Source: Candidatus Thiosymbion ectosymbiont of Catanema sp. Cochon2018
Lineage (GTDB): Bacteria > Pseudomonadota > Gammaproteobacteria > Chromatiales > Chromatiaceae
DNA: 64,000 nucleotides
NCBI GenBank assembly: GCA_011392765.1
Contig: WYCW01000004.1
Coordinates: 573,846 to 637,845, forward strand
Direction: 5' to 3'
Program-made: the position numbers and the translations under genes
Notes under the pieces: model-generated
Told to the model about the DNA's origin: nothing
Database searches by the model: none
What the model saw: the letters and a program-made list of their open reading frames with translations, nothing else
In this document: one piece after another, positions 1-64,000 of the stretch
Layout: every line of letters begins with the position of its first letter
How positions within the stretch are numbered: the first letter of the stretch is position 1

Positions 1-912
1 CTCGGTTGGCCATTCGCTCTGTTCAAGCTGGCGGCGGCCTTTGTGACGGGCATGATCGGCGGTGCCCTGGTCAACCGCTTCACCGCGCCCGATGCCGAAC
101 CTCGATCCGCGTCCGTTGCGACTGCCGCCGAGCCGGGCGCGGGGGGCATTCGGGGGGCCTTGCGCTACAGCCTGTTCGAGCTCTTGGCGGCGATCGACCT
201 GTGGGTCTTGGCGGGGGTCCTGGTAGCGGCCTTGATCGCCACCTTTATCCCCCCCGACTATCTGGCTGGCCGGACCTGGGCCCAGGGCCTCGGCGGCATG
301 TTGCTCGTGTTGGCCATTTCGATTCCCCTCTATGTCTGTACCACCGGCTCGGTGCCGATTGCCGCCTCCCTCATCGCGGCAGGCATGCCGGCGGGTACGG
401 CCCTGGTCTTTCTGATGGCCGGACCGGCCACCAATGTGGCGACGCTCGGGGCCGTTTATCGGGTGCTGGGGACCCGGGTCCTGGCGATCTACCTGGGAAC
501 CGTGATCCTGATGAGCATCCTGCTGGGGCTCGGCTTCGATTGGTTACTCCAAGGGGTCCAAGTCGAAGAAGGATCTCACACCCACGGCATCGATTGGATC
601 GCGATCGGTTCCGCCCTGCTTCTGAGTGGGCTGCTTGCCTATCTGTTGGGGCTTCGTCTCAAGGCGAGGATCCGGGGGTGGTGCGACCCGGCACCGGGAG
701 GGGACTTTATGCTCAAGGTAGAAGGCATGTCTTGCGGCCACTGCGTGGCCAGCGTGAAAAAATCCTTAGAAAGGGTTGCGACCGTCAGCGAGGCCACACC
801 GGACCTGGCTTCCGGGCTGGTACGAGTGCGTGGTGACCACTTGGACGTCACTGACTTGATCCGGGCCGTGGAAAAGGCCGGATTTCGCGCCTCGGAGCCC
901 CGGAGAGCCTAA
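1..912 (+). CDS. Multi-pass permease (DUF318 / SO_0444-like putative metal transporter) fused to a C-terminal heavy-metal-associated (HMA) domain; 5' end cut by window edge
   Basis: Frame is open from nt 1 (ORF track 43..912). Translation is hydrophobic and multi-helix. The last ~65 aa (FMLKVEGMSCGHCVASVKKSLE...) carry the MxCxxC HMA metal-binding motif. Confidence 0.75.
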   Translation, partial: LGWPFALFKLAAAFVTGMIGGALVNRFTAPDAEPRSASVATAAEPGAGGIRGALRYSLFELLAAIDLWVLAGVLVAALIATFIPPDYLAGRTWAQGLGGMLLVLAISIPLYVCTTGSVPIAASLIAAGMPAGTALVFLMAGPATNVATLGAVYRVLGTRVLAIYLGTVILMSILLGLGFDWLLQGVQVEEGSHTHGIDWIAIGSALLLSGLLAYLLGLRLKARIRGWCDPAPGGDFMLKVEGMSCGHCVASVKKSLERVATVSEATPDLASGLVRVRGDHLDVTDLIRAVEKAGFRASEPRRA

Positions 913-976
913 CCTCTACTCCCCTATCCGTCGCCTAAAGGCGAGGGGTTTACAGATCCCCTCTTGGGGACTCTTA

Positions 977-1123
977 AGAGGCTGTCTAAAAACGAACACA
1001 TTGATTTTAAATCGGTAGGTTGGGGGGCAAGGAACGACCCCCGGCGTTGGTTATTGCCGGGTTTTGGCCGTCCCTGGCCGCAACCCAGCCTACGGCCTAC
1101 GGTCCCTTTTTAGACAGTCTCTA
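977..1123. mobile_element. MITE-like element, family A (terminal inverted repeats AGRGGCTGTCTAAAAA ... TTTTTAGACAGTCTCT), copy 1
   Basis: ~147 bp unit bounded by 16-nt inverted termini. A near-identical copy lies at 52288-52434, a variant-core copy at 40507-40651, a truncated inverted copy at 26202-26275 and a solo terminus at 15349-15366. Confidence 0.6.
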
Positions 1124-1129
1124 AACATC

Positions 1130-1399
1130 TCATTGCTTGATCTGTTCCCGGATGGTGCGTTCGTACTCGGGGAAGTAGCGTCCAATGACCGGTAGGTCAA
1201 ATTGGCCGAGGATACTGGTATTGGGTTCGCGCTCCAGGAGAAACTCAAAGGATTTGCGTACCAGTTCCTCCGGGGTGAGCTTGCCGAGCGTCAGCTTCCG
1301 ATGATAGTCGGGACTGACGGTCACCCTGTGGGTCGTGCGTGTGGACCCCGCAACTGTTACCTGAAATGTCGTCTGGTCGAGCGCTGAAACCTCGATCAT
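1130..1399 (-). CDS. Small conserved hypothetical protein (89 aa)
   Basis: Clean ORF with non-repetitive, balanced composition (MIEVSALDQTTFQVTVAGSTRTTHRVTVSPDYHRKLT...FEFLLEREP...). I recognise no catalytic motif. Confidence 0.55.
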   Translation of the reverse strand: MIEVSALDQTTFQVTVAGSTRTTHRVTVSPDYHRKLTLGKLTPEELVRKSFEFLLEREPNTSILGQFDLPVIGRYFPEYERTIREQIKQ

Positions 1400-1544
1400 C
1401 GTTTTCTCCTCAAAATTTCCGGGGATGGGTCCAGCATATCGAACATGAAACGCGATTCAAATCCCCTGTGAACGGGAGCAGCCTTGGATGGCAGGGCACT
1501 GAGAGGGGGTGCCGGGGCAAGCGCACAGACACCACCAGCTGAGC

Positions 1545-1995
1545 TCTAGGATCCTTGAGGGACCCAAATCTTTACCAATGAGTCAAGTTTGTGCCGTGCA
1601 CAAATCGGGATCGGGATCGGGATCGGGATCGAAATCGAGATTCCGATTGCGATACCGATTTCGATTTCGATTTCGACCTACCTTAGCTCTTCAATGGCTG
1701 GTTGGGCGTAGGAGATGGGGCCTTACGGGAGAGGGATTTTTTGGGGCCTCATGCCTCGTCGGTCTGGGGTAAAGCCTCGCTAGGATTCCTTGACGGACCC
1801 GCATCTTTACAAATGAGTCAAGTTCTGCGGGCGCAGGGAACAGGAACCACGAAAGGCACGAAAAACACGAAAGGATACGAATCCACACGAATGAGAGTTC
1901 GTGTCCTTTCGTGCTTTTCGTGGTTTTTTTAGTTCCCGTACAAAAATTCACGCCTCGTCGGTCTGAGGCAGAGCCTCGCTAGGATTCGGAAAAGC
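1545..1995. repeat. Intergenic repeat cluster: box2(rc), GATCGG/GATTTCG word hairpin (1604-1677), box1+box2(rc) (1745-1835), CACGAA word hairpin (1845-1926), box1(rc) (1950-1990)
   Basis: Direct reading. Arms such as ccacgaaaggcacgaaaaacacgaaagg / cctttcgtgcttttcgtgg are reverse complements. The box sequences recur elsewhere in the window. Confidence 0.85.
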
Positions 1996-2552
1996 GTTGG
2001 CGGTGAAAGGGGGGCTCGATCATCCCTCACATTCGTTCGTCATCGACAGGAAAGAGGCGAGTGAGTCGTATGCCGAGGCCGTGTTTTCGGGAGGGTTTGT
2101 ACAGGCCCACTCAGCCTGCATGGAAATCCGGTTGACGGGAAAGCCCGGATAAACTAGGGTTGCCTCAGATTTCAGCGCACAGGGTATCCAAGGTTCCGAA
2201 CCATTCACGGAAAGCAGTATATTCGCCATCCCGCTCCGGGTCCGTATCCGGGGTTTGCCTGTGGGCCCTGTTCGCTCAGTCCGTCCGCGCTCGTTCCGAC
2301 GCTTCCGCTAACGGCATTCCCCGTCGGTCCAATGGCGTTATCCGCGTCCGGCGGATAGACCTTCGCGGTAGAGACGTGCTTTCCGGATCGGATTCGAGGA
2401 TTCTCTAAGGATACCAAGTGCCGGAGGACCGCTGGCGTCGCAAGCGGTTGGCAGGATACGGTGGTACAAAGCCGTTCACTATTGCCTGACCTGTGCATTG
2501 GTCGGGCGACGGTGTCAGGTCGATCAATGCACAATTGGCACGAGAGAATGCG

Positions 2553-2828
2553 ATGCGGATCTACGCAGGAAACCTACCCTACAGCGTCACCGATGACGAG
2601 TTGCGGGAAAAATTCGCCGAATACGGCGAAGTGGCGGACGTACTGGTGGTCAAGGACCGGATATCCGGCCAGTCCAAGGGATTCGGCTTTGTGGACATGC
2701 CCAATGATTCCGAGGCCAACCAGGCCATCGAGGCACTGGACGATCAGCCTTTCACGTCCCATAGCGACTCCTCTGCAAAGCCCCGAAAGCTGAAAGTCAA
2801 CAAGGCCCGACCCAAGGCCAATACCTGA
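2553..2828 (+). CDS. RRM-type (RNP-1/RNP-2) RNA-binding protein
   Basis: MRIYAGNLPYSV (RNP-2) and KGFGFVDM (RNP-1) motifs. I prefer the ATG at 2553, preceded by gagaga, over the longer ORF start at 2493. Confidence 0.85.
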   Translation: MRIYAGNLPYSVTDDELREKFAEYGEVADVLVVKDRISGQSKGFGFVDMPNDSEANQAIEALDDQPFTSHSDSSAKPRKLKVNKARPKANT

Positions 2829-2853
2829 AACGCCGGTGGCGGCGGATGCATCG

Positions 2854-2890
2854 GTGTGCCGTCCCGCGGGGACTGCACACCTTTGTTCGT
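2854..2890 (+). terminator. Possible intrinsic terminator between convergent RRM gene and ubiD
   Basis: GC-rich stem gtgtgccgtccc / ggggactgcacac with one mismatch, followed by ctttgtt. The T-tract is weak. Confidence 0.3.
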
Positions 2891-2956
2891 CTGCCACGGT
2901 CCGGGAAGGCAAATCGAAGTCGAGTAGCCCCGGTTGGCGAGGTGCCGGGGGCGAGA

Positions 2957-4423
2957 TCAATCGATCCCGAGGCTGCTCCAGCGTGCGTCCACCCGGTGCT
3001 TGATGTGTTCGTCCATACGGATGGGTCGGCCCCACTCTCGTTGGGTCTCCCCACGCCACTTGTTGGTGGCGTCGAAGCCGATCTTGGAGCCGAGTCCCGA
3101 CACCGGAGAGGCGAAGTCCAGGTAGTCGATCGGCGTGCGCTCCACGATCACCGTGTCCCGCGCCGGGTCCATGCGCGTGGTCATGGCCCAAATGACGTCC
3201 TTCCAGTCCCTGGCGTTCACGTCTTCGTCCACGACGATCACGAACTTGGTATACATGAACTGGCGCAGGAACGACCAGACGCCCAGCATCACGCGCTTGG
3301 CGTGCCCTGGGTATTGTTTCCTCATGCTGACCACCGCCAACCGGTAGGAGCAGCCTTCCGGCGGCAGGTAGAAGTCGAGTATCTCCGGAAACTGTTTTTG
3401 CAGGATGGGGACGAAGACCTCGTTGAGCGCCACACCCAGGATAGCCGGCTCGTCCGGCGGCCGGCCCGTGTAGGTACTGTGGTAGATGGGATCACGGCGC
3501 TGACTGATGCGTTCGATGGTGAAGACGGGGAAGCTTTCGACCTCATTGTAATAGCCGGTGTGATCGCCGAAGGGACCCTCGGCAGCCGTGTCCTCGGGAT
3601 AGATGTGGCCTTCGAGCACCAGCTCGGCGTTCGCGGGCACCTGCAGCTCGTTGCCGATACCCTCGGTAACCTCCGTGCGGCTGTCCCGCAGCAGACCGGC
3701 GAAGGCGTACTCGGACAATCCGTCGGGTATCGGGGTGACGGCGGCAAGTATGGTGGCCGGGTCCGCTCCCAAGGCGACGGACAGGGGAAAGGGTTCATCC
3801 GGGTGTTGCAGACGCCACTCCCGAAAGTCCAGGGCACCGCCACGATGGGCCAGCCAGCGCATGATGACCCGATTAGTGCCCAACACCTGCATGCGATAAA
3901 TGCCTAAATTCTGGCGCGGCTTGTCCGGTCCCCGGGTCACGACCAGTCCCCAGGTGATGAGGGGCCCCGCATCCCCCGGCCAGCAGGTCTGGATGGGTAA
4001 TCGGCCCAGATCGACCCCCGTTCCTTCGTGCACGACCTCCCGACAGGCCGGACTACCGATCCGTTTGGGCGCCATGTCGAGCACCTTTTTGAAGATCGGG
4101 AGCTTCCGCCAGGTATCCTTCATCCCCTGGGGCGGCTCCGGCTCCTTGAGGAAGGCCAGCGTCTTGCCGACCTCCCGCAGGGCACCGACGGACTCCTCCC
4201 CCATCCCCAGTGCCACCCGCTTGGTGGTACCGAAGAGATTACCCAGGAGCGGAATCCGGGATCCCTTCGGCCGCTCGAACAACAGGGCGGGTCCCCCCGC
4301 ACGCAAGGTACGGTCACAGATCTCGGTGATCTCGAGATAGGGATCGACCTCGACGGAGACGCGCTTGAGCTCGCCCCGCTGCTCGAGCTGGGCGATGAAA
4401 TCTCTCAGGTCTTTGTAGTGCAT
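2957..4423 (-). CDS. ubiD: UbiD-family decarboxylase (4-hydroxy-3-polyprenylbenzoate decarboxylase)
   Basis: 488 aa. The N-terminus [22 protein letters not shown]...[12 protein letters not shown] and overall length are typical of UbiD. Confidence 0.9.
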
Positions 4424-4630
4424 TGGAATTGTGAGAACCGCAGTTGGGTAGTGTCGTAACTCTGTTGTTTCCGAGATGTAAGGTATTGATTAGCATGTCT
4501 ATTTGAACCCCGAGAAACAAAATTAGAACACTACCCCGCAGTTGTAGGCGTAGACCGACTCCCAGCCGAGCTGCTGCTCCGGATGCTCGGCCGTGGTCCG
4601 CTGGACGAGGGTGTCTTCGGTATAGGCCAA

Positions 4631-5878
4631 TCAAACATCCTCCCAAAGACCGGCTATGGGCACGGCGTACCGATTTTTGCCGAAGGGGACGACGGCGTCT
4701 CCGTCATACAGTACCACCCCGGCCGCGAAACGCCGCCCCACCGCGTCCGCGAGTCTCCGCAGCCCCTTGAAGTCGTCCGAGGTCACTGTCGAGGCTGCCT
4801 TGACCTCGACCCCCGCCAGTTTGCCGACCGCCTCCAGCACCATGTCCACCTCGATTTGGTCCTTGTCGCGGAAATGACTGAAGGACAAGGCTTCTTCCTG
4901 CCAGGTGGCCTGCCGCCGCAGCTCCTGGTAGATGAAGGTTTCCAGCACCTGCCCGAACAGGGCGCGGTCGTCCCATAAAGTCGAGGCGTTCAGGCCGAGA
5001 AGAGCACATACCAGCCCGGTATCGCCCAGATGCAGCTTGGGCGTTTTGATCAGGCGTTTCAGCCGGCTACTGTGCCAGGGCGGCAGTTCATCCAGCAGGA
5101 AGATCCGCGACAACAGCGTGATGTACTCGCGAATGGTCGGGCGGCTCACCTGAAAGGGCGCGGCCAGATTGGACACATTCAACAGCCGAGCTGTCTGACC
5201 GGCGGCCAGTGCCAGCAGGCGCGGCAGGGCATCCGGCAGGCTGATGTGGGTAAGATCGCGAACATCGCGCTGAACCAGGGTATCGGCATAGTCCCTGTAC
5301 CAGGCCGTTCGTCGCCGCACCGTGGCTCGCCTCAGCGCCGCCGGAAACCCGCCCGCCGTCACGCGCTCCGCCAGCAACCGGCCCAGCCGCCTCCCGACGA
5401 TACCCGCCTTGAATCCCCCTCCAAACAATGTCGGCAGGAAACCGGTCGATCCCCCTGCAATCTCCGCCTGGGCCATCGGATGCAGGCGCAGGATCTCCAT
5501 GCGGCCGGCCAGCGAATCGGCAAGCCTCGGAACGAGCAGCACATGGGCCGAGCCGGTCAGGATAAAACGCCCGGCTTCCCGCCGGGCATCCACCGCGGCC
5601 TTCAACGACGTGAACAATTCCGGGACCCGCTGCACTTCATCCAGGATCACCCGCTCCGGGAGATCGGCGACATATCCCACCGGATCCGCCTGCGCCGCGG
5701 CCCGCTGCACGTCATCGTCAAAGCTGAGATAGGCATACCCCTCCGCAGCGCCCACCTGCCGGGCCAGCGTCGTCTTGCCGCTCTGTCGCGGCCCATGAAT
5801 CAGCACCACGGGCGAATCCGCCAATGCCTCCATTACCCGCGGCCGGAGGTATCTGGGGTAGAGATCGGCTTCCTGCAT
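4631..5878 (-). CDS. AAA+ ATPase with DUF4143-type C-terminal region
   Basis: Walker A GPRQSGKTT and a Walker B-like VILDEVQ. At 415 aa the architecture is typical of the stand-alone 'ATP-binding protein, DUF4143' family. Confidence 0.8.
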   Translation of the reverse strand: MQEADLYPRYLRPRVMEALADSPVVLIHGPRQSGKTTLARQVGAAEGYAYLSFDDDVQRAAAQADPVGYVADLPERVILDEVQRVPELFTSLKAAVDARREAGRFILTGSAHVLLVPRLADSLAGRMEILRLHPMAQAEIAGGSTGFLPTLFGGGFKAGIVGRRLGRLLAERVTAGGFPAALRRATVRRRTAWYRDYADTLVQRDVRDLTHISLPDALPRLLALAAGQTARLLNVSNLAAPFQVSRPTIREYITLLSRIFLLDELPPWHSSRLKRLIKTPKLHLGDTGLVCALLGLNASTLWDDRALFGQVLETFIYQELRRQATWQEEALSFSHFRDKDQIEVDMVLEAVGKLAGVEVKAASTVTSDDFKGLRRLADAVGRRFAAGVVLYDGDAVVPFGKNRYAVPIAGLWEDV

Positions 5879-5902
5879 AGCGTCTCATTGTAACTCCGGC
5901 GC

Positions 5903-5962
5903 CGTCCAATTGAAAGTTTTGAGACGTCCAATTGAAAGTTTGTAGCCGTCCAATTGCAAATT
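5903..5962. promoter_or_regulatory. Three phased direct repeats CGTCCAATTG(A/C)AA(G/A)TT, 22 bp apart, immediately upstream of the ATPase start codon
   Basis: Copies start at 5903, 5925 and 5947. The last copy ends ~25 nt from the ATG at 5878 on the minus strand. Confidence 0.5.
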
Positions 5963-5991
5963 TGGCCCCGTCTGATAGAAAAGCTACAAAC

Positions 5992-6064
5992 GAAGTGTGA
6001 AGTGTGAAGTGTGAAGTGTGAAGTGTGAAGTGTGAAGTGTGAAGTGTGAAGTGTGAAGTGTGAA
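5992..6064. repeat. Perfect heptanucleotide tandem repeat (GAAGTGT)n, ~10 copies
   Basis: Direct reading. It generates the artefactual ORF 5833..6147 (HFTLHTS repeats). Confidence 0.95.
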
Positions 6065-6275
6065 ATCGAAAGACAGTTAGCCGTTTGCGTGAAGTTTTTG
6101 AAAGCTAGACATGCCGGGTTACGCCGCATTCGACCTTGCCGGCACATATCAACCTTGCGGCACGCGCCTAACCCAGCCTACCGACTGTGAAAGAATTTAC
6201 CGGGAAACGAAGAACCACGAATGGACACGAATGAACACGAATATTGTCTGCTCCCACGGGTGCGGAAGATGCTCA

Positions 6276-6479
6276 TCATTCATCCCTCTGCCCTAGTGGA
6301 ACGCCAGCGATGCCGGAGGTCAGCCGGAGCGGCTTGTTAGGCACTTTGTTTGCGATATGTGCAAATACATTGATACGGTTCTCGAGGTATTTTTGTTCTT
6401 CGGCCCATATCATGCCGTCTGTTTCCGCAGAAATACGATCACGGATGCTTCGCATCAACTTCACGGCTTCAATCTTCAT
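6276..6479 (-). CDS. Small protein translationally overlapping the PIN gene (possible antitoxin/partner)
   Basis: 67 aa, overlapping the PIN stop by 11 nt. The N-terminus MKIEAVKLMRSIRDRISAETDGM resembles small partner proteins I recall next to PIN/nucleotidyltransferase toxins. That resemblance is from recollection only. Confidence 0.45.
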   Translation of the reverse strand: MKIEAVKLMRSIRDRISAETDGMIWAEEQKYLENRINVFAHIANKVPNKPLRLTSGIAGVPLGQRDE

Positions 6480-6930
6480 ATCGCAATACCTCTACAGGAG
6501 TTCGAATCTCCAGGAGCGGATATCCAAGGCGGAGGTTTACGGAATTATATCCATGAATTCGCTCCAGGTTGACTATGTGTTTGAAGTTCCAGCTTACTAA
6601 AACATTTGCACGATGAATTGTGGCAGTTGCTATGTGCTGCGCATCTACGCGATTCTTTTTTGTTACAACGCCCTCTTGTAAATACTCGTCGGCCAACTCA
6701 CTCGCGTCTTGCGAAAACTCGATGTACTCGATGAATTCGGATGGAACGGTCTCGACTATTTTTTGAACTGAGACTGGCGCAGATTCAAGTTCAGCCAGGG
6801 TCAAATCGGACAAAACGATCATTGACGAACCAGATCGGAAACTTTCAAAAAGCGCAATAGAACCCTCGGAAAACTCCGTATCGAGACACCCACCGATTAC
6901 TGATGTGTCCGTATAAATTCTTGTCTTCAT
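6469..6930 (-). CDS. PIN-domain protein (VapC-like putative toxin)
   Basis: 153 aa. It has the N-terminal acidic motif IYTDTSVIGG and a distal DAQHIATA motif, in a locally AT-rich patch. Confidence 0.7.
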   Translation of the reverse strand: MKTRIYTDTSVIGGCLDTEFSEGSIALFESFRSGSSMIVLSDLTLAELESAPVSVQKIVETVPSEFIEYIEFSQDASELADEYLQEGVVTKKNRVDAQHIATATIHRANVLVSWNFKHIVNLERIHGYNSVNLRLGYPLLEIRTPVEVLRYED

Positions 6931-7054
6931 GGATTAGATCGAGTTGCCGTATATGGACTCGCCTACACAGGATTCAGGCTGTTATGAGTCGGTTAAAGGA
7001 TCTATTAACCGATAGCTATTAACTAACCGATAAATTCTTACAGTTATCTATCTT

Positions 7055-7800
7055 TATTCTAGCGAGGCTTCGCCTCAGACCAACGAGACGTGAATTTTTG
7101 TACGGAAATCAAAAAACCACGAAAAGCACGAAAGGACACGAACCCTGAGGTATCCCCACATTATTGCTAGCTAAAACAACAAGTTCGCGTAGGTTGGGCA
7201 AAGCCGTAGGATGCGGTGAGCGCGGCAGGTCATTCAGGATGGCACCACAAGGAGGCGCGAACCGCATCAATGGACGCCCCGCCAGCGGCGAATCGCATCT
7301 TTGGATGGCCCGTGCCCAACACCCTGCTGGCCTGCGGAATTTAAACCACAGAGGACACCGAGAACACAGAGAAGAGAGTAGGCCAACTCTGTGTTCTCGG
7401 TGTCCTCTGTGGTTCAAAATCAAGCGGTGCACACAAAACTTGACCCATTTGTAAAGATTCGGGTCCCTCAAGGATCCTAGCGAGGCTTCGCCTCAGACCG
7501 ACGAGGCGTGAATTCTTTTTAACCACAGAGGACACAGAGCACACAGAGATGGAAATGCGATCAGCCCAAGTAGAATACGGTTGATTGATCAATTGCAATG
7601 TCCGCCGTCCGGTCGAGGGTGTTGAACGCGATCGCGTCTGATTCTCTGTGTACTCGGTGTTCTCTGTGGTGAATAAAGAGAGGTCGCAACGACTCGTACC
7701 CTGCGCGTGAGGCTTCGCCTTCAGACTGGTAAGGCATGAATTTTTTGTGCCGTGCAAAAACTCGACTCGTTTGTAAAGTTGCGGGTCCCTCAAGGATCCT
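7055..7800. repeat. Intergenic repeat cluster: box1, half CACGAA array, GTAGGTTGGGCAAAG REP (7189-7322), CACAGAG hairpin (7343-7413), box2+box1 (7427-7514), split CACAGAG hairpin (7521-7671), box1-like+box2 (7690-7800)
   Basis: Direct reading of inverted and direct repeats. All ORFs predicted here translate repeat words such as NHRGHREHR. Confidence 0.85.
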
Positions 7801-8245
7801 AGTTCTCTAAAACCTGAATCCGTGAGATAAAATCCAGGATTGGGGCTAACTCTATGATTTTAGCTGGATATTCAAAGATTGGCCTTTTCACCTGCTGGGT
7901 GAGTCCAAAAGTGAATGAAATTTTTCCGTTATCCTCTTGTTTTATAAAGAGATTATTCTATGAGCGGCTTATTTATCTCACGGATTCAGGTAAAAACCCT
8001 TCAACACGGCAACATTCTGGACAGCGATATGTCCTATACCCATTTCGATGCGAACCGGAGCCCCAAAGTAACATCCGAGATGGAGGATACCGGCATCTGC
8101 ATAAGGGGTATCCGTCTTTATTCCGCTCTCCCAGTATCTCTGAGCTTTTCTCATTGCTATCTCCCGACCAAGCTGAGCACGCCGGGTTACGGCGCGTTCG
8201 ACCTTACCGACACACAACAATATCGTAGCACGCGCCTAACCCGGC

Positions 8246-10276
8246 CTACGCTGCGATACCCGAATGCCGCAACAGGGCGTCGATGGCCGGCTTTCTCCCC
8301 CGGAAATCCACATAGAGGTCCATGGCATCGCGGGACCCGCCTTGTTCCAGAATGGTCTCGCGGAAGGCGAGTCCCGTATCCCGGTCGAAGAGGCCGCGTT
8401 CTTCGAACAGGGAGAAGGCGTCCGCGGACAACACCTCCGCCCACTTGTAGCTGTAATACCCCGCCCCATAGCCCCCGGAGAAGATATGGGAAAAACCGTG
8501 GGCAAAGCGGTTGAAGGCCGGCGGCTTCATTACTGCTACCTGATCGCGCACCTGATCGAGCAGCTCGTAAATACGCCCCCCACTTCGGGGGTCGTACTCC
8601 AGGTGCAGGCGGAAGTCGAAGACGGCAAACTCGAGCTGGCGTACCAACTGCATGGCGGACTGGAAGTTTTTTGCCGCCCGCAGGCGTCGGTACAGGGCCT
8701 CGGGGATCGGCTCCCCCGTATCCACGTGACCGGAGATCAGATCCAGGGACTCGGGTTCCCAGCACCAGTTTTCCAGAAATTGACTGGGCAGCTCCACCGC
8801 GTCCCAGGGCACACCGTTGATGCCCGCCACCGCCGGATAATCGACCCTGGTCAACAGATGCTGCAGGCCGTGGCCGAACTCGTGAAACAGGGTCTCGACC
8901 TCCTCGTGGGTGAGCAGGGACGGCCGCCCTCCCACCGGCGGGGTGAAGTTGCACACCAGATAGGTAACGGGGATCCGGTCGCAGCGGCTGGTGTGGAAGC
9001 GGTTCGTGCACACATCCATCCAGGCGCCCCCGCGCTTCTTTTGGCGGGCGAAGGGGTCGAGATAGAACTGACCCCGCAGCTTGCCGTCGGGGTCCCGGAT
9101 CTCGAAGAATCGCACGTCCGGATGCCAGGTCTCCGGGCCTTCCACCTCTTGTATGTGGATGTCAAACAGCCGTTCCACCACCGCGAACATGCCTGCAAGT
9201 ACGCGTGGAAGCGGGAAATAGGGGCGCAGCTCTTCCGCGGTGATCGCGTGTCGGTGCTCGCGCAACTTCTCCGAATAGTAGGCAAGGTCCCAGGATGCGA
9301 GGCGCTCGCATCCGTATTCCGCTTGCGCGAACTGCGCCAGCTCTTCCAGTTCCCGGCGGGCCTGGGTCACGGACCGTTCCGCAAGGTCGTTCAGAAATCC
9401 CATAACCTCTTCGGTGGAGCGGGCCATCTTGGTGGCCAAAGAGTGTTGGGCGTAATTTCCGAAGTCCAGCAGTGTCGACTGTTCATGACGCAGCGCGAGG
9501 ATGCGGTCCATGATCTCGGTATTGTCCCACTCGCCGGCGTGGGGTCCCTGATCCGAGGCCCGGGTACAGTAGGCTTGATAGACCTCACGGCGGAGTCCGC
9601 GATCGTCCGCATAGGTCATGACCGGGAGGTAAGAGGGTAAATCCAGGGTCAGGACCCAGCCCTCTTGTCCCCGGTCGGCGGCCGCCTGCTGCGCCAGGGC
9701 CAGTGCCGAAGCGGGCAGCCCGGCGAGGGCGGACCGGTCCGTGATTCGCTTGCTCCAGGCGTTGGTAGCATCGAGCAGGTTCTCCTCGTACCTGCTGGTA
9801 AGCTCGGCAAGCTCCCGGCTGATTTCCTTGTAGCGTGCCTGCCGGTCCGGTGCCAGGTCGACTCCGGCGAGGTGAAAGTCCCGCAGGGCGTTTTCCAACA
9901 GCTTGCGTTGAGAGGAGTTCAGGTGCCCCCGCTCGGTGACTGCCCTAAAACCCTCGAACAGGGCCCGGTTCTGGCCGACCTCGGTGGCATACTCGCTGAG
10001 TTTGGGCAGACAGGCGTTATAGGCGGGCCGCAGGGCGTCGTTGTTCATGACCGCGTTGAGGTGACTTACCGGCGACCAGGCCCGGTCGAGCCGGTCGTTG
10101 GCCTCTTCCAGGGGCTCGACAAAATTCTCCCAGGTGGGCGGGTCCGTGCGGTGCGTCAGCTCCTCGATCCGCGCCCGACACGCGGCGAGTAGGGAATCGA
10201 CGGCAGGCTCCACCTGCTCGGGACGGATATGGGAGAAGGGCGGAAGCCCGTCCGATTCGAGTAATGGGTTATCCAT
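8246..10276 (-). CDS. prlC: Oligopeptidase A (M3 family zinc metallopeptidase)
   Basis: 676 aa with the HEFGHGLQH zinc motif. The N-terminus MDNPLLESDGLPPFSHIRPEQVEPAV is typical of PrlC. Confidence 0.9.
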   Translation of the reverse strand: MDNPLLESDGLPPFSHIRPEQVEPAVDSLLAACRARIEELTHRTDPPTWENFVEPLEEANDRLDRAWSPVSHLNAVMNNDALRPAYNACLPKLSEYATEVGQNRALFEGFRAVTERGHLNSSQRKLLENALRDFHLAGVDLAPDRQARYKEISRELAELTSRYEENLLDATNAWSKRITDRSALAGLPASALALAQQAAADRGQEGWVLTLDLPSYLPVMTYADDRGLRREVYQAYCTRASDQGPHAGEWDNTEIMDRILALRHEQSTLLDFGNYAQHSLATKMARSTEEVMGFLNDLAERSVTQARRELEELAQFAQAEYGCERLASWDLAYYSEKLREHRHAITAEELRPYFPLPRVLAGMFAVVERLFDIHIQEVEGPETWHPDVRFFEIRDPDGKLRGQFYLDPFARQKKRGGAWMDVCTNRFHTSRCDRIPVTYLVCNFTPPVGGRPSLLTHEEVETLFHEFGHGLQHLLTRVDYPAVAGINGVPWDAVELPSQFLENWCWEPESLDLISGHVDTGEPIPEALYRRLRAAKNFQSAMQLVRQLEFAVFDFRLHLEYDPRSGGRIYELLDQVRDQVAVMKPPAFNRFAHGFSHIFSGGYGAGYYSYKWAEVLSADAFSLFEERGLFDRDTGLAFRETILEQGGSRDAMDLYVDFRGRKPAIDALLRHSGIAA

Positions 10277-10341
10277 TCCGGAACTCCACTTTTATCTGTA
10301 AAAACCTGCGTAATCTGTGGATTCAAAACGCGAATGCGATC

Positions 10342-10648
10342 CAAGTTCCTAGCGAGGCGTTGCCTCAGACCGACGAGGCGTGATCATCGCTCTCTCGCGA
10401 TCGAAAACGGAACCGTGATCGTAGTCGTAATCGGAGACGCAAGGCAAAGCGGGCATGGAAAACCTGATGTCTACGGGTTTCGACCCGGCACCTGGCCGGG
10501 ACCTCTGGATACCACGATCCGCGAAAGTATTCTGTCTCTCCTACGGCGGCTTCGATCACGATTACGATCACGATCACGACAACGAGAGAGGTTAGACGTT
10601 TGCGAAATTTGACTCATTTGCACAAAATCTGGTCATTCAAGGAATCCT
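10342..10648. repeat. box1 - GATCG-word inverted arms (10391-10434 / 10553-10590) around a ~118 bp loop - box2
   Basis: ctagcgaggcgttgcctcagaccgacgaggcgtga at the left, tttgactcatttgcacaaaatctggtcattcaaggaatccta at the right, with complementary arms between them. Confidence 0.75.
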
Positions 10649-10785
10649 AATGCAGAGAAAGCCGATCTGCCTGGTGGCCTGCCTGCGGCAGCAGGCAGAA
10701 AACACCTTCCTCGCCGCTCCAACGGGTAGGATAGGCAAAAATGATAGCATTGTGGGTGTCCAGCACCTTACACCGAGGAATCACC

Positions 10786-11328
10786 ATGACCAATGTCCGT
10801 TCCTTTCGAGGAAAACACCCCCGGATCGCCGCCGATGCCTGGATCGATGACTCCGCTATCGTCATCGGCGACGTCGAGCTCGGCCCAGGCTCATCGATCT
10901 GGCCCCTGTGCGTCGTTCGCGGCGACATTCACCGCATCCGGATCGGGGCCGAGACCAACATCCAGGACGGCACTATCCTGCATGTTTCTCACGACAGCCG
11001 CTTCCTGCCCGGAGGCGCCGCCATCACCATCCATGACCGGGTAACCGTAGGTCATCAGGCCGTGCTGCACGGCTGCGAGATCAGGGACCATTGCCTGATC
11101 GGAATCGGTGCGCGGGTGCTGGATGGGGCGGTGCTCGAGCCCCGCACCATGGTGGGCGCCGGCTCTCTGGTACCACCCGGCAAGAAACTCGAGAGCGGCT
11201 ATCTATGGGTAGGGACCCCGGTCAAACGCGTCCGGCTCCTCACGGAGCAGGAGATCGAGTACCTGGACTATGTCGCCGAGCACTACACTAAGCTCATGGA
11301 CGATCACCGGGCTGAACCCGGAATATGA
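10786..11328 (+). CDS. Gamma-carbonic-anhydrase-like / left-handed beta-helix (hexapeptide repeat) protein, YrdA/PaaY-like
   Basis: MTNVRSFRGKHPRIAADAWIDDSAIVIGDVELGPGSSIWP... matches the hexapeptide pattern. The ATG at 10786 is preferred over the ORF-track start at 10741. Confidence 0.85.
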   Translation: MTNVRSFRGKHPRIAADAWIDDSAIVIGDVELGPGSSIWPLCVVRGDIHRIRIGAETNIQDGTILHVSHDSRFLPGGAAITIHDRVTVGHQAVLHGCEIRDHCLIGIGARVLDGAVLEPRTMVGAGSLVPPGKKLESGYLWVGTPVKRVRLLTEQEIEYLDYVAEHYTKLMDDHRAEPGI

Positions 11329-11428
11329 GTGCAATGTGCATCACGGGTGCAGCCAGGTAGGTTGGGCAAAGGTGCGCCGCCTCGGCGGTGCCCGTGCCCA
11401 ACATTGGGTCCGGCTTGCCTAGATTGAT

Positions 11429-12574
11429 ATGACCCCGCAAAAGAATTCCTGGTTCGAGAGGAACCCGAAAAAGACGATTTTTATTATCGTACTTACGGCA
11501 ATCATTACAGTAGACCTTGCCGCAACCCGGATCTTGAAGGTGTTCGGACTCTACACGCCACCGTACCAGAATCCGCGAATTACCGAGCGGCAATACCGAA
11601 AGGTACATGATGTCTTCCATCACACCATGTCGCCGTATGTCGATTATGAGAACGCACGATGGGGACCCTTGAAGTACTCGATAAAGACCAACTCACTGGG
11701 TTTCAAGGACTCGAGCAATAGGCATATCCCCCTGGCTACGGATCAATTCCGAATCATGTTTATCGGAGATTCCTTTACCGAGGGAAAAGGCTATCGGTAT
11801 GAACGGACCTTTGTCGGACTCTTGGATGAAGAATTCAGAGGAAAAGGCGTCGACATCCTGAATGCGGCAGTCTCATCGTACTCGCCGATAATTTATCTGC
11901 GAAAAGTCGAATATCTGATGAAGTCCGTGGGTCTGGAATTCGACCATCTCATCGTCTTCATAGATATTTCCGATATCGAAGATGACGGACGGATTTACTG
12001 GTTCGACGAAAACCGCAATGTACAGAGTGAAGCAAAAATACGGCAGGAAGAAGGAAGAGGAGATAAGATGGAATTTAAGGATATCCTTGCTGAAAACACT
12101 ATAATACCAAGTTATCTACGACTATCGTTGCGCAGGTTGAAATATTACGTGAGGGCCTTGCGCGGAGAAGACCTGAAAGGTGCCGTTGGTATCGAACGAA
12201 GTCTGTGGACCGTTGATGAAAAGCTTTATCGGGAGTTCGGCGAACAAGGCTTGCAGGCAGCAGCCGAGTATATGGAGGAGCTCTATCGTCTGCTGCGGGA
12301 GCGGGGAATCGGGTTGACGATTGCCGTCTACCCCTGGCCGGACCAGATATTACAAAGGGATCTCGATTCCATTCAAGTGGACTTCTGGAAGGCATGGGCG
12401 AAGCAGCACCGGATTACAATACTCGATTTCTTTCCGGATTTCATCGATGCACGCGATGCGCTGACGGTCTTTCGGGAATATTTTATACCGGGTGATATCC
12501 ACTGGAACGAACGCGGGCATCGCTTGATCGCTCGCGGAGTCAGTGATCATATTGCGGAGTTAACAACCCAATGA
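11429..12574 (+). CDS. Membrane-anchored SGNH/GDSL-family hydrolase or acyltransferase (AlgJ/AlgX/DltD-like)
   Basis: N-terminal TM helix, block I FIGDSFTEG and a C-terminal GDIHW (DxxH) block. The gene is visibly AT-richer than its neighbours. Confidence 0.7.
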   Translation: MTPQKNSWFERNPKKTIFIIVLTAIITVDLAATRILKVFGLYTPPYQNPRITERQYRKVHDVFHHTMSPYVDYENARWGPLKYSIKTNSLGFKDSSNRHIPLATDQFRIMFIGDSFTEGKGYRYERTFVGLLDEEFRGKGVDILNAAVSSYSPIIYLRKVEYLMKSVGLEFDHLIVFIDISDIEDDGRIYWFDENRNVQSEAKIRQEEGRGDKMEFKDILAENTIIPSYLRLSLRRLKYYVRALRGEDLKGAVGIERSLWTVDEKLYREFGEQGLQAAAEYMEELYRLLRERGIGLTIAVYPWPDQILQRDLDSIQVDFWKAWAKQHRITILDFFPDFIDARDALTVFREYFIPGDIHWNERGHRLIARGVSDHIAELTTQ

Positions 12575-12762
12575 CAGCCAAGTCCATCACCATCCGAAAG
12601 GAAAGGTGCGTGTCCTTGTGTGCCTCTTGTGTGCCTTTCGTGGTTCCAAGCCATCCAATGATGCGGTTCGCAGCCTGCATGCGTCCCTGCACAGCAGGCG
12701 CTCACCGCATCCTACGGTAGCGAATTGAAACCGCCGATGGGCGGGTCTCCCCGGTGCGGATC

Positions 12763-13638
12763 TCAATCCCCCCTCGGCCTTTTTTGCGTCCACAACCAAA
12801 ACCCCAATATCAACAGGCCAGTCCAGCCTACGGCGAGCCAGCCGATGACCCCATCGTAATCCCCGACCAGCCAGACGTTGGGCGATGCCTGGTTGTCGTC
12901 GGTCAGGTGGCGGGTCACCCGGATCACGAAGATCCAGCCGGCGTGCAAGCCGATGCACCAACCGATGTGTCCACTCCTCTCCCGCACCATGGCCAGAAAG
13001 ACGCCGACCAGGAACAGGGCCGCCATGGAATCCAGGTGCCGCCATTGAAAGGCATCGACGAAGACATGGATGAACATCTGCCAGGTCCCGAGCCAATCGA
13101 AGGCCACGTCCGCGGGCAGGGGATGGGGTTTCATGAAGTGGAGTAGCGCGAACAGAAAGGACGACCAGAGGATCGCGGAGCGCGCACCGCCACCGCGCCG
13201 GATGGCCGAATAGAGGGCACCGCGAAAGAAGGTCTCCTCCAACAGGGCGGTGAGCAGACCACCGATCAGGACCTGGATCGATTTACCGAGTAGATCAAGC
13301 AACCAACCCTCCGCTGGAATACCCGGCACTCGGACCTCGAGCAGCAGCAGGTTGACGGCGAGAACCAGCAGGATAAGGGCGCCGAGCAGCCAGCCACGCC
13401 ATAGGGCGTCCAAAAACACAGGACGGGGGACACCGTACCCGAGCGCCGTGCGATCATTCAGGCGCGTCGCTTTAAGAAAAGGCCACAGGCCGAGCAGGAT
13501 GAAGACCTGCGCCAGACGACCCATGACGCGGTGGGGGTCCTGCTCGATCCAACCGGTCAGCATCACCGGGTAAGTCAGCAAGGCACCGAGGATCAGGCAA
13601 CAGAATAGATAAACGAAGAAAATCCCGGTTTGTTTCAT
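12763..13638 (-). CDS. CPBP-family (CAAX-protease-like) intramembrane glutamic endopeptidase
   Basis: Multi-TM protein with EETFFRGALY and FALLHF motifs. Confidence 0.8.
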   Translation of the reverse strand: MKQTGIFFVYLFCCLILGALLTYPVMLTGWIEQDPHRVMGRLAQVFILLGLWPFLKATRLNDRTALGYGVPRPVFLDALWRGWLLGALILLVLAVNLLLLEVRVPGIPAEGWLLDLLGKSIQVLIGGLLTALLEETFFRGALYSAIRRGGGARSAILWSSFLFALLHFMKPHPLPADVAFDWLGTWQMFIHVFVDAFQWRHLDSMAALFLVGVFLAMVRERSGHIGWCIGLHAGWIFVIRVTRHLTDDNQASPNVWLVGDYDGVIGWLAVGWTGLLILGFWLWTQKRPRGD

Positions 13639-13752
13639 TGACCGTTCCCGCTTGCCTTTGACCTAAATGATACGCAACGCGCCGTCCCATCCCCCGGAGG
13701 GTGGAGAAGGCACCAAGGGGATACACGCCGCACCGGTCGCTTTCAAACGTTT

Positions 13753-14164
13753 TCACTCCCCGCCATCAGGCGACACAGCGTCCAACAGCCCCATAAGCTC
13801 CAGGTAGCAGTCCCCGCCGCGCTCCACGGAAAACTCCAGCCCCCGGGCCCGGAGCCGCTCCCGATCCGGTTCTGCCTCGAGGCTCGCGAGTATCGCATCG
13901 CAGATGGGAGACGACCTGAAAGAAAAGCCCTACCCGCGAGTGGGCCCGCAGGTAGTGCACACCCACACGGCGATCGAACGGAAAGGGAAACTCGGTCACG
14001 CCCCGACGGGTGAAGATCAGGACATCCACCGGAATCCCCCGCCCGACAAGCTCGTTGGCCAGGTTGACCACGACCACGGGGGTACCGCAGAAGGCCCGCG
14101 TGTTCTCGCGCTGGGTCAATCCGACGAAGGTAACGCCGGTATTGCCGTTCCGTCGTTCAGTCAT
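13753..14164 (-). pseudogene. Remnant of a GT4 glycosyltransferase: N-terminal ~85 aa joined out of frame to the C-terminal ~50 aa (internal deletion)
   Basis: The ATG at 14164 overlaps the upstream GT4 stop (ATGACTGA). The translation ...FCGTPVVVVNLANELVGRGIPVDVLIF... resembles a GT4 N-terminus. Another frame at 13753-13915 reads ICDAILASLEAEPDRERLRARGLEFSVERGGDCYLELMGLL, which resembles the C-terminus of the neighbouring GT4. Only ~0.4 kb is present where ~1.1 kb is expected. Confidence 0.6.
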
Positions 14165-15341
14165 GGTCACCATCCGGTGCAGTCGCACTGTCATCCGCCG
14201 GGCACGGGATCCCGAGGGCATCAAGATAGGCCCGGACACTGGTTTCGCTCCGGTAGTCGGAAACGGCCCGCTCGAAGTCCGCCTCCGGGCACTCGGCGTC
14301 CAGCCAAGCCCCGATCGCTGCGGCCATCGGCTCGACGCCGCCCACCGGCACCAGGGTACCGATATTGCGCCCGGCCAGGACCTCCCGTGGCCCGCTCGGG
14401 CAATCCGTTGCCACTACCGGGGTGTGGAGCGCCAAGGCCTCGACGAGCACGTTACCGAAGCCCTCCCAGCGAGAGCTGAGCACGAACAGGTTGGCCCGGG
14501 CCATGAAGGCATAGGGATTGGGATAAAAGCCCGGGAGATCCACGTCCTCGGCAACGCCCAGCTGCGCCGCCAGGGCGAGCAGGGCCTCGCGCCGGCGTCC
14601 CCGGCCCAGGATAATGAGGCGGCACGGCCGCCGGCGGCGGACCCGGGCGAAGGCCCGCACCAGGGTCTCGAAGTCCTTGCGGTACCCCAGTTCGCCGACG
14701 CCCAGGACGACCGGGAGCTCGGGGTCCGTCAGCCACGGGTGGTCGACGGGTTCCCGGGCCCGGTCGCCGAGGTCCGGGATAACGATAGGGCTGCGGACTA
14801 CCCGGATGTGTCCCCGCTCGATCCCGGTATAGTCGACCAAGTCGTCCGCTGCTCCTTCGGAGGGGACCAGGACACAATCCGCCAGGGGATAGAGCCGCCG
14901 CATCGAAGTACGTTCCCACCAGCGCTCGAAGCCGTTACGACTCGCCAGGTTGACGGAGACGGTGGTGCCGACCCGAACCGCGAGGCGCGTGGATACGCCG
15001 GCGAGCCTGCGCGCCAGGATAGCGATGCGGTTGACCCGATCCTTGTCGGTCAGCATGGCGAGCGGTCGCTCGCGGCGCAGATAGCGGACCAGGGCCGGCA
15101 GGCTGCCGGTTACATGGGCGCGGTCCAGGTCCCACAGACGGACGTTGGGTAGGGAGTCGCCATCCAGGTAGGGACCATGATTGCGGATTTTCAGGAGATC
15201 CACGCCGATCCCCCAGGCATCGAGCTGGCGTAAGAGATTGCCGATCACCCGGTCCACGCCGCTGTGGCCCGAGGTGGCGACGAAGACGGCCAGGCGATCA
15301 CCCGGTGCAGTGCCTTGCCCGTCAGGTAAACGCATGGTCAC
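14157..15341 (-). CDS. Glycosyltransferase family 4 (GT-B fold)
   Basis: 394 aa. It has the N-terminal VFVATSGHSGVDRVIGNL and a C-terminal EGFGNVLVEALA (E-x7-E region). Confidence 0.85.
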   Translation of the reverse strand: MTMRLPDGQGTAPGDRLAVFVATSGHSGVDRVIGNLLRQLDAWGIGVDLLKIRNHGPYLDGDSLPNVRLWDLDRAHVTGSLPALVRYLRRERPLAMLTDKDRVNRIAILARRLAGVSTRLAVRVGTTVSVNLASRNGFERWWERTSMRRLYPLADCVLVPSEGAADDLVDYTGIERGHIRVVRSPIVIPDLGDRAREPVDHPWLTDPELPVVLGVGELGYRKDFETLVRAFARVRRRRPCRLIILGRGRRREALLALAAQLGVAEDVDLPGFYPNPYAFMARANLFVLSSRWEGFGNVLVEALALHTPVVATDCPSGPREVLAGRNIGTLVPVGGVEPMAAAIGAWLDAECPEADFERAVSDYRSETSVRAYLDALGIPCPADDSATAPDGDHD

Positions 15342-15369
15342 TTTCCTTAGAGGCTGTCTAAAAAGTTTG

Positions 15370-16218
15370 TCAGCTGTCTTTCAAGACGATCTGGATCCCG
15401 CCGTCGTTCTGAAGCATCAGGGAATAGACCTTCGGCATCAATGCCGATTGTTCCTCCGTCTCCCGAACTCGTTTCAGATCCAGATCCACCTGCACTGATT
15501 TGACGCCGGGGATCCGACCTTCGTTTTCTTCATAGATGCGAAACAGGGCCTCGCTGATCCCACTGGGCTGCGGGAAATAGTAGTCCGTTCCGGACTGCCG
15601 GAATTTCGTGGTCCCGCCCTCGTTTTCGAGGTAGAAGGAGGTCATCCCTTCAAACCGATACCAGGTCTTGCGTCCGAGAAAGACCCGGTAGTCGTCAAAG
15701 ATCACGACCTTGACGACCGGGGCAAAGTACTCCCCGTCCAATTCGATCAATGTGGATTCTTGCCCTCCAAGTCGGACCTCCAGCTTCATCACGCCGTCCC
15801 GGTTGGACAGGACAGTCACCTCTCCGATCTCGGTCCCTCCCGTGAAAGCCACCAGTGATTGAAGAAGAAGGAGCAAGAGGCCGCCGGCGAGGGCAGAAAG
15901 TCCAAGGATCGGTAGTCCCACCGCCCGTTTGAACCTCAGAACGAGAAACGAGAGGAAGGCGAAGAAAGCGGTGGCGTAGGCCAGATTCCTGTCGAGATCG
16001 GAGGGGACCTCGGGTCCGCGGAACCCGATGGTCCCGCAGACTCCGGCGAGCGACAGCAGAATGGCGACGGCTACCCACTTATCGATGCGGTCCTTCCTAC
16101 CCTCGGAATCCCTCTTTTTGGCCCGCCTGGTGGCGCGGCTTGCGGCCGCTCCGACCAACGCCGAGCCGAGAAAGAGCCAGAGTAGAGAATGGGTGAGAAG
16201 CGAGATGTTGGCGTCCAT
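15370..16218 (-). CDS. Hypothetical membrane protein (N-terminal TM helices plus soluble C-terminal domain)
   Basis: 282 aa ORF with coding-like composition, apparently co-oriented with and downstream of the GT4 gene. No motif recognised. Confidence 0.6.
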   Translation of the reverse strand: MDANISLLTHSLLWLFLGSALVGAAASRATRRAKKRDSEGRKDRIDKWVAVAILLSLAGVCGTIGFRGPEVPSDLDRNLAYATAFFAFLSFLVLRFKRAVGLPILGLSALAGGLLLLLLQSLVAFTGGTEIGEVTVLSNRDGVMKLEVRLGGQESTLIELDGEYFAPVVKVVIFDDYRVFLGRKTWYRFEGMTSFYLENEGGTTKFRQSGTDYYFPQPSGISEALFRIYEENEGRIPGVKSVQVDLDLKRVRETEEQSALMPKVYSLMLQNDGGIQIVLKDS

Positions 16219-16279
16219 AGATACCGGAGAGCTTCTGAGTGAGTGTTCTAGGGGGTGTTCTCAATTAAGCCAAATCCAT

Positions 16280-16351
16280 GTAGCGCAGGCGTCCCGCCTG
16301 CCAGAATACGGGCGTTTCACCCGCGGGTTGCAGGCGAGACGCCTGCGCTAC
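16280..16351. repeat. Palindromic element GTAGCGCAGGCGTC(C)CGCCTGC ... GCAGGCGAGACGCCTGCGCTAC
   Basis: Inverted termini read directly. A second copy lies at 43326-43381, just upstream of hsdM. Confidence 0.8.
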
Positions 16352-16557
16352 TTCACAATGGCGCTTGCATCCGGTACGAGTATCATCCGCGGCCTTCCTC
16401 CCACGCCCGGCGGATTTCGTCATCGTTTACCATAGGTCGCAGTTTTCGGCGCTCCGTTGTATATGGTCTTCGGATATTCCGCCAACATACAATAGTAGCA
16501 ATAGGTTGGCGTCAATAATAATGCCTTTAGAGCGGTATTTGTTTATATAGTCTTCCA

Positions 16558-16833
16558 TCATATTTTTCTTATCTTCATCGACATGACTTTACCAGTTTCA
16601 CCGTTGACTTTGAATAGCTTATATTTTCTTATATATTTTTGATTACTAAATGCAGCCCCTATCCCATGCACTGGACTCATGTCTTCTACATTAAATCCCA
16701 GGGTAATCATCCATGTATTCGTGGTTTCATCATATTCCACCTCCTCTAATTGCAAATCAACCAAAGGATTATTATCAAAAAAGTCTTTTGCCGCATTTCT
16801 TGCTTCTGCAACGGCTTCTTTTACTTTAATCAT
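16558..16833 (-). CDS. Small hypothetical protein (92 aa) in an AT-rich patch
   Basis: The ATG at 16833 is preceded by GGAG. The translation is MIKVKEAVAEARNAAKDFFDNNPLVDLQLEEVEYDETTNTWMITLGF.... Its stop overlaps the ATG of a 43-codon ORF (16427-16558). Confidence 0.55.
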   Translation of the reverse strand: MIKVKEAVAEARNAAKDFFDNNPLVDLQLEEVEYDETTNTWMITLGFNVEDMSPVHGIGAAFSNQKYIRKYKLFKVNGETGKVMSMKIRKI

Positions 16834-16936
16834 CAAAATCTCCGTTGTTATCTTGCTAAGTGTTGGAGTCGGTCTGCAGAAGTTTAGCAACTTCCTCCGC
16901 TGTCCGGCCAGTGGCAATCGCTACCTTAGTGTCCCG

Positions 16937-17148
16937 CGCTCTAGGATTCCTTGACGGACCCGCATCTTTACAACTGAGTCAAGTTCTGCGGGCGCGGAGA
17001 ACAGGGTCCACGAAAGACACGAAAAGCACGAAGGGATACGAATTCATACGAATGAGGGTTCGTGTCTTTTCGTGCTTTTCGTAGACTTCTGGTTTCCGTA
17101 CAAAAATTCACGCCTCGTCGGTCTGAGGCAAAGCCTCCTAGAGACTGT
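16937..17148. repeat. box2(rc) - CACGAA word hairpin (17007-17083) - box1(rc)
   Basis: Same modules as 1745-1990, read directly. Confidence 0.85.
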
Positions 17149-17181
17149 GTTCGTATAAAGCGGCTTTCAGCGCCGGCTGCA

Positions 17182-20100
17182 TCAGGCTTCCGTTTCCGAC
17201 TGCTCCAGCATTGGCCCGAGGATGCGCCTAGCCGTCTGCTCGAATTCCTCACCGATGGGCTCGTGGCCGCGGAAGGCGATGCGCACCGCAACTTGGTCTC
17301 GCTCCGGCGCGGGATTGTAGCGCCCAGACCAGGCGTGGTCGAAGCCGCTACCGTAGCCGTTCTCCATCCAGGCCAGGGAGCTCTCAGGGAAGAAGACCAG
17401 AGGTCTCTTGAGACCTTCTCGGCGCAGCTCGAGCAGATCCGCGAGTAGGCCTTCTGCGTCGGCAACCGGCGCCAGACGTAAGCTCCGGTCCTTGGCAACG
17501 AAGGTACTGGCCGGTTCGATCCCCTTTGGGGCCAAAAGATTCAGCACCAAATGGTGCGCCCAGGTCCTTAATCGGTCCTTGGCGCTGAGCTTGCCGAAGC
17601 GATAGTCGATCAGTCCCCTGGCATGCAGGTTCCCCAACCGCCCCTGCAGGCGAAAGCCCGCCAGGGACAGGTCCACCTCGACGGGCTCGGCCTCCGCCAC
17701 CAGGCAGTCTTGCAGCCGCTGGACGAAGGATTCCGCTGCTTCCAATTGCTCGTCGAGGAGCAGCTCACCGGGGGCGCCGTGGGGCAGGCTTCCTGCGCCG
17801 CGCAGACGGGCCAGAATCGAAGATCGCCCCCGCCCCTCCAACAGGCCATGCAGCAGCGATTGATCGAGTCGATAGCGTTCCAGTCCTGCCGCGTCGAAGA
17901 GCTCGGTGTCCTCCGGGATCTCGGCCTCTTCGGACAGACTCAGCCCGAGGCGTTCGGTGAGGAAGTACCAGGTCGGATTGCGTAAAAAACGGATCAGGTC
18001 TTCGATCTCGAGGGTCCTGAACGCTTCTCCCGGCTCCGGGAGCGCAGTGTCGCAGAAGGGTGTCAACTTCGCCTCGACCTGGGTCCGGGCCGCGTCCAGC
18101 CAGGTCCGCGCATAGCTGAACAGGCGTTCGTCGTCCGGGTCGAAATAGCGGCGGCTGAAGGGTTGCAGGGGATGGCGCACGATCAGCTGTTCGGCCGGGT
18201 CCGTGCCGTCGGGGAGTCGGTAGCCCCGACGCAGGTAGTCGAGCAGCTCGTCGATCACGACGGAGGGCATTTTGGGGCTGTTGTCGCGCTCGTCGTTGCC
18301 GACCCAGCTCAGGTAAAGGACGTCGCGGGCCGAGAGCAGGGCCTCAAGGAACAGGTAGCGGTCGTCCCGGCGGCGGGAGCGATCGCCGCGCCGCGGGTGG
18401 CGGGTCATGAGGTCGAAGGACAGGGGCCGCTGAGTACGCGGGAAGTCGGCCCCGTTCATGCCGATCAGGCAGACGACCCGGAACGGGATGCTGCGCATGG
18501 GCACCATGTTGCAGAAGTTGACTCGCCCGGTCAGGAAGCTGTGGGCGCCGCGGCCACTATCCATCAGATCCCGGAACAGGGTGCGCGGTACGTCCAAGGC
18601 GACGGCTCGGTCGAATCCGGCGGCCTGGGCCCGGGCCACCGTTTCGTCGAATTCGTCGCGTACCAATTGCAGCAGGGCCTCCTCCTCATCGTCGGGGGCG
18701 AAGAAGGCCGCCAGCAGCTCGCTCAGGGTGGTGCGCCAACCGGCCAGGCTCCGTGGAACCGTCAGTCGCCTGCGCCAGATGCCGAGGATCTCGACCAAGG
18801 CCGCCAGTTGCCCGAGATAGGCCACCTCGCCACCCTCCAGGTCCGGGTAGGGCAAGACCCCCGCGTAGGGCTCGTCATCCGTAGCGGGTGGCAGCGCGTA
18901 GCCGAGAAACAGGCGTTTCAGGCCGAAGGCCCAGGTGTTGGCCGGCTCGTCCGGCAGCCCCAGGTCGGCGCGCATGGCCCCGTCTTGTCCCCAGCGCACC
19001 CCGCTCTCCCGCACCCAGGTGCGGATCCGTTCCACGCCCTCGTCATCGAGATCAAAGCGCCGGCGGAGCGGGACGACTTCGAGCAGGGATAAGAGCTCGC
19101 CGGCCTCGAAGCGGCTGCTCGGCAGCGCGAGCAGGCGTTTTAAGGCATCCAACACCGGGCGCTCGCCGGCAATCCGCCGATCGGCAATGGACCAGGGGAT
19201 GCGGGTGGGTACATCCGCAGCACCGAACACCGCCTCCACGTAGGGGGCGTACCGGTCGATGTCCGGCGCCATGACGATGATGTCCCGCGGTTCCAGGTCG
19301 TCGAGCCGCTCGAACAGGTGCAGCAGGCGGTCGTGCAGGACCTGGATCTCGCGCAGTGGACCGTGGGTGCTGTGGAATTGCAGCGATCGATCGTCGGGGG
19401 CGATGACCTGCGGCTCCAACCCGCGCGGATCGACCAGCTCCAGCAGATCCCGCTGCACCCGTTGCAATAGGCCATCGCCGCGCGGGGATACGAAGCGGTC
19501 ATGGTCCAGGCCACCGAGCTCGAGGAGCTGATCGAGAAATACCTGCCCGGCGTGGCCGAGGGAGGCCAGCAGCGGATTGCCCAGGTCCAGGAGTCCGGTC
19601 GGGTCCGGTCTGCCGGCTCGCTGGGCCCGGGCCCGCCGCCGCGCCTGGCCGCGCTCGTCTACCAGGTCGGACCAGTACTCACGACAGGGATTGAGGAAGA
19701 ACAGGTAGACCGGAATCCGGCTCGCCAAGGCGCCGAGCATCCGCAAATAAACGGGTGCCAGTGCGCTCAACCCGAACAGACATACCCGCTCCGGTAAGGT
19801 GTCGGCAGCGGGTCCACCCCGCACCATCGCCGATTCCAGCTCGGCCAGCAGCTGCGCCCGATGGACCTGGTCATTATCCGCGCTCAGGGCACGCCAGAGT
19901 TCGGCCTGCCAATGCTCGTCTTCTCTCTGCTCCCAGCCCAGGACCAGATCCGGCCGAAAGACCAGGTATTGATCGAACAGGTCCGCGATGCGTTGGGCAA
20001 GCCGATACAGCTTCAGCCCCGAGGCATCGTCGGCAAGATAGCGAGCGAGGGAAGCGAATTCCGGCCGTTCGAGCAGATCCGGCAGCTGCTGACACACCCG

Positions 20101-20412
20101 CCACAGCAGAAAGCCCTGGTCGAACCGGGTCGCGTCCGGTGTTTCCGGCAGCCAAGCCTGCAACACCCGCCACAAGAAGCCCGCCGGCAGCGGAAAGTCC
20201 AACCGGGCGCTGATGCCGTTGTGCTGCGCCAACTGCTGGGCGATCCAGCGGGCCATGCCCTGGTTTTGGACGACGATGGTCTCGGGCCGGAAGGGATCGG
20301 CCGGCGAAACTGCGGTGATCCGCGCCAGCTCTTCGACCAGCACCTCCAACCGGTTGCCGTGGTAGACCTGGAGCATATCCCCTATCGCGGTAGTCCCTAA
20401 ATGGTATGTCAT
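17182..20412 (-). CDS. recC: Exodeoxyribonuclease V gamma subunit RecC
   Basis: ~1070 aa with MLQVYHGNRLEVLVEEL...ETIVVQNQGMARWI, typical of the RecC N-terminus. The true start may be the internal ATG at 20376. Confidence 0.9.
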   Translation of the reverse strand: MTYHLGTTAIGDMLQVYHGNRLEVLVEELARITAVSPADPFRPETIVVQNQGMARWIAQQLAQHNGISARLDFPLPAGFLWRVLQAWLPETPDATRFDQGFLLWRVCQQLPDLLERPEFASLARYLADDASGLKLYRLAQRIADLFDQYLVFRPDLVLGWEQREDEHWQAELWRALSADNDQVHRAQLLAELESAMVRGGPAADTLPERVCLFGLSALAPVYLRMLGALASRIPVYLFFLNPCREYWSDLVDERGQARRRARAQRAGRPDPTGLLDLGNPLLASLGHAGQVFLDQLLELGGLDHDRFVSPRGDGLLQRVQRDLLELVDPRGLEPQVIAPDDRSLQFHSTHGPLREIQVLHDRLLHLFERLDDLEPRDIIVMAPDIDRYAPYVEAVFGAADVPTRIPWSIADRRIAGERPVLDALKRLLALPSSRFEAGELLSLLEVVPLRRRFDLDDEGVERIRTWVRESGVRWGQDGAMRADLGLPDEPANTWAFGLKRLFLGYALPPATDDEPYAGVLPYPDLEGGEVAYLGQLAALVEILGIWRRRLTVPRSLAGWRTTLSELLAAFFAPDDEEEALLQLVRDEFDETVARAQAAGFDRAVALDVPRTLFRDLMDSGRGAHSFLTGRVNFCNMVPMRSIPFRVVCLIGMNGADFPRTQRPLSFDLMTRHPRRGDRSRRRDDRYLFLEALLSARDVLYLSWVGNDERDNSPKMPSVVIDELLDYLRRGYRLPDGTDPAEQLIVRHPLQPFSRRYFDPDDERLFSYARTWLDAARTQVEAKLTPFCDTALPEPGEAFRTLEIEDLIRFLRNPTWYFLTERLGLSLSEEAEIPEDTELFDAAGLERYRLDQSLLHGLLEGRGRSSILARLRGAGSLPHGAPGELLLDEQLEAAESFVQRLQDCLVAEAEPVEVDLSLAGFRLQGRLGNLHARGLIDYRFGKLSAKDRLRTWAHHLVLNLLAPKGIEPASTFVAKDRSLRLAPVADAEGLLADLLELRREGLKRPLVFFPESSLAWMENGYGSGFDHAWSGRYNPAPERDQVAVRIAFRGHEPIGEEFEQTARRILGPMLEQSETEA

Positions 20413-20463
20413 TTGTATGCGGTAGAATGGTGGTCGGTCGAAGGAGATCTTTAAACCTTACAG

Positions 20464-21104
20464 ATGAAGCAGATCAGCGAAGAATCCCCGGCGCTCAGTG
20501 TCGTCATCGTCAACTACAATGCCGGTGCTCTACTTGCGGATTGTGTCCGGGCGGTGCTGGCCTCGCCGGTCGATCTGGAGGTATTCATCAGCGACAACGG
20601 GTCTACGGACGAGAGCTTGGCGCGTGTTCGGGAGCACCAGGGGAAGGAACCGCGGCTGACCATCCTGGAGCACGACTCCAATCTGGGTTTCGCGCGGGGC
20701 AATAACCTCGCCTTCGCCCATACCCGTGCACCCTATCTGCTGATTCTGAATCCCGATTGTATCGTCGGTCCCGATGCCCTTGGGTACCTGCTCGAGTTCA
20801 TGGGCGCGACCCCCGATGCCGGTATGGCCGGTTGCGTGATTCGTAATCCGGACGGGAGTGAACAGCGGTCGTCCCGCGCCGGCTTCCGAATCCCCGGATC
20901 GGGCTGACCCATTTCCTGTGCCTGGAGCGGTTTTTCCCGCGGTTCGCCTGCAATCAGCGCCTGGTCCTGGGCAATGATCCTTTGCCTGAACGACCGGTCC
21001 CGGTAGAAGCGATCTCCGGTGCCTTTATGTTGGTCCGAAGGACGGCGCTGGAGGTGGTCGGCCCGCTCGACGAAGGCTATTTTCTGCACTGCGAAGACCT
21101 GGAA
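20464..21104 (+). pseudogene. Family-2 glycosyltransferase, frameshifted near 20880-20900 and truncated after the HCEDLE motif
   Basis: Frame 1 reads SVVIVNYNAGALLADCVRAV...ISDNGSTDES...NLGFARGNN...LILNPD up to a stop at 20907. A second frame continues PERPVPVEAISGAFMLVRRTALEVVGPLDEGYFLHCEDLE. The remainder of the GT2 is absent. Confidence 0.75.
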
Positions 21105-21133
21105 GCGCTCGATCCCTATGGCCGGGGCGACAA

Positions 21134-22022
21134 TTGGAGGTTCGCGGCGCGGACCTCACCGACCCGTCCACGCTGGTCGGCCGGCTCGCCGGGATCGAGT
21201 TTGTCTCCCACCTGGCGAGTTATGCGCCGGCGCCGCAAGAGATCGATGTCTACCAGGCGCCTGCCCATTGGCCTGTGACGGCGGAAGGTACCCGCAACCT
21301 CGTGGACGCGGCGCCGGCAGCCGGTGTTCGGCGGTCTGGTCTATCTGAGCAGCGTCAAGGTCATGGGGACAGCGATCGGTGCCGGCGGCGGACCAGTGGA
21401 CGAGGCAACGCCACCTGCGCCGGATACCCTGTACGGACACGCCAAACTGGCGGCGGAGCGCAGTGTCCTGGCGGCGGGCGAAGCGGGGGAGCTGCGGGTC
21501 TGTGTGTTACGCCCGCCGATGATCTATGGGATAACCGGAGCAGGCAACATCGCGCGTATGATCGACGCAGTGGCGCGGAATCGGTTCCCTCCCTGGCCGA
21601 AACTCGACCATCGGCGATCGTCCGTTCACGTGCTGGATCTTATCGCGGCCGCTTTTCTTGCGGCCACTCATCCACGGACAGGCGACCGCTCCTACCTGGT
21701 GACCGATGACCACGGCTATTCCACCCAGTGGCTGTATGAACGGATTCGAGTCGCCCTGGGCCGACCAGTGCCCGGATGGACAGTCCTCTACCGGGCCCTG
21801 GCGACCGCTGCTTATGGGGCCACCTGGTTGGAAAAATTATTTCGGCGGCGCATGTTCCTCAACCGCGAAGACTGGCGTAAGCTTACAGAGATCGCCTGGT
21901 TTTCCTCGGATTGGATCCGTACCGAACTGGGCTTTGAGCCGCACCACAGCCTGGAACAGGAAATACCTCGAATGGTCCGGGAATACCTGGATACCGCTCC
22001 TTCCGGAGACCGGCTTGATTAA
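21134..22022 (+). pseudogene. NAD-dependent epimerase/dehydratase lacking its N-terminal Rossmann GxxGxxG segment, with a +1 frameshift near 21337
   Basis: 21134 frame: VRGADLTDPSTLVGRLAGIEFVSHLAS...TAEGTRNLVDAAPAAGVRR. 21324 frame: LVYLSSVKVMG...DTLYGHAKLAAE (YxxxK). Removing one T in ggcggTctggtc restores GVRRLVYLSS. Confidence 0.75.
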
Positions 22023-22155
22023 CCACAGAGGCGCAGAGAACACAGAGAGTTTTTAATGAGACCTTAGCTGGATTGCAAGGATTGCTCGCTGCGCGCTGAT
22101 CGCAGAAACCTCCTTGTGATCGCTTTCTCTGTATCCTCAGCGCCTCTGCGGTTCA
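22021..22155. repeat. Split CACAGAG-word hairpin (arms 22021-22050 / 22120-22155) around a ~70 bp loop
   Basis: aaccacagaggcgcagagaacacagagag versus ctttctctgtatcctcagcgcctctgcggtt. Confidence 0.75.
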
Positions 22156-22215
22156 TCCTTCTTACGGATTCGGGTTTGCCGCTTACTCCATTTGCGTCCA
22201 AGGGGGAAGGTAGCT

Positions 22216-23316
22216 ATGAATATGCATATTCGTTCTGAGAATATCGTCCAGACGATCGATGCATTGGAGCAATGTATCCAACGTCCGATACCCGACGCAA
22301 AGATCATACAACGTCTTGCGAAGAAGCACCCGATGCGGATCACGCGCTATTATCTCGATTTAATCGATTGGGATGATCCGAAAGATCCCATCCGCAAAAT
22401 AGCCATTCCATCTCGTGGAGAACAGAAACTCTCCGGTACCTTCGATACCAGCGGAGAACATGTGTATACGAAATTTCGGGGGCTCCAGCACAAGTACCGA
22501 CAGACCGCCTTGATTTTAACGACGAATAGCTGCGCGGTGTATTGCCGGCATTGTTTCAGGAAACGACTGGTCGGACTGGTCGAGAATGAGGTTGTCGTCG
22601 ATTGGGACCGTGTAGTGGCTTATCTCACGGCGCATCGGGAAGTGACCAATGTGCTGCTCAGTGGCGGCGATCCCCTGATGCTTACGACAGATCACCTCGA
22701 AGACATCCTGCGCCGACTGTCGAGAATTCCCCATCTCCTGTATGTCAGGATCGGCTCTCGCATTCCGGTCGTTCTCCCCGATCGAATTCTCGACGATGAT
22801 TCCCTGCATGAAGCCTTCAAGGCTTTTGCGTCGGGTGAAAAACGACTGTATGTCACTACCCAATTCAACCACCCGCGCGAGCTGACATCAACCAGCATCC
22901 AGTCCGTGAAGCGCCTGCAAGGGGATGGAGTGATCGTGAATAATCAAACGGTCTTATTGAAGGGGGTCAATGATTGCTCCTCCGTCATGGCGGAATTGCA
23001 GGCCACTCTGGCTCGCATCGGTGTAATTCCCTATTACGTTTTTCAATGCCGGCCGGTGACCGCTGTGATGGATGAATTTCAGGTTCCACTCTATGATGCC
23101 TGCCATTTGATCGACGAGGCCCGGAAACAGCTTGACGGATTGGGCAAGCGGTTCAGATTCGTCATGTCACATCTGACCGGAAAGATCGAGGTTCTAGGCT
23201 GGAGTGATGGTGGAATCCATGCAAAATACCACCAGACCAACCGTGCCTCTCTCCACAATAAACTCTTTCACAAAAGATTGGAAAAAGATGTCGGATGGTT
23301 GGATTTGGGCGGATAA
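22216..23316 (+). CDS. KamA-family radical SAM protein (lysine 2,3-aminomutase-like)
   Basis: CAVYCRHCFRKR (CxxxCxxC) cluster motif and N-terminal HPMRITRYYLDLIDWDDPKDPIRK. The ATG at 22216 follows a GGGGGAAGG RBS. The gene is locally AT-richer. Confidence 0.85.
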   Translation: MNMHIRSENIVQTIDALEQCIQRPIPDAKIIQRLAKKHPMRITRYYLDLIDWDDPKDPIRKIAIPSRGEQKLSGTFDTSGEHVYTKFRGLQHKYRQTALILTTNSCAVYCRHCFRKRLVGLVENEVVVDWDRVVAYLTAHREVTNVLLSGGDPLMLTTDHLEDILRRLSRIPHLLYVRIGSRIPVVLPDRILDDDSLHEAFKAFASGEKRLYVTTQFNHPRELTSTSIQSVKRLQGDGVIVNNQTVLLKGVNDCSSVMAELQATLARIGVIPYYVFQCRPVTAVMDEFQVPLYDACHLIDEARKQLDGLGKRFRFVMSHLTGKIEVLGWSDGGIHAKYHQTNRASLHNKLFHKRLEKDVGWLDLGG

Positions 23317-23453
23317 CAGCTGCGGTTCAAAAAGGTTATGTTTTCGGGAGAATTTGTACATGCTTGCTTTGGAAACACGAATTTCCGACAGGCAAACCCC
23401 TCCCCTTTCCACTAACATATCCTTGCGCCAAGACAACAGGGACCACACGCCAA

Positions 23454-23789
23454 ATGCAACGACTAATCCTTGCCGCCGCCTTTGCCGGCGTCGCCTCGCT
23501 GGCAACAGCGCGGGGCGAGGCCGAGCCCGGGACTTACCCGGAACCGCCCCGGCTACCCCCGTCGCCCTACCAGGGCGAGACGGTGGAACCCGAGGTCACC
23601 ATCATCGAGACCGGACAGGAGCGCATCTATGAATATCGGGTGCATGGTCAGCTCTATATGGTGAAAGTGCAGCCCCAGGTCGGACCGCCCTACTATCTTC
23701 TGGACACCACGGGGGACGGCCAGCTCGATACCCGTAAGGACCGGATCTGGAGCAATACGGTACCCCAGTGGGTGCTGTTCAGTTGGTAG
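23454..23789 (+). CDS. Secreted DUF2782-family protein
   Basis: Signal peptide MQRLILAAAFAGVASLATARG, then IYEYRVHGQLYMVKVQPQVGPPYYLLDTTGDG, which matches my memory of DUF2782. Confidence 0.7.
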   Translation: MQRLILAAAFAGVASLATARGEAEPGTYPEPPRLPPSPYQGETVEPEVTIIETGQERIYEYRVHGQLYMVKVQPQVGPPYYLLDTTGDGQLDTRKDRIWSNTVPQWVLFSW

Positions 23790-23904
23790 GATGTGGTGAG
23801 CGGTGGTCCCAGGGACCTGCTTGCGGCAGGCAGGCGGCGTGCCCGACATCCACATCTCGTTGAGCACGGGCACCGCTTAGGCGGTGCGCCTTTGCCCAAC
23901 CTAC
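23786..23904. repeat. REP-like element bounded by GTAGGATGTGGTGAGCGG ... GCGCCTTTGCCCAACCTAC
   Basis: Related copies lie at 7189-7322, 11357-11404 and 26848-26891, with fragments near 12690 and 42960. Each contains the GTTGGGCA/TGCCCAAC inverted pair. Confidence 0.75.
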
Positions 23905-24022
23905 CGCTGGAGGCAACCTGTTAAGCGAAAAGAAATCCATACGTGCTCGCCCTGTTTGCCGTGTCGCACACCTTCCTATGACTTCGGACGCATGACCATC
24001 CATAAAACCGCCGTAACCTCCG

Positions 24023-24598
24023 ATGGCATCTGAGCGCGCGTCGCCTCCCGACAAGGGCGCCGCCCTGCGCTCGTTGATTGCCGCCCTGGAGGCAGTCGGC
24101 GACCGGACCGGGCACGTCGTCTCCTGGCTTTCCTTCTTCATGGTGCTGGTCTCGTTCCTGGTAGTAGTGCTGCGCTACGCCTTCGATCTGGGCTGGATCG
24201 CCATGCAGGAGTCGGTGACCTATATGCACGCCGCCCTGTTCATGCTCGGGGCGGCCTACACCCTGCGGCACAACGGCCATGTGCGGGTAGACATCCTCTA
24301 CCAGAGGCTATCCCGGCGGGGGCGCGCCTGGGTGGACCTCCTGGGTACGCTCCTGCTCTTGCTGCCGGTGTGCGTCTTTATCGCCTGGATCGGTTGGGAC
24401 TATGTACTGGAGTCCTGGGAGGTCCTGGAGGGCTCGCGGGAGGCGGGGGGCATTCCCGGCGTTTATCTGCTCAAGACCCTGCTTATTATCATGCCGGTGC
24501 TGGTGCTGATTCAGGGATTGGCCTGGATCCTGCGCACCGGCCTCTTTCTGGCCGGCGTCGAGGGTGCCCTGCCGGTGGATGAGGGCGGCAATGCTTGA
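24023..24598 (+). CDS. TRAP transporter small permease (DctQ-type)
   Basis: 191 aa with four predicted TM segments. It overlaps the following large permease by ATGCTTGA. Confidence 0.85.
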   Translation: MASERASPPDKGAALRSLIAALEAVGDRTGHVVSWLSFFMVLVSFLVVVLRYAFDLGWIAMQESVTYMHAALFMLGAAYTLRHNGHVRVDILYQRLSRRGRAWVDLLGTLLLLLPVCVFIAWIGWDYVLESWEVLEGSREAGGIPGVYLLKTLLIIMPVLVLIQGLAWILRTGLFLAGVEGALPVDEGGNA

Positions 24599-25973
24599 GC
24601 TCATGCCCCTGTTTCTATTCCTGGGGGTAGGCCTGGTGCTCCTGGCCGGCTACCCGGTGGCACTATCCCTGGGCGGAACGGCGCTGGCCTTCGCTTTTCT
24701 CGGAGACTGGTTCGGGCTGTTCGATCCGGCGTTCATCGCCGCCCTGCCGAACCGTATCTACGGGGTCATGACCAACGAGACCCTGATCGCCGCGCCCCTG
24801 TTCGTGTTCATGGGCGTGATGCTGGAACGCTCGCAGGTGGCGGAGAGCCTGTTGGACACCATGGCCATGCTGTTCGGATCCCTGCGCGGCGGCCTGGGGA
24901 TCTCCGTGACCCTGGTGGGGATGCTGCTTGCGGCTAGTACCGGGATCGTCGGCGCGACCGTGGTGACCATGGGTCTGCTGTCCCTGCCCACTATGTTGCG
25001 GCGCGGCTACAACCCCGGAGTCGCCGCGGGTACTATCTGTGCCTCCGGGACCCTGGGCCAGATCATCCCGCCGTCCATCGTCCTAGTGCTGCTGGGCGAC
25101 GTACTCTCCTCCGCCTACCAACAGGCCCAACTCGATATGGGCCTGTTCGCCCCGGACACGGTGTCGGTGGGGGACCTGTTCGTCGGTGCCCTGATCCCCG
25201 GGTTGGTGCTGGTCCTGCTCTACCTGTTGTACCTGCTCGGGGTGGCCTGGGTGCGTCCCGAGGCCGTACCGGCCATCCCCGAATCCGAGCGGACGATCGC
25301 ACCGGGTCTGCTGTGGCGGCGGGTACTCCTGGCGCTCCTGCCCCCCCTGCTGCTGATCGTGGCGGTATTGGGCTCCATCCTCTGGGGCGTAGCCACGCCG
25401 ACGGAGGCGGCATCCGTAGGAGCGGTGGGGGCCATGCTGTTGGCCTGGTCGCGCCGCCGCCTCAACCTCCGGACCCTCCGGGAGGTGATGGCTCAGACCA
25501 CTAATGTCACCAGCATGGTCTTCCTCATCCTCATCGGCGCATCCCTGTTCTCCCTGGTGTTCCGCGGCTTCCAGGGTGACGAGTTGGTGACCGACCTCCT
25601 CAGCGGGCTGCCGGGCGGTACCCTGAGTGCCGTCGCCCTGGTGATGCTGGTGATGTTCCTGCTCGGGTTCATCCTCGATTTTATCGAGATCACCTTCGTC
25701 GTGGTCCCGATCGTGGGGCCGGCGCTGCTGGGTATGGGGTTGGACCCGGTGTGGCTGGGGGTGATGATCGCCATCAACCTGCAGACATCCTTCCTGACCC
25801 CGCCCTTCGGTTTCTCCCTGTTCTACCTGCGTGGGGTCGCGCCGCCGCAGGTCAGGACCGGCCACATCTACCGCGGCGTCATGCCCTTTATCCTCATTCA
25901 ATTGTTGATGCTGGGGGCACTGGCGCTGTGGCCGCAGATCGCGACCTGGCTGCCGGATCTGGTTTACGGCTAG
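24591..25973 (+). CDS. TRAP transporter large permease (DctM-type)
   Basis: ~460 aa polytopic protein. The start at 24591 (MLELMPLFLFLGV) overlaps the dctQ-type stop. Confidence 0.9.
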   Translation: MLELMPLFLFLGVGLVLLAGYPVALSLGGTALAFAFLGDWFGLFDPAFIAALPNRIYGVMTNETLIAAPLFVFMGVMLERSQVAESLLDTMAMLFGSLRGGLGISVTLVGMLLAASTGIVGATVVTMGLLSLPTMLRRGYNPGVAAGTICASGTLGQIIPPSIVLVLLGDVLSSAYQQAQLDMGLFAPDTVSVGDLFVGALIPGLVLVLLYLLYLLGVAWVRPEAVPAIPESERTIAPGLLWRRVLLALLPPLLLIVAVLGSILWGVATPTEAASVGAVGAMLLAWSRRRLNLRTLREVMAQTTNVTSMVFLILIGASLFSLVFRGFQGDELVTDLLSGLPGGTLSAVALVMLVMFLLGFILDFIEITFVVVPIVGPALLGMGLDPVWLGVMIAINLQTSFLTPPFGFSLFYLRGVAPPQVRTGHIYRGVMPFILIQLLMLGALALWPQIATWLPDLVYG

Positions 25974-26275
25974 CGGGGCTTTGCCTCAGACCGACGAGGC
26001 GTGACCAACCGCACCGAAGAACCACGGATAGACACGGATAAACACGGATCACAATCCGTGTTTATCCGTGTCTGCCTCCGTGGTTCAAAGGATTTGCGAT
26101 TCCTGCCCAACAAGAGGCAGAACTATTTTTGTGCAGCGCACAAACTTGACTCATTTGTGAAGATGCAGGTCCCTCAAGGAATCCTAGCGAGGCTTTGCCT
26201 CAGAGACTGTCTAAAAAGGGATCGTAGGCCGTAGGCTGGGTTGCGGCCAGGGACGGCCAAAACCCAGCAATAACC
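25970..26275. repeat. Composite: box1 (25970-26004) - CACGGAT word hairpin (26018-26086) - box2+partial box1 (26130-26203) - truncated inverted MITE-A fragment (26202-26275)
   Basis: Direct reading. The TAG stop of the DctM-type gene lies inside box1 (ggCTAGcgg). Confidence 0.85.
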
Positions 26276-26483
26276 TAAAGGCAAAAGTTCGAGATGCCTT
26301 GGTCAGCGCCAAGGTAATGATTAGATTTCCGCCCTGGCAGCCACCCATAGTCGGCGCTGTTAAGATCCGTTGCAATCCGAAAAGGTAGTCATAAATGAAT
26401 CGCCCTTTTTGTCGCATGCGGCCCGCGTCTGGCTGGGAGAAAAAGCCGGTTCCGGTTTTCATTTCTCGTGCGCGGAAATTCAG

Positions 26484-26591
26484 ATGCGAACTATCGTCTA
26501 CATTGATGGCTATAATCTCATTCTACTGCTGCTGACGAAAACGTCCTTCAAGTGGCTGGACCTGAATCGGCTGTTTTCCTCGGGCAATTGA
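26484..26591 (+). pseudogene. Short 5' fragment of an NYN/LabA-like domain gene
   Basis: MRTIVYIDGYNL....KWLDLNRL resembles the conserved N-terminus of NYN-domain proteins but stops after 35 codons. Confidence 0.35.
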
Positions 26592-26707
26592 AAGCAATAC
26601 GATTTTTGTCAACAGCGCACTTGAATAATCAGTGGGTTAGAGTCGCCTGATCGGTGAAAACGCCTATTTTTCAAGGTGCCAGGGACAGTGGCAACCGCCG
26701 TGGGCTA

Positions 26708-26790
26708 CATGGACTCAGTGGACCACGTGGACTGGGGGTCGCTGTATGCCCCCGAGTCCATGCAGTCCATACTGTCCATGTTGTCTATTG
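26708..26790. repeat. TGGAC-word hairpin
   Basis: catggactcagtggaccacgtggac ... gtccatgcagtccatactgtccatg. Confidence 0.8.
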
Positions 26791-27088
26791 GGTTACCCTC
26801 ATGCCATCCATGCGGTCCACGGCGGCGTGCCCAATATCGACCTTGCGTTGGGCACGGCGCACCGTCCCTGGTGCACCTTTGCCCAACCTACAAGATCATG
26901 TTTTCGGAGGGGTTTATACGCGCTCGCCCTGTCCGGTCATTCATCGAGCGGGACAGCATTCCGTAGTTGTGGTAAAAGCGGTGAGGAGTACCGGGCAGCA
27001 AGACAGGGAGGGACCGGGGATGCAGCGGACGAGGCCCGGCAAGGGGTCAGGGGTCATTGATCCGGCCCCGCAAGGGGAGGGCTGAACA

Positions 27089-28168
27089 GTGTCGTTGGGA
27101 CCTGTGATGTTGGATCTGACAGGCGTCGAGCTCGACGCGGAGGAGCGGGAGATCCTACGCCATCCGGCGGTGGGTGGGGTCATTTTGTTCGCCCGCAACT
27201 TCGAGCACCCGGAGCAGGTCGCCGCGCTGACCGCCGCCATCCACGCGCTACGTGACCCTCACCTGCTGGTGGCCGTGGACCAGGAAGGCGGCAGGGTGCA
27301 GCGCTTTCGGGAAGGATTTACCCGGTTGCCGCCCGCCGGTCGTTTCGGTGAGCTGAGTCGCGAGCACCCGGTGAGCGCACGGCGCGCCGCCCACTCCGTG
27401 GGTTGGCTGATGGCCGCCGAGCTGCGCTCCGTGGGCGTGGACTTCAGCCTTGCGCCGGTGTTGGATCTGGACCGGGGGATAAGCGGGGTGATCGGAGACC
27501 GCGCCTTCGCCGATAGCGCCGAGCGGGTGGCGGACCTTGCATTGGCGTGGCGCGAAGGCGTGCACGATGCCGGCATGGCCGCGGTGGGCAAGCACTTTCC
27601 CGGACACGGCGGTGTGGCCGCGGATTCCCACACGGAATTGCCGATCGACGAACGCTCCTTCGATGACATCGAGATGGAAGACCTGATCCCCTTCGAGCGC
27701 CTGATCCGCCAGGGCCTGGAGGCGGTCATGCCGGCGCATGTGGTCTATCCCAAGGTGGATCCGAGCCCGGCGGGTTTTTCGGCATTCTGGCTGCGGCGGG
27801 TCCTGCGCGAGCGACTCGGTTTTCAGGGCGTCATCTTCAGCGACGACCTGGATATGGCCGCGGCCGCGGCCGGTGGTGATTACGCCGAGCGTTCCCGGTC
27901 GGCCCTCGAGGCGGGCTGCGATGTCCTTTTGGTGTGCAACAACCGCCCCGCCGCGCTGGAGGTGATCGAGTCCCTGCGCGATTACGACGACCCGACCGTA
28001 CACCTGCGCTGTCTGCGTATGCACGGTCGCGGCGGCATCGAGCGCGCGCGGTTGCACCTGGAGCCACGCCGGCAACAGGCCCTGCGCGCCGTTGCGGAGC
28101 TCGAGGCGTTGGACATCCCGAGCCTGGATCTTCAAACACCGGCAACCCCGGAGGAACAAGCACCATGA
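27089..28168 (+). CDS. nagZ: Beta-N-acetylhexosaminidase NagZ (peptidoglycan recycling)
   Basis: GGVILFARNF, VAVDQEGGRVQRF and KHFPGHG motifs. The start is the GTG at 27089 or the ATG at 27107. Confidence 0.9.
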   Translation: MSLGPVMLDLTGVELDAEEREILRHPAVGGVILFARNFEHPEQVAALTAAIHALRDPHLLVAVDQEGGRVQRFREGFTRLPPAGRFGELSREHPVSARRAAHSVGWLMAAELRSVGVDFSLAPVLDLDRGISGVIGDRAFADSAERVADLALAWREGVHDAGMAAVGKHFPGHGGVAADSHTELPIDERSFDDIEMEDLIPFERLIRQGLEAVMPAHVVYPKVDPSPAGFSAFWLRRVLRERLGFQGVIFSDDLDMAAAAAGGDYAERSRSALEAGCDVLLVCNNRPAALEVIESLRDYDDPTVHLRCLRMHGRGGIERARLHLEPRRQQALRAVAELEALDIPSLDLQTPATPEEQAP

Positions 28169-28722
28169 GACTGTCACGAGAGCGGTACGCCGCCGTCATG
28201 GACCGGGCGGAGTTGCTCGTATCCGGCGCGGAGATGGAGCGGATCCTGGACCGGCTGGCGGAGTCGATCACCGAGGTCTTGGCAGAACGGGACCCCCTGG
28301 TCCTTTGTGTCATGAACGGCGCGGTCATCGCCGTTGGTCGTCTGTTGCTGCGGCTGGGGTTTCCGCTCACTCTCGATTACGTCCACGCCACCCGTTACCG
28401 GGGCACTACCAGCGGCGGCAGCCTGCACTGGCAGCACCGGCCTACGGCCTCCGTGCGCGGTCGGCAGGTGCTGGTGGTGGACGACATCCTCGACGTAGGC
28501 ATCACCTTGGACGCCGTCGTCAGGGCCTGCCGGGAAGATGGGGCGACCGATGTGCGGACCGCGGTCCTTGTAGAGAAAACGCGCGACCATTTCCATGACT
28601 TCCGCGCGGATTTCGTCGGCGTGCGGCTCCCGGATCGCTACCTGTTCGGCTATGGCCTGGACTATATGGACTATTTCCGCAATGCCGACGGTATCTACGC
28701 GGTCGCCGACGAAGACGTCTGA
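28165..28722 (+). CDS. hpt: Hypoxanthine/guanine phosphoribosyltransferase
   Basis: PRPP-binding loop VLVVDDILDVGITL. The ATG overlaps the nagZ stop (ATGA). Confidence 0.85.
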   Translation: MRLSRERYAAVMDRAELLVSGAEMERILDRLAESITEVLAERDPLVLCVMNGAVIAVGRLLLRLGFPLTLDYVHATRYRGTTSGGSLHWQHRPTASVRGRQVLVVDDILDVGITLDAVVRACREDGATDVRTAVLVEKTRDHFHDFRADFVGVRLPDRYLFGYGLDYMDYFRNADGIYAVADEDV

Positions 28723-28757
28723 TGACCCAGCCCTTTTTTTAGCCGCAAATCAACCAC

Positions 28758-28880
28758 TATGGACTGAAAGTCCATAGTCTGGAGGACTAAAGTCCTCATC
28801 CGTGGACAAGCCACGGACTGAAAGTGAAGGGACTTAAAGTCCATAGTTTCAACTATAATGCGCTTCGCGCACTAAAGTTA
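28758..28880. repeat. Run of mini-palindromes built on GGACT(N)AAAGTCC
   Basis: ctatggactgaaagtccatag, gaggactaaagtcctc, ccgtggacaagccacgg, ggacttaaagtcc, tgcgcttcgcgca and cactaaagt, all read directly downstream of hpt. Confidence 0.7.
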
Positions 28881-28967
28881 TTGAAGCAATGAACGCAAGT
28901 GGATCAAGAACCGTTGACATTTATCTGAACGCGGGCGATAGCGGGGTAATCGCCGTGGACCTGAATA

Positions 28968-29104
28968 CAATGCCATTAAGTTAGCTGTTGGCCACTTAGA
29001 GAAAACTACGAATCACGCGAATTTTCGCGAATCGATTCGCGAGGATTCGCGTGATTCGTAGTTTCTTCTCTTACTTTGCCGACCGGTGACGCTTAACTTA
29101 TTGG
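28968..29104. mobile_element. MITE-like element family B (termini CAATGCCATTAAGTTA; palindromic ACGAATCACGCGAAT core), copy 1, right end degenerate
   Basis: Reverse complement of the copies at 30055-30207 and 42798-42949. Confidence 0.7.
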
Positions 29105-29254
29105 AAGGTGCGGACGGACATTGCAGAAGGCATCTACTGTTACCCGGAGCAAAGCTACATTGTCTACTTCCGTACATTCGATTCGGACCAAGGAGGTCTT
29201 GAGATCTTGCGAGTCTTGCATGAACGGATGGAACACAGCAGGCATCTTTCCTAG
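29102..29254 (+). pseudogene. 3' fragment of a ParE/RelE-family toxin gene, 5' part replaced by MITE-B copy 1
   Basis: The plus-strand frame reads ...WKVRTDIAEGIYCYPEQSYIVYFRTFDSDQGGLEILRVLHERMEHSRHLS*, a ParE-like C-terminus. No N-terminal half or start codon exists upstream of the repeat. Confidence 0.5.
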
Positions 29255-29319
29255 CATGAATCTGAGCGGCTTCTTCATCATTCACCATTCATCATTCACC
29301 ACTCGTCGGAGGTCTTGAG

Positions 29320-30066
29320 ATGAGCCGACTGGCCGTCATCGGCGGCTCCGGTTTTGCCACCATGCCGGGACTCGAGGTCCTCGACCACCAACAGCCCGAT
29401 ACCCCCTATGGTCCGCCTTCGGCGCCGGTCATACGGGGTCTGCTGGGCGGCACCGAGCTCTGGTTCCTGCCCCGGCACGGGACCGGCCACGGCATACCGC
29501 CGCACCGGGTCGACTATCGCGCCAATCTCCGGGCGCTTAAGGACTGTGGTGTCGAACGGGTCGTCGGATTGGGGGCGGTCGGCGGTATCGGCGGCGCCTA
29601 CGGTCCCCGGGTCCTCGCCGTCCCGGACCAGATCATCGACTATACCTATGGGCGGGCCCAGAGCTTTTACGACGGGGATCAGAACGAGGTTCTGCACATC
29701 GACTTCACCCGACCCTATTGTGAGGACCTGCGCCAGGCCCTGCTCCGAGCGGCGAGGGACTGTGAGCTGGATGTGGAGGACGGCGGGACCTATGGCGCGA
29801 CCCAGGGTCCGCGCCTCGAGACGGCGGCCGAAATCAGGCGCCTGGAACGAGACGGCTGCGATCTGGTCGGGATGACCGGAATGCCCGAGGCGGCCCTGGC
29901 CAGGGAGCTGGGACTCTGCTATGCCTGCTTCGCCTTTGTGGTCAACTGGGCGGCCGGTAAGGCGAGCGGGGAGATTCGCATGGAAGAAATCGAGGCCAAT
30001 GTCGCGGCCTGCGGCGCCCGCATCGAGCGTGTGCTTGCGACCCTGGTTAGGGCACAATGCTATTAA
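29320..30066 (+). CDS. mtnP: S-methyl-5'-thioadenosine (or -thioinosine) phosphorylase
   Basis: 248 aa with MSRLAVIGGSGF...LPRHGTGHGIPPHRVDYRANLRALK...GMTGMPEAALAREL. The last codons and the TAA stop lie inside MITE-B copy 2. Confidence 0.85.
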   Translation: MSRLAVIGGSGFATMPGLEVLDHQQPDTPYGPPSAPVIRGLLGGTELWFLPRHGTGHGIPPHRVDYRANLRALKDCGVERVVGLGAVGGIGGAYGPRVLAVPDQIIDYTYGRAQSFYDGDQNEVLHIDFTRPYCEDLRQALLRAARDCELDVEDGGTYGATQGPRLETAAEIRRLERDGCDLVGMTGMPEAALARELGLCYACFAFVVNWAAGKASGEIRMEEIEANVAACGARIERVLATLVRAQCY

Positions 30067-30207
30067 GTTAAGCGTTATCGGTCGGCAAACTAAGAGAAGA
30101 AACTACGAATCACGCGAATCCTCGCGAATCGATTCGCGGAAATTCGCGTGATTCGTAGTTTTCTCTTCCGCATCGGTAAGTGGCCAACAGCTAACTTAAG
30201 GGCATTG
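30055..30207. mobile_element. MITE-like element family B, copy 2
   Basis: caatgctattaagtta ... ctaacttaagggcattg termini, with the central palindrome acgaatcacgcgaatcctcgcgaatcgattcgcggaaattcgcgtgattcgt. Confidence 0.8.
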
Positions 30208-30393
30208 AGTTGGGGCAGGCAGCGAGCCGGGATGAACAGTTTCAAATGGTTGGATCGGAATTTCGATTTCGATCCCGATTTCGGCTTTTACGACACCCTC
30301 GAAGGGAGAGGGGATGCAGCTTATGGCGTGCCCAACACACGGCTGTTGACTGTGTTTCCATTTAAACCTTAACCACTACCCAGCAGCGGGAGG

Positions 30394-30927
30394 TCAGTGA
30401 AATATCCGGTCCAGCACCAGGGAGAGCTTATCGGAAGCCCGTGAAAAGCGTCCATGCGAGGCATCTATTACCTGTTCGAGGCGGCGACTGATGGCTTCAA
30501 TCTCACGGCGCAGACGGCGGTCCTCGTGCTCGATTTTTCTGCGTAGCTCCGAGATGGAGGTGCTTTGCCCGTAAGCCGCGATGCGCTGGTTCTTGGAGTC
30601 CTCGTAGGCCCGTTCCAGGTCGTGGAGCCAGGCGCTCTCGACGAGGACCAGGCAGATTTCCCGCAAGGCATCGAGCAGCTGGGCGCCTTGGTCGTCTTCG
30701 TGGATGGAGTGGGTCTCGGCGCGGCTGACGATCAGGGAGATGGCAACTGCGAGCTTTGAAACCAGGTCACCCCGTTCGTAGAGGACCCTGTCACGGCTGC
30801 TCTTCAGTAGTAGACCGGAGGTGCGATGGGACCTGCGACGGCACTGGTACAGGATGATTCCGAGGACACCCGCAGCGATGACGAGCAGGATCTCCCCGAG
30901 ACTGACGGACAGCGTAATGGTCGGCAT
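30394..30927 (-). CDS. Hypothetical membrane-anchored coiled-coil-like protein
   Basis: 177 aa ORF with an N-terminal TM helix (ILLVIAAGVLGIILY) and a charged helical remainder. No motif recognised. Confidence 0.5.
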   Translation of the reverse strand: MPTITLSVSLGEILLVIAAGVLGIILYQCRRRSHRTSGLLLKSSRDRVLYERGDLVSKLAVAISLIVSRAETHSIHEDDQGAQLLDALREICLVLVESAWLHDLERAYEDSKNQRIAAYGQSTSISELRRKIEHEDRRLRREIEAISRRLEQVIDASHGRFSRASDKLSLVLDRIFH

Positions 30928-31162
30928 TGGTTACTCCGGTGGTGCAGGGAACGACATCCTTTATCCGCAGATTGCGCGGATTTTCGCAGATTCTCTCGTT
31001 TTTCATCGGTGAGAATCTGCGGACCGAAGAACGCGACCGAGGTTCCTGATGCCGGGACAACGGTGGGCACAGCCTCCCCCCTACAAAGCCATGGTTTCGG
31101 GAAGATTTATACACGCCCGCCCTGCTCGGGACCGGTCTTCGGGGGAATCCGGCCGGATACCC

Positions 31163-31297
31163 TCAGCGGCCCAGCTTATCGATCATCGCCTTGACCGAGT
31201 ATAGGACCCGGTCCTGCAAATCCTTGGCCCAAGGTGGTTGGGGGATATTCCAGCCGATAACGATTCCGACGGCTAGGATAAAGAGGGTATAGAGCAT
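31163..31297 (-). CDS. Possible 44-aa single-TM small protein
   Basis: An AGGTGA RBS lies 6 nt before the ATG. The translation is MLYTLFILAVGIVIGWNIPQPPWAKDLQDRVLYSVKAMIDKLGR. It is below the ORF-track length cut-off and is speculative. Confidence 0.3.
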   Translation of the reverse strand: MLYTLFILAVGIVIGWNIPQPPWAKDLQDRVLYSVKAMIDKLGR

Positions 31298-31362
31298 AGG
31301 GTCACCTGCAAGGCGTTGGGATAGAGTTACGATTCATTGGGGCGAAGACCAGGTATTTCTAT

Positions 31363-31431
31363 AGAACCACGGATAGACACGGATAAACACGGATTGTGAT
31401 CTGTGTTTATCCGTGTCTATCCGTGGTTCTT
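31363..31431. repeat. CACGGAT-word hairpin (second copy)
   Basis: gaaccacggatagacacggataaacacggat tgtgat ctgtgtttatccgtgtctatccgtggttc. Confidence 0.9.
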
Positions 31432-31485
31432 CGGCGCGGTTCGTTCCGGTACAAGTCCAATTAACAAATGGCTTTAGGATTTCTA

Positions 31486-33510
31486 TTACGCTGCACTAGT
31501 CTTCCGATCGAACCAGGTCAGCCAGATACCGCTGAGTAACCAGGAATAGGCCCAGGTACCGACGATAATCAACCCGAAGGTGATGACGATGTCCATGGCG
31601 CTGCCGTTCAGGGAGAAGGCCGGTACATACCCGAACAGGAAAGGGCCGAGATAGAGGAACTTGGCGAATTTGAACGCGGTGAAGGCGGTCTTCCACAGAT
31701 TGGCCTTGGCGATGGTGGCACCGGCGAAGGCCGCGATGCAGACCGGCGGCGTAATGTTCGAGTCCTGGGACAACCAATAGACGATCATGTGGGCCGCGAT
31801 GGGATTGACGCCCAGCTCGGTCAGCGCCGGTACCGCGACCACGGCCGTGATCAGGTAGGCCGCGGTTACGGGTACGCCCATCCCTAAGATCAGGGAGGCC
31901 AGGGCCACCAGCAGGATGGTCAGCCACAGCCTGCCGTCGGCCAGCTCGATGACGATGTCCGCAAAGGTGAGCACCAGGCCACTGTAGGTCAGCACGCCGA
32001 TAATGATGCCGATTACGCCTACTGTGGCGCCGATCTTGAGGCTGGATAGGGTGCCTTGGCGCGCGGCGAGCACGAATCCGTGCATTTCCGATTTGATGTC
32101 CGCCCCTCGGGCGTGCCGCCGATAGAGCAGAACGGCAGCGAGGATCAGGCCGTAGATGAGCGGTAGGTTCTCCGCGAGCACCGCTTGCAGCCCGGTTGCC
32201 GCCCCCACGCCCCAAAGAGGGGACACAGCAGCGGAAATCCATTGCGCGGGCGCGTCGAGTGCGGCGGTAAAAACCGCGGCGGCCGCGGGTCCCAGCACCT
32301 GGCCCGATCCGGCCGCCAACCAGCCGATGGCGAGTACGCAGAACATGAGATAGGACAGGGAGGGGTCGATCTTGGTCTCCACCCGCTTATGGCTGACCAG
32401 GATGCAGGTGGCGAGCCCCAGGACGGCGGAATAGCCGGGCGAATAGCCGCTGAGCATGAAGAGGGTGATGACCACCAGCGGCGTGATATAGATCCACTCC
32501 TTCCTGAGGATTTCCGTGGCGTCTTGCGCGGATTTCTCGCCGCGGATGCCGAACCGCCTGGCCTCGTAATGGACCATCACGAAGACGCTGAAGAAGTACA
32601 TGAACGCCGGAAAGACGGCCACCAGCATGATCTGAGCATAGGGGATGCCGGTCAGCTCCGCCATGATGAAGCCGCCCGCCCCCATGATGGGAGGCATGAA
32701 CATGCCGCCGAGGGAGGCGGCCGGCTCGATTCCGCCCGCCACATGGGGACGGAAGCCTGCCTTCTTCATCATGGGGATGGTGAAGGCGCCGGTGGATACG
32801 GTGTTGGCGATGGCGCTGCCCGAGATGGAGCCGAACAGCCCGCTGGCGATGACGGATACCTTGGCCGGTCCTCCGATCTTGTGGCCGACCGCCGCCAGTG
32901 GGAAGTCGATGAAGAAGCGTTGGGCGCCGCTCGCTTCCAGAAACGCCCCGAAGATCACGAACAGGATGATGTAGGTAGCCAGTACATTGGCCATGATCCC
33001 GAACACGCCGTCGCTTTTATAAAAGATACTGGTGCACAGGTCGGGGAAGGTATCGCCGGCATGAGAGATCAACTCCGGAGCGTAGGCCCCGTAGACGCCG
33101 TAGAGGAGCATGACGGCACCGATGATGACGAAGACGTTGCCGACGACCCGGCGTGCGAGCTCGATGCCGAGCAGCACCCCCACTACGGCGATGGCCTTGT
33201 CGAGCGCCGTCTCTGCGCCGGCCCGGTAGTTGATGACCTCGAAGTTCGCGATCCAGTAGCCGATGCAAACGATGGAGGCGAGGATCAACAGGTAATCGAG
33301 GACCCGGCCCAGGTGTCCCGGCGTCCGGTAGATCAGGAAGACCAGGCTATAGGTAATCAGGATATAGATGCCGCGGTGGAACTGGGTCGGCGCCGGCTCG
33401 AGGACCGCAGAATAGGCATAGAAGAGGACCAGACTGAGCGCCAGTAGGTCGAACAGGCGCTGTTCCATACTGGTGAGCTTTTCGAACAAGGAGCGCCTCC
33501 TGGCTTGCAT
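31486..33510 (-). CDS. TRAP transporter fused permease (DctQM fusion, TAXI-type)
   Basis: 674 aa polytopic protein. Length and composition are typical of TAXI-TRAP fused permeases. Confidence 0.8.
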   Translation of the reverse strand: MQARRRSLFEKLTSMEQRLFDLLALSLVLFYAYSAVLEPAPTQFHRGIYILITYSLVFLIYRTPGHLGRVLDYLLILASIVCIGYWIANFEVINYRAGAETALDKAIAVVGVLLGIELARRVVGNVFVIIGAVMLLYGVYGAYAPELISHAGDTFPDLCTSIFYKSDGVFGIMANVLATYIILFVIFGAFLEASGAQRFFIDFPLAAVGHKIGGPAKVSVIASGLFGSISGSAIANTVSTGAFTIPMMKKAGFRPHVAGGIEPAASLGGMFMPPIMGAGGFIMAELTGIPYAQIMLVAVFPAFMYFFSVFVMVHYEARRFGIRGEKSAQDATEILRKEWIYITPLVVITLFMLSGYSPGYSAVLGLATCILVSHKRVETKIDPSLSYLMFCVLAIGWLAAGSGQVLGPAAAAVFTAALDAPAQWISAAVSPLWGVGAATGLQAVLAENLPLIYGLILAAVLLYRRHARGADIKSEMHGFVLAARQGTLSSLKIGATVGVIGIIIGVLTYSGLVLTFADIVIELADGRLWLTILLVALASLILGMGVPVTAAYLITAVVAVPALTELGVNPIAAHMIVYWLSQDSNITPPVCIAAFAGATIAKANLWKTAFTAFKFAKFLYLGPFLFGYVPAFSLNGSAMDIVITFGLIIVGTWAYSWLLSGIWLTWFDRKTSAA

Positions 33511-33712
33511 GTCTCACCGGGGCGGTCTGCCTGACACCGGATCAGGCCGGCGGTGCATTGGTTTTCGATTCAGTCCGATTGTCTCCCTTTATCGATTGGT
33601 AGTCGATTCTTGCCGCACCGTACGGGAGCCGGCGCACGCATATTCGCTCTCCATGGACGCTACGGCTCGACTCGACTCGAGTTTCGGCGCGATGCTAATA
33701 GGAAACCTTTTT

Positions 33713-33785
33713 AATCCGCAGATTACGCAGATTTCCACAGATTATTTCGTTCTTAATCTGCGGAAATCTGCGCAATCTGTGGATA
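33713..33785. repeat. CGCAGATT-word hairpin
   Basis: aatccgcagattacgcagatttccacagatt ... aatctgcggaaatctgcgcaatctgtggat. Confidence 0.85.
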
Positions 33786-33832
33786 AAGAAAGTCCGGTCC
33801 TCCAAACTGCGCCAAATCATTCAGGATTGCTT

Positions 33833-34044
33833 TTATACTGCCACACGGCACAATCCGAGCTTTTAAATTTCCCCCTCACCCCTGCCCTCTCCCAGAGGGA
33901 GGCTGTCGAAAAAGTCCTTTTTAGAAAAGTCTTCACTAATGATATCAATGGGTTACATGTTATAAAAACTGGAAAAATGGACTTTTGCGACACCCTCAGA
34001 GGGAGAGGGAGTGAAATGTGCAGATTGTGCCGTGTGGCAGTATA
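33833..34044. repeat. Palindromic element family C (ATACTGCCACACGGCACAAT...CCCTCACCCCTGCCCTCTCCC / GGGAGAGGGAGTGAA...GTGTGGCAGTAT) with a ~85 bp AT-rich insertion in the loop
   Basis: A compact copy without the insertion lies at 54246-54353. Confidence 0.75.
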
Positions 34045-34150
34045 ACCAGACAGCTTCTAAGAGCATCCGGACGGGCTGAATTGCAGCTGCGGGCAACCCC
34101 GTAGGGGACCTCCAACCGCCGGCTTCCTCTATACGACCTTGGAGATTGCG

Positions 34151-35494
34151 ATGGACATAACCATTTTCGGCAGCGGCTACGTTGGCCTGGTGACCGGGGC
34201 CTGCCTCGCCGAAGTCGGGAACAACGTGCTTTGTATCGACATCGATCCTGACAAGATCGCTGTGCTCGACGGCGGCGGCATCCCCATCTACGAGCCGGGT
34301 CTCGAGGAGCTGGTGAAGAAGAACCATGATGCGGGCCGGTTGGCGTTCTCGACCGATGCAGCAACCGGCGTCGCGTACGGGCTGTTTCAGTTCATCGCCG
34401 TCGGCACCCCGCCGGACGAAGACGGCTCCGCCGACCTGAGGCATGTGCTCGCCGTCGCGCGGACCATAGGGGAGCACATGGACGCCTATCGGATCCTGGT
34501 CGACAAGTCCACAGTGCCGGTCGGTACCGCGGATAAGGTAGCGGAGACAGTACGAGAAGCGCAGGCCGCGCGCGGGGTGGATATCGAGTTCGACGTGGTC
34601 TCCAATCCCGAATTCCTCAAGGAAGGGGCGGCGATCGAAGATTTCATGCGGCCGGACCGCATTATCATCGGGACTGACAACCCGCGCACCGGCGAGCTGC
34701 TGCACGCCCTCTATGGCCCGTTCAACCGCAACCATGACCGGGTTATGCTGATGGACGTGCGCTCGGCGGAACTCACCAAGTACGCCGCCAATGCCATGCT
34801 GGCGACCAAGATCAGCTTCATGAACGAGCTGTCCAACATCGCCGAGGCCATGGGCGCGGACATCGAAAAGGTACGGGTAGGCATCGGCTCCGACCCCCGC
34901 ATCGGCTATCAGTTCATCTATCCCGGTTGCGGGTACGGCGGCTCCTGCTTTCCGAAAGACGTTCGCGCCCTGGAGCGGACGGCCCGCGCCGGCGGGTACG
35001 AGGCCCGGCTCCTGAACGCGGTGGAGGCAGTCAACCAGCGCCAGCAAGAGGTCCTGTTCGAGAAGATCGACAATCACTTCGCCGGCAACCTGACCGGCCG
35101 CACGATCGCGGTCTGGGGCTTGGCCTTCAAGCCCAACACGGACGACATGCGCGAGGCCCCCAGCCGCAGGCTCATGGAATCCCTCTGGGACGCGGGCGCC
35201 CGCGTCCGGGCCTTCGATCCGATTGCCATGGAGGAGACCCTGCGGATCTACGGCGAGCGAGACGACCTGATTCTTACCAAAGATGCCATGTCCGCCGTGG
35301 AAGACGCGGATGCCCTGGCAATCGTTACCGAATGGAAAGAGTTCCGCAGTCCGGACTTCGCGGCAATCGCGCGCAAGCTCAACTACCCCCTCCTTTTCGA
35401 TGGCCGCAATATGTTCGATCCCAAGGTCGTCACCGCGGCGGGACTGACCTATTTCTCCATTGGACGACCAGCGGCCGGTACCGACCACGCTTAG
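34151..35494 (+). CDS. ugd: UDP-glucose 6-dehydrogenase
   Basis: [24 protein letters not shown] (Rossmann), the catalytic-Cys region [10 protein letters not shown] and the C-terminal [16 protein letters not shown]. Confidence 0.9.
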
Positions 35495-35560
35495 GGACCG
35501 GTCCGGCTGCGAGTAGGAAACCGCCACCCTGCGGTGGGAGTCTTCCGATTATGACTACAT

Positions 35561-35833
35561 ATGCTGGAGATCCTGTCGAAGAACCGGGATCTGAAGGCGC
35601 AGGTCGAGGAGGCCGAGCACATGTTGACCGAAATCGATATCGAATCTTTGCCGTCTTTCAACATTGGCTTTGAGCATGGCGAGAGAAAAGGTGAGGAAAA
35701 AGGTCGGAAAGAAGGTCGGGAAGAAGGTAAAGCGCAGGTTGTGCGTCGTTTGTTGAGCCGACATGGTATCGGGGAAGTTTCCGAGTTGCTCGGTCTTTCG
35801 GTGGAAGACGTGGAGCGCATCGCCGCAAAGTAA
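35561..35833 (+). CDS. Small protein resembling the C-terminal tail of Rpn/YhgA-like (DUF4351-type) proteins; no nuclease domain present
   Basis: GERKGEEKGRKEGREEGKAQVVRRLLSRHGIGEVSELLGLSVEDVERI matches the pattern I recall for that tail. At only 90 aa it may be a remnant. Confidence 0.4.
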   Translation: MLEILSKNRDLKAQVEEAEHMLTEIDIESLPSFNIGFEHGERKGEEKGRKEGREEGKAQVVRRLLSRHGIGEVSELLGLSVEDVERIAAK

Positions 35834-35923
35834 CCGTTCAGCCCCCCTCTCGATTCCTGACCTCGAAAACCGGAAATCCGGTTACTCGCAGCGGAAATCC
35901 ACCTGTGACAGGTACAACACGCC

Positions 35924-37468
35924 ATGAATATCGGAAACATACTCTCTCGTCATGCCCGCTTCCGATCCGATCATACGGCGCTGATCTGCGGCGATCAGCG
36001 GCTCACATACAGCGAGTTGAACCGGAGTGTCAACCGGATCGCCAATGCCCTCCACGCAGCGGGTATCCGCAAAGGCGACCAGGTGGCCATGCTCCTTCCC
36101 AACTGTAGAGAGCTATGGGAGCTGTATTGGGCCATTGCCAAGCTGGGCGCCGTCTCCGTGCCGCTGAGCCCGCTTCTGAGGGGCAATGGCCTGAGCAATC
36201 AACTCAATAATGCGGACACGGCCCTCCTCGTCACCACCGAATCGGTAGCCGTTCACTTGGATCCGGTATTCGATACCTTACGCCTCCGTCACGGCGATGT
36301 CTGGCTCATCGATGCGGAAGGGCATCATTGCTACGATTCCTTCCATAGCCATAAGCAGCGAGCATCGGATGGGGAGCCCCCGGAAGCCGATATCCGGCCC
36401 GATGATCTCTATAATATCATCTATAGTAGCGGTACCACGGGTGAGCCCAAGGGCATCATGCACACCTATCGCATCCGGGCGGCCTATATGACGTTGTTCA
36501 GTAGTTATTACCGTATGACTCCCAAATGCGTGGTCTTACACTCGGGCTCCATCATATTCAATGGGTCCTTTCTCACGACCATGCCGGTGATGTTTCTCGG
36601 CGGCACATTCGTTCTGCATGAAAATTTCGAGGCCGGGAATGTAGTACGTGCGATCAAGGAAGAAGGCGTAACCCATACCATATTGGTACCGTCGCAGATC
36701 GTGGCTATCCTCGAGCATCCCGATTTCAACGGAGAGCACATCGCATCATTGGAGATGATACTGTCCGTCGGGGCCCCATTGCCTCAAAAACACAAAGAGG
36801 AAATCGATCGCCGTATCCCCGGTGTGTTTTATGAGCTGTACGGACTGACGGAAGGGTTCGTGACCATACTCGATAAGACGGATTTTCATAAGAAGCCGGG
36901 ATCAGTCGGTTGTCCTCCGCAGTTCTTCGACATGCGGATCCTCGATGACGCAGGCCGGGATCTACCTCCGGGAGAGGTGGGAGAGATCGTGGGCAGGGGC
37001 CCGATCCTGATGGCGGGATACTATAAGGACCCCATACGCACGCGAGATACTATAAGGGATGGCTGGTTGTATTCCGGTGATCTGGGGTATATGGATAGGG
37101 ATGGCTATCTCTTCCTGGTGGATCGAAAAAAGGATATGGTCATCAGCGGTGGGGTGAACATATACCCGAAGGATATAGAGGATATAGTGATCGGGCATCC
37201 CGAGGTCCGGGAAGTGGCGGTATTCGGCGTGCCGGATGAATCCTGGGGAGAATCGCTGGTCGCAGCCGTTGTGTTGAAACCATCGAGTGACGTAGAGAGC
37301 GATGAATTGAAGTCCTGGGTCAACGATCGTGTAGAGGCCCGCTTTCACAAGCTCAGGGCGGTCCATATGATGGAGGATTTCCCGCGGAATGTAGCCGGAA
37401 AAACACTCAAACGTGAGATCAAAAGACAATATCTGGAAAGGGAACAAACGGGCCGCCGCTGTGGATGA
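35924..37468 (+). CDS. AMP-dependent synthetase/ligase (acyl-CoA synthetase family)
   Basis: AMP-binding motif IIYSSGTTGEPKG, YGLTE and the C-terminal GKTLKREI. Confidence 0.85.
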   Translation: MNIGNILSRHARFRSDHTALICGDQRLTYSELNRSVNRIANALHAAGIRKGDQVAMLLPNCRELWELYWAIAKLGAVSVPLSPLLRGNGLSNQLNNADTALLVTTESVAVHLDPVFDTLRLRHGDVWLIDAEGHHCYDSFHSHKQRASDGEPPEADIRPDDLYNIIYSSGTTGEPKGIMHTYRIRAAYMTLFSSYYRMTPKCVVLHSGSIIFNGSFLTTMPVMFLGGTFVLHENFEAGNVVRAIKEEGVTHTILVPSQIVAILEHPDFNGEHIASLEMILSVGAPLPQKHKEEIDRRIPGVFYELYGLTEGFVTILDKTDFHKKPGSVGCPPQFFDMRILDDAGRDLPPGEVGEIVGRGPILMAGYYKDPIRTRDTIRDGWLYSGDLGYMDRDGYLFLVDRKKDMVISGGVNIYPKDIEDIVIGHPEVREVAVFGVPDESWGESLVAAVVLKPSSDVESDELKSWVNDRVEARFHKLRAVHMMEDFPRNVAGKTLKREIKRQYLEREQTGRRCG

Positions 37469-37502
37469 CCAAGGCAGCCACCATAGATGACAGGGCAGCC
37501 GC

Positions 37503-37623
37503 CGTGGACAACATGGACTGAATGGACCCAATGGACTGGGGGCAGCTCAGCGCGTCGCAGGTTAGTGGGGCGTTACCAGTTGTCCCCCGTCCACTTTGTC
37601 CATGCCGTCCATGCTGTCCATGG
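37503..37623. repeat. TGGAC-word inverted arms around a ~55 bp loop
   Basis: gtggacaacatggactgaatggacccaatggac ... gtccactttgtccatgccgtccatgctgtccat. It ends 30 nt before the Hsp70-like start codon. Confidence 0.85.
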
Positions 37624-37652
37624 CGGTTGCCCGAAACCTGTCGGAACCCTCA

Positions 37653-40508
37653 ATGTCCCGTTACGCCGTCGGTATCGATCTTGGAACCACCCACACGGTC
37701 GTCGCCTATGCCGACGAGGAGGCGCCCCAAGCACCGCTCCAGGTCTTCCCGATCGACCAATTGGTGGCCCCCGGGGAGGTCGCGGCACGTCCCCTGCTCA
37801 CCTCCATGCGCTACCATCCGGCCGACGGCGAGTTGGCCGACGAAGACCGTATCCTCCCCTGGCAATTGGCCGCGGCTGCCGATGCCGGCGGGGAAGTGGA
37901 AGAAACGGGAGCAGTGGAAAAAACGGGGGCAGTGAAAAAAGCGATCATCGGCGCGCTCGCACGGGAGTTGGGGTCCAAGGTCCCCGGACGGCTGGTCACC
38001 AGCGCCAAAAGCTGGCTCTCGCACCCCGGCGTCGACCGTACCGCGGCCATCCTGCCCTGGGGGGCCGCGCCGGAGGTCCCGCAGGTTTCGCCCCTGGACG
38101 CCAGTGCCGGCTATCTGAGCCACGTCCGTCGGGCCTGGAATCATCGCTTTCCGAACGACCCCCTCGAACACCAGGACATCGTCCTCACGGTCCCCGCCTC
38201 GTTCGACGAGGTCGCCCGGCGGCTCACGGTGGAGGCCGCCCGGCGCGGCGGTCTGCCGCGGGTCCGGTTGGTGGAGGAGCCCCAGGCCGCCTGCTACGAT
38301 TGGCTCGCCCGCCACGCCGAGACACTCGGGCAGGCCCTCTCCGGCGTCCGTACCCTGCTGATCTGCGATGTCGGCGGCGGCACCACCGACCTGACCCTGA
38401 TCCGCGTAGAGCACGCTGACGGCCACCCCCGCTTGGTGCGTATCGGCGTCGGCGAGCACCTGATGCTGGGGGGCGACAATATGGACCTGGCCCTGGCCCA
38501 CATCGCCGAGCGACGATTGGTGGAAGCCGGCGGCCGACTCGGTGCCGCGCAGCTCTCGCAGCTGGTGCAGCAGTGTCGTAACGCCAAGGAGCGGTTACTT
38601 GCACATCAGGCCCCCAAGACCGCATCCGTTACTCTGGTGGGAACGGGCGCGCGCCTGATCGGTCAGGCCCGCTCGACGGAGCTCGGCCGCGATGAGGTCC
38701 AAGAGCTGATCGTCGACGGCTTCTTTCCGCGCACGGCTCCCGACGAACGCCCCCGGTCCAGGCGGGCAGCCCTCGTGGAGTTCGGGCTCCCCTATGCCGC
38801 CGACCCGGCCATTACTCGCCACCTGGCCGCCTTTCTGGCGGATCACGCGGCGGACCTGGCGGCGGGGAGCCATAGCCCGGCTACCCCCGGTGCCGTACCG
38901 GTGCCTGACGCGGTGCTGCTGAACGGCGGTGTATTTCGCAGCGCGGTCCTCGTAGAAAGACTCTTCGAGATCCTGGGTACCTGGCGGGGCGAGCCCCCAC
39001 GGGCGCTATCCAACGACCACCCCGACCTGGCGGTTGCCCGCGGCGCCGTGGCTTACGCCCTGGCCAGACAGGGGCGCGGTGCGCGCATCGGCGGCGGCTC
39101 GGCGCGCAGCTATTTCCTGATGATCGAGGAGGCAATGCGGGATACGCAACGCGCGGTCTGCCTGCTGCCGCGCGGATCGGAAGAGGGCCGGGAGTTGCGC
39201 CTGACCGAACGCCGGTTCTCGTTACGCCTGGGCCAACCGGTGCGCTTCGGCCTCCTCGCCGCCACCGGTGACCGATGCTCCTTGCCCGGTGAGCTGGTCG
39301 AGGTCGATCGCGAACGGTTTCGACCGCTGCCCCCGCTGGCCACCGTCCTCGACGGCCCGGCGGATGCGGACGTGGGAGACGCCCGCGAGGTCCCGGTCCA
39401 GCTGGCGGCCATGCTCACGGACATCGGCACGTTGGAAATCGACTGTGTTGCAACCGATGCGGCCCCGGCTGACCTCAAACGGCGGTGGCGCCTGGAGTTT
39501 CAGCTCCGCGGCCAGGGGGAGAAGGCGGCCGCGGCTATACCCGCGGAGTTTCCCGCGGGTTTCTCTCAGGCGGTGGAACGGATCGAACGGGTCTATGGGA
39601 GCCGGATCGCGGGCGTCGGGCCCAAGGAAGCCAAAACGCTGCAGCGGGACCTGGAAAAGCTCCTCGGCCGCCGCGACACCTGGGAGATTCCGGTGCTGCG
39701 CGAGCTCTTCGGTGTCCTCTGGGACGGCGTCAAACGCCGGCGGCGCAGCGCCGATCATGAGCGCTTGTGGTTCAATCTGGCCGGCTTTTGCTTGCGCCCC
39801 GGCTACGGCTATCCACTCGATGACTGGCGCCTCCGACAGCTCCGGACCCTCTATGAGCAGGGAGTCCAATACCAGGACGAAGCGCGTAACCAGGCCGAAT
39901 GGTGGACCCTGTGGCGGCGTGTCGGCGGCGGCCTGGATCAGGCCCGGCAGCTGCGCATCTTCGGGGACATCGAGGGCCACCTCCACAAGCCCGGCGGCCG
40001 CAGTGGAAAAAGTGAAAAAAGTGGAAAAAGCGCGCAGACGCCGGCCTATGACGCCCTGATCCAGTTAGTGGCGGGCCTCGAACGACTGCCCCCCGAGCAC
40101 AAGGCGCGGCTCGGCGAGTTGCTGTTGCAGGCGGGGCGGAGACCCACCGATGCGACCCGGCGCTGGTGGGCCCTGGGACGTCTGGGGGCGCGGGTCCCCT
40201 TTTACGGCAGCGTGCACCAGGTAGTACCGCGTTCTCTCGCCGAGGCCTGGCTCGAACAGCTGTTCGGCCTCGACTGGCGGGCCGTGGCACCGGCGGCATT
40301 CGCGGCCACCCAGCTGGCGCGGATGAGTGGAGACCGCGAGCGGGACCTGGATTCGGCGGTGCGCGAACGGGTCGTCGTACGCCTGCGCAAAGAGAAGGCC
40401 CCTCAAAGATGGATCGCCATGGTGCAGGCGGTTACCGAGCTCGATGCCTCGGAGGAGGCGCTCATCTTCGGCGAATCCCTGCCCCCCGGCCTGCGGTTGG
40501 TCGGCTGA
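37653..40508 (+). CDS. Large Hsp70/actin-fold ATPase-like protein (~950 aa) with a ~400 aa uncharacterised C-terminal region
   Basis: Phosphate-1 motif YAVGIDLGTTHTVVA and phosphate-2 LICDVGGGTTDLTLI. The C-terminal half has no motif I recognise. The start at 37653 is preferred because upstream codons lie in the repeat. Confidence 0.8.
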   Translation: MSRYAVGIDLGTTHTVVAYADEEAPQAPLQVFPIDQLVAPGEVAARPLLTSMRYHPADGELADEDRILPWQLAAAADAGGEVEETGAVEKTGAVKKAIIGALARELGSKVPGRLVTSAKSWLSHPGVDRTAAILPWGAAPEVPQVSPLDASAGYLSHVRRAWNHRFPNDPLEHQDIVLTVPASFDEVARRLTVEAARRGGLPRVRLVEEPQAACYDWLARHAETLGQALSGVRTLLICDVGGGTTDLTLIRVEHADGHPRLVRIGVGEHLMLGGDNMDLALAHIAERRLVEAGGRLGAAQLSQLVQQCRNAKERLLAHQAPKTASVTLVGTGARLIGQARSTELGRDEVQELIVDGFFPRTAPDERPRSRRAALVEFGLPYAADPAITRHLAAFLADHAADLAAGSHSPATPGAVPVPDAVLLNGGVFRSAVLVERLFEILGTWRGEPPRALSNDHPDLAVARGAVAYALARQGRGARIGGGSARSYFLMIEEAMRDTQRAVCLLPRGSEEGRELRLTERRFSLRLGQPVRFGLLAATGDRCSLPGELVEVDRERFRPLPPLATVLDGPADADVGDAREVPVQLAAMLTDIGTLEIDCVATDAAPADLKRRWRLEFQLRGQGEKAAAAIPAEFPAGFSQAVERIERVYGSRIAGVGPKEAKTLQRDLEKLLGRRDTWEIPVLRELFGVLWDGVKRRRRSADHERLWFNLAGFCLRPGYGYPLDDWRLRQLRTLYEQGVQYQDEARNQAEWWTLWRRVGGGLDQARQLRIFGDIEGHLHKPGGRSGKSEKSGKSAQTPAYDALIQLVAGLERLPPEHKARLGELLLQAGRRPTDATRRWWALGRLGARVPFYGSVHQVVPRSLAEAWLEQLFGLDWRAVAPAAFAATQLARMSGDRERDLDSAVRERVVVRLRKEKAPQRWIAMVQAVTELDASEEALIFGESLPPGLRLVG

Positions 40509-40651
40509 GAGGCTGTCTAAAAACTAACACATTGATTTAAAAATGAAAAATTCTTCGTGTCTTCGTGACTTTGTGTGAGAAATGAAGAACATCACACAAA
40601 GGCACAAAGCTACAAAGGGGTACTAAGAGACTGTCTTTTTAGACAGGCTCT
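40507..40651. mobile_element. MITE-A variant: same termini, different core carrying a TTCGTG/CACAAAG word hairpin
   Basis: gagaggctgtctaaaaactaacacattgattt ... tttttagacaggctc. The left terminus abuts the Hsp70-like TGA. Confidence 0.65.
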
Positions 40652-40741
40652 GAGGGGACACGGACCAGAGGATGAGTATTCTTTTTGCCGCAAACGAACG
40701 CGAATAAGAGAAAACTGTTAATGATCCGGCAGCTTCAATCC

Positions 40742-40801
40742 ATCCGCAGATTACGCAGATAAAAAACACAACAATCTGCGAGAATCTGCGTAATCTGCGG
40801 A
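40742..40801. repeat. CGCAGATT-word hairpin
   Basis: atccgcagattacgcagat ... atctgcgagaatctgcgtaatctgcggac. Confidence 0.85.
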
Positions 40802-40881
40802 CAGAAAAGACAATGTGACCTTTTGCGACCGATTTGCGTTAATTGGTGTTTATTGGCGGATAAATCCCGTACCGGAAAGCG

Positions 40882-42021
40882 ATGCACCCTGAATTTCCCC
40901 TCTTCCCCGACATCCTCTATCTCAACCACGCCGCCGTCGCCCCCTGGCCCAGGCGTACCGTCGCCGCGGTGGCCCGTTTCGCGCAAGAGAGCGGGACGCG
41001 GGGTGCCGCCGATTATTCGCGTTGGATCGGGACCGAGACGCGGCTGCGCGAACGCCTGGCGGACCTGATCGGTGCCCCCTCGCCGACGGACATCGCCCTG
41101 GTAAAAAACACCTCCGAGGGCCTGTCGATCATCGCCTACGGCATCGACTGGAAACCGGGCGACAACGTCATCGGTATCGCCCAGGAATTCCCATCCAACC
41201 GCATCGTCTGGGAGTCCCTGAACGACCGCGGGGTCGCCTATCGCCGGCTCGACCTGGATGCGTCGTCGGCGCCGGAGGCGGATCTCATGGCTTTATGTGA
41301 CGAGCGCACCCGGCTGATCGCCCTGAGCTCGGTCCAGTATGCCAGGGGGTTGTGGTTGGATCTGGAGCGGCTGGGGGACTTCTGCCGTGGCCGGGGTATC
41401 CTGTTCTGCGTGGACGCAATTCAAAGCCTGGGGGTCATACCCTTCGACTTGGCGCGCACCAAAGCGGATTTCGTGGTAGCGGACGGGCACAAGTGGATGC
41501 TGGGTCCCGAGGGACTCGGCCTACTCTATGTGAACCCGCGCCTGCGGCCGGGATTGCGCCTCTCTCAGTACGGCTGGCACATGGTGGAACACCGCGGCGA
41601 TTTCGACCGCGTGGACTGGACCCCCGCTGCAGATGCCAAGCGATTCGAGTGCGGCAGCCCAAATACGCTCGGGGTCCACGCCCTGGATGCCAGCCTGTCT
41701 CTGCTATTGGAGACCGGGATCGATCACATCCGGGCCGCCGTGGCCGAACGCACCCAGCGCCTCATCGAGCTGATCGACGGGCGCGGCTTCGAACTGCTGA
41801 GTCCCAGGGACCCCGAGCGGCGCGCCGGGATCGTAACTTTTCGCGTCCCCGGCGCCGACCACCGGACCCTCCACCAGGCGTTGACAGACCGCGGCGTCAT
41901 CTGCGCCCGACGAGGTGGCGGGATCAGATTCTCTCCCCATTTCTATACCCCGCACAGCATCCTGGAGCGAGCCGTCCGGATAACTGCTAAGATTACGGAA
42001 AGCAAGTTCGCATGGAAGTGA
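40882..42021 (+). CDS. Class-V aminotransferase-fold PLP enzyme (cysteine desulfurase / selenocysteine-lyase-like)
   Basis: 379 aa with LYLNHAAVAPWP, VADGHKWMLGPEGLG (PLP lysine) and GGIRFSPHFYT. The last ~12 codons are AT-richer than the rest. Confidence 0.8.
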   Translation: MHPEFPLFPDILYLNHAAVAPWPRRTVAAVARFAQESGTRGAADYSRWIGTETRLRERLADLIGAPSPTDIALVKNTSEGLSIIAYGIDWKPGDNVIGIAQEFPSNRIVWESLNDRGVAYRRLDLDASSAPEADLMALCDERTRLIALSSVQYARGLWLDLERLGDFCRGRGILFCVDAIQSLGVIPFDLARTKADFVVADGHKWMLGPEGLGLLYVNPRLRPGLRLSQYGWHMVEHRGDFDRVDWTPAADAKRFECGSPNTLGVHALDASLSLLLETGIDHIRAAVAERTQRLIELIDGRGFELLSPRDPERRAGIVTFRVPGADHRTLHQALTDRGVICARRGGGIRFSPHFYTPHSILERAVRITAKITESKFAWK

Positions 42022-42084
42022 CCTTTGGTTAGATTGCATGCAGTCGAATGCACTCAAGTTCCCCATACACGCAAATAGATTTAA

Positions 42085-42639
42085 ATGCTAGTAAATCATT
42101 CGAACGAAAAGCTTGTTAATGCCATCATTTACTTTGTGAAAAACACAAAGTTTTGCGGCAAGACCAAGCTGTTTAAACTGCTCTATTTTCTTGATTTTGA
42201 ACATTACTCTATTACAGGTCGAAGTGTTACGGGTTTGGAGTACCATGCATGGCCAAAAGGTCCGGTTCCTGTCCGAATATTCAATGAGATAGATGCTCCC
42301 GCCAATGAATTCAAGGATGCTTTTCGAATAACAAAGAAGAAAACTTTCCAAGGAAAAGTAATGAACAATATTGTTCCACTAAAAGAGTTTTCACCGGATC
42401 ACTTTACCAAAAGGGAATTGAGATTACTAAAACAGCTAAGTGAAGAATATTCTGAGTCCTATGCGAATGACATGGTGGAGGCAACTCATCTCGAGAATTT
42501 ACCCTGGCACCAGATCTATGAGATTAGGGGTTTAAAGCAAGAACTGATACTGTATGAGCTTGCTCTTAAAAAATCGGAATATGAGCAAGTAATCAAAAAC
42601 GCCTATGAAAATGAAGAGCTTGAGGAGAACTATCGGTGA
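42085..42639 (+). CDS. Panacea/DUF4065 (SocA-like) domain protein, putative antitoxin
   Basis: TKLFKLLYFLDFEHYSITGRSVTGLEYHAWPKGPVP matches the DUF4065 core. The gene is strongly AT-rich relative to its flanks. Confidence 0.7.
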   Translation: MLVNHSNEKLVNAIIYFVKNTKFCGKTKLFKLLYFLDFEHYSITGRSVTGLEYHAWPKGPVPVRIFNEIDAPANEFKDAFRITKKKTFQGKVMNNIVPLKEFSPDHFTKRELRLLKQLSEEYSESYANDMVEATHLENLPWHQIYEIRGLKQELILYELALKKSEYEQVIKNAYENEELEENYR

Positions 42640-42764
42640 CTCCTGGAACTTTTCTTTATGATGACAATTTCAAATTTCATGATGGCGCAGTGGGCCGTAA
42701 AATTTTCGTAGTATTAAACAATGGCACTTCGGGAACATACGTTGCCGCCAAAACAACATCTTGA
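42636..42764 (+). pseudogene. 42-codon ORF translationally coupled (GTGA overlap) to the Panacea gene; possible truncated toxin
   Basis: VTPGTFLYDDNFKFHDGAVGRKIFVVLNNGTSGTYVAAKTTS*. Its position is as expected for the cognate toxin, but the ORF is too short and is followed by MITE-B copy 3. Confidence 0.3.
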
Positions 42765-42797
42765 CAAAACGCTCCAGTGGTAGGTCGGGTTAGGTGC

Positions 42798-42949
42798 CAA
42801 TGCCATTAAGTTAAGCGTTGCCAGTCGGCAAACCAGAGGAAAAACTACGAATCACGCGAATCCTCGCGAATCGATTCGCGGAAATTCGCGTGATTCGTAG
42901 TTTTCTCTTCCGCATCGGTCAGCAACCAGCGACTAACTTAATGGCATTG
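42798..42949. mobile_element. MITE-like element family B, copy 3
   Basis: caatgccattaagtta ... taacttaatggcattg, nearly identical to 30055-30207. Confidence 0.85.
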
Positions 42950-43072
42950 GGTTAAACGCGCCGTGCGATGCGGGCCTGGGCAACCGCGAGGCTGAACGCG
43001 CCGTAACTCGACATCCAAGGATAACCCGCAGCGTCCTGTGCCCGGTACGGGGGTATCGCAAAAGTCCTTTCG

Positions 43073-43142
43073 AACCACAGAGGACACAGAGAACATAGAG
43101 AAAGGCACAGACCAATTCTCTGCGTTCTCTGTGTCCTCTGTG
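43073..43142. repeat. CACAGAG-word hairpin
   Basis: aaccacagaggacacagagaacatagag ... ctctgcgttctctgtgtcctctgtga. Confidence 0.85.
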
Positions 43143-43165
43143 ATTTGAACTTCACAGACTGATAG

Positions 43166-43294
43166 CTGACGCCACCGTTTTTGCGACGCCCTCGGTACGG
43201 TGGGGGGATCCGCTTCTCCCTCCATTTCCATACCCCGCCCGACGTCCTGGAGCAAGCCGTTCGGATAACCGCCGAGGCCGCGGCAAGCGGATAA
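43166..43294 (+). pseudogene. Orphan second copy of the 3' end of the class-V aminotransferase gene
   Basis: Reads ...[30 protein letters not shown], against GGIRFSPHFYTPHSILERAVRITAKITESKFAWK* at 41920-42021. It is preceded by in-frame stops. Confidence 0.7.
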
Positions 43295-43325
43295 CCGCCG
43301 CGCGCCCGATGAAGGTGTCGCAAAA

Positions 43326-43381
43326 GTAGCGCCGGCGTCCCCGCCTGCATTGGTTGATGCAGGCGAGGACGCCTGCGCTAC
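43326..43381. repeat. GTAGCGCNGGCG palindromic element, second copy
   Basis: gtagcgccggcgtccccgcctgca ttggttga tgcaggcgaggacgcctgcgctac, 20 nt upstream of the hsdM ATG. Confidence 0.8.
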
Positions 43382-43400
43382 AGTCGATCCGAGGGAGCCT

Positions 43401-44948
43401 ATGAGTAAGACCGACAACGGCGCCAATCTCGGCTTTGAGAACCGGATGTGGGCCGCCGCCGACAAGCTCCGGGGCCACATGGATGCCTCCGAGTACAAAC
43501 ACGTGGTCCTGGGTCTGATCTTCCTGAAATACATCTCCGACGCCTTCCAGGCCAAGTACGAGCAATTGGAGACGACCCAGGACACCGAATACACGGACCC
43601 GGAAGACCGCGACGAATACCTGGCAGCCAATATCTTCTGGGTCCCGCCGGAGGCCCGCTGGGCCAGGCTGCAGGCCGGCGCCAAGCAATCGACCATCGGC
43701 AAGCTGGTCGATAACGCGATGGCGGCCATCGAGAAAGAGAACCCGACTCTCAGGGGCGTTCTCCCCCAAGACTATGCCCGGCCGTCGCTGGACAAACACC
43801 GGTTGGGTGAACTGATCGACATCATCGGCAAGATTGGGCTGGGGGACGAGGCGGCCCGGTCGAAAGATATCCTGGGCCGGGTGTACGAGTATTTCCTGGG
43901 TCGCTTCGCCGCGGCGGAAGGCAAGGGCGGCGGCGAATTCTACACCCCCCAGTGCGTCGTCAAGCTGCTGGTCCGGATGCTCGAGCCCTATAAGGGCCGC
44001 GTGTACGACCCCTGCTGCGGCTCGGGTGGCATGTTCGTCCAGAGCAAGCGGTTTGTCGAGGAGCACGGCGGCCGGCTGGGCGACATCGCCCTCTATGGTC
44101 AGGAATCCAACGCCACCACCTGGCGGCTGGCCATGATGAACCTGGCGATCCGGGGGCTCGACGCCAACCTCGGCGGTTTTTATGCGGACAGCTTCCATAA
44201 GGACCTGCACCAGGACCTGCGGGCCGATTTCGTCCTCGCCAATCCGCCCTTCAATATGAGCGACTGGGGCGGCGAGCGCCTACGCGAGAACGCCCGCTGG
44301 AAATACGGCATCCCGCCGGTGAACAACGCCAACTACGCCTGGATTCAGCATTTCATTCACCACCTGTCTCCCACAGGGGTTGCCGGCTTTGTCATGGCCA
44401 ACGGGTCCATGTCCACCAACACCACGAGCGAGGGGGAAATCCGCAGGGGCATCATCGAGGCGGATCTGGTGGATTGCATGATCGCCCTGCCCGGCCAACT
44501 CTTTTATACGACCCAGATCCCGGTGTGCCTGTGGTTCCTGGCCCGCAACAAAAAGAACGGCAGGTTCCGGGATCGGCGCGGTCATACGCTCTTCATCGAT
44601 GCACGCAAGCTGGGCGCCCTCATCGACCGGACCCACAAGGATTTTTCCGACCAGGAGATCGACCGAGTCGCCGCGACCTATCACGCCTGGCGCGGCGAGC
44701 AGGAGGCCGAGGAATACGCGGACGTGCCGGGCTTCTGCAAGAGCGCCGCCATCGAGGAGATCAGAGAGCACGGCTATGTGTTGACCCCAGGCCGCTATGT
44801 GGGCGCGGCCGAGGATACCGGTGTTCCCTTTGACCAAAAGATGGCGGAGCTGACCGCAACGCTTAATAAGCAGTTCGCCGAATCGGCTGCGCTGGAAAAG
44901 GAGATCGAGAAGAACCTGGCGGCGCTGGGTTTCGAGGTGAAAAAATGA
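43401..44948 (+). CDS. hsdM: Type I restriction-modification system methyltransferase subunit
   Basis: N-terminal HsdM domain ([38 protein letters not shown]), SAM motif DPCCGSGGM and catalytic NPPF. The ATG at 43401 follows GAGGGA. Confidence 0.92.
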
Positions 44949-45184
44949 ATGTGAGCGAACTCATCGAGAAGTTGAAAGGTTGCCCTCAGAACGCCCGTGT
45001 CGTTGCACCGGGCTATGAAGATGGGTTTGATGACGTGCTGGATACGCAAGACGTGTTCATCAAGCCGAACGCCAACGTCGAACGATGGTACGAAGGCCTG
45101 CACGACCACCTTTTGCACGATGAATCAGGCGCGGAAAAAGCGGTTCGCTTGATGACGAGCCGCCGATATGGAGATAGCGACTGA
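44945..45184 (+). CDS. Small hypothetical protein (79 aa) overlapping the hsdM stop (ATGA)
   Basis: Translational coupling signature and coding-like composition. No motif recognised. Confidence 0.5.
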
Positions 45185-45602
45185 TATGGTCGAATACGAC
45201 AAGTTTCAGAAAGCACTCAAACACCTTGAACGCCAGTACGAACATTACAGGACGCTCGATGAAAACCAGCCGGAACTGATCCATGAAGGTATTGCGGAAT
45301 CAGTCATTCATCGCTTTGAAACCTGCTATGACTGCATGTGGAAAGTACTCCGACGCTATCTGATAAATGAGTTGGGAATTCCTGAAGTCCCCAGCAGTCC
45401 GAAGAAAGTTATTCGACTTGCCGGAGAAAACGAGTTGTTCGCTTCATCAACGGAACAGTGGCTGAAATATGCCGAAGCGCGTATTGCTACTTCGCATGAC
45501 TACAGTGGTGAGAAGGCCATGGATGCTCTGGAGCTGATGGGCGACTTCATCGACGATGCGATTGGCCTCTACCAGACCATAAGTGGAGAGACTTGGGAGT
45601 GA
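45168..45602 (+). CDS. HEPN-domain protein, HI0074-type nucleotidyltransferase substrate-binding family (putative toxin), copy 1
   Basis: Four-helix pattern with an Rx4H motif (ARIATSHDYSGEKA). Confidence 0.8.
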   Translation: MEIATDMVEYDKFQKALKHLERQYEHYRTLDENQPELIHEGIAESVIHRFETCYDCMWKVLRRYLINELGIPEVPSSPKKVIRLAGENELFASSTEQWLKYAEARIATSHDYSGEKAMDALELMGDFIDDAIGLYQTISGETWE

Positions 45603-45649
45603 ATGACGGGCGGAAATGGCTGTCCGATCGAAGACCAATCGATGTACCG

Positions 45650-46081
45650 ATGGAGAATAGCGGGATGGATACGGAGCGGCTTGAAAACTCGATCCGGCGC
45701 CTCGCGCAGATGTTGGAGGAGTACGAACGCATCGAGGAGCTCGAAGAGCGCTTGCAGGAGGCGGTGAAGGAATCCTTGCTGCAGCGATTCGAGTACAGCT
45801 GGGAAATGGCCTGGAAGACGGGGAAACGCTATCTCGTCGAGGTCGAAGGTTACCCGAGGGGAATCGGGCCGAATCCCACGGTTCGCCTGCTGGGCGAGTT
45901 GGGCCTGCTCGATCCCGAAAAGTGGCTGGTCTACGCCCAAGCCCGGCAGGACTCCTCGCACGATTACAGCGGCGAAAAGGCGGATTCCGTGCTGGAGATG
46001 ATCGCTGGTTTCTATGCGGATGCGCGCGCGTTGCTGGCAAGACTCGACGAGCGGCTGGAAGACCGGCGGGCGGAACCATGA
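45650..46081 (+). CDS. HEPN-domain protein, HI0074-type, copy 2
   Basis: A paralogous pattern with Rx4H (ARQDSSHDYSGEKA). Its stop overlaps the next ATG (ATGA). The start could also be 45665. Confidence 0.8.
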   Translation: MENSGMDTERLENSIRRLAQMLEEYERIEELEERLQEAVKESLLQRFEYSWEMAWKTGKRYLVEVEGYPRGIGPNPTVRLLGELGLLDPEKWLVYAQARQDSSHDYSGEKADSVLEMIAGFYADARALLARLDERLEDRRAEP

Positions 46082-47784
46082 TCGACCTGCGCGACGATCA
46101 GATGGCGCTGGTGCGGCGCATTCTTGCCGAGCAGGTGCCGGAATGCGAGGTACGGGCCTTCGGATCGCGTGTGACCTGGACCGCCGGCGACAACTCCGAC
46201 TTGGACCTGGTTGTGATCGGCACGGGAAAGCTTGGCTGGCAAACCATGGCCGGGATCAGGGACGCCTTCGAGGAATCGATACTGCCCTTTCGCGTGGACC
46301 TGCTCGATTGGCATGTTATTCCCAAGAGCTTTCGCAAGAATATTCTTGAGGGGTACGAGGTGATTCAGAACCCCATCATGAGAGGCAACGGCGATGAAAA
46401 ATTGATTGAACATATAAAAGATGAGGGAGTGAAGCGGTACGGGTGGTTCTGGGGTGCGGGGGGTGAATTTCAGACGGCACGACTAGGCAACTTCGCAGAG
46501 GTTCAGACAGGGCCATTTGGTAGTCAGCTTCATAAAAAGGACTATGTTGATGTCGGCACACCAATCATTACAGTGGAACATTTAGGTGACAATCGAATTA
46601 TCCATTCAAACCTTCCGCGTGTTTCAGACAAAGACCGTCTGCGCCTAAGCAAATATTGGATACAGAAAGGAGATATTGTTTTCAGCCGTGTTGGTTCAGT
46701 TGACCGTAGAGCATATGTGCACGAGCAAGAGGACGGCTGGTTGTTTTCTGGTCGTTGTCTGCGAGTTCGTGTAACTGACAAAAATCTAAATTCACGCTTT
46801 CTATCATTTTTCTTCGGGCTGGAAAGTATCAAGGAGCATATTCGTCAGATAGCTGTAGGTGCAACAATGCCATCATTGAACACATCCTTGTTAAGTAACC
46901 TTGAAATAATTATTCCACCTCTATCCGAACAACGTGCCATCGCCCACATCCTCGGCACACTCGACGACAAGATCGAATTGAACCGGCGCATGAACGAGAC
47001 GCTGGAGGCCATGGCCCGCGCCATCTTCAAATCCTGGTTCGTGGATTTCGACCCGGTACGTGCCCGTGGGGGCGAATTACCATTCGCCCTGAACCTGCCG
47101 TCTGAAATTCTGAATCTCTTCCCCGACAGCTTCGAGGATTCGGAGCTGGGGGAGATTCCGAGGGGGTGGGAGATCAACTCAATTGGTGAGGTCGTTCGGT
47201 GTGTCGGCGGGTCAACGCCAAGCACCAAGAGTCCTGCATTATGGGATGGCGGCACGAATCCTCTTGTGACCCCCAAGGATATGTCATCACTTACAAGCCC
47301 AATAATACTGGATACAGCTCGCCACATTACCGACGCTGGCGTTGACAAGATAAGTTCAGGTCGTCTTCCCACGGGGACCGTTCTTCTCTCCTCAAGGGCA
47401 CCTATCGGCTATCTTGCTATAGCAAAAGTACCTGTTTCGGTAAACCAGGGCATCATCGCGATGATCTGTGATAAATCGCTGCCCAATTACTATGTGCTGT
47501 ATTGGATAGAGGCAAATATGGAAACCATCAAGAGCAACGCTGGTGGAACTACATTTGCCGAAATCAGCAAACGCAATTTCAGGCCTATCCAAGTCGTTGT
47601 TCCCCATGAACGTGTTCTTGAGGCTTTTATTCAACAGGTCGGGGCGTTGCACAAGCAACTAGTTCTCAACCTCCAAGAATCAAACACCCTTACTTTCCTC
47701 CGCGACCTGCTCCTCCCCAAACTGATTTCCGGCGAGCTGCGGGTCCCGGATGCCGAGAGGTTCATTGCGGAGGCCGGGGTATGA
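46078..47784 (+). CDS. hsdS: Single ORF encoding an N-terminal MNT (minimal nucleotidyltransferase, putative antitoxin) domain fused in frame to a complete type I specificity subunit HsdS
   Basis: Residues 1-~97 read MIDLRDDQMALVRRILAEQVPECEVRAFGSRVTWTAGDNSDLDLVVIG...RVDLLDWH (GS...DxD NTase motif). TRD1, the central conserved region (LSEQRAIAHILGTLDDKIELNRRMNETLEAMARAIFKSWFVDFDP), TRD2 and the distal conserved region (LRDLLLPKLISGEL) follow. There is no stop codon between the two parts. Confidence 0.75.
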   Translation: MIDLRDDQMALVRRILAEQVPECEVRAFGSRVTWTAGDNSDLDLVVIGTGKLGWQTMAGIRDAFEESILPFRVDLLDWHVIPKSFRKNILEGYEVIQNPIMRGNGDEKLIEHIKDEGVKRYGWFWGAGGEFQTARLGNFAEVQTGPFGSQLHKKDYVDVGTPIITVEHLGDNRIIHSNLPRVSDKDRLRLSKYWIQKGDIVFSRVGSVDRRAYVHEQEDGWLFSGRCLRVRVTDKNLNSRFLSFFFGLESIKEHIRQIAVGATMPSLNTSLLSNLEIIIPPLSEQRAIAHILGTLDDKIELNRRMNETLEAMARAIFKSWFVDFDPVRARGGELPFALNLPSEILNLFPDSFEDSELGEIPRGWEINSIGEVVRCVGGSTPSTKSPALWDGGTNPLVTPKDMSSLTSPIILDTARHITDAGVDKISSGRLPTGTVLLSSRAPIGYLAIAKVPVSVNQGIIAMICDKSLPNYYVLYWIEANMETIKSNAGGTTFAEISKRNFRPIQVVVPHERVLEAFIQQVGALHKQLVLNLQESNTLTFLRDLLLPKLISGELRVPDAERFIAEAGV

Positions 47785-47905
47785 GTGGACACAATGGACA
47801 GCATGGACGACTTGGACAATATGGACATGCCGGATTCGACGATGAGGTCGAGGGGTTGGATCTGTGTACCCCGGCTGCCGAGAGGTTCACTGCGGAGGTC
47901 GGAGT

Positions 47906-48610
47906 ATGAGTGGACGGAATGGACAGGATGGACAAAGTGGACGGGGAATGAGAGGTAAACCGACCGAGGGACTGATTCCCAGGCACGGCGGCTACCGCAA
48001 GCTGAAGAGCTTTCAAATCGCGCAATTGGTCTATGACGTGACGGTGCGGTTTTGTGACCGCTATATCAATAAACGCAGCCGTACCCACGACCAGATGGTG
48101 CAGGCGGCACGCTCGGGGGTACAAAACATCGCGGAGGGCAGCAAGGCCTCGGGTACATCCAAAAAGACCGAACTGAAGCTGACCAATGTGGCGCGGGCAA
48201 GCCTCGAAGAATTACGCCTGGATTATGAGGATTTTCTCCGACAACGGTGCTTGCCGCAGTGGGAGCGAGAGGACCCGCGCTGGGCGGAGCTCATCAATCG
48301 GCGGTGTTCTACTGCCGATGAGGTGGCACAGTGGATACGAGAGGTCCATGATGGAAATGGACAAAGTGGACAATATGGACAAGGTGGACAAAATGGACCG
48401 TCCATGAAGTCCACGCTGTCCATTCCGTCCACTCAGTCCACCAAGTCCACTTATCCCGAAATAGCCGCCAATGCCGCACTGGTCCTGATCGCCGTGGCGT
48501 GCAGCCTGCTCGACCGTCAGCTTGCCGCTCAGGCCGACGCCTTCGAGGCAGAAGGTGGGTTTACCGAACGCCTTTATAAAAGACGGACCCAGGCGCGGAG
48601 GAGACAATGA
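47906..48610 (+). CDS. Four-helix-bundle protein (23S rRNA intervening-sequence protein family) with C-terminal 'suffix' region; carries an in-frame TGGAC-word hairpin insertion
   Basis: YRKLKSFQIAQLVYDVTVRFCDRYI...THDQMVQAARSGVQNIAEGS is typical of the family. The start is ATG 47906 or 47948. The insertion lies at 48350-48450. Confidence 0.75.
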   Translation: MSGRNGQDGQSGRGMRGKPTEGLIPRHGGYRKLKSFQIAQLVYDVTVRFCDRYINKRSRTHDQMVQAARSGVQNIAEGSKASGTSKKTELKLTNVARASLEELRLDYEDFLRQRCLPQWEREDPRWAELINRRCSTADEVAQWIREVHDGNGQSGQYGQGGQNGPSMKSTLSIPSTQSTKSTYPEIAANAALVLIAVACSLLDRQLAAQADAFEAEGGFTERLYKRRTQARRRQ

Positions 48611-48669
48611 GCGCCATCTATTTCCGAAGATGGCTACGGCAACGGATGTCACGATGATGAGGCCGGTCT

Positions 48670-49677
48670 ATGAACGAAATCATTTTCTACCGCACGCCGG
48701 ATGGCGATAAGAAAATCGAGGTGACATTTCAGGATGAAAATTTCTGGATGACACAAAAGGCTATTGCCCGGCTATTTGGAGTTGAAGTACCTGCTATCAG
48801 CAAGCATTTGGGAAATATTTACGAGACGGGAGAGCTGGAGCGGAAAGCAACTATTTCCATTTTGGAAACAGTTCGACGGGAGGGCGCCCGCAGCGTCAAG
48901 CGGAAGCTGGAGTACTATAGCCTCGACGCCATCATCGCCGTGGGCTACCGGGTCAACAGTTATCAGGCCACCCAATTCCGTATATGGGCGACTAAAACCC
49001 TTAAGGAGTTTATCATCAAAGGCTTTGTGCTGGATGATGAGCGGCTCAAGCAGGGACAGCGTTTTGGCAGGGATTATTTCGACGAGCTCCTGGAACGGAT
49101 TCGGGAGATCCGTGCCAGCGAACGGCGTTTTTATCAAAAGATCACTGATATTTACGCGCTGGCGGCCGATTACGACAAGGATGCCCCAATTACTAAGGAG
49201 TTCTTCGCCACCGTACAGAATAAGCTGCACTGGGCCATTACCGGGAAAACCGCCGCGGAGACCATCTATGACTCGGCCAATGCCGAAAAAATACACATGG
49301 GGCTGACAAGCTGGAAACAGGCGCCCGAAGGGAAAATTTTGAAATCGGATGTTTCCGTTGCCAAGAACTATTTGAGCGAGGCGCATATCAGGGAGTTGAA
49401 CCGCATTATCTCTGCTTATCTCGATCTTGCGGAAAACCGGGCTCAGCGGCAGATTCTAATGAAAATGGAGGACTGGGTTCGGTTTCTTCATAATTTTCTG
49501 GAGCTTGCCAACTACCCTATTCTGGAAGGCAAGGGCAAGGTGAGTGCCCTAGACGCCAAACTCAAAGCCGAACAGGAATATGATACCTATCGCAAGCGAC
49601 AGGATCGGGAGTTTATTTCGGACTTTGACCGAGCAATCAAACGGGTTCAGGGAAAGCAAAAGGAAAACAATGGATAA
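48670..49677 (+). CDS. rhuM: RhuM-family protein
   Basis: MNEIIFYRTPDGDKKIEVTFQDENFWMTQKAIARLFGV...IIAVGYRVNSYQATQFRIWATKTLKEFIIKGFVLDDERLK is typical of RhuM. Confidence 0.85.
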   Translation: MNEIIFYRTPDGDKKIEVTFQDENFWMTQKAIARLFGVEVPAISKHLGNIYETGELERKATISILETVRREGARSVKRKLEYYSLDAIIAVGYRVNSYQATQFRIWATKTLKEFIIKGFVLDDERLKQGQRFGRDYFDELLERIREIRASERRFYQKITDIYALAADYDKDAPITKEFFATVQNKLHWAITGKTAAETIYDSANAEKIHMGLTSWKQAPEGKILKSDVSVAKNYLSEAHIRELNRIISAYLDLAENRAQRQILMKMEDWVRFLHNFLELANYPILEGKGKVSALDAKLKAEQEYDTYRKRQDREFISDFDRAIKRVQGKQKENNG

Positions 49678-52175
49678 AACGACCGAAGCCACCCTGGAAC
49701 AAACCACGCTCGAATGGTTTGCATTGCTCGGCTGGCAGACCGCCTTCGGCCCCGACATCGGCCCGGAGGGTCCGGCCCGCGAACGCACGGGCTATGATCA
49801 GGTCGTCTTGCCCGAGAGGCTCCGATCCGCGCTCATAAACATCAACTCGGACCTCCCGCCGGCCGCCATCGACGAGGCCGTCCGGAAAATTACCCGCACC
49901 GAGTCACGCAGCCTGATCGAGAACAACCGGCGTTTCCATCGAATGCTCACCGATGGGGTGGATGTCTCCTATCGGCGCAACGGGCGTGAGGTTCATGACA
50001 AGGTATGGCTGTTGGATCTCGCGGAGATCGAGAATAACGATTGGCTCGTGGTCAATCAGCTCAGGGTCATCGAGAATCGCAGAAACCGGCGGCCGGACCT
50101 GGTGGTCTTCGTCAACGGCCTGCCCTTGGGTGTAATCGAGCTCAAGAACCCCGCGGATGAGAAGGCGACCATCCGCCACGCCTTCAATCAGCTCAATACC
50201 TACAAGAACGACATTCCCGGCCTGTTCGTCTACAACGAGCTGCTCGTGATTTCCGATGGCCTGGAGGCCTGCGGCGGAACCCTCACCAGCGGTTGGGATC
50301 GGTTCATGCCCTGGCGGACCATCGAGGGCAAGGAAGTCGCTCCGCGAGGCTCGGTAGCGCTCGAGGTGTTGCTCAAGGGGGTCTTCGACAAGCGGCGCTT
50401 TCTCGACCTTCATCGGTTTCACGGGGACGCCGATCGAGCATGAAGACCGCAGTACCCCGGCGGTCTTCGGAAACTACATCGACCAGTACGACATCCTGCG
50501 GGCGGTCGAGGACGGGGCCACGGTCCCGATTTACTACGAAGGCAGATTGGCGAAGATCGGGCTGCGAGAAGAAGAAAAACCGACCATCGATCCCGAATTC
50601 GAGGAAATCACGGAGGGTGAAGAGGAGTCCGATAAGCAGAGATTGCGTACCAAGTGGGCCACCCTCGAAGCGATGGTCGGCACGGAAAAACGGATCGCGC
50701 TGGTCGCGGAAGACCTGGTCAATCACTTTGAAGCCCGCCTCTCCGCCCTGGACGGCAAGGCGATGGTGGTCTGCATGAGCCGTCGCATCTGTGTGGATAT
50801 GTACCAGGCCATCGTGAAGCTCAGGCCGGATTGGCATCGCGCCGACGACGGCCAGGGGGTGCTGAAAGTCGTCATGTCCGGCTCGGCGTCGGATCATACC
50901 GAGTGGCAGTCCCATATCCGCGACAAGCCGCGACGTGAGGCCCTGGCCAAGCGGTTCAAGGACCCGGACGACCCCATGCAAGTAGTAATCGTGCGGGATA
51001 TGTGGCTGACCGGATTCGACTGCCCGTCGCTGCATACGATGTACGTGGACAAGCCCATGCGGGGGCACAGTCTGATGCAGGCAATCGCCCGAGTCAACCG
51101 GGTATTCAAGGATAAACCGGGGGGATTGGTAGTCGACTACCTGGGCCTGGCGGATCAGTTGAAACGGGCCCTCGCGGACTATACCGAAGCGGGCGGCCGC
51201 GGCCAGGCGGCGGTCGACCAGGAACAAGCCGTCGCAGTGATGCGGGAGAAGTACGAGGTGGTCGTCTCCATGTTCCACGGCTTCGATTACGCTACCTATC
51301 TCCAAGCGGAACCGACCCGGCGTATCGCCGCCGCTATGGATCATATCCTGCAGTTAGAGGACGGGAAGAAGCGCTTTTTCAAGGAGGTAAGGGCGCTGTC
51401 GAAGGCCTTTGCCCTCGCCGTCCCGCATGAGCAAGCCTTAAAAATCCGGGATGAGGTCGGGTTCTTCCAGGAGGTCCGCGCCGGCTTGGTAAAGGCAACG
51501 GTCGCCGGCGAAGGCAGGACCCCCGAAGAGATGGATACCGCGATCCGCCAGTTGGTATCCAGGGCCGTGGCGCCGGCAGGGGTCATCGACATCTTCGCCG
51601 CGGCGGGATTGAAAAAGCCGGATATTTCGATCCTCTCGGATGAGTTTCTCCAGGAGGTCCGGCAGCTCCCCCACCGGAATCTCGCCGTCGAGCTGCTCCG
51701 AAAACTCCTGCACGACGAGATCAGGACGAGTGCCCGCAAGAACGTCGTCCAGTCACGCTCCTTTGCGGAGATGCTGGAGCAGGCCGTCAGGAAGTACCAA
51801 AACCGGGCGGTCGAGGCCACGCAGGTCATCGAGGAACTGATCGAGCTGGCCAGGGAGATGCGCGCGGCTCAAAGACGCGGTGCCGACCTCGGCATGACCG
51901 ATGAAGAGGTCGCTTTTTACGATGCCCTGGAAGTCAACGATAGTGCCGTCAAGGTCTTGGGGGATGAGACGCTGAAAATGATTGCCCATGAGCTGGTCGC
52001 GGCGGTCCGACGGAGCCTGACGATCGACTGGACCGTGCGCGAAAACGCCCGCGCCCGGATCCGGGTGATTGTGAAAAAGATTCTCCGCAAGTATGGATAT
52101 CCACCGGACAAAGAGGAAAAAGCGACACAAACCGTTTTGGAACAGGCGGAGGTGCTCTGCAAAGAGTGGATTTGA
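49670..52175 (+). pseudogene. hsdR: Type I restriction subunit HsdR with an internal deletion plus frameshift that removes helicase motifs I-II
   Basis: The N-terminal nuclease domain (RPDLVVFVNGLPLGVIELK) runs to ...KRRFLDL and then reaches a stop at 50441-50443. Another frame, open from 50358, reads [46 protein letters not shown] and continues to 52175 through helicase domain 2 ([35 protein letters not shown]). I find no GxGKS/T or DEAH motif in any frame. Confidence 0.8.
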
Positions 52176-52287
52176 TCGCGATGTAAAACGCGACCTGGAG
52201 CTTGCAGCCAATGGGTAAAACAAGAATGCGTGAGATCATAGAATCCGGCTTCAAAATCACTGCACCGGAGGATATGAGTTTCCGGCT

Positions 52288-52434
52288 TAGGGGCTGTCTA
52301 AAAACTAACACATTGATTTTAAGTCGGTAGGCTGGGGGGCAAGGAACGAACCCCAGCGTTGGTTATTGCTGGGTTTTGGCCGTCCCTGGCCGCAACCCAG
52401 CCTACGGCCTACGGTCCCTTTTTAGACAGTCTCT
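52288..52434. mobile_element. MITE-like element family A, copy 2
   Basis: Nearly identical to 977-1123 over its whole length. Confidence 0.85.
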
Positions 52435-52598
52435 TAGCCAAAACCCTGCCTATCGAAATCTTGCAGGTCTCGGTCTAAAAGAAATGGATATCGGCTGGTG
52501 GGACTCTGCCGACAATAGGCTGATCTTCCCGTAGCTGAAGGGAATCGAAATTCGGCGGGGTTTTGATAAATCAGCGGATTGAACAAGAGGTCAAATGC

Positions 52599-54146
52599 AT
52601 GTTCGAGGCCACCAAGGTCGGACGCACGGTCGACAAGGCGTCCTTCAAACTCCAGCAGGAGGCATTGCGCACCCAGCTCCTGGAGGTACAGCGCGAGCTG
52701 CTGCAGACCGACATCCCGGTAATCGTCCTCGTCTCGGGGGTGGAAGGAGCCGGTAAGGGAGAGGTCGTCAACCGCCTCAACGAATGGCTGGATACCCGCG
52801 GCGTACGCACCTTCGCCTTCTGGGACGAGACCGAAGAAGAACGCCAGCGGCCACGCTATTGGCGTTTCTGGAACGCCGTCCCCGCGCGCGGGAAGCTCGC
52901 CATCCTGTTCGGCGGCTGGTACCAGGCCCCGCTCGAGCAGCGTTTCCAAGGGCTATGCAACGACACCGAGCTGGATGCCGAGCTCAATCGGATCGCGGAT
53001 TTCGAGCGCATGCTCATCAACGACGGGGCCCTGGTCGTCAAGTTCTGGTTCCACCTCTCCGAGCAGGACCAACAGGCCCGCCTCAAGGAGCTTTCCCGCG
53101 ACGACCGCAGCCGCTGGAAGATGTTGCCGAAGAAGGGCCGGTTTCATGAGCATTATCATCGATACGAACGGATTGCCGAGCGCGTCATCCGGTATACCGA
53201 CTGCGGGATCTCGCCCTGGTACCTGATCGAGGCGGAGGATCGGCGCTACCGGGACCTCACCGTCGGTAAAACCCTGCTGCACGCCGTCAAGGTCCGTCTT
53301 AGCCAACCGCCTGCCGTGGAGCCGCCTTCCACCTCCAGCCACCTCGAGTTGCCGGATGTATCCAGTGCCCGGATTACCCTGCTCGATCAGCTCGACCTGT
53401 CCAAGTCCCTCGACCGGCAGACCTACAAGTCGGAGCTGCGCGCGTTGCAGACCCAGCTCAACGAGCTCGCATGGGAGGCCTACAACAAGAAGCGCTCCCT
53501 GGTGCTGGTCTTCGAGGGAGTCGACGCCGGTGGGAAAGGGGGCGCTATCCGCCGCTTCACCAATGCCATCGACGCCCGCCTCTATCGCGCCATCCCCATC
53601 GCGGCCCCCACCGACGAGGAGAAGGCCCACCATTACCTGTGGCGGTTTTGGCGCTACATCCCCCGCGCCGGCTACATCACCATCTACGATCGCTCCTGGT
53701 ACGGACGGGTCCTGGTGGAACGCGTCGAAGGGTTCGCTACCGATGTCGAATGGCGTCGCGCCTATGCCGAGATCAACCAGTTCGAGGAACAATTGGTCCG
53801 GAGCGGGACCATCCTGCTCAAGTTCTGGCTCCAGGTGAGCCAGGAAGAACAGCTACGCCGCTTCAAGGACCGCGAACAGGTGCCCTACAAGCGTTTCAAG
53901 ATCACGGACGAGGACTGGCGCAACCGGGAGAAATGGCCCGAATACAAGGCCGCGGTCAACGAAATGGTGGTCCATACCAGCACCGAGTACGCCACCTGGA
54001 CCCTGGTGGAGGGCGACGACAAACCCTATGCCCGCATCAAGGTGCTGCGCACCCTGCGTGATACCCTCAAGACGGCACTTACACGGGAGATAGAGGACCC
54101 CGGCAGCCGGATTCCCTGTGCCGGAAAGCGGCCGAAGGGCCGATGA
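52599..54146 (+). CDS. ppk2: Two-domain polyphosphate kinase 2 family protein (polyphosphate:AMP phosphotransferase-like)
   Basis: Two tandem PPK2 units, each with a Walker-A-like GVEGAGKG / GVDAGGKG followed by YLWRFW / YWRFW. The ATG at 52599 follows AAGAGG. Confidence 0.85.
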   Translation: MFEATKVGRTVDKASFKLQQEALRTQLLEVQRELLQTDIPVIVLVSGVEGAGKGEVVNRLNEWLDTRGVRTFAFWDETEEERQRPRYWRFWNAVPARGKLAILFGGWYQAPLEQRFQGLCNDTELDAELNRIADFERMLINDGALVVKFWFHLSEQDQQARLKELSRDDRSRWKMLPKKGRFHEHYHRYERIAERVIRYTDCGISPWYLIEAEDRRYRDLTVGKTLLHAVKVRLSQPPAVEPPSTSSHLELPDVSSARITLLDQLDLSKSLDRQTYKSELRALQTQLNELAWEAYNKKRSLVLVFEGVDAGGKGGAIRRFTNAIDARLYRAIPIAAPTDEEKAHHYLWRFWRYIPRAGYITIYDRSWYGRVLVERVEGFATDVEWRRAYAEINQFEEQLVRSGTILLKFWLQVSQEEQLRRFKDREQVPYKRFKITDEDWRNREKWPEYKAAVNEMVVHTSTEYATWTLVEGDDKPYARIKVLRTLRDTLKTALTREIEDPGSRIPCAGKRPKGR

Positions 54147-54245
54147 CCTGGTAGGGTGGACTGTGTCCACCGCCTCGGCATTGAGAACACGGTCGTGTTT
54201 TGAATCCGCGATTACGCAAATTCTCGCAGATGACTAAGAAACGAA

Positions 54246-54353
54246 ATATACTGCCGCATGGCACAATTCGAGCTTTTGAATTTCCCCCTCACCCCTGCCC
54301 TCTCCCGGAGGGAGAGGGAGTGAAATGCGCAGATTGTACCGTGTGGCAGTATT
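54246..54353. repeat. Palindromic element family C, compact copy, itself flanked by CGCAGATT-word arms (54195-54240 / 54355-54385)
   Basis: atatactgccgcatggcacaattcgagc...ccctcacccctgccctctcccggagggagagggagtgaa...gtaccgtgtggcagtatt. Confidence 0.8.
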
Positions 54354-54462
54354 TGTGAAAACCTGCGTAATCTGCGGATACCTGCCGATGTTTGCCGCGC
54401 GATGCGGCATCGATTCCGCGATACCCGGTTGTCGAGAGAGGGTGAGCAGATCTCCCCGCCTG

Positions 54463-55407
54463 TCACTCCAGTGCCTGAATCATCTCCGGAACCACCTGCA
54501 GCACATCACCGACCATACCGATATCTGCGATATCGAAGATGGGCGCAGTAGGATCTTTGTTGACGGCAACGATGGTGCCGGCATCCTTGATCCCGGCAGT
54601 GTGCTGCAGGGCGCCGGAAATTCCCAGCGCGATGTACAGCTCCGGGGCAACTATCGCACCGGTCTGACCCACCTGGAGATTGTTGCCGACGTAGCCAGCA
54701 TCCACTGCCGCACGGGAAGCACCGACGGCTGCCCCTAATCTGTCGGCGAGTCGATTGACCAAGTCGAACTGCTCGCTGCCGCCCAGCCCCCTGCCACCGG
54801 CGACGATCCTGCTCGCTGTGCGTAGGTCGGGACGCCCTCCCTTCATCGCACGCAATTCCACGAAACGGGTGTGCTTTGGCAGGTCGACCGCCGGAGTGAG
54901 GATCTCGATCTCGGCGGCATCATCGCATTCCTCCACGGCTTCGAAAGAGGACGGACGCACGGTAGCCACGACGGTCCGGTCCTCCGGGGCCTCGACATCC
55001 ACGACAACGTTGCCGGCATAGATAGTCCGTTGGAACAGGTGCGGGGAAAGCACGCGCCTGACGTCGCTGATCTGAGCCACCCCGATGAGCGCCGCCACTC
55101 CCGGCATGAGATCTTTACCGAAGCTGGTAGCAGGCGCCAACAGGTGCGTGTAGCCGGCGGCGATCGCCACGATCTGGGGCACCAGGATCGCCGCCAGCGG
55201 GTAACGGTTCTCGAGGTTCCGCACCAACAGGACGCGGTGCACACCCGTCAGCCTGGCGACCTCTCGGGCTACCTCTGTACCGTCGTCCGCGAACACGGCC
55301 ACCTCCGCCCTCGCATCCGCGATCTGTACGGCACATCGAATGGTGTTGGCCGTCGCCGCGTCGAGCCGGTACCCATCGTGCCCGGCGATGACAAGAACCC
55401 TGCTCAT
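54463..55407 (-). CDS. etfA: Electron transfer flavoprotein alpha subunit
   Basis: 314 aa with the C-terminal FAD-binding region GASRAAVDAGYVGNNLQVGQTGAIVAPELYIALGISGALQH. Confidence 0.9.
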   Translation of the reverse strand: MSRVLVIAGHDGYRLDAATANTIRCAVQIADARAEVAVFADDGTEVAREVARLTGVHRVLLVRNLENRYPLAAILVPQIVAIAAGYTHLLAPATSFGKDLMPGVAALIGVAQISDVRRVLSPHLFQRTIYAGNVVVDVEAPEDRTVVATVRPSSFEAVEECDDAAEIEILTPAVDLPKHTRFVELRAMKGGRPDLRTASRIVAGGRGLGGSEQFDLVNRLADRLGAAVGASRAAVDAGYVGNNLQVGQTGAIVAPELYIALGISGALQHTAGIKDAGTIVAVNKDPTAPIFDIADIGMVGDVLQVVPEMIQALE

Positions 55408-56153
55408 GTGATCACTCCCCTCTCTCTCATGCTCCGTAATAAGGCCGGTACGTCCTCCACCATGATCTGTCGCTTGCGCGCCGGAGGTGATGAATAATGC
55501 ACATGGCGAGGGTGATTACCGCCCTCGATCGCCAACTCATCGAGCGAATGGATATCCAGTGGCTTGCGTTTGGCCCGTACGATGTCGGGCAGCTTGACGA
55601 AACGCGGCTCGTTGAGTCGGAGGTCGGCACTGATTACTGCCGGGAGGTCCAGCTCCAGGACCTCCATGCCGGCGTCGACCTCACGGGTAACGCGCACACA
55701 CGACCCTTCGATCAGCACCTCGGATACGGAAGTCGCCTGGGGCCGGCCCCATAAAGCAGCGAGCATCTGCGCCGTCTGAGAGCTCTCGTCGTCTATCGAC
55801 TGCTTGCCCAGCAACACCAGAGTGGGCCGTTCGCGCTCGACCAACCGCAGCAGGGCCCGCGACACGCCGAGCGGCTGTAGAGACACCTCGGTTTCCACCA
55901 GAATCGCCCGGTCGGCTCCCATGGCCAGACAGGTCCGTAGCTGTTGGCGACTCTGCGTGGGACCAATACTGACCACGACCACCTCCGCGGCATGCCCGCG
56001 CTCACGCAGTCTGAGCGCTTCTTCCAGCGCGATCTCATCGAAGGGATTGACGCTCATCCCAGCGCCCTCGGTAACGATTCCCGATGCATCCGGTTTGACC
56101 TGGACGCGCAGGTTGGGATCCACCACGCGCTTGGCCGCGACGAGAATTTTCAT
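55404..56153 (-). CDS. etfB: Electron transfer flavoprotein beta subunit
   Basis: MKILVAAKRVVDPNLRVQVKPD... at 249 aa, overlapping etfA by 4 nt. Confidence 0.9.
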   Translation of the reverse strand: MKILVAAKRVVDPNLRVQVKPDASGIVTEGAGMSVNPFDEIALEEALRLRERGHAAEVVVVSIGPTQSRQQLRTCLAMGADRAILVETEVSLQPLGVSRALLRLVERERPTLVLLGKQSIDDESSQTAQMLAALWGRPQATSVSEVLIEGSCVRVTREVDAGMEVLELDLPAVISADLRLNEPRFVKLPDIVRAKRKPLDIHSLDELAIEGGNHPRHVHYSSPPARKRQIMVEDVPALLRSMRERGVIT

Positions 56154-56161
56154 AGAAGACC

Positions 56162-57811
56162 TTACAAGTTTCGGTAATTGGGGCCGGAGCCACCCTCCGG
56201 GGGTACCCAGTCGACAATCTGGTAGGGGTCTTTGATATCGCAGGCCTTGCAGTGGATACAGTTGGAAGCATTGATTCTCAGACCTGTCCCCTCCGCTTCA
56301 TCCACCATCTCGAACACCTGCGTCGGGCAGAAACGGGTACAGGGGTTGTCGTGTTTCTCCCGGCACTCACCCGTGCACATCTCCGGATTGCGAATCCGAA
56401 GGTGAATCGGCTGATCTTCTTCATGGGCCACGGCGGCGAAATAAGCCAGGGCGGCCCGATCATGCGGCGGAAGATCCCGGCGCTCGTCGGGGATGGACCC
56501 CGCCGGGGGCGCGGCTCGTGCGCTGACGGCGTGATCCGCTCGGTTCCGAAGTGTCCATGGGGAACGGCCGCCGCTCGCGGTCTCCCAGAGCGCATTCGAC
56601 AATCCCCACCACAGACCGTAACGGAACCCGGGTCGGATGTTGCGTACCTTCTTGAGTTCGTGGCCGACGGCACATCCACGCAATCTTGCGTCAAACCCCG
56701 CCACATCACCGGTCCCGACGATGTGCTCGGCAGCCAACATACCGGCGCGCAGCGCGTTATGAACACCCTTGATCTTCGGCACATTGAGCATGCCCGCGGC
56801 ATCGCCGATCAGGAGAGCTCCGGGCATTTCGCAAACCGGCAACGACTGGTATCCACCCTCGCTCAAGGCGCGGGCACCGCCAGAGAGGATGTTTCCGCCT
56901 TCGAGCAGTGCGCGGACCATGGGATGATGCTTGAATTGCCGGAAGACATCGAAGGGAGAGAATTCCCCCCGGGAGTAATCCAGACCGATTACCAAGCCGA
57001 CTGCGACGCGCTGCGCGTCGCAATGATAAAGAAAGCCACCGCCATAGGTACTGTTGTCCAGGGGCCAACCGATGCTGTGCTGTACGAGTCCGGGCCGGAG
57101 GCGGCCATCCGGAACTTGCCACAGTTCCTTGAAGCCGAGGCCATAGCCCTGCGGGTCACCAACACCGTCCAATCCGTACCGGTGAATCAGGCGTTTGCTC
57201 AGGTGGCCCCGGCATCCTTCGGCCAGCACAGTGAAACGCGCGCGGATATCTACACCAAGGCTGTGGGAAGGCTTGGCTCGGCCGCTGCGGTCAACGCCGA
57301 AACTCCCGACACGCACGCCGTTCACTTCTTCTCTTTCGATCAGGACTTCCGCTGCGGCAAAGCCCGGAAAGATCTCCACCTCGAGCTGCTCGGCCTGCTG
57401 CGCCATCCATGCACACAGGCTTCCGAGCGATACGATGCGGTTGCCCTTGTTTCTCATCTGCGGAGGAATCGGCAACCTCAGTGCACCTGTTCGAGTCAAC
57501 CACCAGAACTGCTCGGCGTTCGCTTCGATACAGGAGGGCGGCGGCGCGTTCCGCCATGAGGGAAACAGCTCGTCCAGCGGCTGCGTCTCGATCACCGCCC
57601 CGGAGAGAATGTGCGCACCAACGCTGGCTCCCTTTTCGAGCACGCACACGGAAAGTCCGGGATCGAGCTGCTTGAGACGAACGGCGCAGGCCAGACCGGA
57701 TGGACCAGCACCCACGATGGCCAGATCGTAAGTCAGAGTTTCGCGCACGCTGGGATCGGATTTATCGAGGACGGAGTCATTGCTCATGTACCAAGCACTG
57801 TTGGCATTCAA
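56162..57811 (-). CDS. Electron transfer flavoprotein-ubiquinone oxidoreductase (ETF-QO)
   Basis: FAD motif DLAIVGAGPSGLACA and the C-terminal 4Fe-4S cysteine pattern CPTQVFE...NCIHCKACDIKDP. Confidence 0.9.
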   Translation of the reverse strand: MNANSAWYMSNDSVLDKSDPSVRETLTYDLAIVGAGPSGLACAVRLKQLDPGLSVCVLEKGASVGAHILSGAVIETQPLDELFPSWRNAPPPSCIEANAEQFWWLTRTGALRLPIPPQMRNKGNRIVSLGSLCAWMAQQAEQLEVEIFPGFAAAEVLIEREEVNGVRVGSFGVDRSGRAKPSHSLGVDIRARFTVLAEGCRGHLSKRLIHRYGLDGVGDPQGYGLGFKELWQVPDGRLRPGLVQHSIGWPLDNSTYGGGFLYHCDAQRVAVGLVIGLDYSRGEFSPFDVFRQFKHHPMVRALLEGGNILSGGARALSEGGYQSLPVCEMPGALLIGDAAGMLNVPKIKGVHNALRAGMLAAEHIVGTGDVAGFDARLRGCAVGHELKKVRNIRPGFRYGLWWGLSNALWETASGGRSPWTLRNRADHAVSARAAPPAGSIPDERRDLPPHDRAALAYFAAVAHEEDQPIHLRIRNPEMCTGECREKHDNPCTRFCPTQVFEMVDEAEGTGLRINASNCIHCKACDIKDPYQIVDWVPPEGGSGPNYRNL

Positions 57812-58109
57812 CTTTGCTGCTCACAATCTACCGCATAGACATGGAAATGATTCGACTTGACTTACAGGGCTATGCCCGGCGGGACTTCCGCACGTCTTTC
57901 GCGCCCCGGTTGGAGGAGGCTCCCTATGCCCCTCAGGTCGATGCCATTCAGTTAAGACGATGCCACCAATTCGACAGAGATTGCCGAAACCGGACAGCCA
58001 TGAAAATTGCGAGAAGCTTCACATTCCAAGTGACCGGATTCCGCCACTCCCTGGCGGAATGATAGCTTACCTTAATCACATTGCCTCTTAGCCACGGCGA
58101 CGTGCCGGC

Positions 58110-58850
58110 TCAGATAACGAACGGCACGAAGCATTTTGTTTTCTTCTTGTACGCGTCCCAGGCGTCTCCGTATCGCCCGGAGGACATTTGCTCGCCCTTG
58201 GGAATGGCATCACCTATATACTGAGCCAGATTGATGAGCGGCGCCACCAGGCCCCACCAATTGCCGGCGGACAGTCCGAAGGAGACATAGATCAGGAAAT
58301 CGCCGAAGTAGTTGGGATGACGGGAGTAACGCCAAAAACCCGTATCGAGGACCTTACCCTCGGTGTCAGGCTGTTGCTTGAACCGGCGCTTCTGATAATC
58401 GCTGCCGAAATGAAAGACGGTGCCGACGATATACACCATAATCACGGTGTAGTCGAGCCAATCGATCGCACCGACCCGATTCGTTGCCCAATAGAAAGGC
58501 AGGCAATACAGCCAGCCGAAGATGTTTGCCAGGAGGATCGGCAGAACGTAGATCTGTGTCAACGGCAGCACGTCCTTCAGCTTGGATGCGGCGGTATTCT
58601 TGTACCAGACCGTCAACACGATATTCATTCGAATCTGATAGAAGGCAACCAATACCAACAACAGGATCTTACGCGCCAGATCCGCATCGCCGTACCAGCA
58701 GTACACCAGGGTGACCGGTAAGAGGGTGTTGAAGCCGAACAGGAAAGGCACCTTGGTGTCCTTGGTGATCAATGCTCCGACCACTCCCGCGACGGCTATT
58801 GCCTCGATGACCGCAATCATGATGATCCATTGCTGAGCCATAACATTCAC
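58110..58850 (-). CDS. DUF1295 / steroid-5-alpha-reductase- and ICMT-like polytopic membrane protein
   Basis: Multi-TM protein with GFWRYSRHPNYFGDFLIY. Confidence 0.7.
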   Translation of the reverse strand: MNVMAQQWIIMIAVIEAIAVAGVVGALITKDTKVPFLFGFNTLLPVTLVYCWYGDADLARKILLLVLVAFYQIRMNIVLTVWYKNTAASKLKDVLPLTQIYVLPILLANIFGWLYCLPFYWATNRVGAIDWLDYTVIMVYIVGTVFHFGSDYQKRRFKQQPDTEGKVLDTGFWRYSRHPNYFGDFLIYVSFGLSAGNWWGLVAPLINLAQYIGDAIPKGEQMSSGRYGDAWDAYKKKTKCFVPFVI

Positions 58851-58948
58851 CTCGTGTCAGTTGGTTCCGTAGTCCAAGAAAAAACCGATGTTATCCCGCG
58901 CAGGGATCGCATGTAGCTGACCCGGTCGGGCTCTCGACACCCTGATCG

Positions 58949-60094
58949 TCAGGCTGTTACAAGAAGATCGGCAGCCGCTCGCCTGGGGCTGTCGCAACCC
59001 GTCTCCGGAGCCGCTCCCAGACGGGAGAAGAACACCAACCGTCCATTCACCCCCATATGATGTTCCAGCGCGCGTCGGGCATCCTCGTGTTGGAGCATCA
59101 CACTGATCGGGTGGAGCGCCATGTTCAGGGATTGCGCCTTAAGCCACAGCTCCATGAGCCGTGCACCGGCTTGGACCAACGTTGGCGCGGCGGGGTGCTC
59201 GTCGTCCACATAGCCGAACAACAGCAGCGGTGATTCCGCCACCAAGGCACCCAACTGCCGAGCGATCCTCTGCGGTACCGAGACCAACCATAGGGCCTGC
59301 ATTACCGCGGGCGAGAGCATCCCCCGCAGGTACCAACGGCGCAGCCCGTTCATCGGTCCGAACAGGCATTGCAGATAGAAACCGTCTTCGGCCTTTTTCC
59401 GCGGATCGAACCGAATGTATCCATAGGTCTCTTTCCAGACCCTGTACTTGTTGAAATCCAGTTTTGCGAAGCGGCTGACCAGATCCGAGGCACCCCGGAT
59501 CGCGGAGTGGTTATGTTCGATGTGGATGTGCAGCGCATCGCCGGTGAGCGTCTGCGGCCAACTCGAAGTCGATAGGGCTGTGACCGACCCCTCGTCGAGC
59601 TGCCGCGCAGCGAAGGGTCCACGATGGGTTTTCCGCTTGTATGCGAGGTCGCGCAGGCGCTCCAGCCGGTCCTTATCGGTGGGATTTCCCAGGTCCGCGG
59701 CATCGGCCGCTGCGATCGTGAGCAGTGCCAGAGTCCGACACTGCAACTTCATTTCCAGATCCCGTAGCGCCGGTCCTGTCTTCTCGTATATCCAGTGCAT
59801 CCGCCAGGGGATTCCCCAGGCCTGCAATGCCATGCACATCAGGCCGGTGAACATCCCGCAGCTCAGGTACATCTCGTGCTCCAGGCTCGGGAGCGCCCGG
59901 AGCCTGCGGTTGCTATCGAGAGTCAGCAGCAGGTGCTCGCCGTCGCCATCGAGATTCAGGTGAGGAAACAACAGGCCCGCGGTCTCGATATCGGGGAGCC
60001 GGACAATCTTCCAGGGTTGGGCATTGTGCGACGACGGCGCCCACCGGGCGATCTCTATCGCATCACGGAGAATGTCTGTAGGTGTGGGAGTCAT
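58949..60094 (-). CDS. Double-domain nitroreductase-fold protein (Acg-like FMN-binding oxidoreductase family)
   Basis: ARWAPSSHNAQPWKIV N-terminal nitroreductase signature. At 381 aa it is about twice a single nitroreductase domain. Confidence 0.65.
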   Translation of the reverse strand: MTPTPTDILRDAIEIARWAPSSHNAQPWKIVRLPDIETAGLLFPHLNLDGDGEHLLLTLDSNRRLRALPSLEHEMYLSCGMFTGLMCMALQAWGIPWRMHWIYEKTGPALRDLEMKLQCRTLALLTIAAADAADLGNPTDKDRLERLRDLAYKRKTHRGPFAARQLDEGSVTALSTSSWPQTLTGDALHIHIEHNHSAIRGASDLVSRFAKLDFNKYRVWKETYGYIRFDPRKKAEDGFYLQCLFGPMNGLRRWYLRGMLSPAVMQALWLVSVPQRIARQLGALVAESPLLLFGYVDDEHPAAPTLVQAGARLMELWLKAQSLNMALHPISVMLQHEDARRALEHHMGVNGRLVFFSRLGAAPETGCDSPRRAAADLLVTA

Positions 60095-60115
60095 CTGTCG
60101 TCCTTTCTTATGTGT

Positions 60116-60892
60116 TCACGGACCCCGGTCCGATGCGCCGGAGACCACCAGGGTATAGTCGCCGATCCGTTCGCCGATGGCCTCGAACGTGCCGGTCGCA
60201 AGTCTGCGCAAGGTACTCTCCAATGACCCGGACAGGGACCAGGCGAGCCTGCCGTTCGCCGCCATGCCGGTGAGCTCGATATCCCTGAAGTGGCCGAATA
60301 CGCCGAGGCCATGGGCCTTCATGAACGACTCCTTGAAGGACCAGACGAGGGTGGTCCGCAGGTCGGTCTCCCGGGCCTCGGCGGCATCGATCCATTCCCG
60401 TTCACGGGCGGTCAATACCATATCGCGCATGGCGCTTCCGAAGCTCCTGATACGCTCGACATCCACACCGACGTGACTCCTACCGGCTACCGCGACCGCC
60501 CACTCGCCTGCATGACTGATGCTCAGGTGACGGGCGCAGTTGCTCTGCGGCTGACCACGATGCGGTCCGGCCTTGCGATTGCCGATCTCGATCGTGTTCA
60601 GTGCCGCAACTCCCCCGTCCTGATCCCTGTGCAATTGCCGCAACGCGAGCTTGGCGGCGATCCGGCCGGCGCCCCACTCGAGCCGGCGTTTCTCCCGCGG
60701 AATCCGCTGCATCTCGGCGATATCGTCTGCGCCGAAATAGCACCCGAGCATCTGCCCGTCGCGCAGGGCTTCCCACCAACCCGCGATGGAAACGGCAAAG
60801 ACGCGCCAGCGGCCGATCACTTTGCTCATCGCCCATTCAGCGTCGCCCGGCTGCAGCGACACCATCCGGCCCATTGCCGTGCGAACGCTCAT
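60116..60892 (-). CDS. Sfp-type 4'-phosphopantetheinyl transferase
   Basis: GAGRIAAKLAL, ISHAGEWAVAVAG, VGVDVERI and WSFKESFMKAHG motifs. Confidence 0.8.
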   Translation of the reverse strand: MSVRTAMGRMVSLQPGDAEWAMSKVIGRWRVFAVSIAGWWEALRDGQMLGCYFGADDIAEMQRIPREKRRLEWGAGRIAAKLALRQLHRDQDGGVAALNTIEIGNRKAGPHRGQPQSNCARHLSISHAGEWAVAVAGRSHVGVDVERIRSFGSAMRDMVLTAREREWIDAAEARETDLRTTLVWSFKESFMKAHGLGVFGHFRDIELTGMAANGRLAWSLSGSLESTLRRLATGTFEAIGERIGDYTLVVSGASDRGP

Positions 60893-61206
60893 GGTGAACG
60901 ATAACCTGCGCCGAGCTGCTCCCCTTCGACCTCTTCGACGACCTCGGCCATTTTCGAAAAGTCCGCAACCAGGCCGGCGAACACCGGGGAACGCATGTCC
61001 TCCTCGAACGCTTCACGGCTATCGACCCGGATTACCTCGATATAATGAAATGGGGCTATCGTTTCCAATGACACCCGATGTACATCGAACATCCGGACGC
61101 TGGGCAGGTCCGGGCAGGCGGCATAATCGGTGGTCTCGACCCAAGTCTCGAAGGCCGGTGCAGCGGCAATCTCGAGCAGCCGAATCTTGTGAATGATGGT
61201 AATCAT
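60889..61206 (-). CDS. Small (105 aa) hypothetical protein, possibly a ferredoxin-like alpha+beta (Dabb/EthD-like) fold
   Basis: The ATG at 61206 follows GAAGAAGAGG, and the stop overlaps the PPTase ATG (ATGA). The fold assignment is a guess from size and pattern. Confidence 0.5.
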   Translation of the reverse strand: MITIIHKIRLLEIAAAPAFETWVETTDYAACPDLPSVRMFDVHRVSLETIAPFHYIEVIRVDSREAFEEDMRSPVFAGLVADFSKMAEVVEEVEGEQLGAGYRSP

Positions 61207-61223
61207 CGTCGCTCGCCTCTTCT

Positions 61224-64000
61224 TCACTGATTGTCTTGCGCTTCCAGCAGCAGGTGGAAGTTGATGCCGCCGGTACCGAACGAGCTTACCGCGGCCGTTC
61301 TCCGCCCATCCTCGGCAGGCCATTGCCGCAGCTCGGTAACGACCTCCGCCGGGATCTCTTTCAGCGGCAGCTCGGGATTGATCGCCCTTCTCACCAGGGT
61401 GGGCGGAATGCGCCCTTCCTTCATCGCCAGCAGGGTTTTGAGCAGCCCGGCCGAGCCGGCTGCCGCGAAGGTGTGTCCGAGATTGGACTTGACCGAACCG
61501 ATCATCAGCGGTCGTTTGCGCTGCCCACAGGCGTAGATCGAGCGCAAAGCGTCGATCTCGGCGACGTCGCCGAGCGCGGTGCCGGTGCCATGGGCTTCCA
61601 CATATTGCACCTGCCCAGGCGAATAGCCGGCCTGGTCAACGGCACGCCTGATAGCCAACGCCTGGCCTTCGGGATTCGGCGCGGTCATCGAGCCGGCGTC
61701 GCAGGAACTCCCGACACCGGTAATGGTCGCGTAAACCTTGTCGCCGTCGCGCGCGGCGTCTTCCAACCGCTTCAGGACGAACATGCCGGCCCCGTCCCCC
61801 GGTGAGAAACCATCGGCATCCACGGCGAACGGGGCGATCTTGTCCTGAGAGAACATCATCTGCGCCGAGCACAGGATCAGCTCGCGCAGATTGACCGGCA
61901 GCTCCACCCCCCCGGCCAACGCCAAATCGCAACGGTGCTGGCGTAACGACAGGACGGCGTTGCTCACCGCCGCCAATGAGGACGCGCAGGCCGCTTCGAC
62001 CGCGCCGGTGACCGCATCGAGCCCCAGGCAATCGGAGATGAGCGTGGCGATGCCGCTCGCCAGGTACCCGTCCAGGGAAAAGTGGTCGATAGCGTCCGGA
62101 CCGATCCGATATTTCTCCGCCCATGCCTCCAGCCGTTGCGGCGGGAGCGTTTGTGCCAACAGGTCCTGCAGCTCCGCGAAGTGCAGACCGCAGGCGAGCC
62201 GGCGCTCCCGGCCAAGGCTGAGGCTAGTGGCAACGATCACTTTGACCCGGCCCAGCCGGTCTTGCTCGTCCGCCGGCCGATAGTCGTCCAACGCCTCGGC
62301 GGCGACCCCGAGCGCCAACTTCTGAGCGACGTCTATCGCCGCCGCCCGGCGTGGGAAAATTCTATAGGGCGACAGGTCGAATTCGCGTTGCTTCAGGTCC
62401 GCCCCCATCTGTGCGTAGCTGCTCAGCGCCTTGTTCGTCCCTGCGCCGTAGCCGGTGTGCCGAGGCAGGATCGACTCGGGAACCGGCTGCACGGCATCCA
62501 GCCCGGATAACAGCCCCTCCCAAAGCTCCCGTGTACCGGCGCAGGGACCATAGCTCCCCGCAACCCCCACCACGGCGATCCCCGGTCGGCTCGATCCCGG
62601 TGCGCCCCGTTCAGGGGTCGCGACAATTTCTACGCCGGACGTGGCGTCCGTCGGGTCAGGGGCGGACAAGACGACATGCCAGTCGATACCGGTAACGGCG
62701 GTTCCCGTTACGCCGGCTATGCGGGATCGCTCGCCTTCGGGCCAGGAAACCGGCCGCTCGGCGCAGGCGAAACTCCGGCTGGGAAGCTCCTCCCGGATGC
62801 CCGGCAGGGGCGGGATCAGCTCATGGTGCAGCGCCAGGCTGGCAGAGGCGACGGCGGTCAGGGCGGCGTTGGCGAAACCGTGGCCGCAGCCGGCAATACC
62901 CGATCCCAGATACAGCGGGGATGCCTGCTCCGGGCCGCGGACGGCTGCGAGCGTCTCCAGGGTTGCCCGCGTCTCCCGGCCCTGTCCCGGCAATACGCAC
63001 TCCACGAACTCCATCGCCGCCGGATCGATGCCGGCCCGGTGGCAGGCGTCGCCTATCGCGCCGGCCTTGGATTCGGTATCACCCGTATACTTGAAGCCGG
63101 AGGCGGTGCTGTGCTTGCGCGCGGCAAGTCCTCGAATCACGCTGTAGATGCGGGCCCCGTCCCGGTGGGCATCCGGCAAACGCTGCAATAACAGGGCCGT
63201 GGCGCCTTCGCCCAGCAAGACCCCGTCGGGGGTGCCGCAAGCGAGCGGATGCCCCGAGGTCTTGGCGGCGAAGCCCTTCTTCTCCAACGCCAAGGGCATC
63301 AGCAGACTGTCGATCCCCTGGCCGCTGGTCACCAACACTGTCTCGGCCTGGCCTGAGGCCAGGGACATGGCGGCAGCTTCGATCAGCGAAAAGCCGGTTG
63401 CGTCGGCGCTCTCCAACGTCTGGACCCGGCCTCGAAACCCGAAATGCCCCGCGATCCGCGCACCGATGCTGCCGGCCATTTCGCCGACCCGATCATGTGA
63501 GCAGGACCCGAAATGTGCTCGTAGACGCTCGCACGAGGGGTCCACCCATGGCCCGATGCCCTCGGGATGCTGCTCGAACATCTCCTGAAGGAGTTGGACG
63601 CCTTCGACCTTCAAGGCGTTGTTCAGCGTGTTGTCGTACCCGAAGCAGGTCCCGCAATAGACATCCACCTCATCCCGACGCGAAGCAGGCACCTTACCGA
63701 AGTCGGCATCGTCCAGACATTGCGCGGCTGCCTGAAGCATCATCATCATCGTTCGGGACACCGACTTGCGACAGACGGGCGGAATCCGAAACCGCTTGAA
63801 GTCCGGTTCGAACGACTCGAAGAAGACCCCGCGCCAGGATGCCAAGTGCGTGCGCACCGCCACCTCGGTGCGCATAAAGCGGTGCAGCGGAAACGCAACC
63901 GGCCGCACCTGTCCGGTGCATAAGTGCCGCCAGAACGCCTGAGCACCCGAGGCGAACGGGAACACGCATCCGATACCGACTAAGGCAATGGGTTCGTCGA
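61224..64000 (-). CDS. PUFA-synthase-like polyketide synthase protein with two ketosynthase-fold domains: N-terminal degenerate KS (no active Cys/His) followed by a catalytically intact KS; 5' end beyond window edge
   Basis: The frame stays open to nt 64000 (..DEPIALVGIGCVFPFASGAQAFW). Domain 1 has TLESADATGFSLIEAAAMSL in place of the Cys motif and ECVLPGQG in place of EAHGTGT. Domain 2 has VEAACASSLAAV, VEAHGTGT and GSVKSNLGH. Confidence 0.8.
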   Translation of the reverse strand, partial: DEPIALVGIGCVFPFASGAQAFWRHLCTGQVRPVAFPLHRFMRTEVAVRTHLASWRGVFFESFEPDFKRFRIPPVCRKSVSRTMMMMLQAAAQCLDDADFGKVPASRRDEVDVYCGTCFGYDNTLNNALKVEGVQLLQEMFEQHPEGIGPWVDPSCERLRAHFGSCSHDRVGEMAGSIGARIAGHFGFRGRVQTLESADATGFSLIEAAAMSLASGQAETVLVTSGQGIDSLLMPLALEKKGFAAKTSGHPLACGTPDGVLLGEGATALLLQRLPDAHRDGARIYSVIRGLAARKHSTASGFKYTGDTESKAGAIGDACHRAGIDPAAMEFVECVLPGQGRETRATLETLAAVRGPEQASPLYLGSGIAGCGHGFANAALTAVASASLALHHELIPPLPGIREELPSRSFACAERPVSWPEGERSRIAGVTGTAVTGIDWHVVLSAPDPTDATSGVEIVATPERGAPGSSRPGIAVVGVAGSYGPCAGTRELWEGLLSGLDAVQPVPESILPRHTGYGAGTNKALSSYAQMGADLKQREFDLSPYRIFPRRAAAIDVAQKLALGVAAEALDDYRPADEQDRLGRVKVIVATSLSLGRERRLACGLHFAELQDLLAQTLPPQRLEAWAEKYRIGPDAIDHFSLDGYLASGIATLISDCLGLDAVTGAVEAACASSLAAVSNAVLSLRQHRCDLALAGGVELPVNLRELILCSAQMMFSQDKIAPFAVDADGFSPGDGAGMFVLKRLEDAARDGDKVYATITGVGSSCDAGSMTAPNPEGQALAIRRAVDQAGYSPGQVQYVEAHGTGTALGDVAEIDALRSIYACGQRKRPLMIGSVKSNLGHTFAAAGSAGLLKTLLAMKEGRIPPTLVRRAINPELPLKEIPAEVVTELRQWPAEDGRRTAAVSSFGTGGINFHLLLEAQDNQ

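Follow-up and report, generated by a model that had tools for sequence, protein, structure and literature searches.

What kind of element is an inverted repeat whose two arms are themselves tandem arrays of short words, and are the many such hairpins found along a single 64-kb stretch of a repeat-rich Chromatiaceae genome (hereafter, the window) related to one another? The question arises from a hairpin at 1845-1926, flagged in a preliminary description of the window that distinguished eight word families and left their function open. The arms of this hairpin, both 42 nt long, span 1840-1881 and 1898-1939, with 81% complementarity and a 16-nt gap between them. The left arm consists of AACCAC followed by about five words and includes a 9-nt array of CACGAAAGG (x3.0 at 1848-1874, TRF), while the right arm includes a 9-nt array of TTCGTGCTT (x3.2 at 1898-1927, TRF) and ends in GTGGTT followed by T7. 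With 15-nt flanks, the hairpin has a folding energy of -53.9 kcal/mol (RNAfold).

Tandem-word hairpins in the window

Hairpins with tandem-word arms are a real and non-random feature of the window. When ungapped arms of 20 nt or more are required, 26 hairpins are found, whereas 30 dinucleotide shuffles made block by block average 3.3. Both arms are periodic in 14 of these 26 hairpins (0.5 expected from the shuffles), 21 of them are intergenic in a window with 22% intergenic DNA, and arrays of at least three C[AG]C-N-[AG]A words with a period of 8-10 nt occur 20 times (0.16 in shuffles). Nearly all the sites in the preliminary description proved to be real, with coordinates that were exact or off by a few nucleotides (Table 1). 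The sites at 7108 and 12598, described as half copies, are indeed single arrays lacking a partner arm, as are those at 6207, 47785 and 47910; the arrays at 54195 and 54355 do pair as the two arms of one hairpin, separated by a 114-nt insert; and the replacement of the loop by 70-120 bp was borne out at 7516-7676, 22017-22157, 10395-10579 and 54195-54385. Covariation between arms can be seen both inside the window, as in CACCGAG/CTCGGTG at 7343 versus CACAGAG/CTCTGTG at 43073, and across 51 elements from many organisms.

The classes dismissed in the preliminary description remain dismissed. A CRISPR array was rejected: the words abut and the arrays form inverted pairs, there are no regular-length unique spacers, and a scan of 40 window ORFs detected no cas genes. 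Classical single-consensus REPs exist apart from the word hairpins, as GTAG-headed doublets at 16280-16351 and 43326-43381, and the argument against plain microsatellite slippage is upheld. Plain microsatellites are also present in the window, such as (GAAGTGT)10 at 5992-6064 (TRF). Copies of a constant linker repeat, M1-M2, give seven M2-hairpin-M1 units (Table 1); M1 was considered as a sigma-70 promoter and dropped, the spacing of its hexamers being unsuitable by eye, and is kept here as a linker repeat.

Table 1. Word hairpins, single arrays and linker repeats of the 64-kb window, with their scores against covariance model R1.
Position	Strand	Feature	R1 (bits)	Remarks
1604..1677	.	Hexamer-arm hairpin, (ATCGGG)n / (GATTTC)n	16	Partly G-T wobble pairing; score not above REP baseline
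1840..1939	.	Word hairpin, CACGAAAGG/CACGAAAAA type	40 (match at 1863, E 3e-10)	Flagged site; inverted-repeat, TRF and folding evidence
6207..6243	+	Solo array, canonical 10-nt words AACCACGAATGGACACGAATGAACACGAAT		No partner arm; word type identical to arrays of Halofilum (L009) and Verrucomicrobia (L086)
7108..7142	+	Solo array AACCACGAAAAGCACGAAAGGACACGAA		
7337..7421	.	Word hairpin, CACAGAGGA type	46 (match at 7344)	Arms 94% complementary; -61.7 kcal/mol
7420..7517	+	Constant linker M1-M2 (AAACTTGAC.CATTTGTAAAGAT.CGGGTCCCTCAAGGATCCTAGCGAGGCTT.GCCTCAGACCGACGAGGCGTGA)		Between two word hairpins
7516..7676	.	CACAGAGGA hairpin		67-nt insert between arms
10395..10579	.	Hexamer-word (CGTGAT/CGTAAT) inverted arrays, start GAACCGTGATCG		Arrays ~100 nt apart; affiliation to word-hairpin superfamily uncertain
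12598..12650	-	Solo array, end ...TTCGTGGTT		Starts 24 nt past stop of 11429-12574 gene
17007..17083	.	Word hairpin, CACGAAAG type	31 (match at 17024)	99 nt downstream of recC
22017..22157	.	CACAGAGGA/CGCAGAGAA inverted arrays		77-nt insert; left array overlaps stop of upstream ORF
26018..26086	.	Canonical 10-nt word hairpin, AACCACGGATAGACACGGATAAACACGGAT	66 (match at 26020, E 9e-19)	45 nt past dctM stop
26693..26790	.	TGGACnnnn hairpin		Pairing at TGGAC cores only; 75% complementary; left end AACCGCC; affiliation to superfamily uncertain
28998..29069	.	MITE-B core copy 1, perfect-centre palindrome AACTACGAATCACGCGAATTTTCGCGAATC/GATTCGCG...	52	
30095..30166	.	MITE-B core copy 2	48	
30963..31025	.	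Partial hairpin, CGCAGATT type	20	Local match
31363..31430	.	Second copy of 26018 hairpin	79 (match at 31365, E 4e-23)	Loop inverted
33705..33793	.	Hairpin, CGCAGATTA type, AATCCGCAGATTACGCAGATTTCCACAGATTA	46 (match at 33714)	
37493..37632	.	TGGACnnnn hairpin, 4 words per arm		-101 kcal/mol; right end GGCGGTT
40553..40617	.	8-nt word hairpin, TTCGTGTC / CACAAAGG	No match	
40742..40801	.	Hairpin, CGCAGATTA type	27	Score at structure-only baseline
40833..40858	-	Solo array CGCCAATAAACACCAATTAACGCAAA		Absent from the preliminary list
42841..42904	.	MITE-B core copy 3	48	Within larger inverted repeat 42797-42820 / 42927-42950
43069..43149	.	CACAGAGGA hairpin	32	Homologue of 7337-7421; changes compensatory
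47785..47945	+	Two solo TGGAC arrays (47785-47830, 47910-47945)		Each after one copy of duplicated S-subunit gene 3' end
48350..48452	.	TGGACnnnn hairpin, 5 words per arm		74% complementary; inter-core spacers mismatched
54195..54385	.	CGC-GATTA-type hairpin, arms 54195-54240 and 54355-54385		Insert bears its own terminal inverted repeats ATACTGCCGCATGGCACAAT
1552-1589, 1749-1824, 1948-1987, 7056-7099, 7742-7802, 10346-10389, 10605-10649, 16948-16985, 17108-17147, 25967-26010, 26126-26186		Further M1-M2 copies		

A shared word core and shared outer ends

The view that the architecture is filled by many unrelated word sequences does not hold. In five of the eight families (CACGAAAGG, CACAGAGGA, CACGGATAGA, CGCAGATTA and TTCGTGTC/CACAAAGG) the words have a common core, C[A/G]C-N-[A/G]-A, and CGCGAAT words are also seen in the MITE-B core, a counterpart of which lies at 9037-9098 in the relative L002. 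Several families also have common outer ends, AACC[A/G]C...G[C/T]GGTT. The CACGAAAGG, CACAGAGGA and CACGGATAGA families start with AACCAC and end with GTGGTT, the CGCAGATTA family starts with AATCCGC, and CACAAAGG has no such end. By site, the outer motif is found at 1845, 7343, 7521, 22021, 26018, 31363 and 43073, as well as on the solo arrays at 6207 and 7108; variants of it occur at 33713 (AATCCGC), in MITE-B (AACTAC), at 26693 (AACCGCC) and at 37620 (GGCGGTT), and it is absent at 1604, 40553 and 48350.

A covariance model built from elements of other organisms only (R1) recovers much of this grouping. Six of the eight families score 27-79 bits, and five of them (31-79 bits) clearly exceed the unrelated GTAG REP hairpins, which set a baseline of 14-26 bits; ten individual hairpins of the window score between 31 and 79 bits (Table 1). 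R1 misses the TGGAC, hexamer and 8-nt families. Runs of three or more tandem C[A/G]C-N-[A/G]A words are lacking in the TGGAC and hexamer families, and no TGGAC arrays were found in 2.3 Mb of foreign loci; the TGGAC and hexamer (GATCGG) families can be counted only as candidate members of the superfamily.

The word sequence itself matters, beyond the pairing of the arms. Among the 51 elements examined for covariation, a set pre-selected for complementarity, core word positions show 0-2 cross-arm mismatches, and word position 4 and the linkers are mismatched in 6-20. Furthermore, a T-C mismatch recurs systematically in each word of several foreign elements, and the TGGAC hairpins of the window pair at their cores only.

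Distribution and association with GxxExxY genes

The pattern AACCACRRA-N3-4-CACRRA-N3-4-CACRRA, searched in one genome per species, yields at least 120 matches in many phyla, spanning the Verrucomicrobiota, Planctomycetota, Acidobacteriota, Chloroflexota, Proteobacteria and Bacteroidota, as well as one archaeon; Labilibaculum euxinus, Flavobacterium foetidum and Wenzhouxiangella sp. are among the isolates that carry it. Among the matches listed, which comprise 156 arrays, an inverted partner lies within 250 nt in 75 cases and at 251-700 nt in nine. Arrays 400-600 nt apart enclose a single gene of ~110-140 aa encoding a GxxExxY protein (TIGR04256, PF13366, PD-(D/E)XK nuclease). The arms enclose such an ORF in L053, L118 and L125 (TIGR04256, E 4e-42 to 8e-35; PF13366, E 3e-41 to 2e-32), and three further GxxExxY genes adjoin arrays in L085, L093 and L103.

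The association of inverted word arrays with GxxExxY genes is specific, as revealed by a sample of 80 GxxExxY loci taken by protein pattern and irrespective of words. An inverted repeat connects the flanks of the gene in 45 of the 59 loci with enough flanking sequence; of 159 control ORFs taken at these loci, one has such a repeat. The repeats at the 45 loci are nearly all AACC[AG]C followed by three 10-nt words. The 84 elements analyzed fall into two size classes (50-220 nt and 400-600 nt), the larger of which holds GxxExxY; other cargo was considered and discarded, the few "large" elements without GxxExxY being neighboring independent hairpins. This link across many phyla was beyond the reach of the preliminary description, and no account of it was found in the searchable literature. 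The presence of the arrays on either side of GxxExxY genes provides a model of the element that can be tested, where the function had been left unassigned.

An alternative is that word hairpins originated independently at many sites by replication slippage and template switching, with no common ancestry. The variable linkers between words, the hexamer and TGGAC variants and the occurrence of plain microsatellites ((GAAGTGT)10 at 5992-6064) would all suit such a process, but a common terminal motif and word core in many phyla, the specific tie to a single gene family, and scores of up to 79 bits against a foreign-built model would not. For the C[AG]C families this origin is already contradicted, and as a general account it is very improbable.

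GxxExxY proteins form a large family. About 7,900 relatives were scored among at most ~8,000 candidates, and at least 600 stretches of metagenome contigs match the protein pattern, 534 of the 600 listed encoding a relative. In a six-protein alignment, the nuclease motifs D, (D/E)xK and QxxxY are invariant; a PDB sequence search with a GxxExxY protein returned no homologue, and an AlphaFold model from a shallow alignment was unusable (pLDDT 43). Protein similarity tracks word type weakly (0.53 vs. 0.51; p 0.03-0.07), and specific co-evolution of protein and words is hence unsupported. One GxxExxY gene, for which a position upstream of valS was confirmed in two loci only (L148, L152), has ~120 homologues at 71-100% identity, a range that would fit vertical inheritance.

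With regard to location, at 34 of 44 loci the upstream neighbor has the same orientation as the GxxExxY element. The median gap between the end of the neighbor's ORF and the start of the protein match is 74 nt, array included, and most solo elements of the window lie 1-100 nt past a stop codon. These positions, the conservation of word cores across phyla, the T7 tract after 1845-1926 and the precedent of REP elements, which stabilize mRNA 3' ends, would be in line with arrays acting as host signals, either as binding arrays for a host protein or as RNA hairpins that stabilize or terminate 3' ends, with GxxExxY genes borrowing the signal for their own regulation. Several results argue against this explanation, which we judge improbable. 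A generic terminator scan of positions 1-20000 yielded 17 hits where 18.7 were expected, and the hairpins did not stand out in it; the flanks are T-rich before and A-rich after the hairpin, the wrong order for a terminator; and folding energies display no strand preference. Furthermore, the hairpins are absent from close relatives at the one comparable orthologous region (prlC), solo half-arrays and direct arrays (e.g., L109) are unable to form hairpins, and Rfam yields chance matches to miRNA precursors only.

A proposed nuclease-carrying element and its probable solo derivatives

The reading that we favor, with a probability of roughly 0.6, is that most hairpins of the window are solo derivatives, similar to MITEs or REPINs, of a nuclease-carrying element of ~430-600 bp. 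The full element opens with the outer motif AACC[A/G]C, followed by roughly three words of 8-10 nt in tandem (canonical form C[A/G]C-N-[G/A]-A-T-[G/A]-[G/A]-A), and finishes with the same words inverted and a final G[C/T]GGTT. Its ORF of ~110-140 aa fills the entire interval between the arrays, with an ATG often located within a word and a stop codon abutting the far array, and encodes a GxxExxY protein, predicted to be a small nuclease of the PD-(D/E)XK superfamily. With words about one helical turn apart, the arrays may serve as multi-site platforms that bind the nuclease, which would make them act as ends akin to terminal inverted repeats. Once the ORF is lost, the remaining hairpin could still be copied in trans, as with MITEs and insertion sequences or REPINs and RAYT genes. 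In this repeat-rich Chromatiaceae genome, which comes closest to Candidatus Thiosymbion, these solo elements would have multiplied, drifted in concert into the different word variants and become interleaved with the second repeat, M1-M2, in BIME-like mosaics, and their insertion, presumably without target-site duplication, would be tolerated just past stop codons. Both mobility and the role of the nuclease are inferred here. The stronger proposal that a GxxExxY gene and its two inverted three-word arrays make up an autonomous mobile element of ~430-600 bp, whose nuclease binds the phased words and moves or homes it with no target-site duplication, and whose non-autonomous offspring are the hairpins, is more tentative, and we rate it at below even odds. 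To our knowledge, no insertion sequence is that small.

The outer AAC and GTT triplets of the hairpins, together with flanks that are T-rich before and A-rich after, resemble the R''/R' cores of integron attC sites (RYYYAAC/GTTRRRY), which invites a reading as attC-like targets of an integron integrase. We consider this reading very unlikely: no integrase (intI) was detected among the 40 window ORFs scanned, the neighbors are housekeeping genes in mixed orientation, C and A are equally frequent after GTT, and tandem words are not a known feature of attC sites. Moreover, the ORF of the full element sits between the arms, whereas in attC it lies beside a contiguous site.

The prlC surroundings are the sole orthologous intergenic region available for comparison. 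The window hairpins are missing there from relatives whose PrlC is 83-90% identical, and the spacer between prlC and the AAA-ATPase gene measures 2367 nt in the window versus 330 nt in L002. In the orthologous regions L001-L006 and L207 the hairpins are absent, and divergence or rearrangement is too great for empty sites to be defined. Copies in the window are many and lie in unrelated flanks. No pair of empty and filled sites was found, and transposition is therefore itself inferred. No target-site duplication was detected either: in 82 elements, direct matches of 2-5 nt shared by the two flanks occur at chance level, and the flanks extend the palindrome instead. Its absence fits some mobile classes, although the usual footprint is gone.

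The lack of target-site duplications also suits a more passive process, in which the hairpins are relics of full GxxExxY elements that lost their ORF by deletion between arrays, with no copying of solos in trans. The bimodal element sizes, with none in between, agree with it, as does the set of many close homologues of a single GxxExxY gene, which would fit vertical inheritance. The absence of a GxxExxY gene from the 64-kb window (E<1e-3, with no remnant at E<20) and from ~90 kb of relatives counts against the favored reading, and a window without a nuclease gene is compatible with relics. Against relics stand the more than 20 solos with no gene in 64 kb, and none of the hairpin loops shows traces of an ORF. 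Near-identical solos also sit in unrelated flanks (the copies at 26018 and 31363, in opposite orientation, show 91% identity across the 56 nt compared, and the three MITE-B cores 91%), and solos are nested in larger repeated units, as in the 157-nt segment at 16941-17097 that holds the 17007 hairpin and is 88% identical to 1780-1936. We thus regard relics as unlikely next to solo derivatives copied in trans.

If correct, the autonomous-element proposal would define a new pan-bacterial class of selfish DNA, parallel but unrelated to REPIN/RAYT, and provide the first function for the GxxExxY/PDDEXK_3 family. Should the link between arrays and genes hold, a very abundant family of "hypothetical" proteins would gain a DNA partner and a testable role, an origin would be available for intergenic hairpins seen from the Verrucomicrobiota to the Proteobacteria, symbiont genomes would have some of their repeat load explained, and a route would be available to a new mechanism of DNA recognition or mobility. 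In practical terms, word hairpins disrupt assemblies, are a source of short spurious ORFs (starting with MDTD… or MNTN…) and mimic miRNA precursors in RNA scans.

Comparison with known systems

As claimed in the preliminary description, no element class of this kind was found in the searchable literature, including that on Thiosymbion repeats, bacterial foldback, tandem and inverted repeats, GxxExxY/PDDEXK_3 and new REPIN-like families. An intrinsic terminator was rejected: a T run follows 1845-1926 only, the T-rich side precedes the hairpins, and there is no strand asymmetry. Terminator and promoter scans showed no enrichment, strand asymmetry of folding, a sign of RNA function, had no consistent bias, and no tRNA or tmRNA was found; Rfam produced no matches at gathering thresholds and, with E up to 1, chance miRNA-precursor models only at the hairpins. 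Partial resemblances to DnaA boxes, CsrA GGA sites, Mu ends and Correia elements were considered and dropped.

The intervening sequences of 23S rRNA carry a small ORF in stem-forming inverted repeats, with ORF-less hairpin forms also known, and they lie inside rRNA helices and encode a four-helix-bundle protein. Word elements resemble them in the enclosure of a small ORF by inverted repeats, and differ in location and protein. In Foldback (FB) transposons, known from Drosophila and further eukaryotes (see PMC3573991), the inverted repeats are likewise made of tandem short subrepeats and many copies are repeats alone that fold into hairpins. FB elements are eukaryotic and kilobase-scale, with other subrepeats and a different transposase, and homology is not implied. 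The TAACTGA heptamers of the Beggiatoaceae, Cyanobacteria and Bacteroidetes are intergenic direct tandem words whose scattered occurrence among phyla points to horizontal spread and protein binding (PMC4679880). Unlike word hairpins, these arrays are direct and lie just upstream of start codons, with only one inverted case and no linked nuclease gene reported (PMC4679880).

Closer parallels are found with MITEs and their parent insertion sequences, which share with word elements terminal inverted repeats with a deleted interior, bimodal sizes with or without the gene, lineage-specific bursts and nesting in other repeats. Word elements differ from classical MITEs in the lack of target-site duplication, and from MITE parents in that no DDE, HUH or serine/tyrosine recombinase is involved and the parent measures only ~430-600 bp. 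The REP/REPIN-RAYT system is similar in featuring short intergenic palindromes, many per genome and without target-site duplication, a single associated gene flanked by inverted copies of the same sequences, and gene-less copies that far exceed the gene copies; the mosaic clusters with linker motifs recall the BIMEs of E. coli. Word hairpins are headed by AACC[A/G]C instead of the GTAG/CGTC of REPs, with which they coexist in the window, and their arms span 25-55 nt and three to five tandem words, whereas a REP is a single imperfect palindrome of 20-40 nt. No Y1 transposase (RAYT) was identified among the 40 window ORFs scanned, and the gene of the word arrays encodes a PD-(D/E)XK nuclease of ~110-140 aa in place of the HUH/Y1 transposase of RAYT. 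If the link between arrays and genes holds, word elements would represent a nuclease-based counterpart of the REPIN/RAYT and MITE/insertion sequence pairs.

Word hairpins and their shared core

The flagged word hairpin, an inverted repeat in which each arm is a tandem array of short words, has arms of 42 nt that are 81% complementary and lie 16 nt apart. Both arms are 9-nt arrays (CACGAAAGG x3.0 and TTCGTGCTT x3.2 in Tandem Repeats Finder), and the folding energy, short flanks included, is -53.9 kcal/mol. The remaining sites of the preliminary description were confirmed, with coordinates good to a few nucleotides, and its reports of inserts that sometimes replace the loop and of covariation between arms also held, the differences between the hairpins at 7343 and 43073 being compensatory changes. 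Five arrays are single and partnerless, while those at 54195 and 54355 pair as arms of a single hairpin, separated by a 114-nt insert with terminal inverted repeats of its own. Hairpin counts far exceed chance expectation: the window contains 26 whose ungapped arms reach 20 nt or more, versus 3.3 in block-wise dinucleotide shuffles, and 14 that are periodic in both arms, versus 0.5. Intergenic DNA makes up 22% of the window and contains 21 of the 26. The finding is genuine, and broader than initially supposed.

The earlier view that the words are unrelated between families was not borne out, a core, C[A/G]C-N-[A/G]A, being common to five of them (CACGAAAGG, CACAGAGGA, CACGGATAGA, CGCAGATTA and TTCGTGTC/CACAAAGG). 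The first three start with AACCAC and end with GTGGTT; the CGCAGATTA family starts with AATCCGC, and CACAAAGG has no comparable end. The core of MITE-B, a window repeat with a word palindrome at its core, reads AACTACGAATCACGCGAATCC… and has CGCGAAT words in common with these families. Arrays of at least three core words with a period of 8-10 nt number 20 in a pattern search of the window, versus 0.16 in shuffles, and the word pattern also located an array missing from the preliminary list. Judged by their words, the families of the window mostly form one superfamily.

Coordinates of repeats and genes in the window, with hairpin scores under the covariance model R1
Feature	Position	R1 (bits)	Remark
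Flagged hairpin, arms	1840-1881 / 1898-1939		
Word hairpin	31365	79	
Word hairpin	26020	66	
MITE-B cores (three)	28998, 30095, 42841	48-52	
Word hairpin	7344	46	
Word hairpin	33714	46	
Word hairpin	1863	40	
Word hairpin	43073	32	
Word hairpin	17024	31	
Word hairpin	40742	27	
Unrelated GTAG REP hairpins	43327, 16281	14-26	structure-only baseline
Partnerless arrays	6207, 7108, 12598, 47785, 47910		
Loops replaced by inserts	7516-7676, 22017-22157, 10395-10579		
Array found by word pattern	40833-40858		
M2-hairpin-M1 regions	1500-2000, 7050-7800, 10346-10650, 16948-17147, 25967-26186		
M1 / M2 modules	1552-1589, 1749-1824, 1948-1987, 7056-7099, 7420-7517, 7742-7802, 10346-10389, 10605-10649, 16948-16985, 17108-17147, 25967-26010, 26126-26186		M1 AAACTTGACTCATTTGTAAAGATGCGGGTCCCTCAAGGAATCCTAG; M2 CTAGCGAGGCTTTGCCTCAGACCGACGAGGCGTGA
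TATACTGCCRCAYGGCACAAT element	33833-34045, 54247-54352		
TATACTGCCRCAYGGCACAAT 'end plus arm' fragment	10293-10322		
Larger MITE-B unit	42797-42950, 28996-29114, 30093-30211		
REP-like doublets	16280-16351, 43326-43381		GTAGCGCAGGCGTCCCGCCTGC … GCAGGCGAGACGCCTGCGCTAC
22-nt unit x3.3	5901-5972		
(GAAGTGT)x10.4	5992-6064		perfect microsatellite, after the 22-nt unit
Dispersed repeat	977-1122 / 52289-52434		146 nt, 95% identity; starts GAGGCTGTCTAAAAAC
GAGGCTGTCTAAAAAC, further occurrence	40502-40541		
Dispersed repeat	6102-6181 / 8170-8249		80 nt, 80% identity
Type I restriction-modification locus	43350-52175		
hsdM	43350-44948		
S subunit	45922-47784		fused to nucleotidyltransferase domain
S-subunit 3' end, duplicated	47734-47817, 47859-47942		TGGAC array after each copy
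hsdR, split	49580-50443; 50547-52175		N-terminal ORF; C-terminal ORF
Glycosyltransferase ORF	20464-20907		147 aa only
Epimerase ORF	21324-22022		
970-aa ORF	37596-40508		DnaK-related DUF3731, HSP70
In-frame repeat, 18 nt	37890-37940		GGGGCAGTGGAAAAAACG
In-frame repeat, 9 nt	40002-40030		AGTGGAAAA

Distribution and association with the GxxExxY gene

Scanned over one genome per species, the pattern AACCACRRA-N3-4-CACRRA-N3-4-CACRRA returned at least 120 matches, where about 70 are expected by chance in the whole collection under a uniform-composition estimate. Among the matches listed are Verrucomicrobiota, Planctomycetota, Acidobacteriota, Chloroflexota, Bacteroidota, Spirochaetes and candidate phyla, one Thermoplasmata genome and, within the Gammaproteobacteria, Halofilum, Wenzhouxiangella, Methylobacter and Competibacteraceae. 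Nearly all of these listed matches have further words or an inverted partner, the latter lying within 250 nt in 75 of 156 arrays and at 251-700 nt in 9. On contigs classed as viral in IMG/VR, the AACCAC pattern occurs at 120 loci or more (L208-L327), with rarer partners (37/159 arrays); some of these contigs (L224, L262, L277) have 4-5 arrays each, and may be phage or misassigned host DNA. At a locus from the genome scan (L109, 5416-5628), word triplets, each with a GTGGTT end, run head to tail with alternating ATTCGTG and TTTCGTG types and no inverted partners, which shows the array of three words to be an independent unit.

In three foreign loci (L053, L118, L125) the arrays lie 400-600 nt apart, and a single ORF of some 130 aa fills the space between them and encodes a GxxExxY protein (TIGR04256, E 4e-42 to 8e-35; Pfam PF13366, PDDEXK_3, E 3e-41 to 2e-32); three additional GxxExxY genes adjoin arrays (L085, L093, L103). 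As a sample independent of the words, and hence of word-search bias, 80 metagenome GxxExxY loci were chosen by protein pattern alone. At 45 of the 59 loci with sufficient flank, the 150-nt stretches on either side of the gene share an inverted repeat, and other ORFs of the same loci reached that score in 1 case out of 159. The flanking repeat nearly always consists of AACC[A/G]C and three words of 10 nt (e.g., AACCACGGATGGACACAGATGAACACGGAT … ATCCGTGTTCATCCGTGTCCATCCGTGGTT). The full element is tightly packed, with a start codon that frequently lies inside a word (CACAGATGAAC) and a stop codon that abuts the downstream array. Over all sequence examined, elements fall into two size classes, 50-220 nt and 400-600 nt, and the larger carries GxxExxY; the exceptions trace to artefacts of how the check set ORF boundaries, or to independent hairpins lying side by side. 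The upstream neighbour of GxxExxY elements is co-directional in 34 of 44 cases, with a median of 74 nt between the end of its ORF and the point where the protein match starts. Six aligned proteins all have the D, (D/E)xK and QxxxY residues, no relative of the protein was found in the PDB, and protein similarity correlates only weakly with word type.

In two loci (L148, L152) one GxxExxY element lies between an upstream gene and valS. The valS-side protein has about 120 homologues (P0121-P0240) with 71-100% identity, each on a few contigs at most and a few of them named as Verrucomicrobiota; so many close homologues would fit vertical inheritance. Two other organisms (L144, L158) have a GxxExxY element between the same neighbour pair, the upstream product ending …FTSDFDF, and their words differ (CACAGAT in one, CACGAAT in the other).

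Membership of the window hairpins and constraint on words

Within the 64-kb window no GxxExxY gene or remnant was found. The window hairpins were scored with R1, trained on 50 foreign elements only, and on these scores most of them belong to the array family that flanks GxxExxY. Three kinds of hairpin escaped R1: those of the TGGAC type, an 8-nt one at 40553 and a hexamer one at 1604; two TGGAC hairpins have AACCGCC/GGCGGTT ends, and 2.3 Mb of foreign loci contained no TGGAC arrays.

Over 51 elements, the two arms covary at C[A/G]C and [G/A]AT of the word core, with 0-2 mismatches, whereas word position 4 and the linkers are mismatched in 6-20 of the 51; these elements were pre-selected for complementarity, and the informative part is the contrast between positions. 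In four loci (L103, L129, L149, L156) left-arm CGCTAAT words face right-arm ATTCGCG words, so that each word carries an identical T-C mismatch and homogenisation of words is stronger within an arm than between the two. The TGGAC hairpins of the window pair at their cores only, and folding energies reveal no strand preference. Together with the existence of direct arrays, these observations favour phased, sequence-specific duplex-DNA sites over a purely structural RNA hairpin.

Mosaic organization and gene setting

Identity between the hairpins at 26018 and 31363, taken over 56 nt, is 91%; the loop is inverted and the flanks are unrelated. Window hairpins are absent from relatives with 83-90% identical PrlC, and the prlC/AAA-ATPase spacer measures 2367 nt in the window versus 330 nt in one relative (L002); no filled/empty site pair was found. 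Target-site duplications were not found either, the palindrome running instead 2-5 nt further outward. Solo hairpins, the gene-less form, lie in the window mostly 1-100 nt 3' of stop codons, by approximate gene calls. A fixed M2-hairpin-M1 frame surrounds seven hairpins, with M1-M2 linkers joining successive ones; it houses differing word types, which also occur frameless (31363, 43073). Ahead of M1 lies a small GC hairpin that covaries (GTGCnnnGCAC or CTGCGnnCGCAG). A small element with TATACTGCCRCAYGGCACAAT terminal inverted repeats has one copy in a word-hairpin loop and the other 48 nt from a word hairpin. The MITE-B palindrome lies centrally in a longer repeated unit (about 120-150 nt) that carries an outer inverted repeat of its own (CCAATGCCATTAAGTTAAGCGTTG / CAGCGACTAACTTAATGGCATTGG).

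The genes of the window are ordinary gammaproteobacterial chromosomal genes, including ubiD, oligopeptidase A (prlC), recC, TRAP transporters, a type I restriction-modification system, ppk2 and ETF/ETF-QO. For oligopeptidase A, identity is 84% to the protein of a Candidatus Thiosymbion ectosymbiont, 73-81% to the enzymes of further Chromatiaceae and as high as 90% to metagenome proteins. Among 40 window ORFs scanned there was no transposase, integrase, cas gene or Y1 transposase, and Rfam and tRNA scans of the window were empty save for chance miRNA-precursor matches to long hairpins. The REP-like doublets, with classical GTAG heads, are a separate palindromic family beside the word hairpins. 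The 22-nt repeat and the microsatellite both lie in the 2.4-kb repeat-filled AAA-ATPase gene/prlC spacer. The restriction-modification locus looks rearranged. The glycosyltransferase ORF and the epimerase ORF, which matches its Pfam profile from position 110 onward only, are probably gene fragments, consistent with an eroding symbiont-like genome. The 970-aa ORF, which contains two in-frame tandem repeats, probably has a later true start.

Comparison with known systems

Sequence membership, gene association, the two size classes and a lineage-specific abundance are established. Mechanistically, the word arrays may act as binding platforms of the GxxExxY nuclease, and solo hairpins would be non-autonomous derivatives of the full element. 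GxxExxY/PDDEXK_3 has been given as 'unknown' with multiple transfers (PMC3424549) and mentioned as a reverse-transcriptase neighbour (PMC8934634). Full-text searches, of incomplete coverage, found no published mention of repeats with GxxExxY or PDDEXK_3, of which an earlier description may exist, and no comparable bacterial elements. That the full element constitutes a new class of mobile DNA is a tentative reading, to which we give roughly one chance in three.

Identity with REP/RAYT was rejected on head motif and gene type, and identity with MITEs on the target duplication. In their working, REPIN/RAYT and MITE/IS pairs are nonetheless the closest to the word-hairpin/GxxExxY system; the M2-hairpin-M1 organization of the window is similar to the BIME mosaics of E. 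coli, and the word hairpin itself resembles a miniature foldback element.

Follow-up and report, generated by a model that had tools for sequence, protein, structure and literature searches.

The two conserved sequences that recur next to word hairpins in this DNA are very probably the ends of a transposable element, box1 being its left terminus and box2 its right terminus, and the copies found here are then MITE-like, non-coding versions of that element with internal deletions. The DNA analysed, referred to below as the window, is a stretch of 64,000 nucleotides from a Candidatus Thiosymbion ectosymbiont of Catanema sp. The parent element is ∼1.9 kb long, contains one ORF of 534 aa, and is present in at least ten phyla. 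Box1 matches the last ∼35 nt at its left end, and box2 the last ∼46 nt at its right. An earlier note on the same DNA had suggested a mobile cassette whose core can be exchanged between conserved flanks, and this was essentially right: the composite moves together with its cargo, and the boxes appear as the termini of a coding element. The note had also stated that its reading would fail if the boxes proved to be pieces of a known insertion sequence (IS) or prophage; this applies by half, as they do seem to be IS termini, but of a family that is unnamed in the libraries searched. Non-autonomous IS derivatives are known as such; what is unnamed in Pfam, NCBIfam, PGAP and the literature searched is the parent family. 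A pattern of two boxes and a hairpin becomes a mobile element with exact boundaries, which aids the annotation and assembly of repeat-rich Thiosymbion genomes.

The recurrence of both boxes is real, and the coordinates first given for them were correct within a few bases, by consensus and by profile. The box1 consensus, searched with up to three mismatches, matched six times (1749-1783 and 1948-1982 on the minus strand; 7059-7093, 7477-7511, 10349-10383 and 25970-26004 on the plus strand), and 100 shuffles of the sequence gave 0 matches. The literal box2 consensus has a single match with up to three mismatches (7429-7480), because small indels separate the box2 copies. Profiles made from the window copies and searched with nhmmer recovered every copy of either box over the span 1546-26204, nine of box1 and seven of box2, the latter with E-values of 1e-19 to 5e-14 (Table 1). 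The same profiles found no copies past 26.3 kb of the 64 kb window. The chance expectation is that the window holds no copies of box1 or box2 at all. Upstream of each box2, at 60-370 nt, lies a box1 in the same orientation.

Table 1. Box copies and units in the window (minus-strand box positions are marked; CTAG denotes the boundary tetranucleotide).
Feature	Position	Strand	Components and remarks
Box1, nhmmer	1985-1942(-), 1786-1749(-), 7056-7099, 7474-7516, 10346-10388, 17143-17103(-), 25969-26008		
Box1, truncated, nhmmer	26181-26204		
Box1, degenerate, nhmmer	7709-7744		Overlooked in the earlier note
Box2, nhmmer	1838-1780(-), 1604-1546(-), 7425-7480, 7744-7802, 10592-10649, 17000-16941(-), 26127-26187		
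U1a	1780..1982	-	CTAG-box1 1982-1948; CACGAAA word hairpin 1939-1840; box2 1838-1780; right CTAG 1783-1780 common to U1b
U1b	1546..1783	-	Head-to-tail with U1a; box1 1783-1749; TCGAAATCG-type hairpin cargo; box2 1604-1546; terminal CTAG 1549-1546
U2a	7059..7480	+	Box1 7059-7093; half CACGAAA hairpin; REP-like insert; CACAGAG hairpin 7337-7421; box2 7425-7480; right CTAG 7477-7480 common to next box1
Left end without box2 of its own	7477..7699	+	Box1 7477-7511; large-loop CACAGAG hairpin 7516-7676; runs into next unit
Cargo-less minimal unit	7700..7802	+	Degenerate box1 7709-7744; box2 7744-7802; terminal CTAG 7799-7802
U3	10349..10649	+	Box1 10349-10383; large-loop GATCGTGATCG-type hairpin 10395-10579; box2 10592-10649; end is CTAA
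U4	16941..17141	-	Box1 17141-17105; CACGAAA hairpin 17082-17019; box2 17000-16941
U5	25970..26186	+	Box1 25970-26004; CACGGAT hairpin 26018-26090; box2 26127-26186
Truncated third-party box1	26183..26203	+	CTAGCGAGGCTTTGCCTCAGA; CTAG in common with U5

The repeating unit is CTAG-box1-(cargo)-box2-CTAG, and not box2+box1. Seven units of 103-422 nt, all non-coding, lie in intergenic DNA of the window. The ∼90-bp box2+box1 module, initially taken for the unit, is the joint of two head-to-tail units with one CTAG. Fusion of box2 and box1 through a common CTAG was itself confirmed, since a single CTAG belongs to two adjoining units at 1780-1783, 7477-7480 and 26183-26186. The proposed order of box1, hairpin and box2 is kept in all units, except that the hairpin is missing at 7709-7802, where box1 leads directly into box2 (GCATGAATTTTTTGTGCCGTGCAAAAACTCGAC); the hairpin is therefore optional. 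Box1 also runs straight into box2 (...GGCGTGAATTTTTTGTGCAGTGCAAAAACTTGAC...) in a Ca. Thiosymbion oneisti locus (L008, 4555-4660), and from these two cargo-less copies the minimal unit is CTAG-box1-box2-CTAG, ∼100 nt in length. Variable material is found invariably between GGCGTGA and (A)TTTTTGTGC.

The hairpins can be separated from the boxes, to which the earlier note had tied them. Cargo is absent not only from 7709-7802 and L008 but also from 21 of the 73 paired units in a metagenome sample of 120 loci, and at least nine word hairpins of the window lie outside any unit. Seven hairpins fall within the ∼1 kb of unit interior, a strong enrichment inside units. The word hairpins are dispensable passengers, independent small repeats that are found elsewhere too.

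It is very improbable that box2+box1 is a cis element selected by the host, whether as a small RNA, a cassette of terminator and promoter, or a protein-binding or processing site on either side of structured hairpins. The intergenic position of all units would suit such a role, as would the small hairpins inside the boxes and the placing of U4 and U5 just after stop codons (U4 begins 41 nt past the stop of a recC-like ORF, 17182-20412(-), and the left CTAG of U5 includes the TAG stop of ORF 24564-25973). However, the units lie in both orientations relative to the neighbouring genes, and the same sequences terminate a repeat that bears an ORF and is present in at least ten phyla. Minimal and fused units moreover fold like shuffles (z from -0.95 to +0.92), and Rfam covariance models at the gathering score gave 0 matches in the whole window. 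The RNA binding or processing site that had been proposed is unsupported by these folding scores and by Rfam, and structured RNA was rejected as a candidate with z near 0, no Rfam match and no tRNA or tmRNA. A promoter/terminator cassette was likewise rejected, with signals no higher than chance (0 promoter-like sites, and 1 terminator-like site versus 1.2 expected). The pneumococcal BOX (boxA-boxB(n)-boxC) and Neisseria Correia elements have conserved end modules, a variable middle, intergenic positions and many copies, as here. They differ in having complementary ends or inverted repeats, and they are not known to have a comparable linked autonomous element or any sequence relation to the boxes.

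Copies outside the window speak for mobility. U3 (10349-10649) is 94% identical, cargo included, to positions 148-457 of a locus from Ca. Thiosymbion oneisti (L003) with different flanks, and U5 (25970-26186) is 91-94% identical to two further loci (L004 and L007). By comparison, the orthologous recC-like gene has only 85.7% DNA identity, and 84% protein identity, between the window and T. oneisti. Whole units with their cargo are found in unrelated flanks of another species, and the unit therefore moves as box1...box2. Tandem arrays are also present in L004 and L143. Other Thiosymbion genomes and 120 metagenome loci also have copies, in different flanks. Among contigs that, by accession series alone, appear to come from metagenomes of gutless-worm symbionts, the miniature element is abundant.

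The link to a coding element came from box1. Its exact 22-mer occurs in Thiosymbion genomes and in Holophagales and Terriglobia MAGs, with a different sequence after it in the latter two. On the Bradyrhizobium plasmid pCB82_1, a degraded copy of ∼0.8 kb with box1 at its start splits a serine-recombinase gene. Protein remnants (...GRMTYDLRRLRLHGLIERIP..HRY.VT..G...) follow box1 in the Holophagales and Bradyrhizobium cases, and the remnant protein, used as a query, retrieved a very large family of proteins of 534 aa, all unnamed and mostly encoded on contigs of 1.8-2.5 kb. With phmmer against 1.84 billion representatives, clustered at 50% identity, the family comprises 11,059 clusters at E≤1e-3 and 1,351 at E≤1e-30.

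Full-length copies have a constant layout of flank, CTA(A/G), box1, a leader of ∼110-150 nt, the ORF with its stop, the right end, and flank. The left end consists of a CG(A/G)GGC-loop-GCC(T/C)C hairpin followed by AG(A/C)CCGACGAG.C.TG, which is box1. Box1 is positioned 125-200 nt upstream of the ORF start in 52 of 80 genome loci encoding the ORF, and several contigs open exactly at it (left-end examples are L018 at 1261, L113, L104-111, L194 and L195). The right end consists of AAACTTGACTCA and ∼33 nt more, usually with a small GC hairpin, up to a terminal CTAG; this is the core of box2. AA(A/C)TTGACTC was seen at or shortly after the stop in every inspected ORF copy with downstream sequence. 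In copies reaching the terminus, CTAG or a YTA variant lies 45-46 nt from the start of the motif, the same spacing as in box2 of the window, and a metagenomic full-length copy (L303) contains the exact right-end 23-mer of the window, AAACTTGACTCATTTGTAAAGAT. From CTAACGGGG to GGTCCCTAG, five copies in one long-read MAG (L119-122 and L175) are identical, and beyond that span their sequences are unrelated; the boundaries of the element are therefore fixed. Across many phyla and unrelated contexts, the 534-aa ORF stands alone between the termini of complete copies. The hosts include Actinomycetota, Acidobacteriota, Gemmatimonadota, Planctomycetota, Alpha-, Beta- and Gammaproteobacteria, Myxococcota, Cyanobacteria, Spirochaetes, Armatimonadota and Desulfobacterota. 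An abundant single-gene element that spans phyla is exposed here, whose contigs typically break at the ends of the element.

The window copies are short, non-coding, present in multiple copies at non-homologous sites, and have termini in common with a coding element, as MITEs do. Terminal inverted repeats are absent, the left and right ends having only CTAG in common, and the copies are therefore MITE-like in logic rather than MITEs in the strict sense; an inverted-repeat MITE was rejected as a candidate, as the two ends do not match one another. The 534-aa ORF has no tblastn match in the window or in the Thiosymbion loci, and the window copies are therefore non-autonomous. No full-length copy from Thiosymbion was found in the loci or in two pattern-limited genome scans, which returned Chromatiales other than Thiosymbion, the Thiosymbion genomes being fragmented drafts. 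The window copies would need a 534-aa-type protein in trans, and they may be relics.

Each end of the element has a small hairpin, on the same strand. The left one (h1, GAGGC/GCCTC) is 98.7% paired over 60 sequences, with compensatory changes from A-U to G-C in 16 and from G-C to C-G in one; its variants are GGGGC/GCCCC in actinobacterial copies and GAGCC/GGCTC in L013. An alternative pairing within box1, of GCCTC with the second GAGGC as a possible switch, was rejected (it does not covary, and its 82% pairing equals that of shuffles). At the right end, the hairpin varies in sequence but not in position, examples being GCCGGC-TTC-GCCGGC, AAACGC-TTC-GCGTTT, CTTCGCTT-ATG-AAGCGAAG and, in Thiosymbion, GGGTCC-CTCAA-GGATCC. 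The boundary tetranucleotides fit YTAR, with CTAA (71), CTAG (69) and TTAG (6) on the left, and CTAG (86), CTAA (8) and TTAA (2) on the right.

IS630 elements prefer CTAG and duplicate TA. Cut-and-paste with TA duplication is the main rival explanation: the element would be a DDE transposon of IS630/IS5 type with a CTAG target, and the miniatures ordinary MITEs. The target fits, as the flanking tetranucleotides conform to YTAR and a TA duplication within a CTAG-like target is compatible with every inspected copy, but the missing inverted repeats and the predicted fold of the protein do not. IS630/Tc1-mariner elements resemble the present one in their preference for CTAG/YTAR at the boundaries, and differ from it in their inverted repeats and DDE domain. 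The ends here are unrelated apart from CTAG, the ORF has no match to DDE or HTH_Tnp at E≤10, its predicted fold is TBP-like and not RNase-H, and a 4-bp target duplication was ruled out, the left tetranucleotide being CTAA versus CTAG on the right in five of five copies of one genome. Taken together, we regard the IS630/IS5 explanation as unlikely. No longer direct repeats flank the inspected copies. Two modes would account for the boundaries: duplication of TA inside a YTAR target, or insertion next to YTAR by an element that brings its own right CTAG. Empty sites were sought by joining the flanks of the Burkholderia YI23 and Caballeronia SBC2 copies and comparing them with all plasmids, which returned filled sites only; the joined flanks of 72 units, compared with every collected locus, returned no empty site. 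Synteny downstream of the recC-like gene is not conserved in T. oneisti, and this position therefore yields no empty site.

We infer that the 534-aa protein is the transposase. PGAP labels it "hypothetical protein" in complete Burkholderia, Caballeronia, Rhodococcus and Mycobacterium replicons, and the literature searched gave no description of the family. Searches of Pfam, NCBIfam and PDB, by sequence and by profile, returned only a weak winged helix, near residue 450. Even at E≤10 there was no Pfam or NCBIfam match to DDE, HTH_Tnp or Y1_Tnp/HUH, nor any match in these libraries to an HUH Y2 transposase; Rep_trans (PF02486) was likewise absent from the Pfam results at E≤10, and the PDB profile search returned no Rep protein.

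Structure prediction was more informative. The first AF2 model, built on a shallow alignment, had a pLDDT of 67.8; a more diverse alignment gave a second, with a pLDDT of 87.3, which superseded it. In Foldseek, the top four PDB neighbours of the second model are chains A-D of 4cij, the Rep_trans rolling-circle initiator RepSTK1 (E 2e-3, probability 0.96-0.98, TM 0.33-0.35), and the 4cij chains are the best PDB neighbours of both models (E 1-3e-3, probability 0.96-0.99, TM ∼0.35). The core of the model has a TBP-like double beta-sheet and not an RNase-H fold; MarR-type winged helices match its C-terminus, and TBPs lead in the viral structure library. Over 69 full-length sequences, K324-x-Y326-x-K328 and R334-x-E336 are invariant, and in the model they lie on adjacent strands (321-328 and 332-339). 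In RepD, the catalytic Y191 is part of R189-x-Y191-x-K193, and R212-x-E214 is on the next strand (PMC4797284). The predicted arrangement of K-x-Y-x-K and R-x-E mirrors these catalytic residues, and it is a coherent lead rather than proof. The suggested link to Rep_trans is structural only, and weak.

A passenger or regulatory role for the 534-aa ORF, as a DNA-binding protein with a winged helix and with the mobilising enzyme encoded elsewhere, is quite improbable. In favour of such a role, the weak winged helix is the sole domain recognisable by sequence, and some copies adjoin IS110 or IS4 genes, yet the adjoining IS genes vary between places and complete copies hold this ORF alone. Its N-terminal 400 residues also contain at least 25 invariant polar and aromatic residues, K-x-Y-x-K and R-x-E among them.

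Several known systems resemble the element in part. The Rep_trans (PF02486)/MOB_T proteins (RepD, RepSTK1 4cij and Tn916 Orf20) include the best structural neighbour of the ORF model and have [KR]-x-Y-x-K followed by R-x-E on neighbouring strands, a separate C-terminal DNA-binding domain, and nick-site hairpins as substrates. Against this likeness, there is no sequence-profile match, the TM score is ∼0.35, and the element has no replicon features. To our knowledge, and in the literature searched, Rep_trans proteins are described for plasmid or phage replication or for ICE transfer, and not for IS movement. No enzyme of the type proposed for the transposase is known to mobilise insertion sequences.

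IS200/IS605 elements and their non-coding derivatives, the PATEs, likewise lack terminal inverted repeats, and their two ends differ. Also common to them and the present element are a small same-strand hairpin at both ends, a conserved tetranucleotide that marks the left boundary and the right tip, the lack of a visible target duplication (although TA may be duplicated in the present element), and miniatures consisting of the ends only. Unlike the present element, with its 534-aa protein of TBP/Rep_trans-like core and winged helix, IS200/IS605 employs a Y1 HUH transposase of ∼150 aa; there is no tnpB here, and no sequence relation. That the boxes are REP/BIME or IS200/IS605-derived palindromic elements moved by a Y1 HUH enzyme (RAYT/TnpA) is hardly credible. 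Such elements would account for the lack of inverted repeats, the small hairpins near both ends and the conserved boundary tetranucleotide, and REP-like GTAG...CTAC palindromes also occur in the window. However, box1 and box2 are not GTAG-headed REP-like palindromes, and their associated gene and autonomous partner is the 534-aa ORF, whose product has no Y1_Tnp/HUH signature and a different predicted fold. The IS91/ISCR elements share with the parent element asymmetric ends, a boundary tetranucleotide and a single large ORF, but are moved by an HUH Y2 transposase, of which there is no motif or Pfam match here. Left ends that lack a right end (7477-7699, L001, L005 and L006) recall the one-ended products of IS91-type elements.

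The mechanism that we put forward is plausible but tentative: a Rep_trans-like tyrosine nuclease of TBP fold with a C-terminal winged helix would recognise hairpins on one strand and cut at CTAG, in the style of IS200/IS605 or IS91 and with no target duplication. The winged helix would bind the ends of the element, the protein would recognise the terminal hairpins on one strand, and Y326 would cut at the CTAG sites. The element would then be transferred next to YTAR as single-stranded DNA or as a rolling-circle-like copy. Only the ends, of ∼35 nt and ∼46-60 nt, would be required, so that internal deletions would give miniature units and whatever is in the interior would be carried along. In the Thiosymbion lineage, word hairpins have probably filled the interior space, and whole composites were probably then copied to new sites. 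Whether or not TA is duplicated, the CTAG at the end of a resident copy is itself a YTAR-type target, which explains the tandem arrays: a new copy can land there, and a head-to-tail array with a single CTAG results.

A broader proposal, held somewhat more loosely than the mechanism, is that the parent element founds a new prokaryotic IS superfamily. Its enzyme would be a third, independent kind of single-strand or rolling-circle transposase, beside HUH Y1 (IS200/IS605) and HUH Y2 (IS91/ISCR and Helitrons), present in at least ten bacterial phyla, unseen by current annotation, and spawning miniatures that carry hairpins. If a Rep_trans-like nuclease is indeed the transposase, it would constitute a new enzymatic route to transposition. 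If true, the proposal also offers a sequence-defined substrate, the ends of ∼35 nt and ∼46 nt plus CTAG, that is directly testable in vitro.

Two minor observations concern aberrant forms of box1. A piece of an unrelated TIR-MITE (26191-26275) cuts the truncated copy at 26183-26203. Among the metagenome loci, about a third of the box2 copies are without a canonical box1, and many of these have a divergent box1 instead; in one sub-family the divergent box1 is preceded by AATCCTGTT words, resembling the degenerate copy at 7709-7744.

The ~1.9-kb full-length elements, of which box1 and box2 are the left and right termini, share a conserved structured leader. It contains a long-range stem of 12 bp (GGCTCCGGTCGA/TCGACCGGAGCC), and the GGAG upstream of the ATG of the 534-aa ORF is part of this stem. 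Compensatory changes are found in the two inner hairpins; 6 of the 28 pairs show covariation. This arrangement suggests that translation of the ORF is regulated. Miniature copies are devoid of it.

Element ends are duplicated or inverted at several loci. The 44-nt right end is tandemly duplicated in L150 (2191-2280; ...CTTCTAA|AACTTGACTCA...CTTCTAG), and in L143 (2242-2320) a second left end follows a full-length copy head-to-tail, with one CTAG common to both. A partial box1 in inverted orientation is found soon after the left end of some copies (454-480 in L148/L150, 422-444 in L192), and in L013 it lies at the far end (1200-1260); this gives a long hairpin or an inverted-repeat-like layout.

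One complete unit, box1-CACGAA hairpin-box2, is located at L014 9940-10134 (IMGVR_UViG_3300027557_000033), a contig that is viral by its IMG/VR class. At L016 3950-4080, a truncated 534-aa ORF copy has an IS110-type transposase N-terminus (HYCGVDLHARTLYLCILDQEG) fused just upstream. ORF 24564-25973 ends with a TAG stop that falls within the left CTAG (25970-25973) of the window unit U5. As a C in front of a TAG stop makes CTAG, units may land preferentially at gene ends.

Word hairpins, which are cargo in some units, also occur outside any box unit, and their arms consist of three words of 9-10 nt; examples are CACAGAG, CACGGAT, ACGAATCACGCGAA, ATCTGCG and GTGGACA. The left flank AACCGC.CCGAAG of the CACGGAT hairpin at 31363-31444 recurs at the hairpin within U5.

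A second MITE family, of the classical type and distinct from the box units, is also present in the window. Its fragment cuts off a box1 after GCCTCAGA, at 26191. An element of ~180 nt lies a few bases past the right CTAG of the head-to-tail box array. Two further types of short repeat are included in the table.

Structured leaders of full-length elements, and window repeats (window positions unless a locus is named)
Feature	Position	Strand	Sequence
Structured leader	L113 2855-3003; L104 129-276; L194 1845-2003; L195 1843-2003; L185; L114		
Word hairpins outside units	22017-22157; 26707-26781; 28998-29069; 30095-30166; 31363-31430; 33705-33793; 42841-42904; 43069-43149; 48364-48452		
Classical MITE	977-1122; 52289-52445; 40500-40650	-	inverted repeats AGAG(A/C)CTGTCTAAAAA...TTTTTAGACAGCC.CT; TTAG/TAAG flanks
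Classical MITE, fragment	26191-26275	+	
~180-nt element	7811-7990		inverted repeats AACCTGAATCCGTGAGATAAA / TTTATCTCACGGATTCAGGT
REP-like palindromes	11356-11402; 23859-23905; 6102-6181; 8170-8249		GC-rich; heads GTAGG...CCTAC
Heptamer tandem array	5992-6068		GAAGTGT

Follow-up and report, generated by a model that had tools for sequence, protein, structure and literature searches.

An MNT nucleotidyltransferase domain read in frame with HsdS in a HEPN-containing type I restriction-modification operon of a Thiosymbion ectosymbiont

Gene content of the locus

The window analysed here is a 64,000-nt stretch of the genome of Candidatus Thiosymbion ectosymbiont of Catanema sp. Cochon2018 (WYCW01000004.1, positions 573,846-637,845). 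Its plus strand carries a type I restriction-modification (R-M) operon in which hsdM is followed by an ORF of 79 codons, two HEPN genes and a 568-aa ORF (46078-47784) that joins an MNT domain to HsdS. The annotated features are given below; L001 denotes an unfused relative of the locus.

43401..44948, + strand: hsdM, type I methyltransferase subunit (Pfam HsdM_N and N6_Mtase, 3.5e-106)
44945..45184, + strand: orf79, small conserved protein, a recurrent companion of HEPN1-type genes
45168..45602, + strand: HEPN1, HI0074/HepT-like HEPN, predicted RNase toxin with the motif RIATSHDY (PF08780, 75.4 bits)
45665..46081, + strand: HEPN2, divergent HEPN, predicted RNase toxin with the motif RQDSSHDY (PF08780, 75.8 bits)
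46078..46368, + strand: MNT domain of the fused ORF, residues 1-97, HI0073/MntA-type (Polbeta PF18765, 35.2 bits)
46369..46455, + strand: linker, residues 98-126, without a stop codon (AF2 pLDDT 38-52 over residues 101-125)
46456..47784, + strand: HsdS part with TRD1, central conserved helix, TRD2 and C-terminal conserved helix
47864..48610, + strand: four-helix-bundle protein with suffix domain (TIGR04258, 1.9e-19; TIGR02436, 1.5e-8)
48670..49677, + strand: RhuM-family accessory protein (PF13310, 1.9e-112; PADLOC PDC-S05, 2.8e-153)
49670..52175, + strand: hsdR pseudogene (tblastn, blastn against L001, Pfam)

The hsdM ORF opens at TTG 43350, with ATG 43401 as its likely start. The gene is apparently intact: both HsdM domains are present, the NPPF motif is seen as LANPPFN in the translation, and positions 43416-44886 share 81% nucleotide identity with hsdM of L001. 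The start of orf79 overlaps the hsdM stop by 4 nt and the stop of HEPN2 overlaps the start of the fused ORF (ATGA at 46078); these gene overlaps suggest that translation of the genes is coupled. Downstream of the fused ORF, the gene at 47864-48610 occupies an accessory slot between hsdS and hsdR, where L001 carries an AAA_13 gene, and the RhuM-family gene holds the same, collinear position in L001.

The N-terminal nuclease part of hsdR (49670-50443) and its C-terminal part (50403-52175) lie in different frames. In tblastn, the intact HsdR of L001 matches the window in frame 2 with aa 1-247 and in frame 3 with aa 464-1056. A deletion of 653 bp at about 50405-50411 accounts for the loss of about 216 aa (about aa 248-463), the ResIII motor among them, and for the shift of frame. 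TTCAT-type microhomology marks the deletion junction. Correspondingly, Pfam recognises HSDR_N and T1RH-like_C in the window hsdR, but not ResIII, so that a complete HsdR with nuclease, SF2 motor and C-terminal domain is not encoded. The restriction arm is thus dead through the hsdR deletion, leaving a configuration of HsdM, MNT::HsdS and toxin. Most related loci appear to keep hsdR; having lost it, the copy in the window may be non-functional as a defence system. The earlier note on this DNA, drawn up from the sequence alone, had raised a decaying locus as an alternative. This is borne out by the hsdR pseudogene, but no decay is seen at the fusion, and hsdM, both HEPN genes and the fused ORF are all intact.

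A continuous MNT::HsdS reading frame and its HEPN partners

From ATG 46078 to position 47784, a single stop-free frame joins the MNT domain to a complete HsdS, in which both TRDs and both conserved helical regions are present, and the Pfam and PADLOC domains confirm this reading, which the earlier note had put forward. The MNT domain scores above the PF18765 cutoff of 26.9 bits and carries G29-S30-x10-D41-x-D43 as well as D74 (FGS-x10-DLD...RVDLLD), corresponding to the GS-x10-DxD motif with a third acidic residue. A profile built from fused MNT domains matched HI0073 (1no5, 9e-35) and MntA (5yep, 1.6e-7) in the PDB. The HsdS part (residues ~127-568) holds two Methylase_S stretches (1e-41), is covered from residue 141 to 566 by PADLOC Specificity_I (8.5e-126) and is 80-82% identical in amino acid sequence to the unfused, ordinary HsdS proteins P0002 and P0003. 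AF2 predicts two confident modules, with a pLDDT of about 90 for the MNT domain and long helices at residues 282-322 and 511-551 of the HsdS part, connected by the low-confidence linker.

Apart from an insert of 1555 bp (44887-46441) that holds the whole cassette, the window is collinear with L001. Homology restarts at 46442, and the hsdS part shares 78.6% nucleotide identity with hsdS of L001. By this homology the linker measures about 28 aa (residues 98-125) and not the roughly 45 aa initially assumed. The linkers of other fusions are likewise short, variable and often basic; such short, unconserved linkers would fit a flexible tether and mere tolerance of the fusion alike. Along the fused ORF, the GC content falls from 0.63-0.66 to 0.43-0.47, which the earlier note had found consistent with a recombination joint. 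The drop is real, but TRD2 (47400-47700; 0.445-0.45) shows the same fall while the conserved HsdS helices are GC-rich; it reflects ordinary TRD mosaicism and exchange and is not specific to the fusion joint.

Both HEPN proteins score well above the cutoff of PF08780 (NTase_sub_bind; 31.8 bits), the only domain that Pfam reported for them, and both possess R-x4-H-x-Y, i.e. the RNase motif with the adjacent acceptor tyrosine. Pfam showed no ATPase domain in them, and the module has no homology to PrrC or RonA, orf79 matching no known family. HEPN1 has an alternative start at 45186, which would yield 138 aa. The HEPN2 ORF opens at 45593, its likely start being ATG 45665 with GGAG 9 nt upstream, and the gene call on record is this 138-aa form. 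Against the PDB, HEPN2 matched 1wty (8.5e-10), the 'HEPN toxin' 8xdj (2.8e-8) and HI0074 (1jog, 3.7e-6). In NCBIfam, HEPN1 and HEPN2 reach 50.6 and 44.6 bits with the HI0074 model (TIGR01987; cutoff 55.8) and the MNT domain 26.6 bits with the MntA equivalog model (NF047752; cutoff 60); these values below the equivalog and subfamily cutoffs weigh somewhat against a toxin-antitoxin assignment, while the Pfam cutoffs are passed.

The tandem arrangement of two HEPN genes with Rx4H thus stands as first described, but their recent paralogy does not, as an identity of 33% marks them as distant subtypes. HEPN1 is 67% identical to the HEPN adjoining the fused protein P0007 in L002 and 49-61% identical to HEPNs adjoining MNT::HsdS in about 15 loci. 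For HEPN2, no relative above 48% identity was found in searches that included metagenomes; its GC content (0.57-0.66) resembles that of the MNT domain. Two HEPN genes before a single fused MNT, which the earlier note had called unusual, are indeed rare but not unique, as they also occur in L031, and double cassettes of the order HEPN-MNT-HEPN-MNT::HsdS are present in L016, L022 and L130. The small orf79 had no match in Pfam, NCBIfam, PADLOC or the PDB, but in eight loci a homologue immediately precedes a HEPN1-type gene, and a profile search of the database returned 1736 relatives of about 77-81 aa. The orf79-HEPN1 unit normally directly precedes MNT::hsdS (L168-L171, for example, have the order hsdM-SLFN-orf79-HEPN-MNT::HsdS), and in the window it is followed by HEPN2-MNT, which is GC-rich and has overlapping stop and start codons. 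The window looks like a merger of two cassettes, the recurrent orf79-HEPN1 unit and an apparent second one, HEPN2-MNT.

Recurrence of the fusion across bacteria

A search for further MNT-HsdS fusions with the full-length protein as query yielded about 25 fused proteins among the top database matches (520-580 aa, 44-56% identity, ~100% coverage), which carry both PF18765 and PF01420. In their alignment, G29, S30, R31, S40, D41, D43 and D74 are near-invariant, and the TRD1 and TRD2 regions belong to several unrelated types. All five distinct fused homologues examined lie in the order hsdM-HEPN(PF08780)-MNT::HsdS-...-hsdR (six loci, L002-L007, with L003 and L004 encoding the same protein, P0011). 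A scan of species-representative genomes gave 237 MNT relatives. In the best 80 of these loci together with the six earlier ones, 68 of 88 MNT ORFs run in frame into HsdS, and in 60 of these 68 cases a single HEPN gene lies upstream. The genomes with fusions come from Chloroflexota, Acidimicrobiia, Verrucomicrobiota, Latescibacterota, Poribacteria, Deltaproteobacteria, Elusimicrobia, Clostridia and others. The motif GS..DxD..D is kept in all 88 MNTs, and the conservation of the HEPN RNase motif, on which the earlier note had made its reading depend, was confirmed, with Rx4H in 78 and Rx4HxY in 75 of the 80 HEPNs checked.

An independent search of metagenomes with HEPN2 gave 51 loci that are 3 kb or longer, and about 22 of them show the hsdM-HEPN-MNT::hsdS architecture. 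In a further search the MNT has 1012 relatives at E<=1e-10, and among the best 150 representatives of clusters at 50% identity, 85 combine MNT with HsdS and 33 are free MNTs. HEPN genes lie between hsdM and hsdS in the window and in more than 80 related loci, and the stop-free frame from MNT into HsdS is maintained in at least 90 loci, with differing TRD types. In a neighbour-joining tree of 144 MNT domains, the fused or unfused state switched at least about 19 times, and L041, L046, L037 and L147 carry MNT and hsdS as separate, overlapping genes; the covalent link is thus not obligatory. No paper describing an MNT-HsdS fusion, nor any experiment on such coupling, was found in the literature. 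Judged by sequence, the fusion is a real, recurrent architecture with conserved catalytic motifs, and the window belongs to a widespread, conserved arrangement, typically hsdM-HEPN-MNT::hsdS-(accessory genes)-hsdR.

A putative antitoxin domain on the methyltransferase complex

The module resembles HepT/MntA (Shewanella SO_3166/SO_3165; Haemophilus HI0074/HI0073) in its adjacent, co-directional HEPN and MNT genes, in the GS-x10-DxD motif of the MNT and in the R-x4-H of the HEPN followed by x-Y with the AMP-acceptor tyrosine. Through GSX10DXD, MntA attaches AMPs to a tyrosine beside the RNase motif (PMC7641770; PMC13000451). In these pairs the MNT stands alone as a protein of about 100-140 aa, whereas that of the window is the N-terminal domain of HsdS; in addition, the order is HEPN then MNT within a type I R-M operon, the HEPN is present in two divergent copies, a 79-aa gene is added, and the proteins score below the NCBIfam MntA and HI0074 cutoffs but above those of Pfam. 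Covalently joined MNT antitoxins have precedents in FhepTA, a fused MNT-HEPN in which the antitoxin is attached to its toxin (PMC13000451), and, judged from the entry name alone, in the PDB chain 'Cmr1-MntA' (9z7q), for which we found no paper and in which the MNT would be joined to a defence-complex subunit. Here, the MNT is joined to HsdS, while the HEPN is encoded by its own gene.

Two known systems couple a toxin to type I R-M. In PrrC-EcoprrI, an anticodon nuclease is guarded by a type Ic R-M system, the complex being proposed to keep the RNase silent up to the moment when an anti-restriction factor of a phage intervenes (PMC3710099; PMC12707154). As in the window, the gene of a HEPN-superfamily RNase is embedded among hsdM, hsdS and hsdR, but PrrC has its own ABC-ATPase regulatory domain and binds the complex non-covalently, whereas for the small, separate HEPN of the window control is predicted to come from an enzyme domain that is covalently part of the HsdS chain. 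In Ronin, HsdMS without HsdR restrains the linked 61-aa toxin RonA until Ocr/ArdA-type proteins release it (Silas et al. 2023 preprint). The window with its dead hsdR has the same component logic of HsdMS plus linked toxin. The Ronin toxin, however, is a membrane peptide and that of the window a predicted HEPN RNase, for which restraint is predicted to be enzymatic, by AMPylation through the fused domain. Most members of the MNT::HsdS family appear to retain hsdR, and taken together they are therefore not decoys like Ronin.

We consider it most likely, with moderate confidence, that a toxin-antitoxin module of type VII has been connected to the methyltransferase complex of the type I system, and for this module we infer a guard or addiction role of the PrrC/Ronin kind. 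The fused protein would assemble with two HsdM into the methyltransferase core, joined by HsdR where that gene is intact, so that each complex bears one MNT. This domain would oligo-AMPylate the tyrosine beside the Rx4H site of the HEPN and thereby keep the RNase inactive, as MntA does with HepT. Because the antitoxin is part of HsdS, newly made HEPN would escape modification upon loss of the locus; a shortage of S, or phage anti-restriction proteins that distort or block the complex, would have the same effect. The escaped HEPN would cleave RNA, resulting in growth arrest or abortive infection. The recurrent fused frame, the conserved motifs and the HEPN directly upstream in most loci make the structural premise of an antitoxin tethered to the M2S1 complex sound.

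Alternatively, an ordinary HEPN/MNT pair may have settled in an hsdM-hsdS hot spot and stabilise the island by post-segregational killing, the fusion being a by-product of tight packing that is tolerated and senses nothing of R-M. We consider this the strongest rival, though less likely: about half of the metagenome loci carry the same MNT clade as free HEPN-MNT pairs, 33 of the 150 representatives are free MNTs, fused and unfused states have switched repeatedly, separate overlapping genes are known, the linkers are short and unconserved, and type I loci take up many unrelated accessory genes in the same slots. On the other hand, the fused state prevails where MNT adjoins hsdS (68/88) and persists across phyla and TRD exchanges; unconstrained linkers would be expected to show frequent stops and frameshifts; moreover, a fused antitoxin is not degradable independently of HsdS, which alters the usual toxin-antitoxin logic. 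It is improbable that MNT and HsdS are separate products, with HsdS made mainly from an internal start or the linker cleaved. The in-frame ATG 46378 to which the earlier note drew attention does exist in the linker, just past the MNT domain; the linker is predicted by AF2 to be disordered, and the start codon of hsdS in unfused L001 aligns to codon 127. However, the window reads GCG at that codon, the only Shine-Dalgarno-like sequence (GAGGTG) lies 15 nt upstream of ATG 46378, none being found at functional spacing, the aligned fused homologues have no conserved Met at this position or elsewhere in the linker, and the frame is uninterrupted in at least 90 loci.

The HEPN and MNT might also form a two-subunit nucleotidyltransferase in which the HEPN binds the substrate, with R-M subunits, DNA ends or a phage component as possible targets. 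The closest solved MNT homologue is HI0073, whose partner HI0074 is named a substrate-binding subunit, and the MntA equivalog cutoff is missed. This reading is nevertheless very improbable, since HEPNs acting solely as substrate-binding domains typically lose the Rx4H and Tyr residues (PMC3710099), which are widely kept here (78 and 75 of 80), and HEPN2 matches a solved HEPN toxin. Least credible of all is a local accident, the stop codon between the MNT gene and hsdS having been lost in a decaying locus, as the earlier note had suggested. The hsdR pseudogene of the same operon would fit, and no relative exceeds 65% identity in the MNT for comparison, but hsdM, both HEPN genes and the fused ORF are intact, and the same in-frame fusion with intact motifs in dozens of distant genomes of many phyla rules this out.

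Returning to the favoured tethered module, an extended form of it is possible, but we regard it as speculative and rather doubtful: hsdM-HEPN-MNT::hsdS may represent a widespread, undescribed class of type I R-M systems with a built-in guard and the complex itself as sensor. AMPylation would lapse when the complex is blocked or distorted by anti-restriction proteins or engages unmodified DNA, and HEPN released at the complex would abort the infection; the orf79 family (about 1700 relatives of ~78 aa) could be a third component in one subfamily.

Guard layers that detect attacks on restriction systems, such as PrrC, PARIS, Ronin and retrons, are an active topic, and in few of them is it clear how sensor and effector are physically connected. 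In the present family the gene structure itself provides the connection: a putative enzymatic antitoxin domain is built into the subunit that recognises DNA, in no fewer than 85 of the best 150 protein clusters and across many phyla. If the favoured reading is true, it would provide a simple, testable model for the wiring of a toxin-antitoxin module to an R-M complex, account for the frequent HEPN genes inside type I operons and suggest that many proteins so far labelled only 'restriction endonuclease subunit S' have two functions. Even a fusion that is no more than tolerated would still document a hot spot of type I loci and a way in which cassettes are exchanged there.

The R-M gene string and the fused reading frame

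The R-M genes of the window form a tightly packed string at 43.3-52.2 kb on the forward strand, with the following features:

43401-44948 (+): hsdM, which looks intact, with NPPF present
44945-45184 (+): orf79, 79 aa, overlapping the hsdM stop
45168 or 45186 to 45602 (+): HEPN1, a predicted RNase toxin gene (PF08780) with RIATSHDY
45665 (likely start, GGAG 9 nt upstream) to 46081 (+): HEPN2, a second such gene (PF08780) with RQDSSHDY
46078 (ATG) to 47784 (+): MNT::HsdS, the fused ORF, 568 aa, open throughout, with an ATGA overlap with the HEPN2 stop
49670-52175 (+): hsdR pseudogene, junction at about 50405-50411, placed by tblastn and by blastn against L001, a collinear relative locus

Both HEPNs score 75 bits against PF08780 (Pfam threshold 31.8 bits), and RIATSHDY and RQDSSHDY provide each with the R-x4-H RNase motif and the adjacent Tyr, the residue that is AMPylated by MntA enzymes (PMC13000451, PMC7641770). 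Residues 1-97 of the fused ORF represent a minimal nucleotidyltransferase (MNT) with an exact GS-x10-DxD and the third Asp; against structures, a profile built from domains of this kind matched HI0073 at E=9e-35 and MntA at 1.6e-7. Residues from about 127 to 568 form a complete HsdS with two TRDs. The earlier note had described two HEPN ORFs with Rx4H and an MNT of ~97 residues running without a stop codon into a two-TRD HsdS, and this description was confirmed. A scan for promoters and terminators across 42600-48800 gave no signal above that of shuffled sequence and is uninformative on internal promoters.

In an AlphaFold2 model of the fused protein, run on the alignment (mean pLDDT 87.7), the MNT (1-97) and HsdS (126-568) are predicted with confidence, and the linker between them (101-125) has pLDDT values below 52. 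Linkers of other fusions typically comprise 10-20 variable, often basic residues that lead straight into a canonical HsdS N-terminus. The predicted linker thus fits a flexible tether. No internal Met is conserved in the fused homologues, and the sole Shine-Dalgarno-like sequence before the internal ATG at 46378 lies 15 nt away. A W-x-E-T-x-Y-G-x-F linker motif was considered as a feature of the fusion and rejected: among 92 fused ORFs it goes with a single TRD1 type, being present in 6 of the 8 loci of QTGPFGS type.

Recurrence of the fusion in distant genomes

A whole-protein search returned about 25 further fused proteins of 520-580 aa, 44-56% identical to the query at about 100% coverage and annotated with PF18765 and PF01420 together; the two among them that bear a source name are labelled 'restriction endonuclease subunit S' and 'type I restriction enzyme S subunit'. 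No near-identical relative was found, the protein cluster having a single NCBI member. Across the alignment of these relatives the MNT catalytic residues are nearly invariant and the TRDs are of several unrelated types, so that the N-terminal domain has been retained through specificity exchange. All five fused homologues with fetched contigs share the order hsdM, PF08780 HEPN, fused gene, variable accessory genes and hsdR, and the HEPN stop overlaps the fusion start in each.

When one genome per species was scanned with a 5-sequence MNT alignment as query, 237 relatives of the MNT domain were obtained. The best 80 of these 237 loci, together with six loci fetched earlier, were annotated by stop-to-stop ORFs and custom HMMs. 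Among the 88 MNT ORFs found there, 68 read through into HsdS without a change of frame, with exactly one HEPN directly upstream in 60 of the 68. The GS..DxD..D motif is present in every MNT (88/88), and the HEPNs carry Rx4H in 78/80 and Rx4HxY in 75/80 cases. The hosts include Dehalococcoidia and other Chloroflexota, Acidimicrobiia, Verrucomicrobiota, Latescibacterota, Poribacteria, Deltaproteobacteria, Elusimicrobia and Clostridia. An independent metagenome search seeded with HEPN2 recovered the same architecture in about 22 of the 51 loci that span 3 kb or more, the remainder being free HEPN-MNT pairs. Finally, HMMER, run exhaustively against 1.8 billion cluster representatives, yielded 1012 relatives of the MNT domain at E<=1e-10; among the best 150 of these, MNT and HsdS occur together in 85 (54 of them at least 440 aa long) and the MNT is free in 33.

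The earlier note had proposed a search for other MNT-HsdS fusions and had named a lack of RNase-motif conservation in the HEPNs as a refutation; further fusions were found, and the motif is conserved. Its alternative, a fusion by stop-codon loss in a decaying locus, is contradicted by the proportion of fused ORFs and their spread over many phyla. As the in-frame fusion recurs across distant genomes with its motifs intact, a local accident was rejected.

Origin and state of the window's version

The window is collinear with L001, the locus of the closest unfused HsdS (P0003), at 78-81% nucleotide identity. Matching blocks cover hsdM, hsdS, RhuM with the hsdR N-terminus, and the hsdR C-terminus. 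The gap between hsdM and hsdS is 31 bp in L001 versus 1555 bp in the window (44887-46441), where the insert contains the MNT and linker as well as orf79 and both HEPN genes. The ATG of L001 hsdS falls opposite GCG, codon 127 of the fused ORF. The GC profile of the locus is a mosaic.

GC content along the locus
orf79-HEPN1: 0.47-0.53
HEPN2-MNT: 0.57-0.66
Linker-TRD1: 0.43-0.50
Central conserved helix: 0.57-0.59
TRD2: about 0.45
C-terminal helix: 0.55-0.61

The drop in GC over linker and TRD1, which the earlier note had called consistent with a recombination joint, is real, but since low GC returns at TRD2 the AT-rich stretch is rather the usual signature of exchanged TRDs.

HEPN1 and HEPN2 share 33% identity and represent different subtypes, which led us to reject a recent tandem duplication. 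HEPN1 is 67% identical to the HEPN partnering the fused protein P0007 at locus L002 and 49-61% identical to HEPNs adjoining MNT::HsdS at about 15 loci; no relative of HEPN2 above 48% identity appeared in any search. At other loci, HEPN1-type genes are paired with MNTs of the window's clade (57-65% identical). Immediately 5' of HEPN1-type genes, orf79 homologues occur at no fewer than 8 loci and at a Nitrospira locus, and orf79-HEPN1-MNT::hsdS is therefore a recurrent sub-architecture. Judged by their shared composition and overlapping stop and start codons, HEPN2 and the MNT of the window look like a second cassette in place of the original MNT.

The order HEPN1-type gene, another HEPN, MNT::HsdS is also found in one complete Chloroflexota chromosome (L031), and type I operons at three loci (L016, L022, L130) carry tandem cassettes of HEPN, free MNT, HEPN and MNT::HsdS. 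Two toxins before one fused antitoxin, noted earlier as unusual, are thus indeed rare but not unique. At a further locus (L147), a free MNT is followed by hsdS as a separate gene; this locus and the three with tandem cassettes resemble transitional forms between a free and a fused MNT. In L031, at about 4720-5050, the HEPN1-type gene is preceded by an MNT of a different family with an in-frame stop (LFGSAATGRY*PGHSDLDFVV), which looks like a decayed MNT-to-HEPN cassette beside the fused one.

The unannotated orf79 family (about 77-81 aa, 1736 relatives in a profile search) is found in type I operons, in most cases just 5' of HEPN1-type genes and MNT::hsdS, with members in the window (44945-45184) and at L011, L013, L014, L019, L025, L032, L040, L069 and L168-L173. 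Its conserved motifs include RVVV-x-GYE-x-GYDD and WEG-x-H. No match to orf79 was found in Pfam or PDB, and its AF2 model (30 homologues, pLDDT 51.8) was too low in confidence for a fold search.

The restriction subunit of the window's operon is already broken. By tblastn, residues 1-247 of L001 HsdR are found in one frame and 464-1056 in another; compared with the collinear L001 gene, a deletion of 653 bp has taken out about 216 aa with the ResIII motor and shifted the frame, and the junction shows a short TTCAT-like microhomology. Decay of the locus thus holds for hsdR, but not for the fusion itself; hsdM and the fused hsdS are intact.

Several neighbouring genes were also recorded. Gene 47864-48610 encodes a four-helix-bundle protein with a TIGR04258 suffix domain, in a slot taken by an AAA_13 gene in L001. 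Tandem repeats of 9 bp (TGGACA-type) closely precede it and also occur within it (47786-47942 and 48355-48451); its internal arrays run in opposite orientations (AAATGGACA x5, then AGTCCACTC x5) and are translated into a low-complexity insert. A RhuM-family gene (48670-49677; PADLOC candidate PDC-S05) sits between hsdS and hsdR, its stop overlapping the hsdR start, a position shared with L001, L005 and L006. Just upstream of the R-M operon, a SocA/Panacea-domain protein (antitoxin-type domain) is encoded at 42085-42639 (GC 37-40%), followed by about 700 bp without a convincing gene; no partner toxin was identified. A 970-aa ORF (37596-40508), located some 1.5 kb 5' of the AT-rich island, has an N-terminus resembling Hsp70 (GIDLGTTHTVVAY) and carries a long extension at its C-terminus.

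A possible guard on the R-M complex

In characterised HepT/MntA pairs, the MNT, through its GSX10DXD motif, attaches two or three AMP units to the Tyr next to Rx4H, which blocks the HepT RNase (PMC7641770; PMC13000451). All sequence features required for this AMPylation are present in the window. With the MNT built into HsdS, each M2S1 or R2M2S1 complex would be expected to carry one antitoxin domain, and HEPN control would hang on the presence, perhaps the conformational state, of that complex. The premise that the MNT is covalently tethered to HsdS is supported by predicted structure and conservation; functional coupling of toxin control to the R-M complex would be plausible.

The nearest functional analogies are PrrC, which EcoprrI keeps latent until T4 Stp releases it (PMC3710099; PMC12707154), and Ronin. 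In the latter, HsdMS without HsdR restrains RonA until Ocr/ArdA-type proteins appear. HEPNs linked to R-M have generally been proposed by Anantharaman et al. as PrrC-like second lines (PMC3710099). From sequence and these analogies, we lean slightly towards HEPN-MNT::HsdS acting as a guard or addiction module, in which the HEPN RNase would be held off by the MNT on HsdS and released upon R-M disturbance. That the cassette is a purely neutral hitch-hiker appears less likely: switching between fused and free states (a minimum of about 19 changes on a neighbour-joining tree with 144 MNT domains) and the occurrence of MNT and hsdS as separate overlapping genes in some loci speak for it, but the states are still clustered on the tree, with about 19 changes compared to 46 when labels were shuffled.

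Toxin-antitoxin pairs of the HEPN/MNT kind, R-M operons with HEPN genes, and toxins guarded by R-M systems are each already known. Literature searches found no description of an MNT-HsdS fusion, nor is it described in PMC3710099, PMC3632139, PMC2701414, PMC12707154, PMC12839542 or PMC13000451; Figure 5 of PMC3710099, whose legend defines 'RM_TRD', may draw it without comment. HEPN and nucleotidyltransferases both go unmentioned in a review of R-M biology from 2025 (PMC12707154), and PADLOC has no model for HEPN1 or HEPN2. The C-terminus of PDB 9z7q chain I, 'Cmr1-MntA' (438 aa), matches the MNT profile, which hints that MntA-type domains may also be fused to a CRISPR type III complex subunit; a literature search on this entry found no paper. 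The fused MNT-HsdS is a variant, not found in the literature searched, of otherwise known HEPN/MNT and R-M components. The MNT::HsdS architecture is widespread and directly testable, with a function that we infer from sequence.
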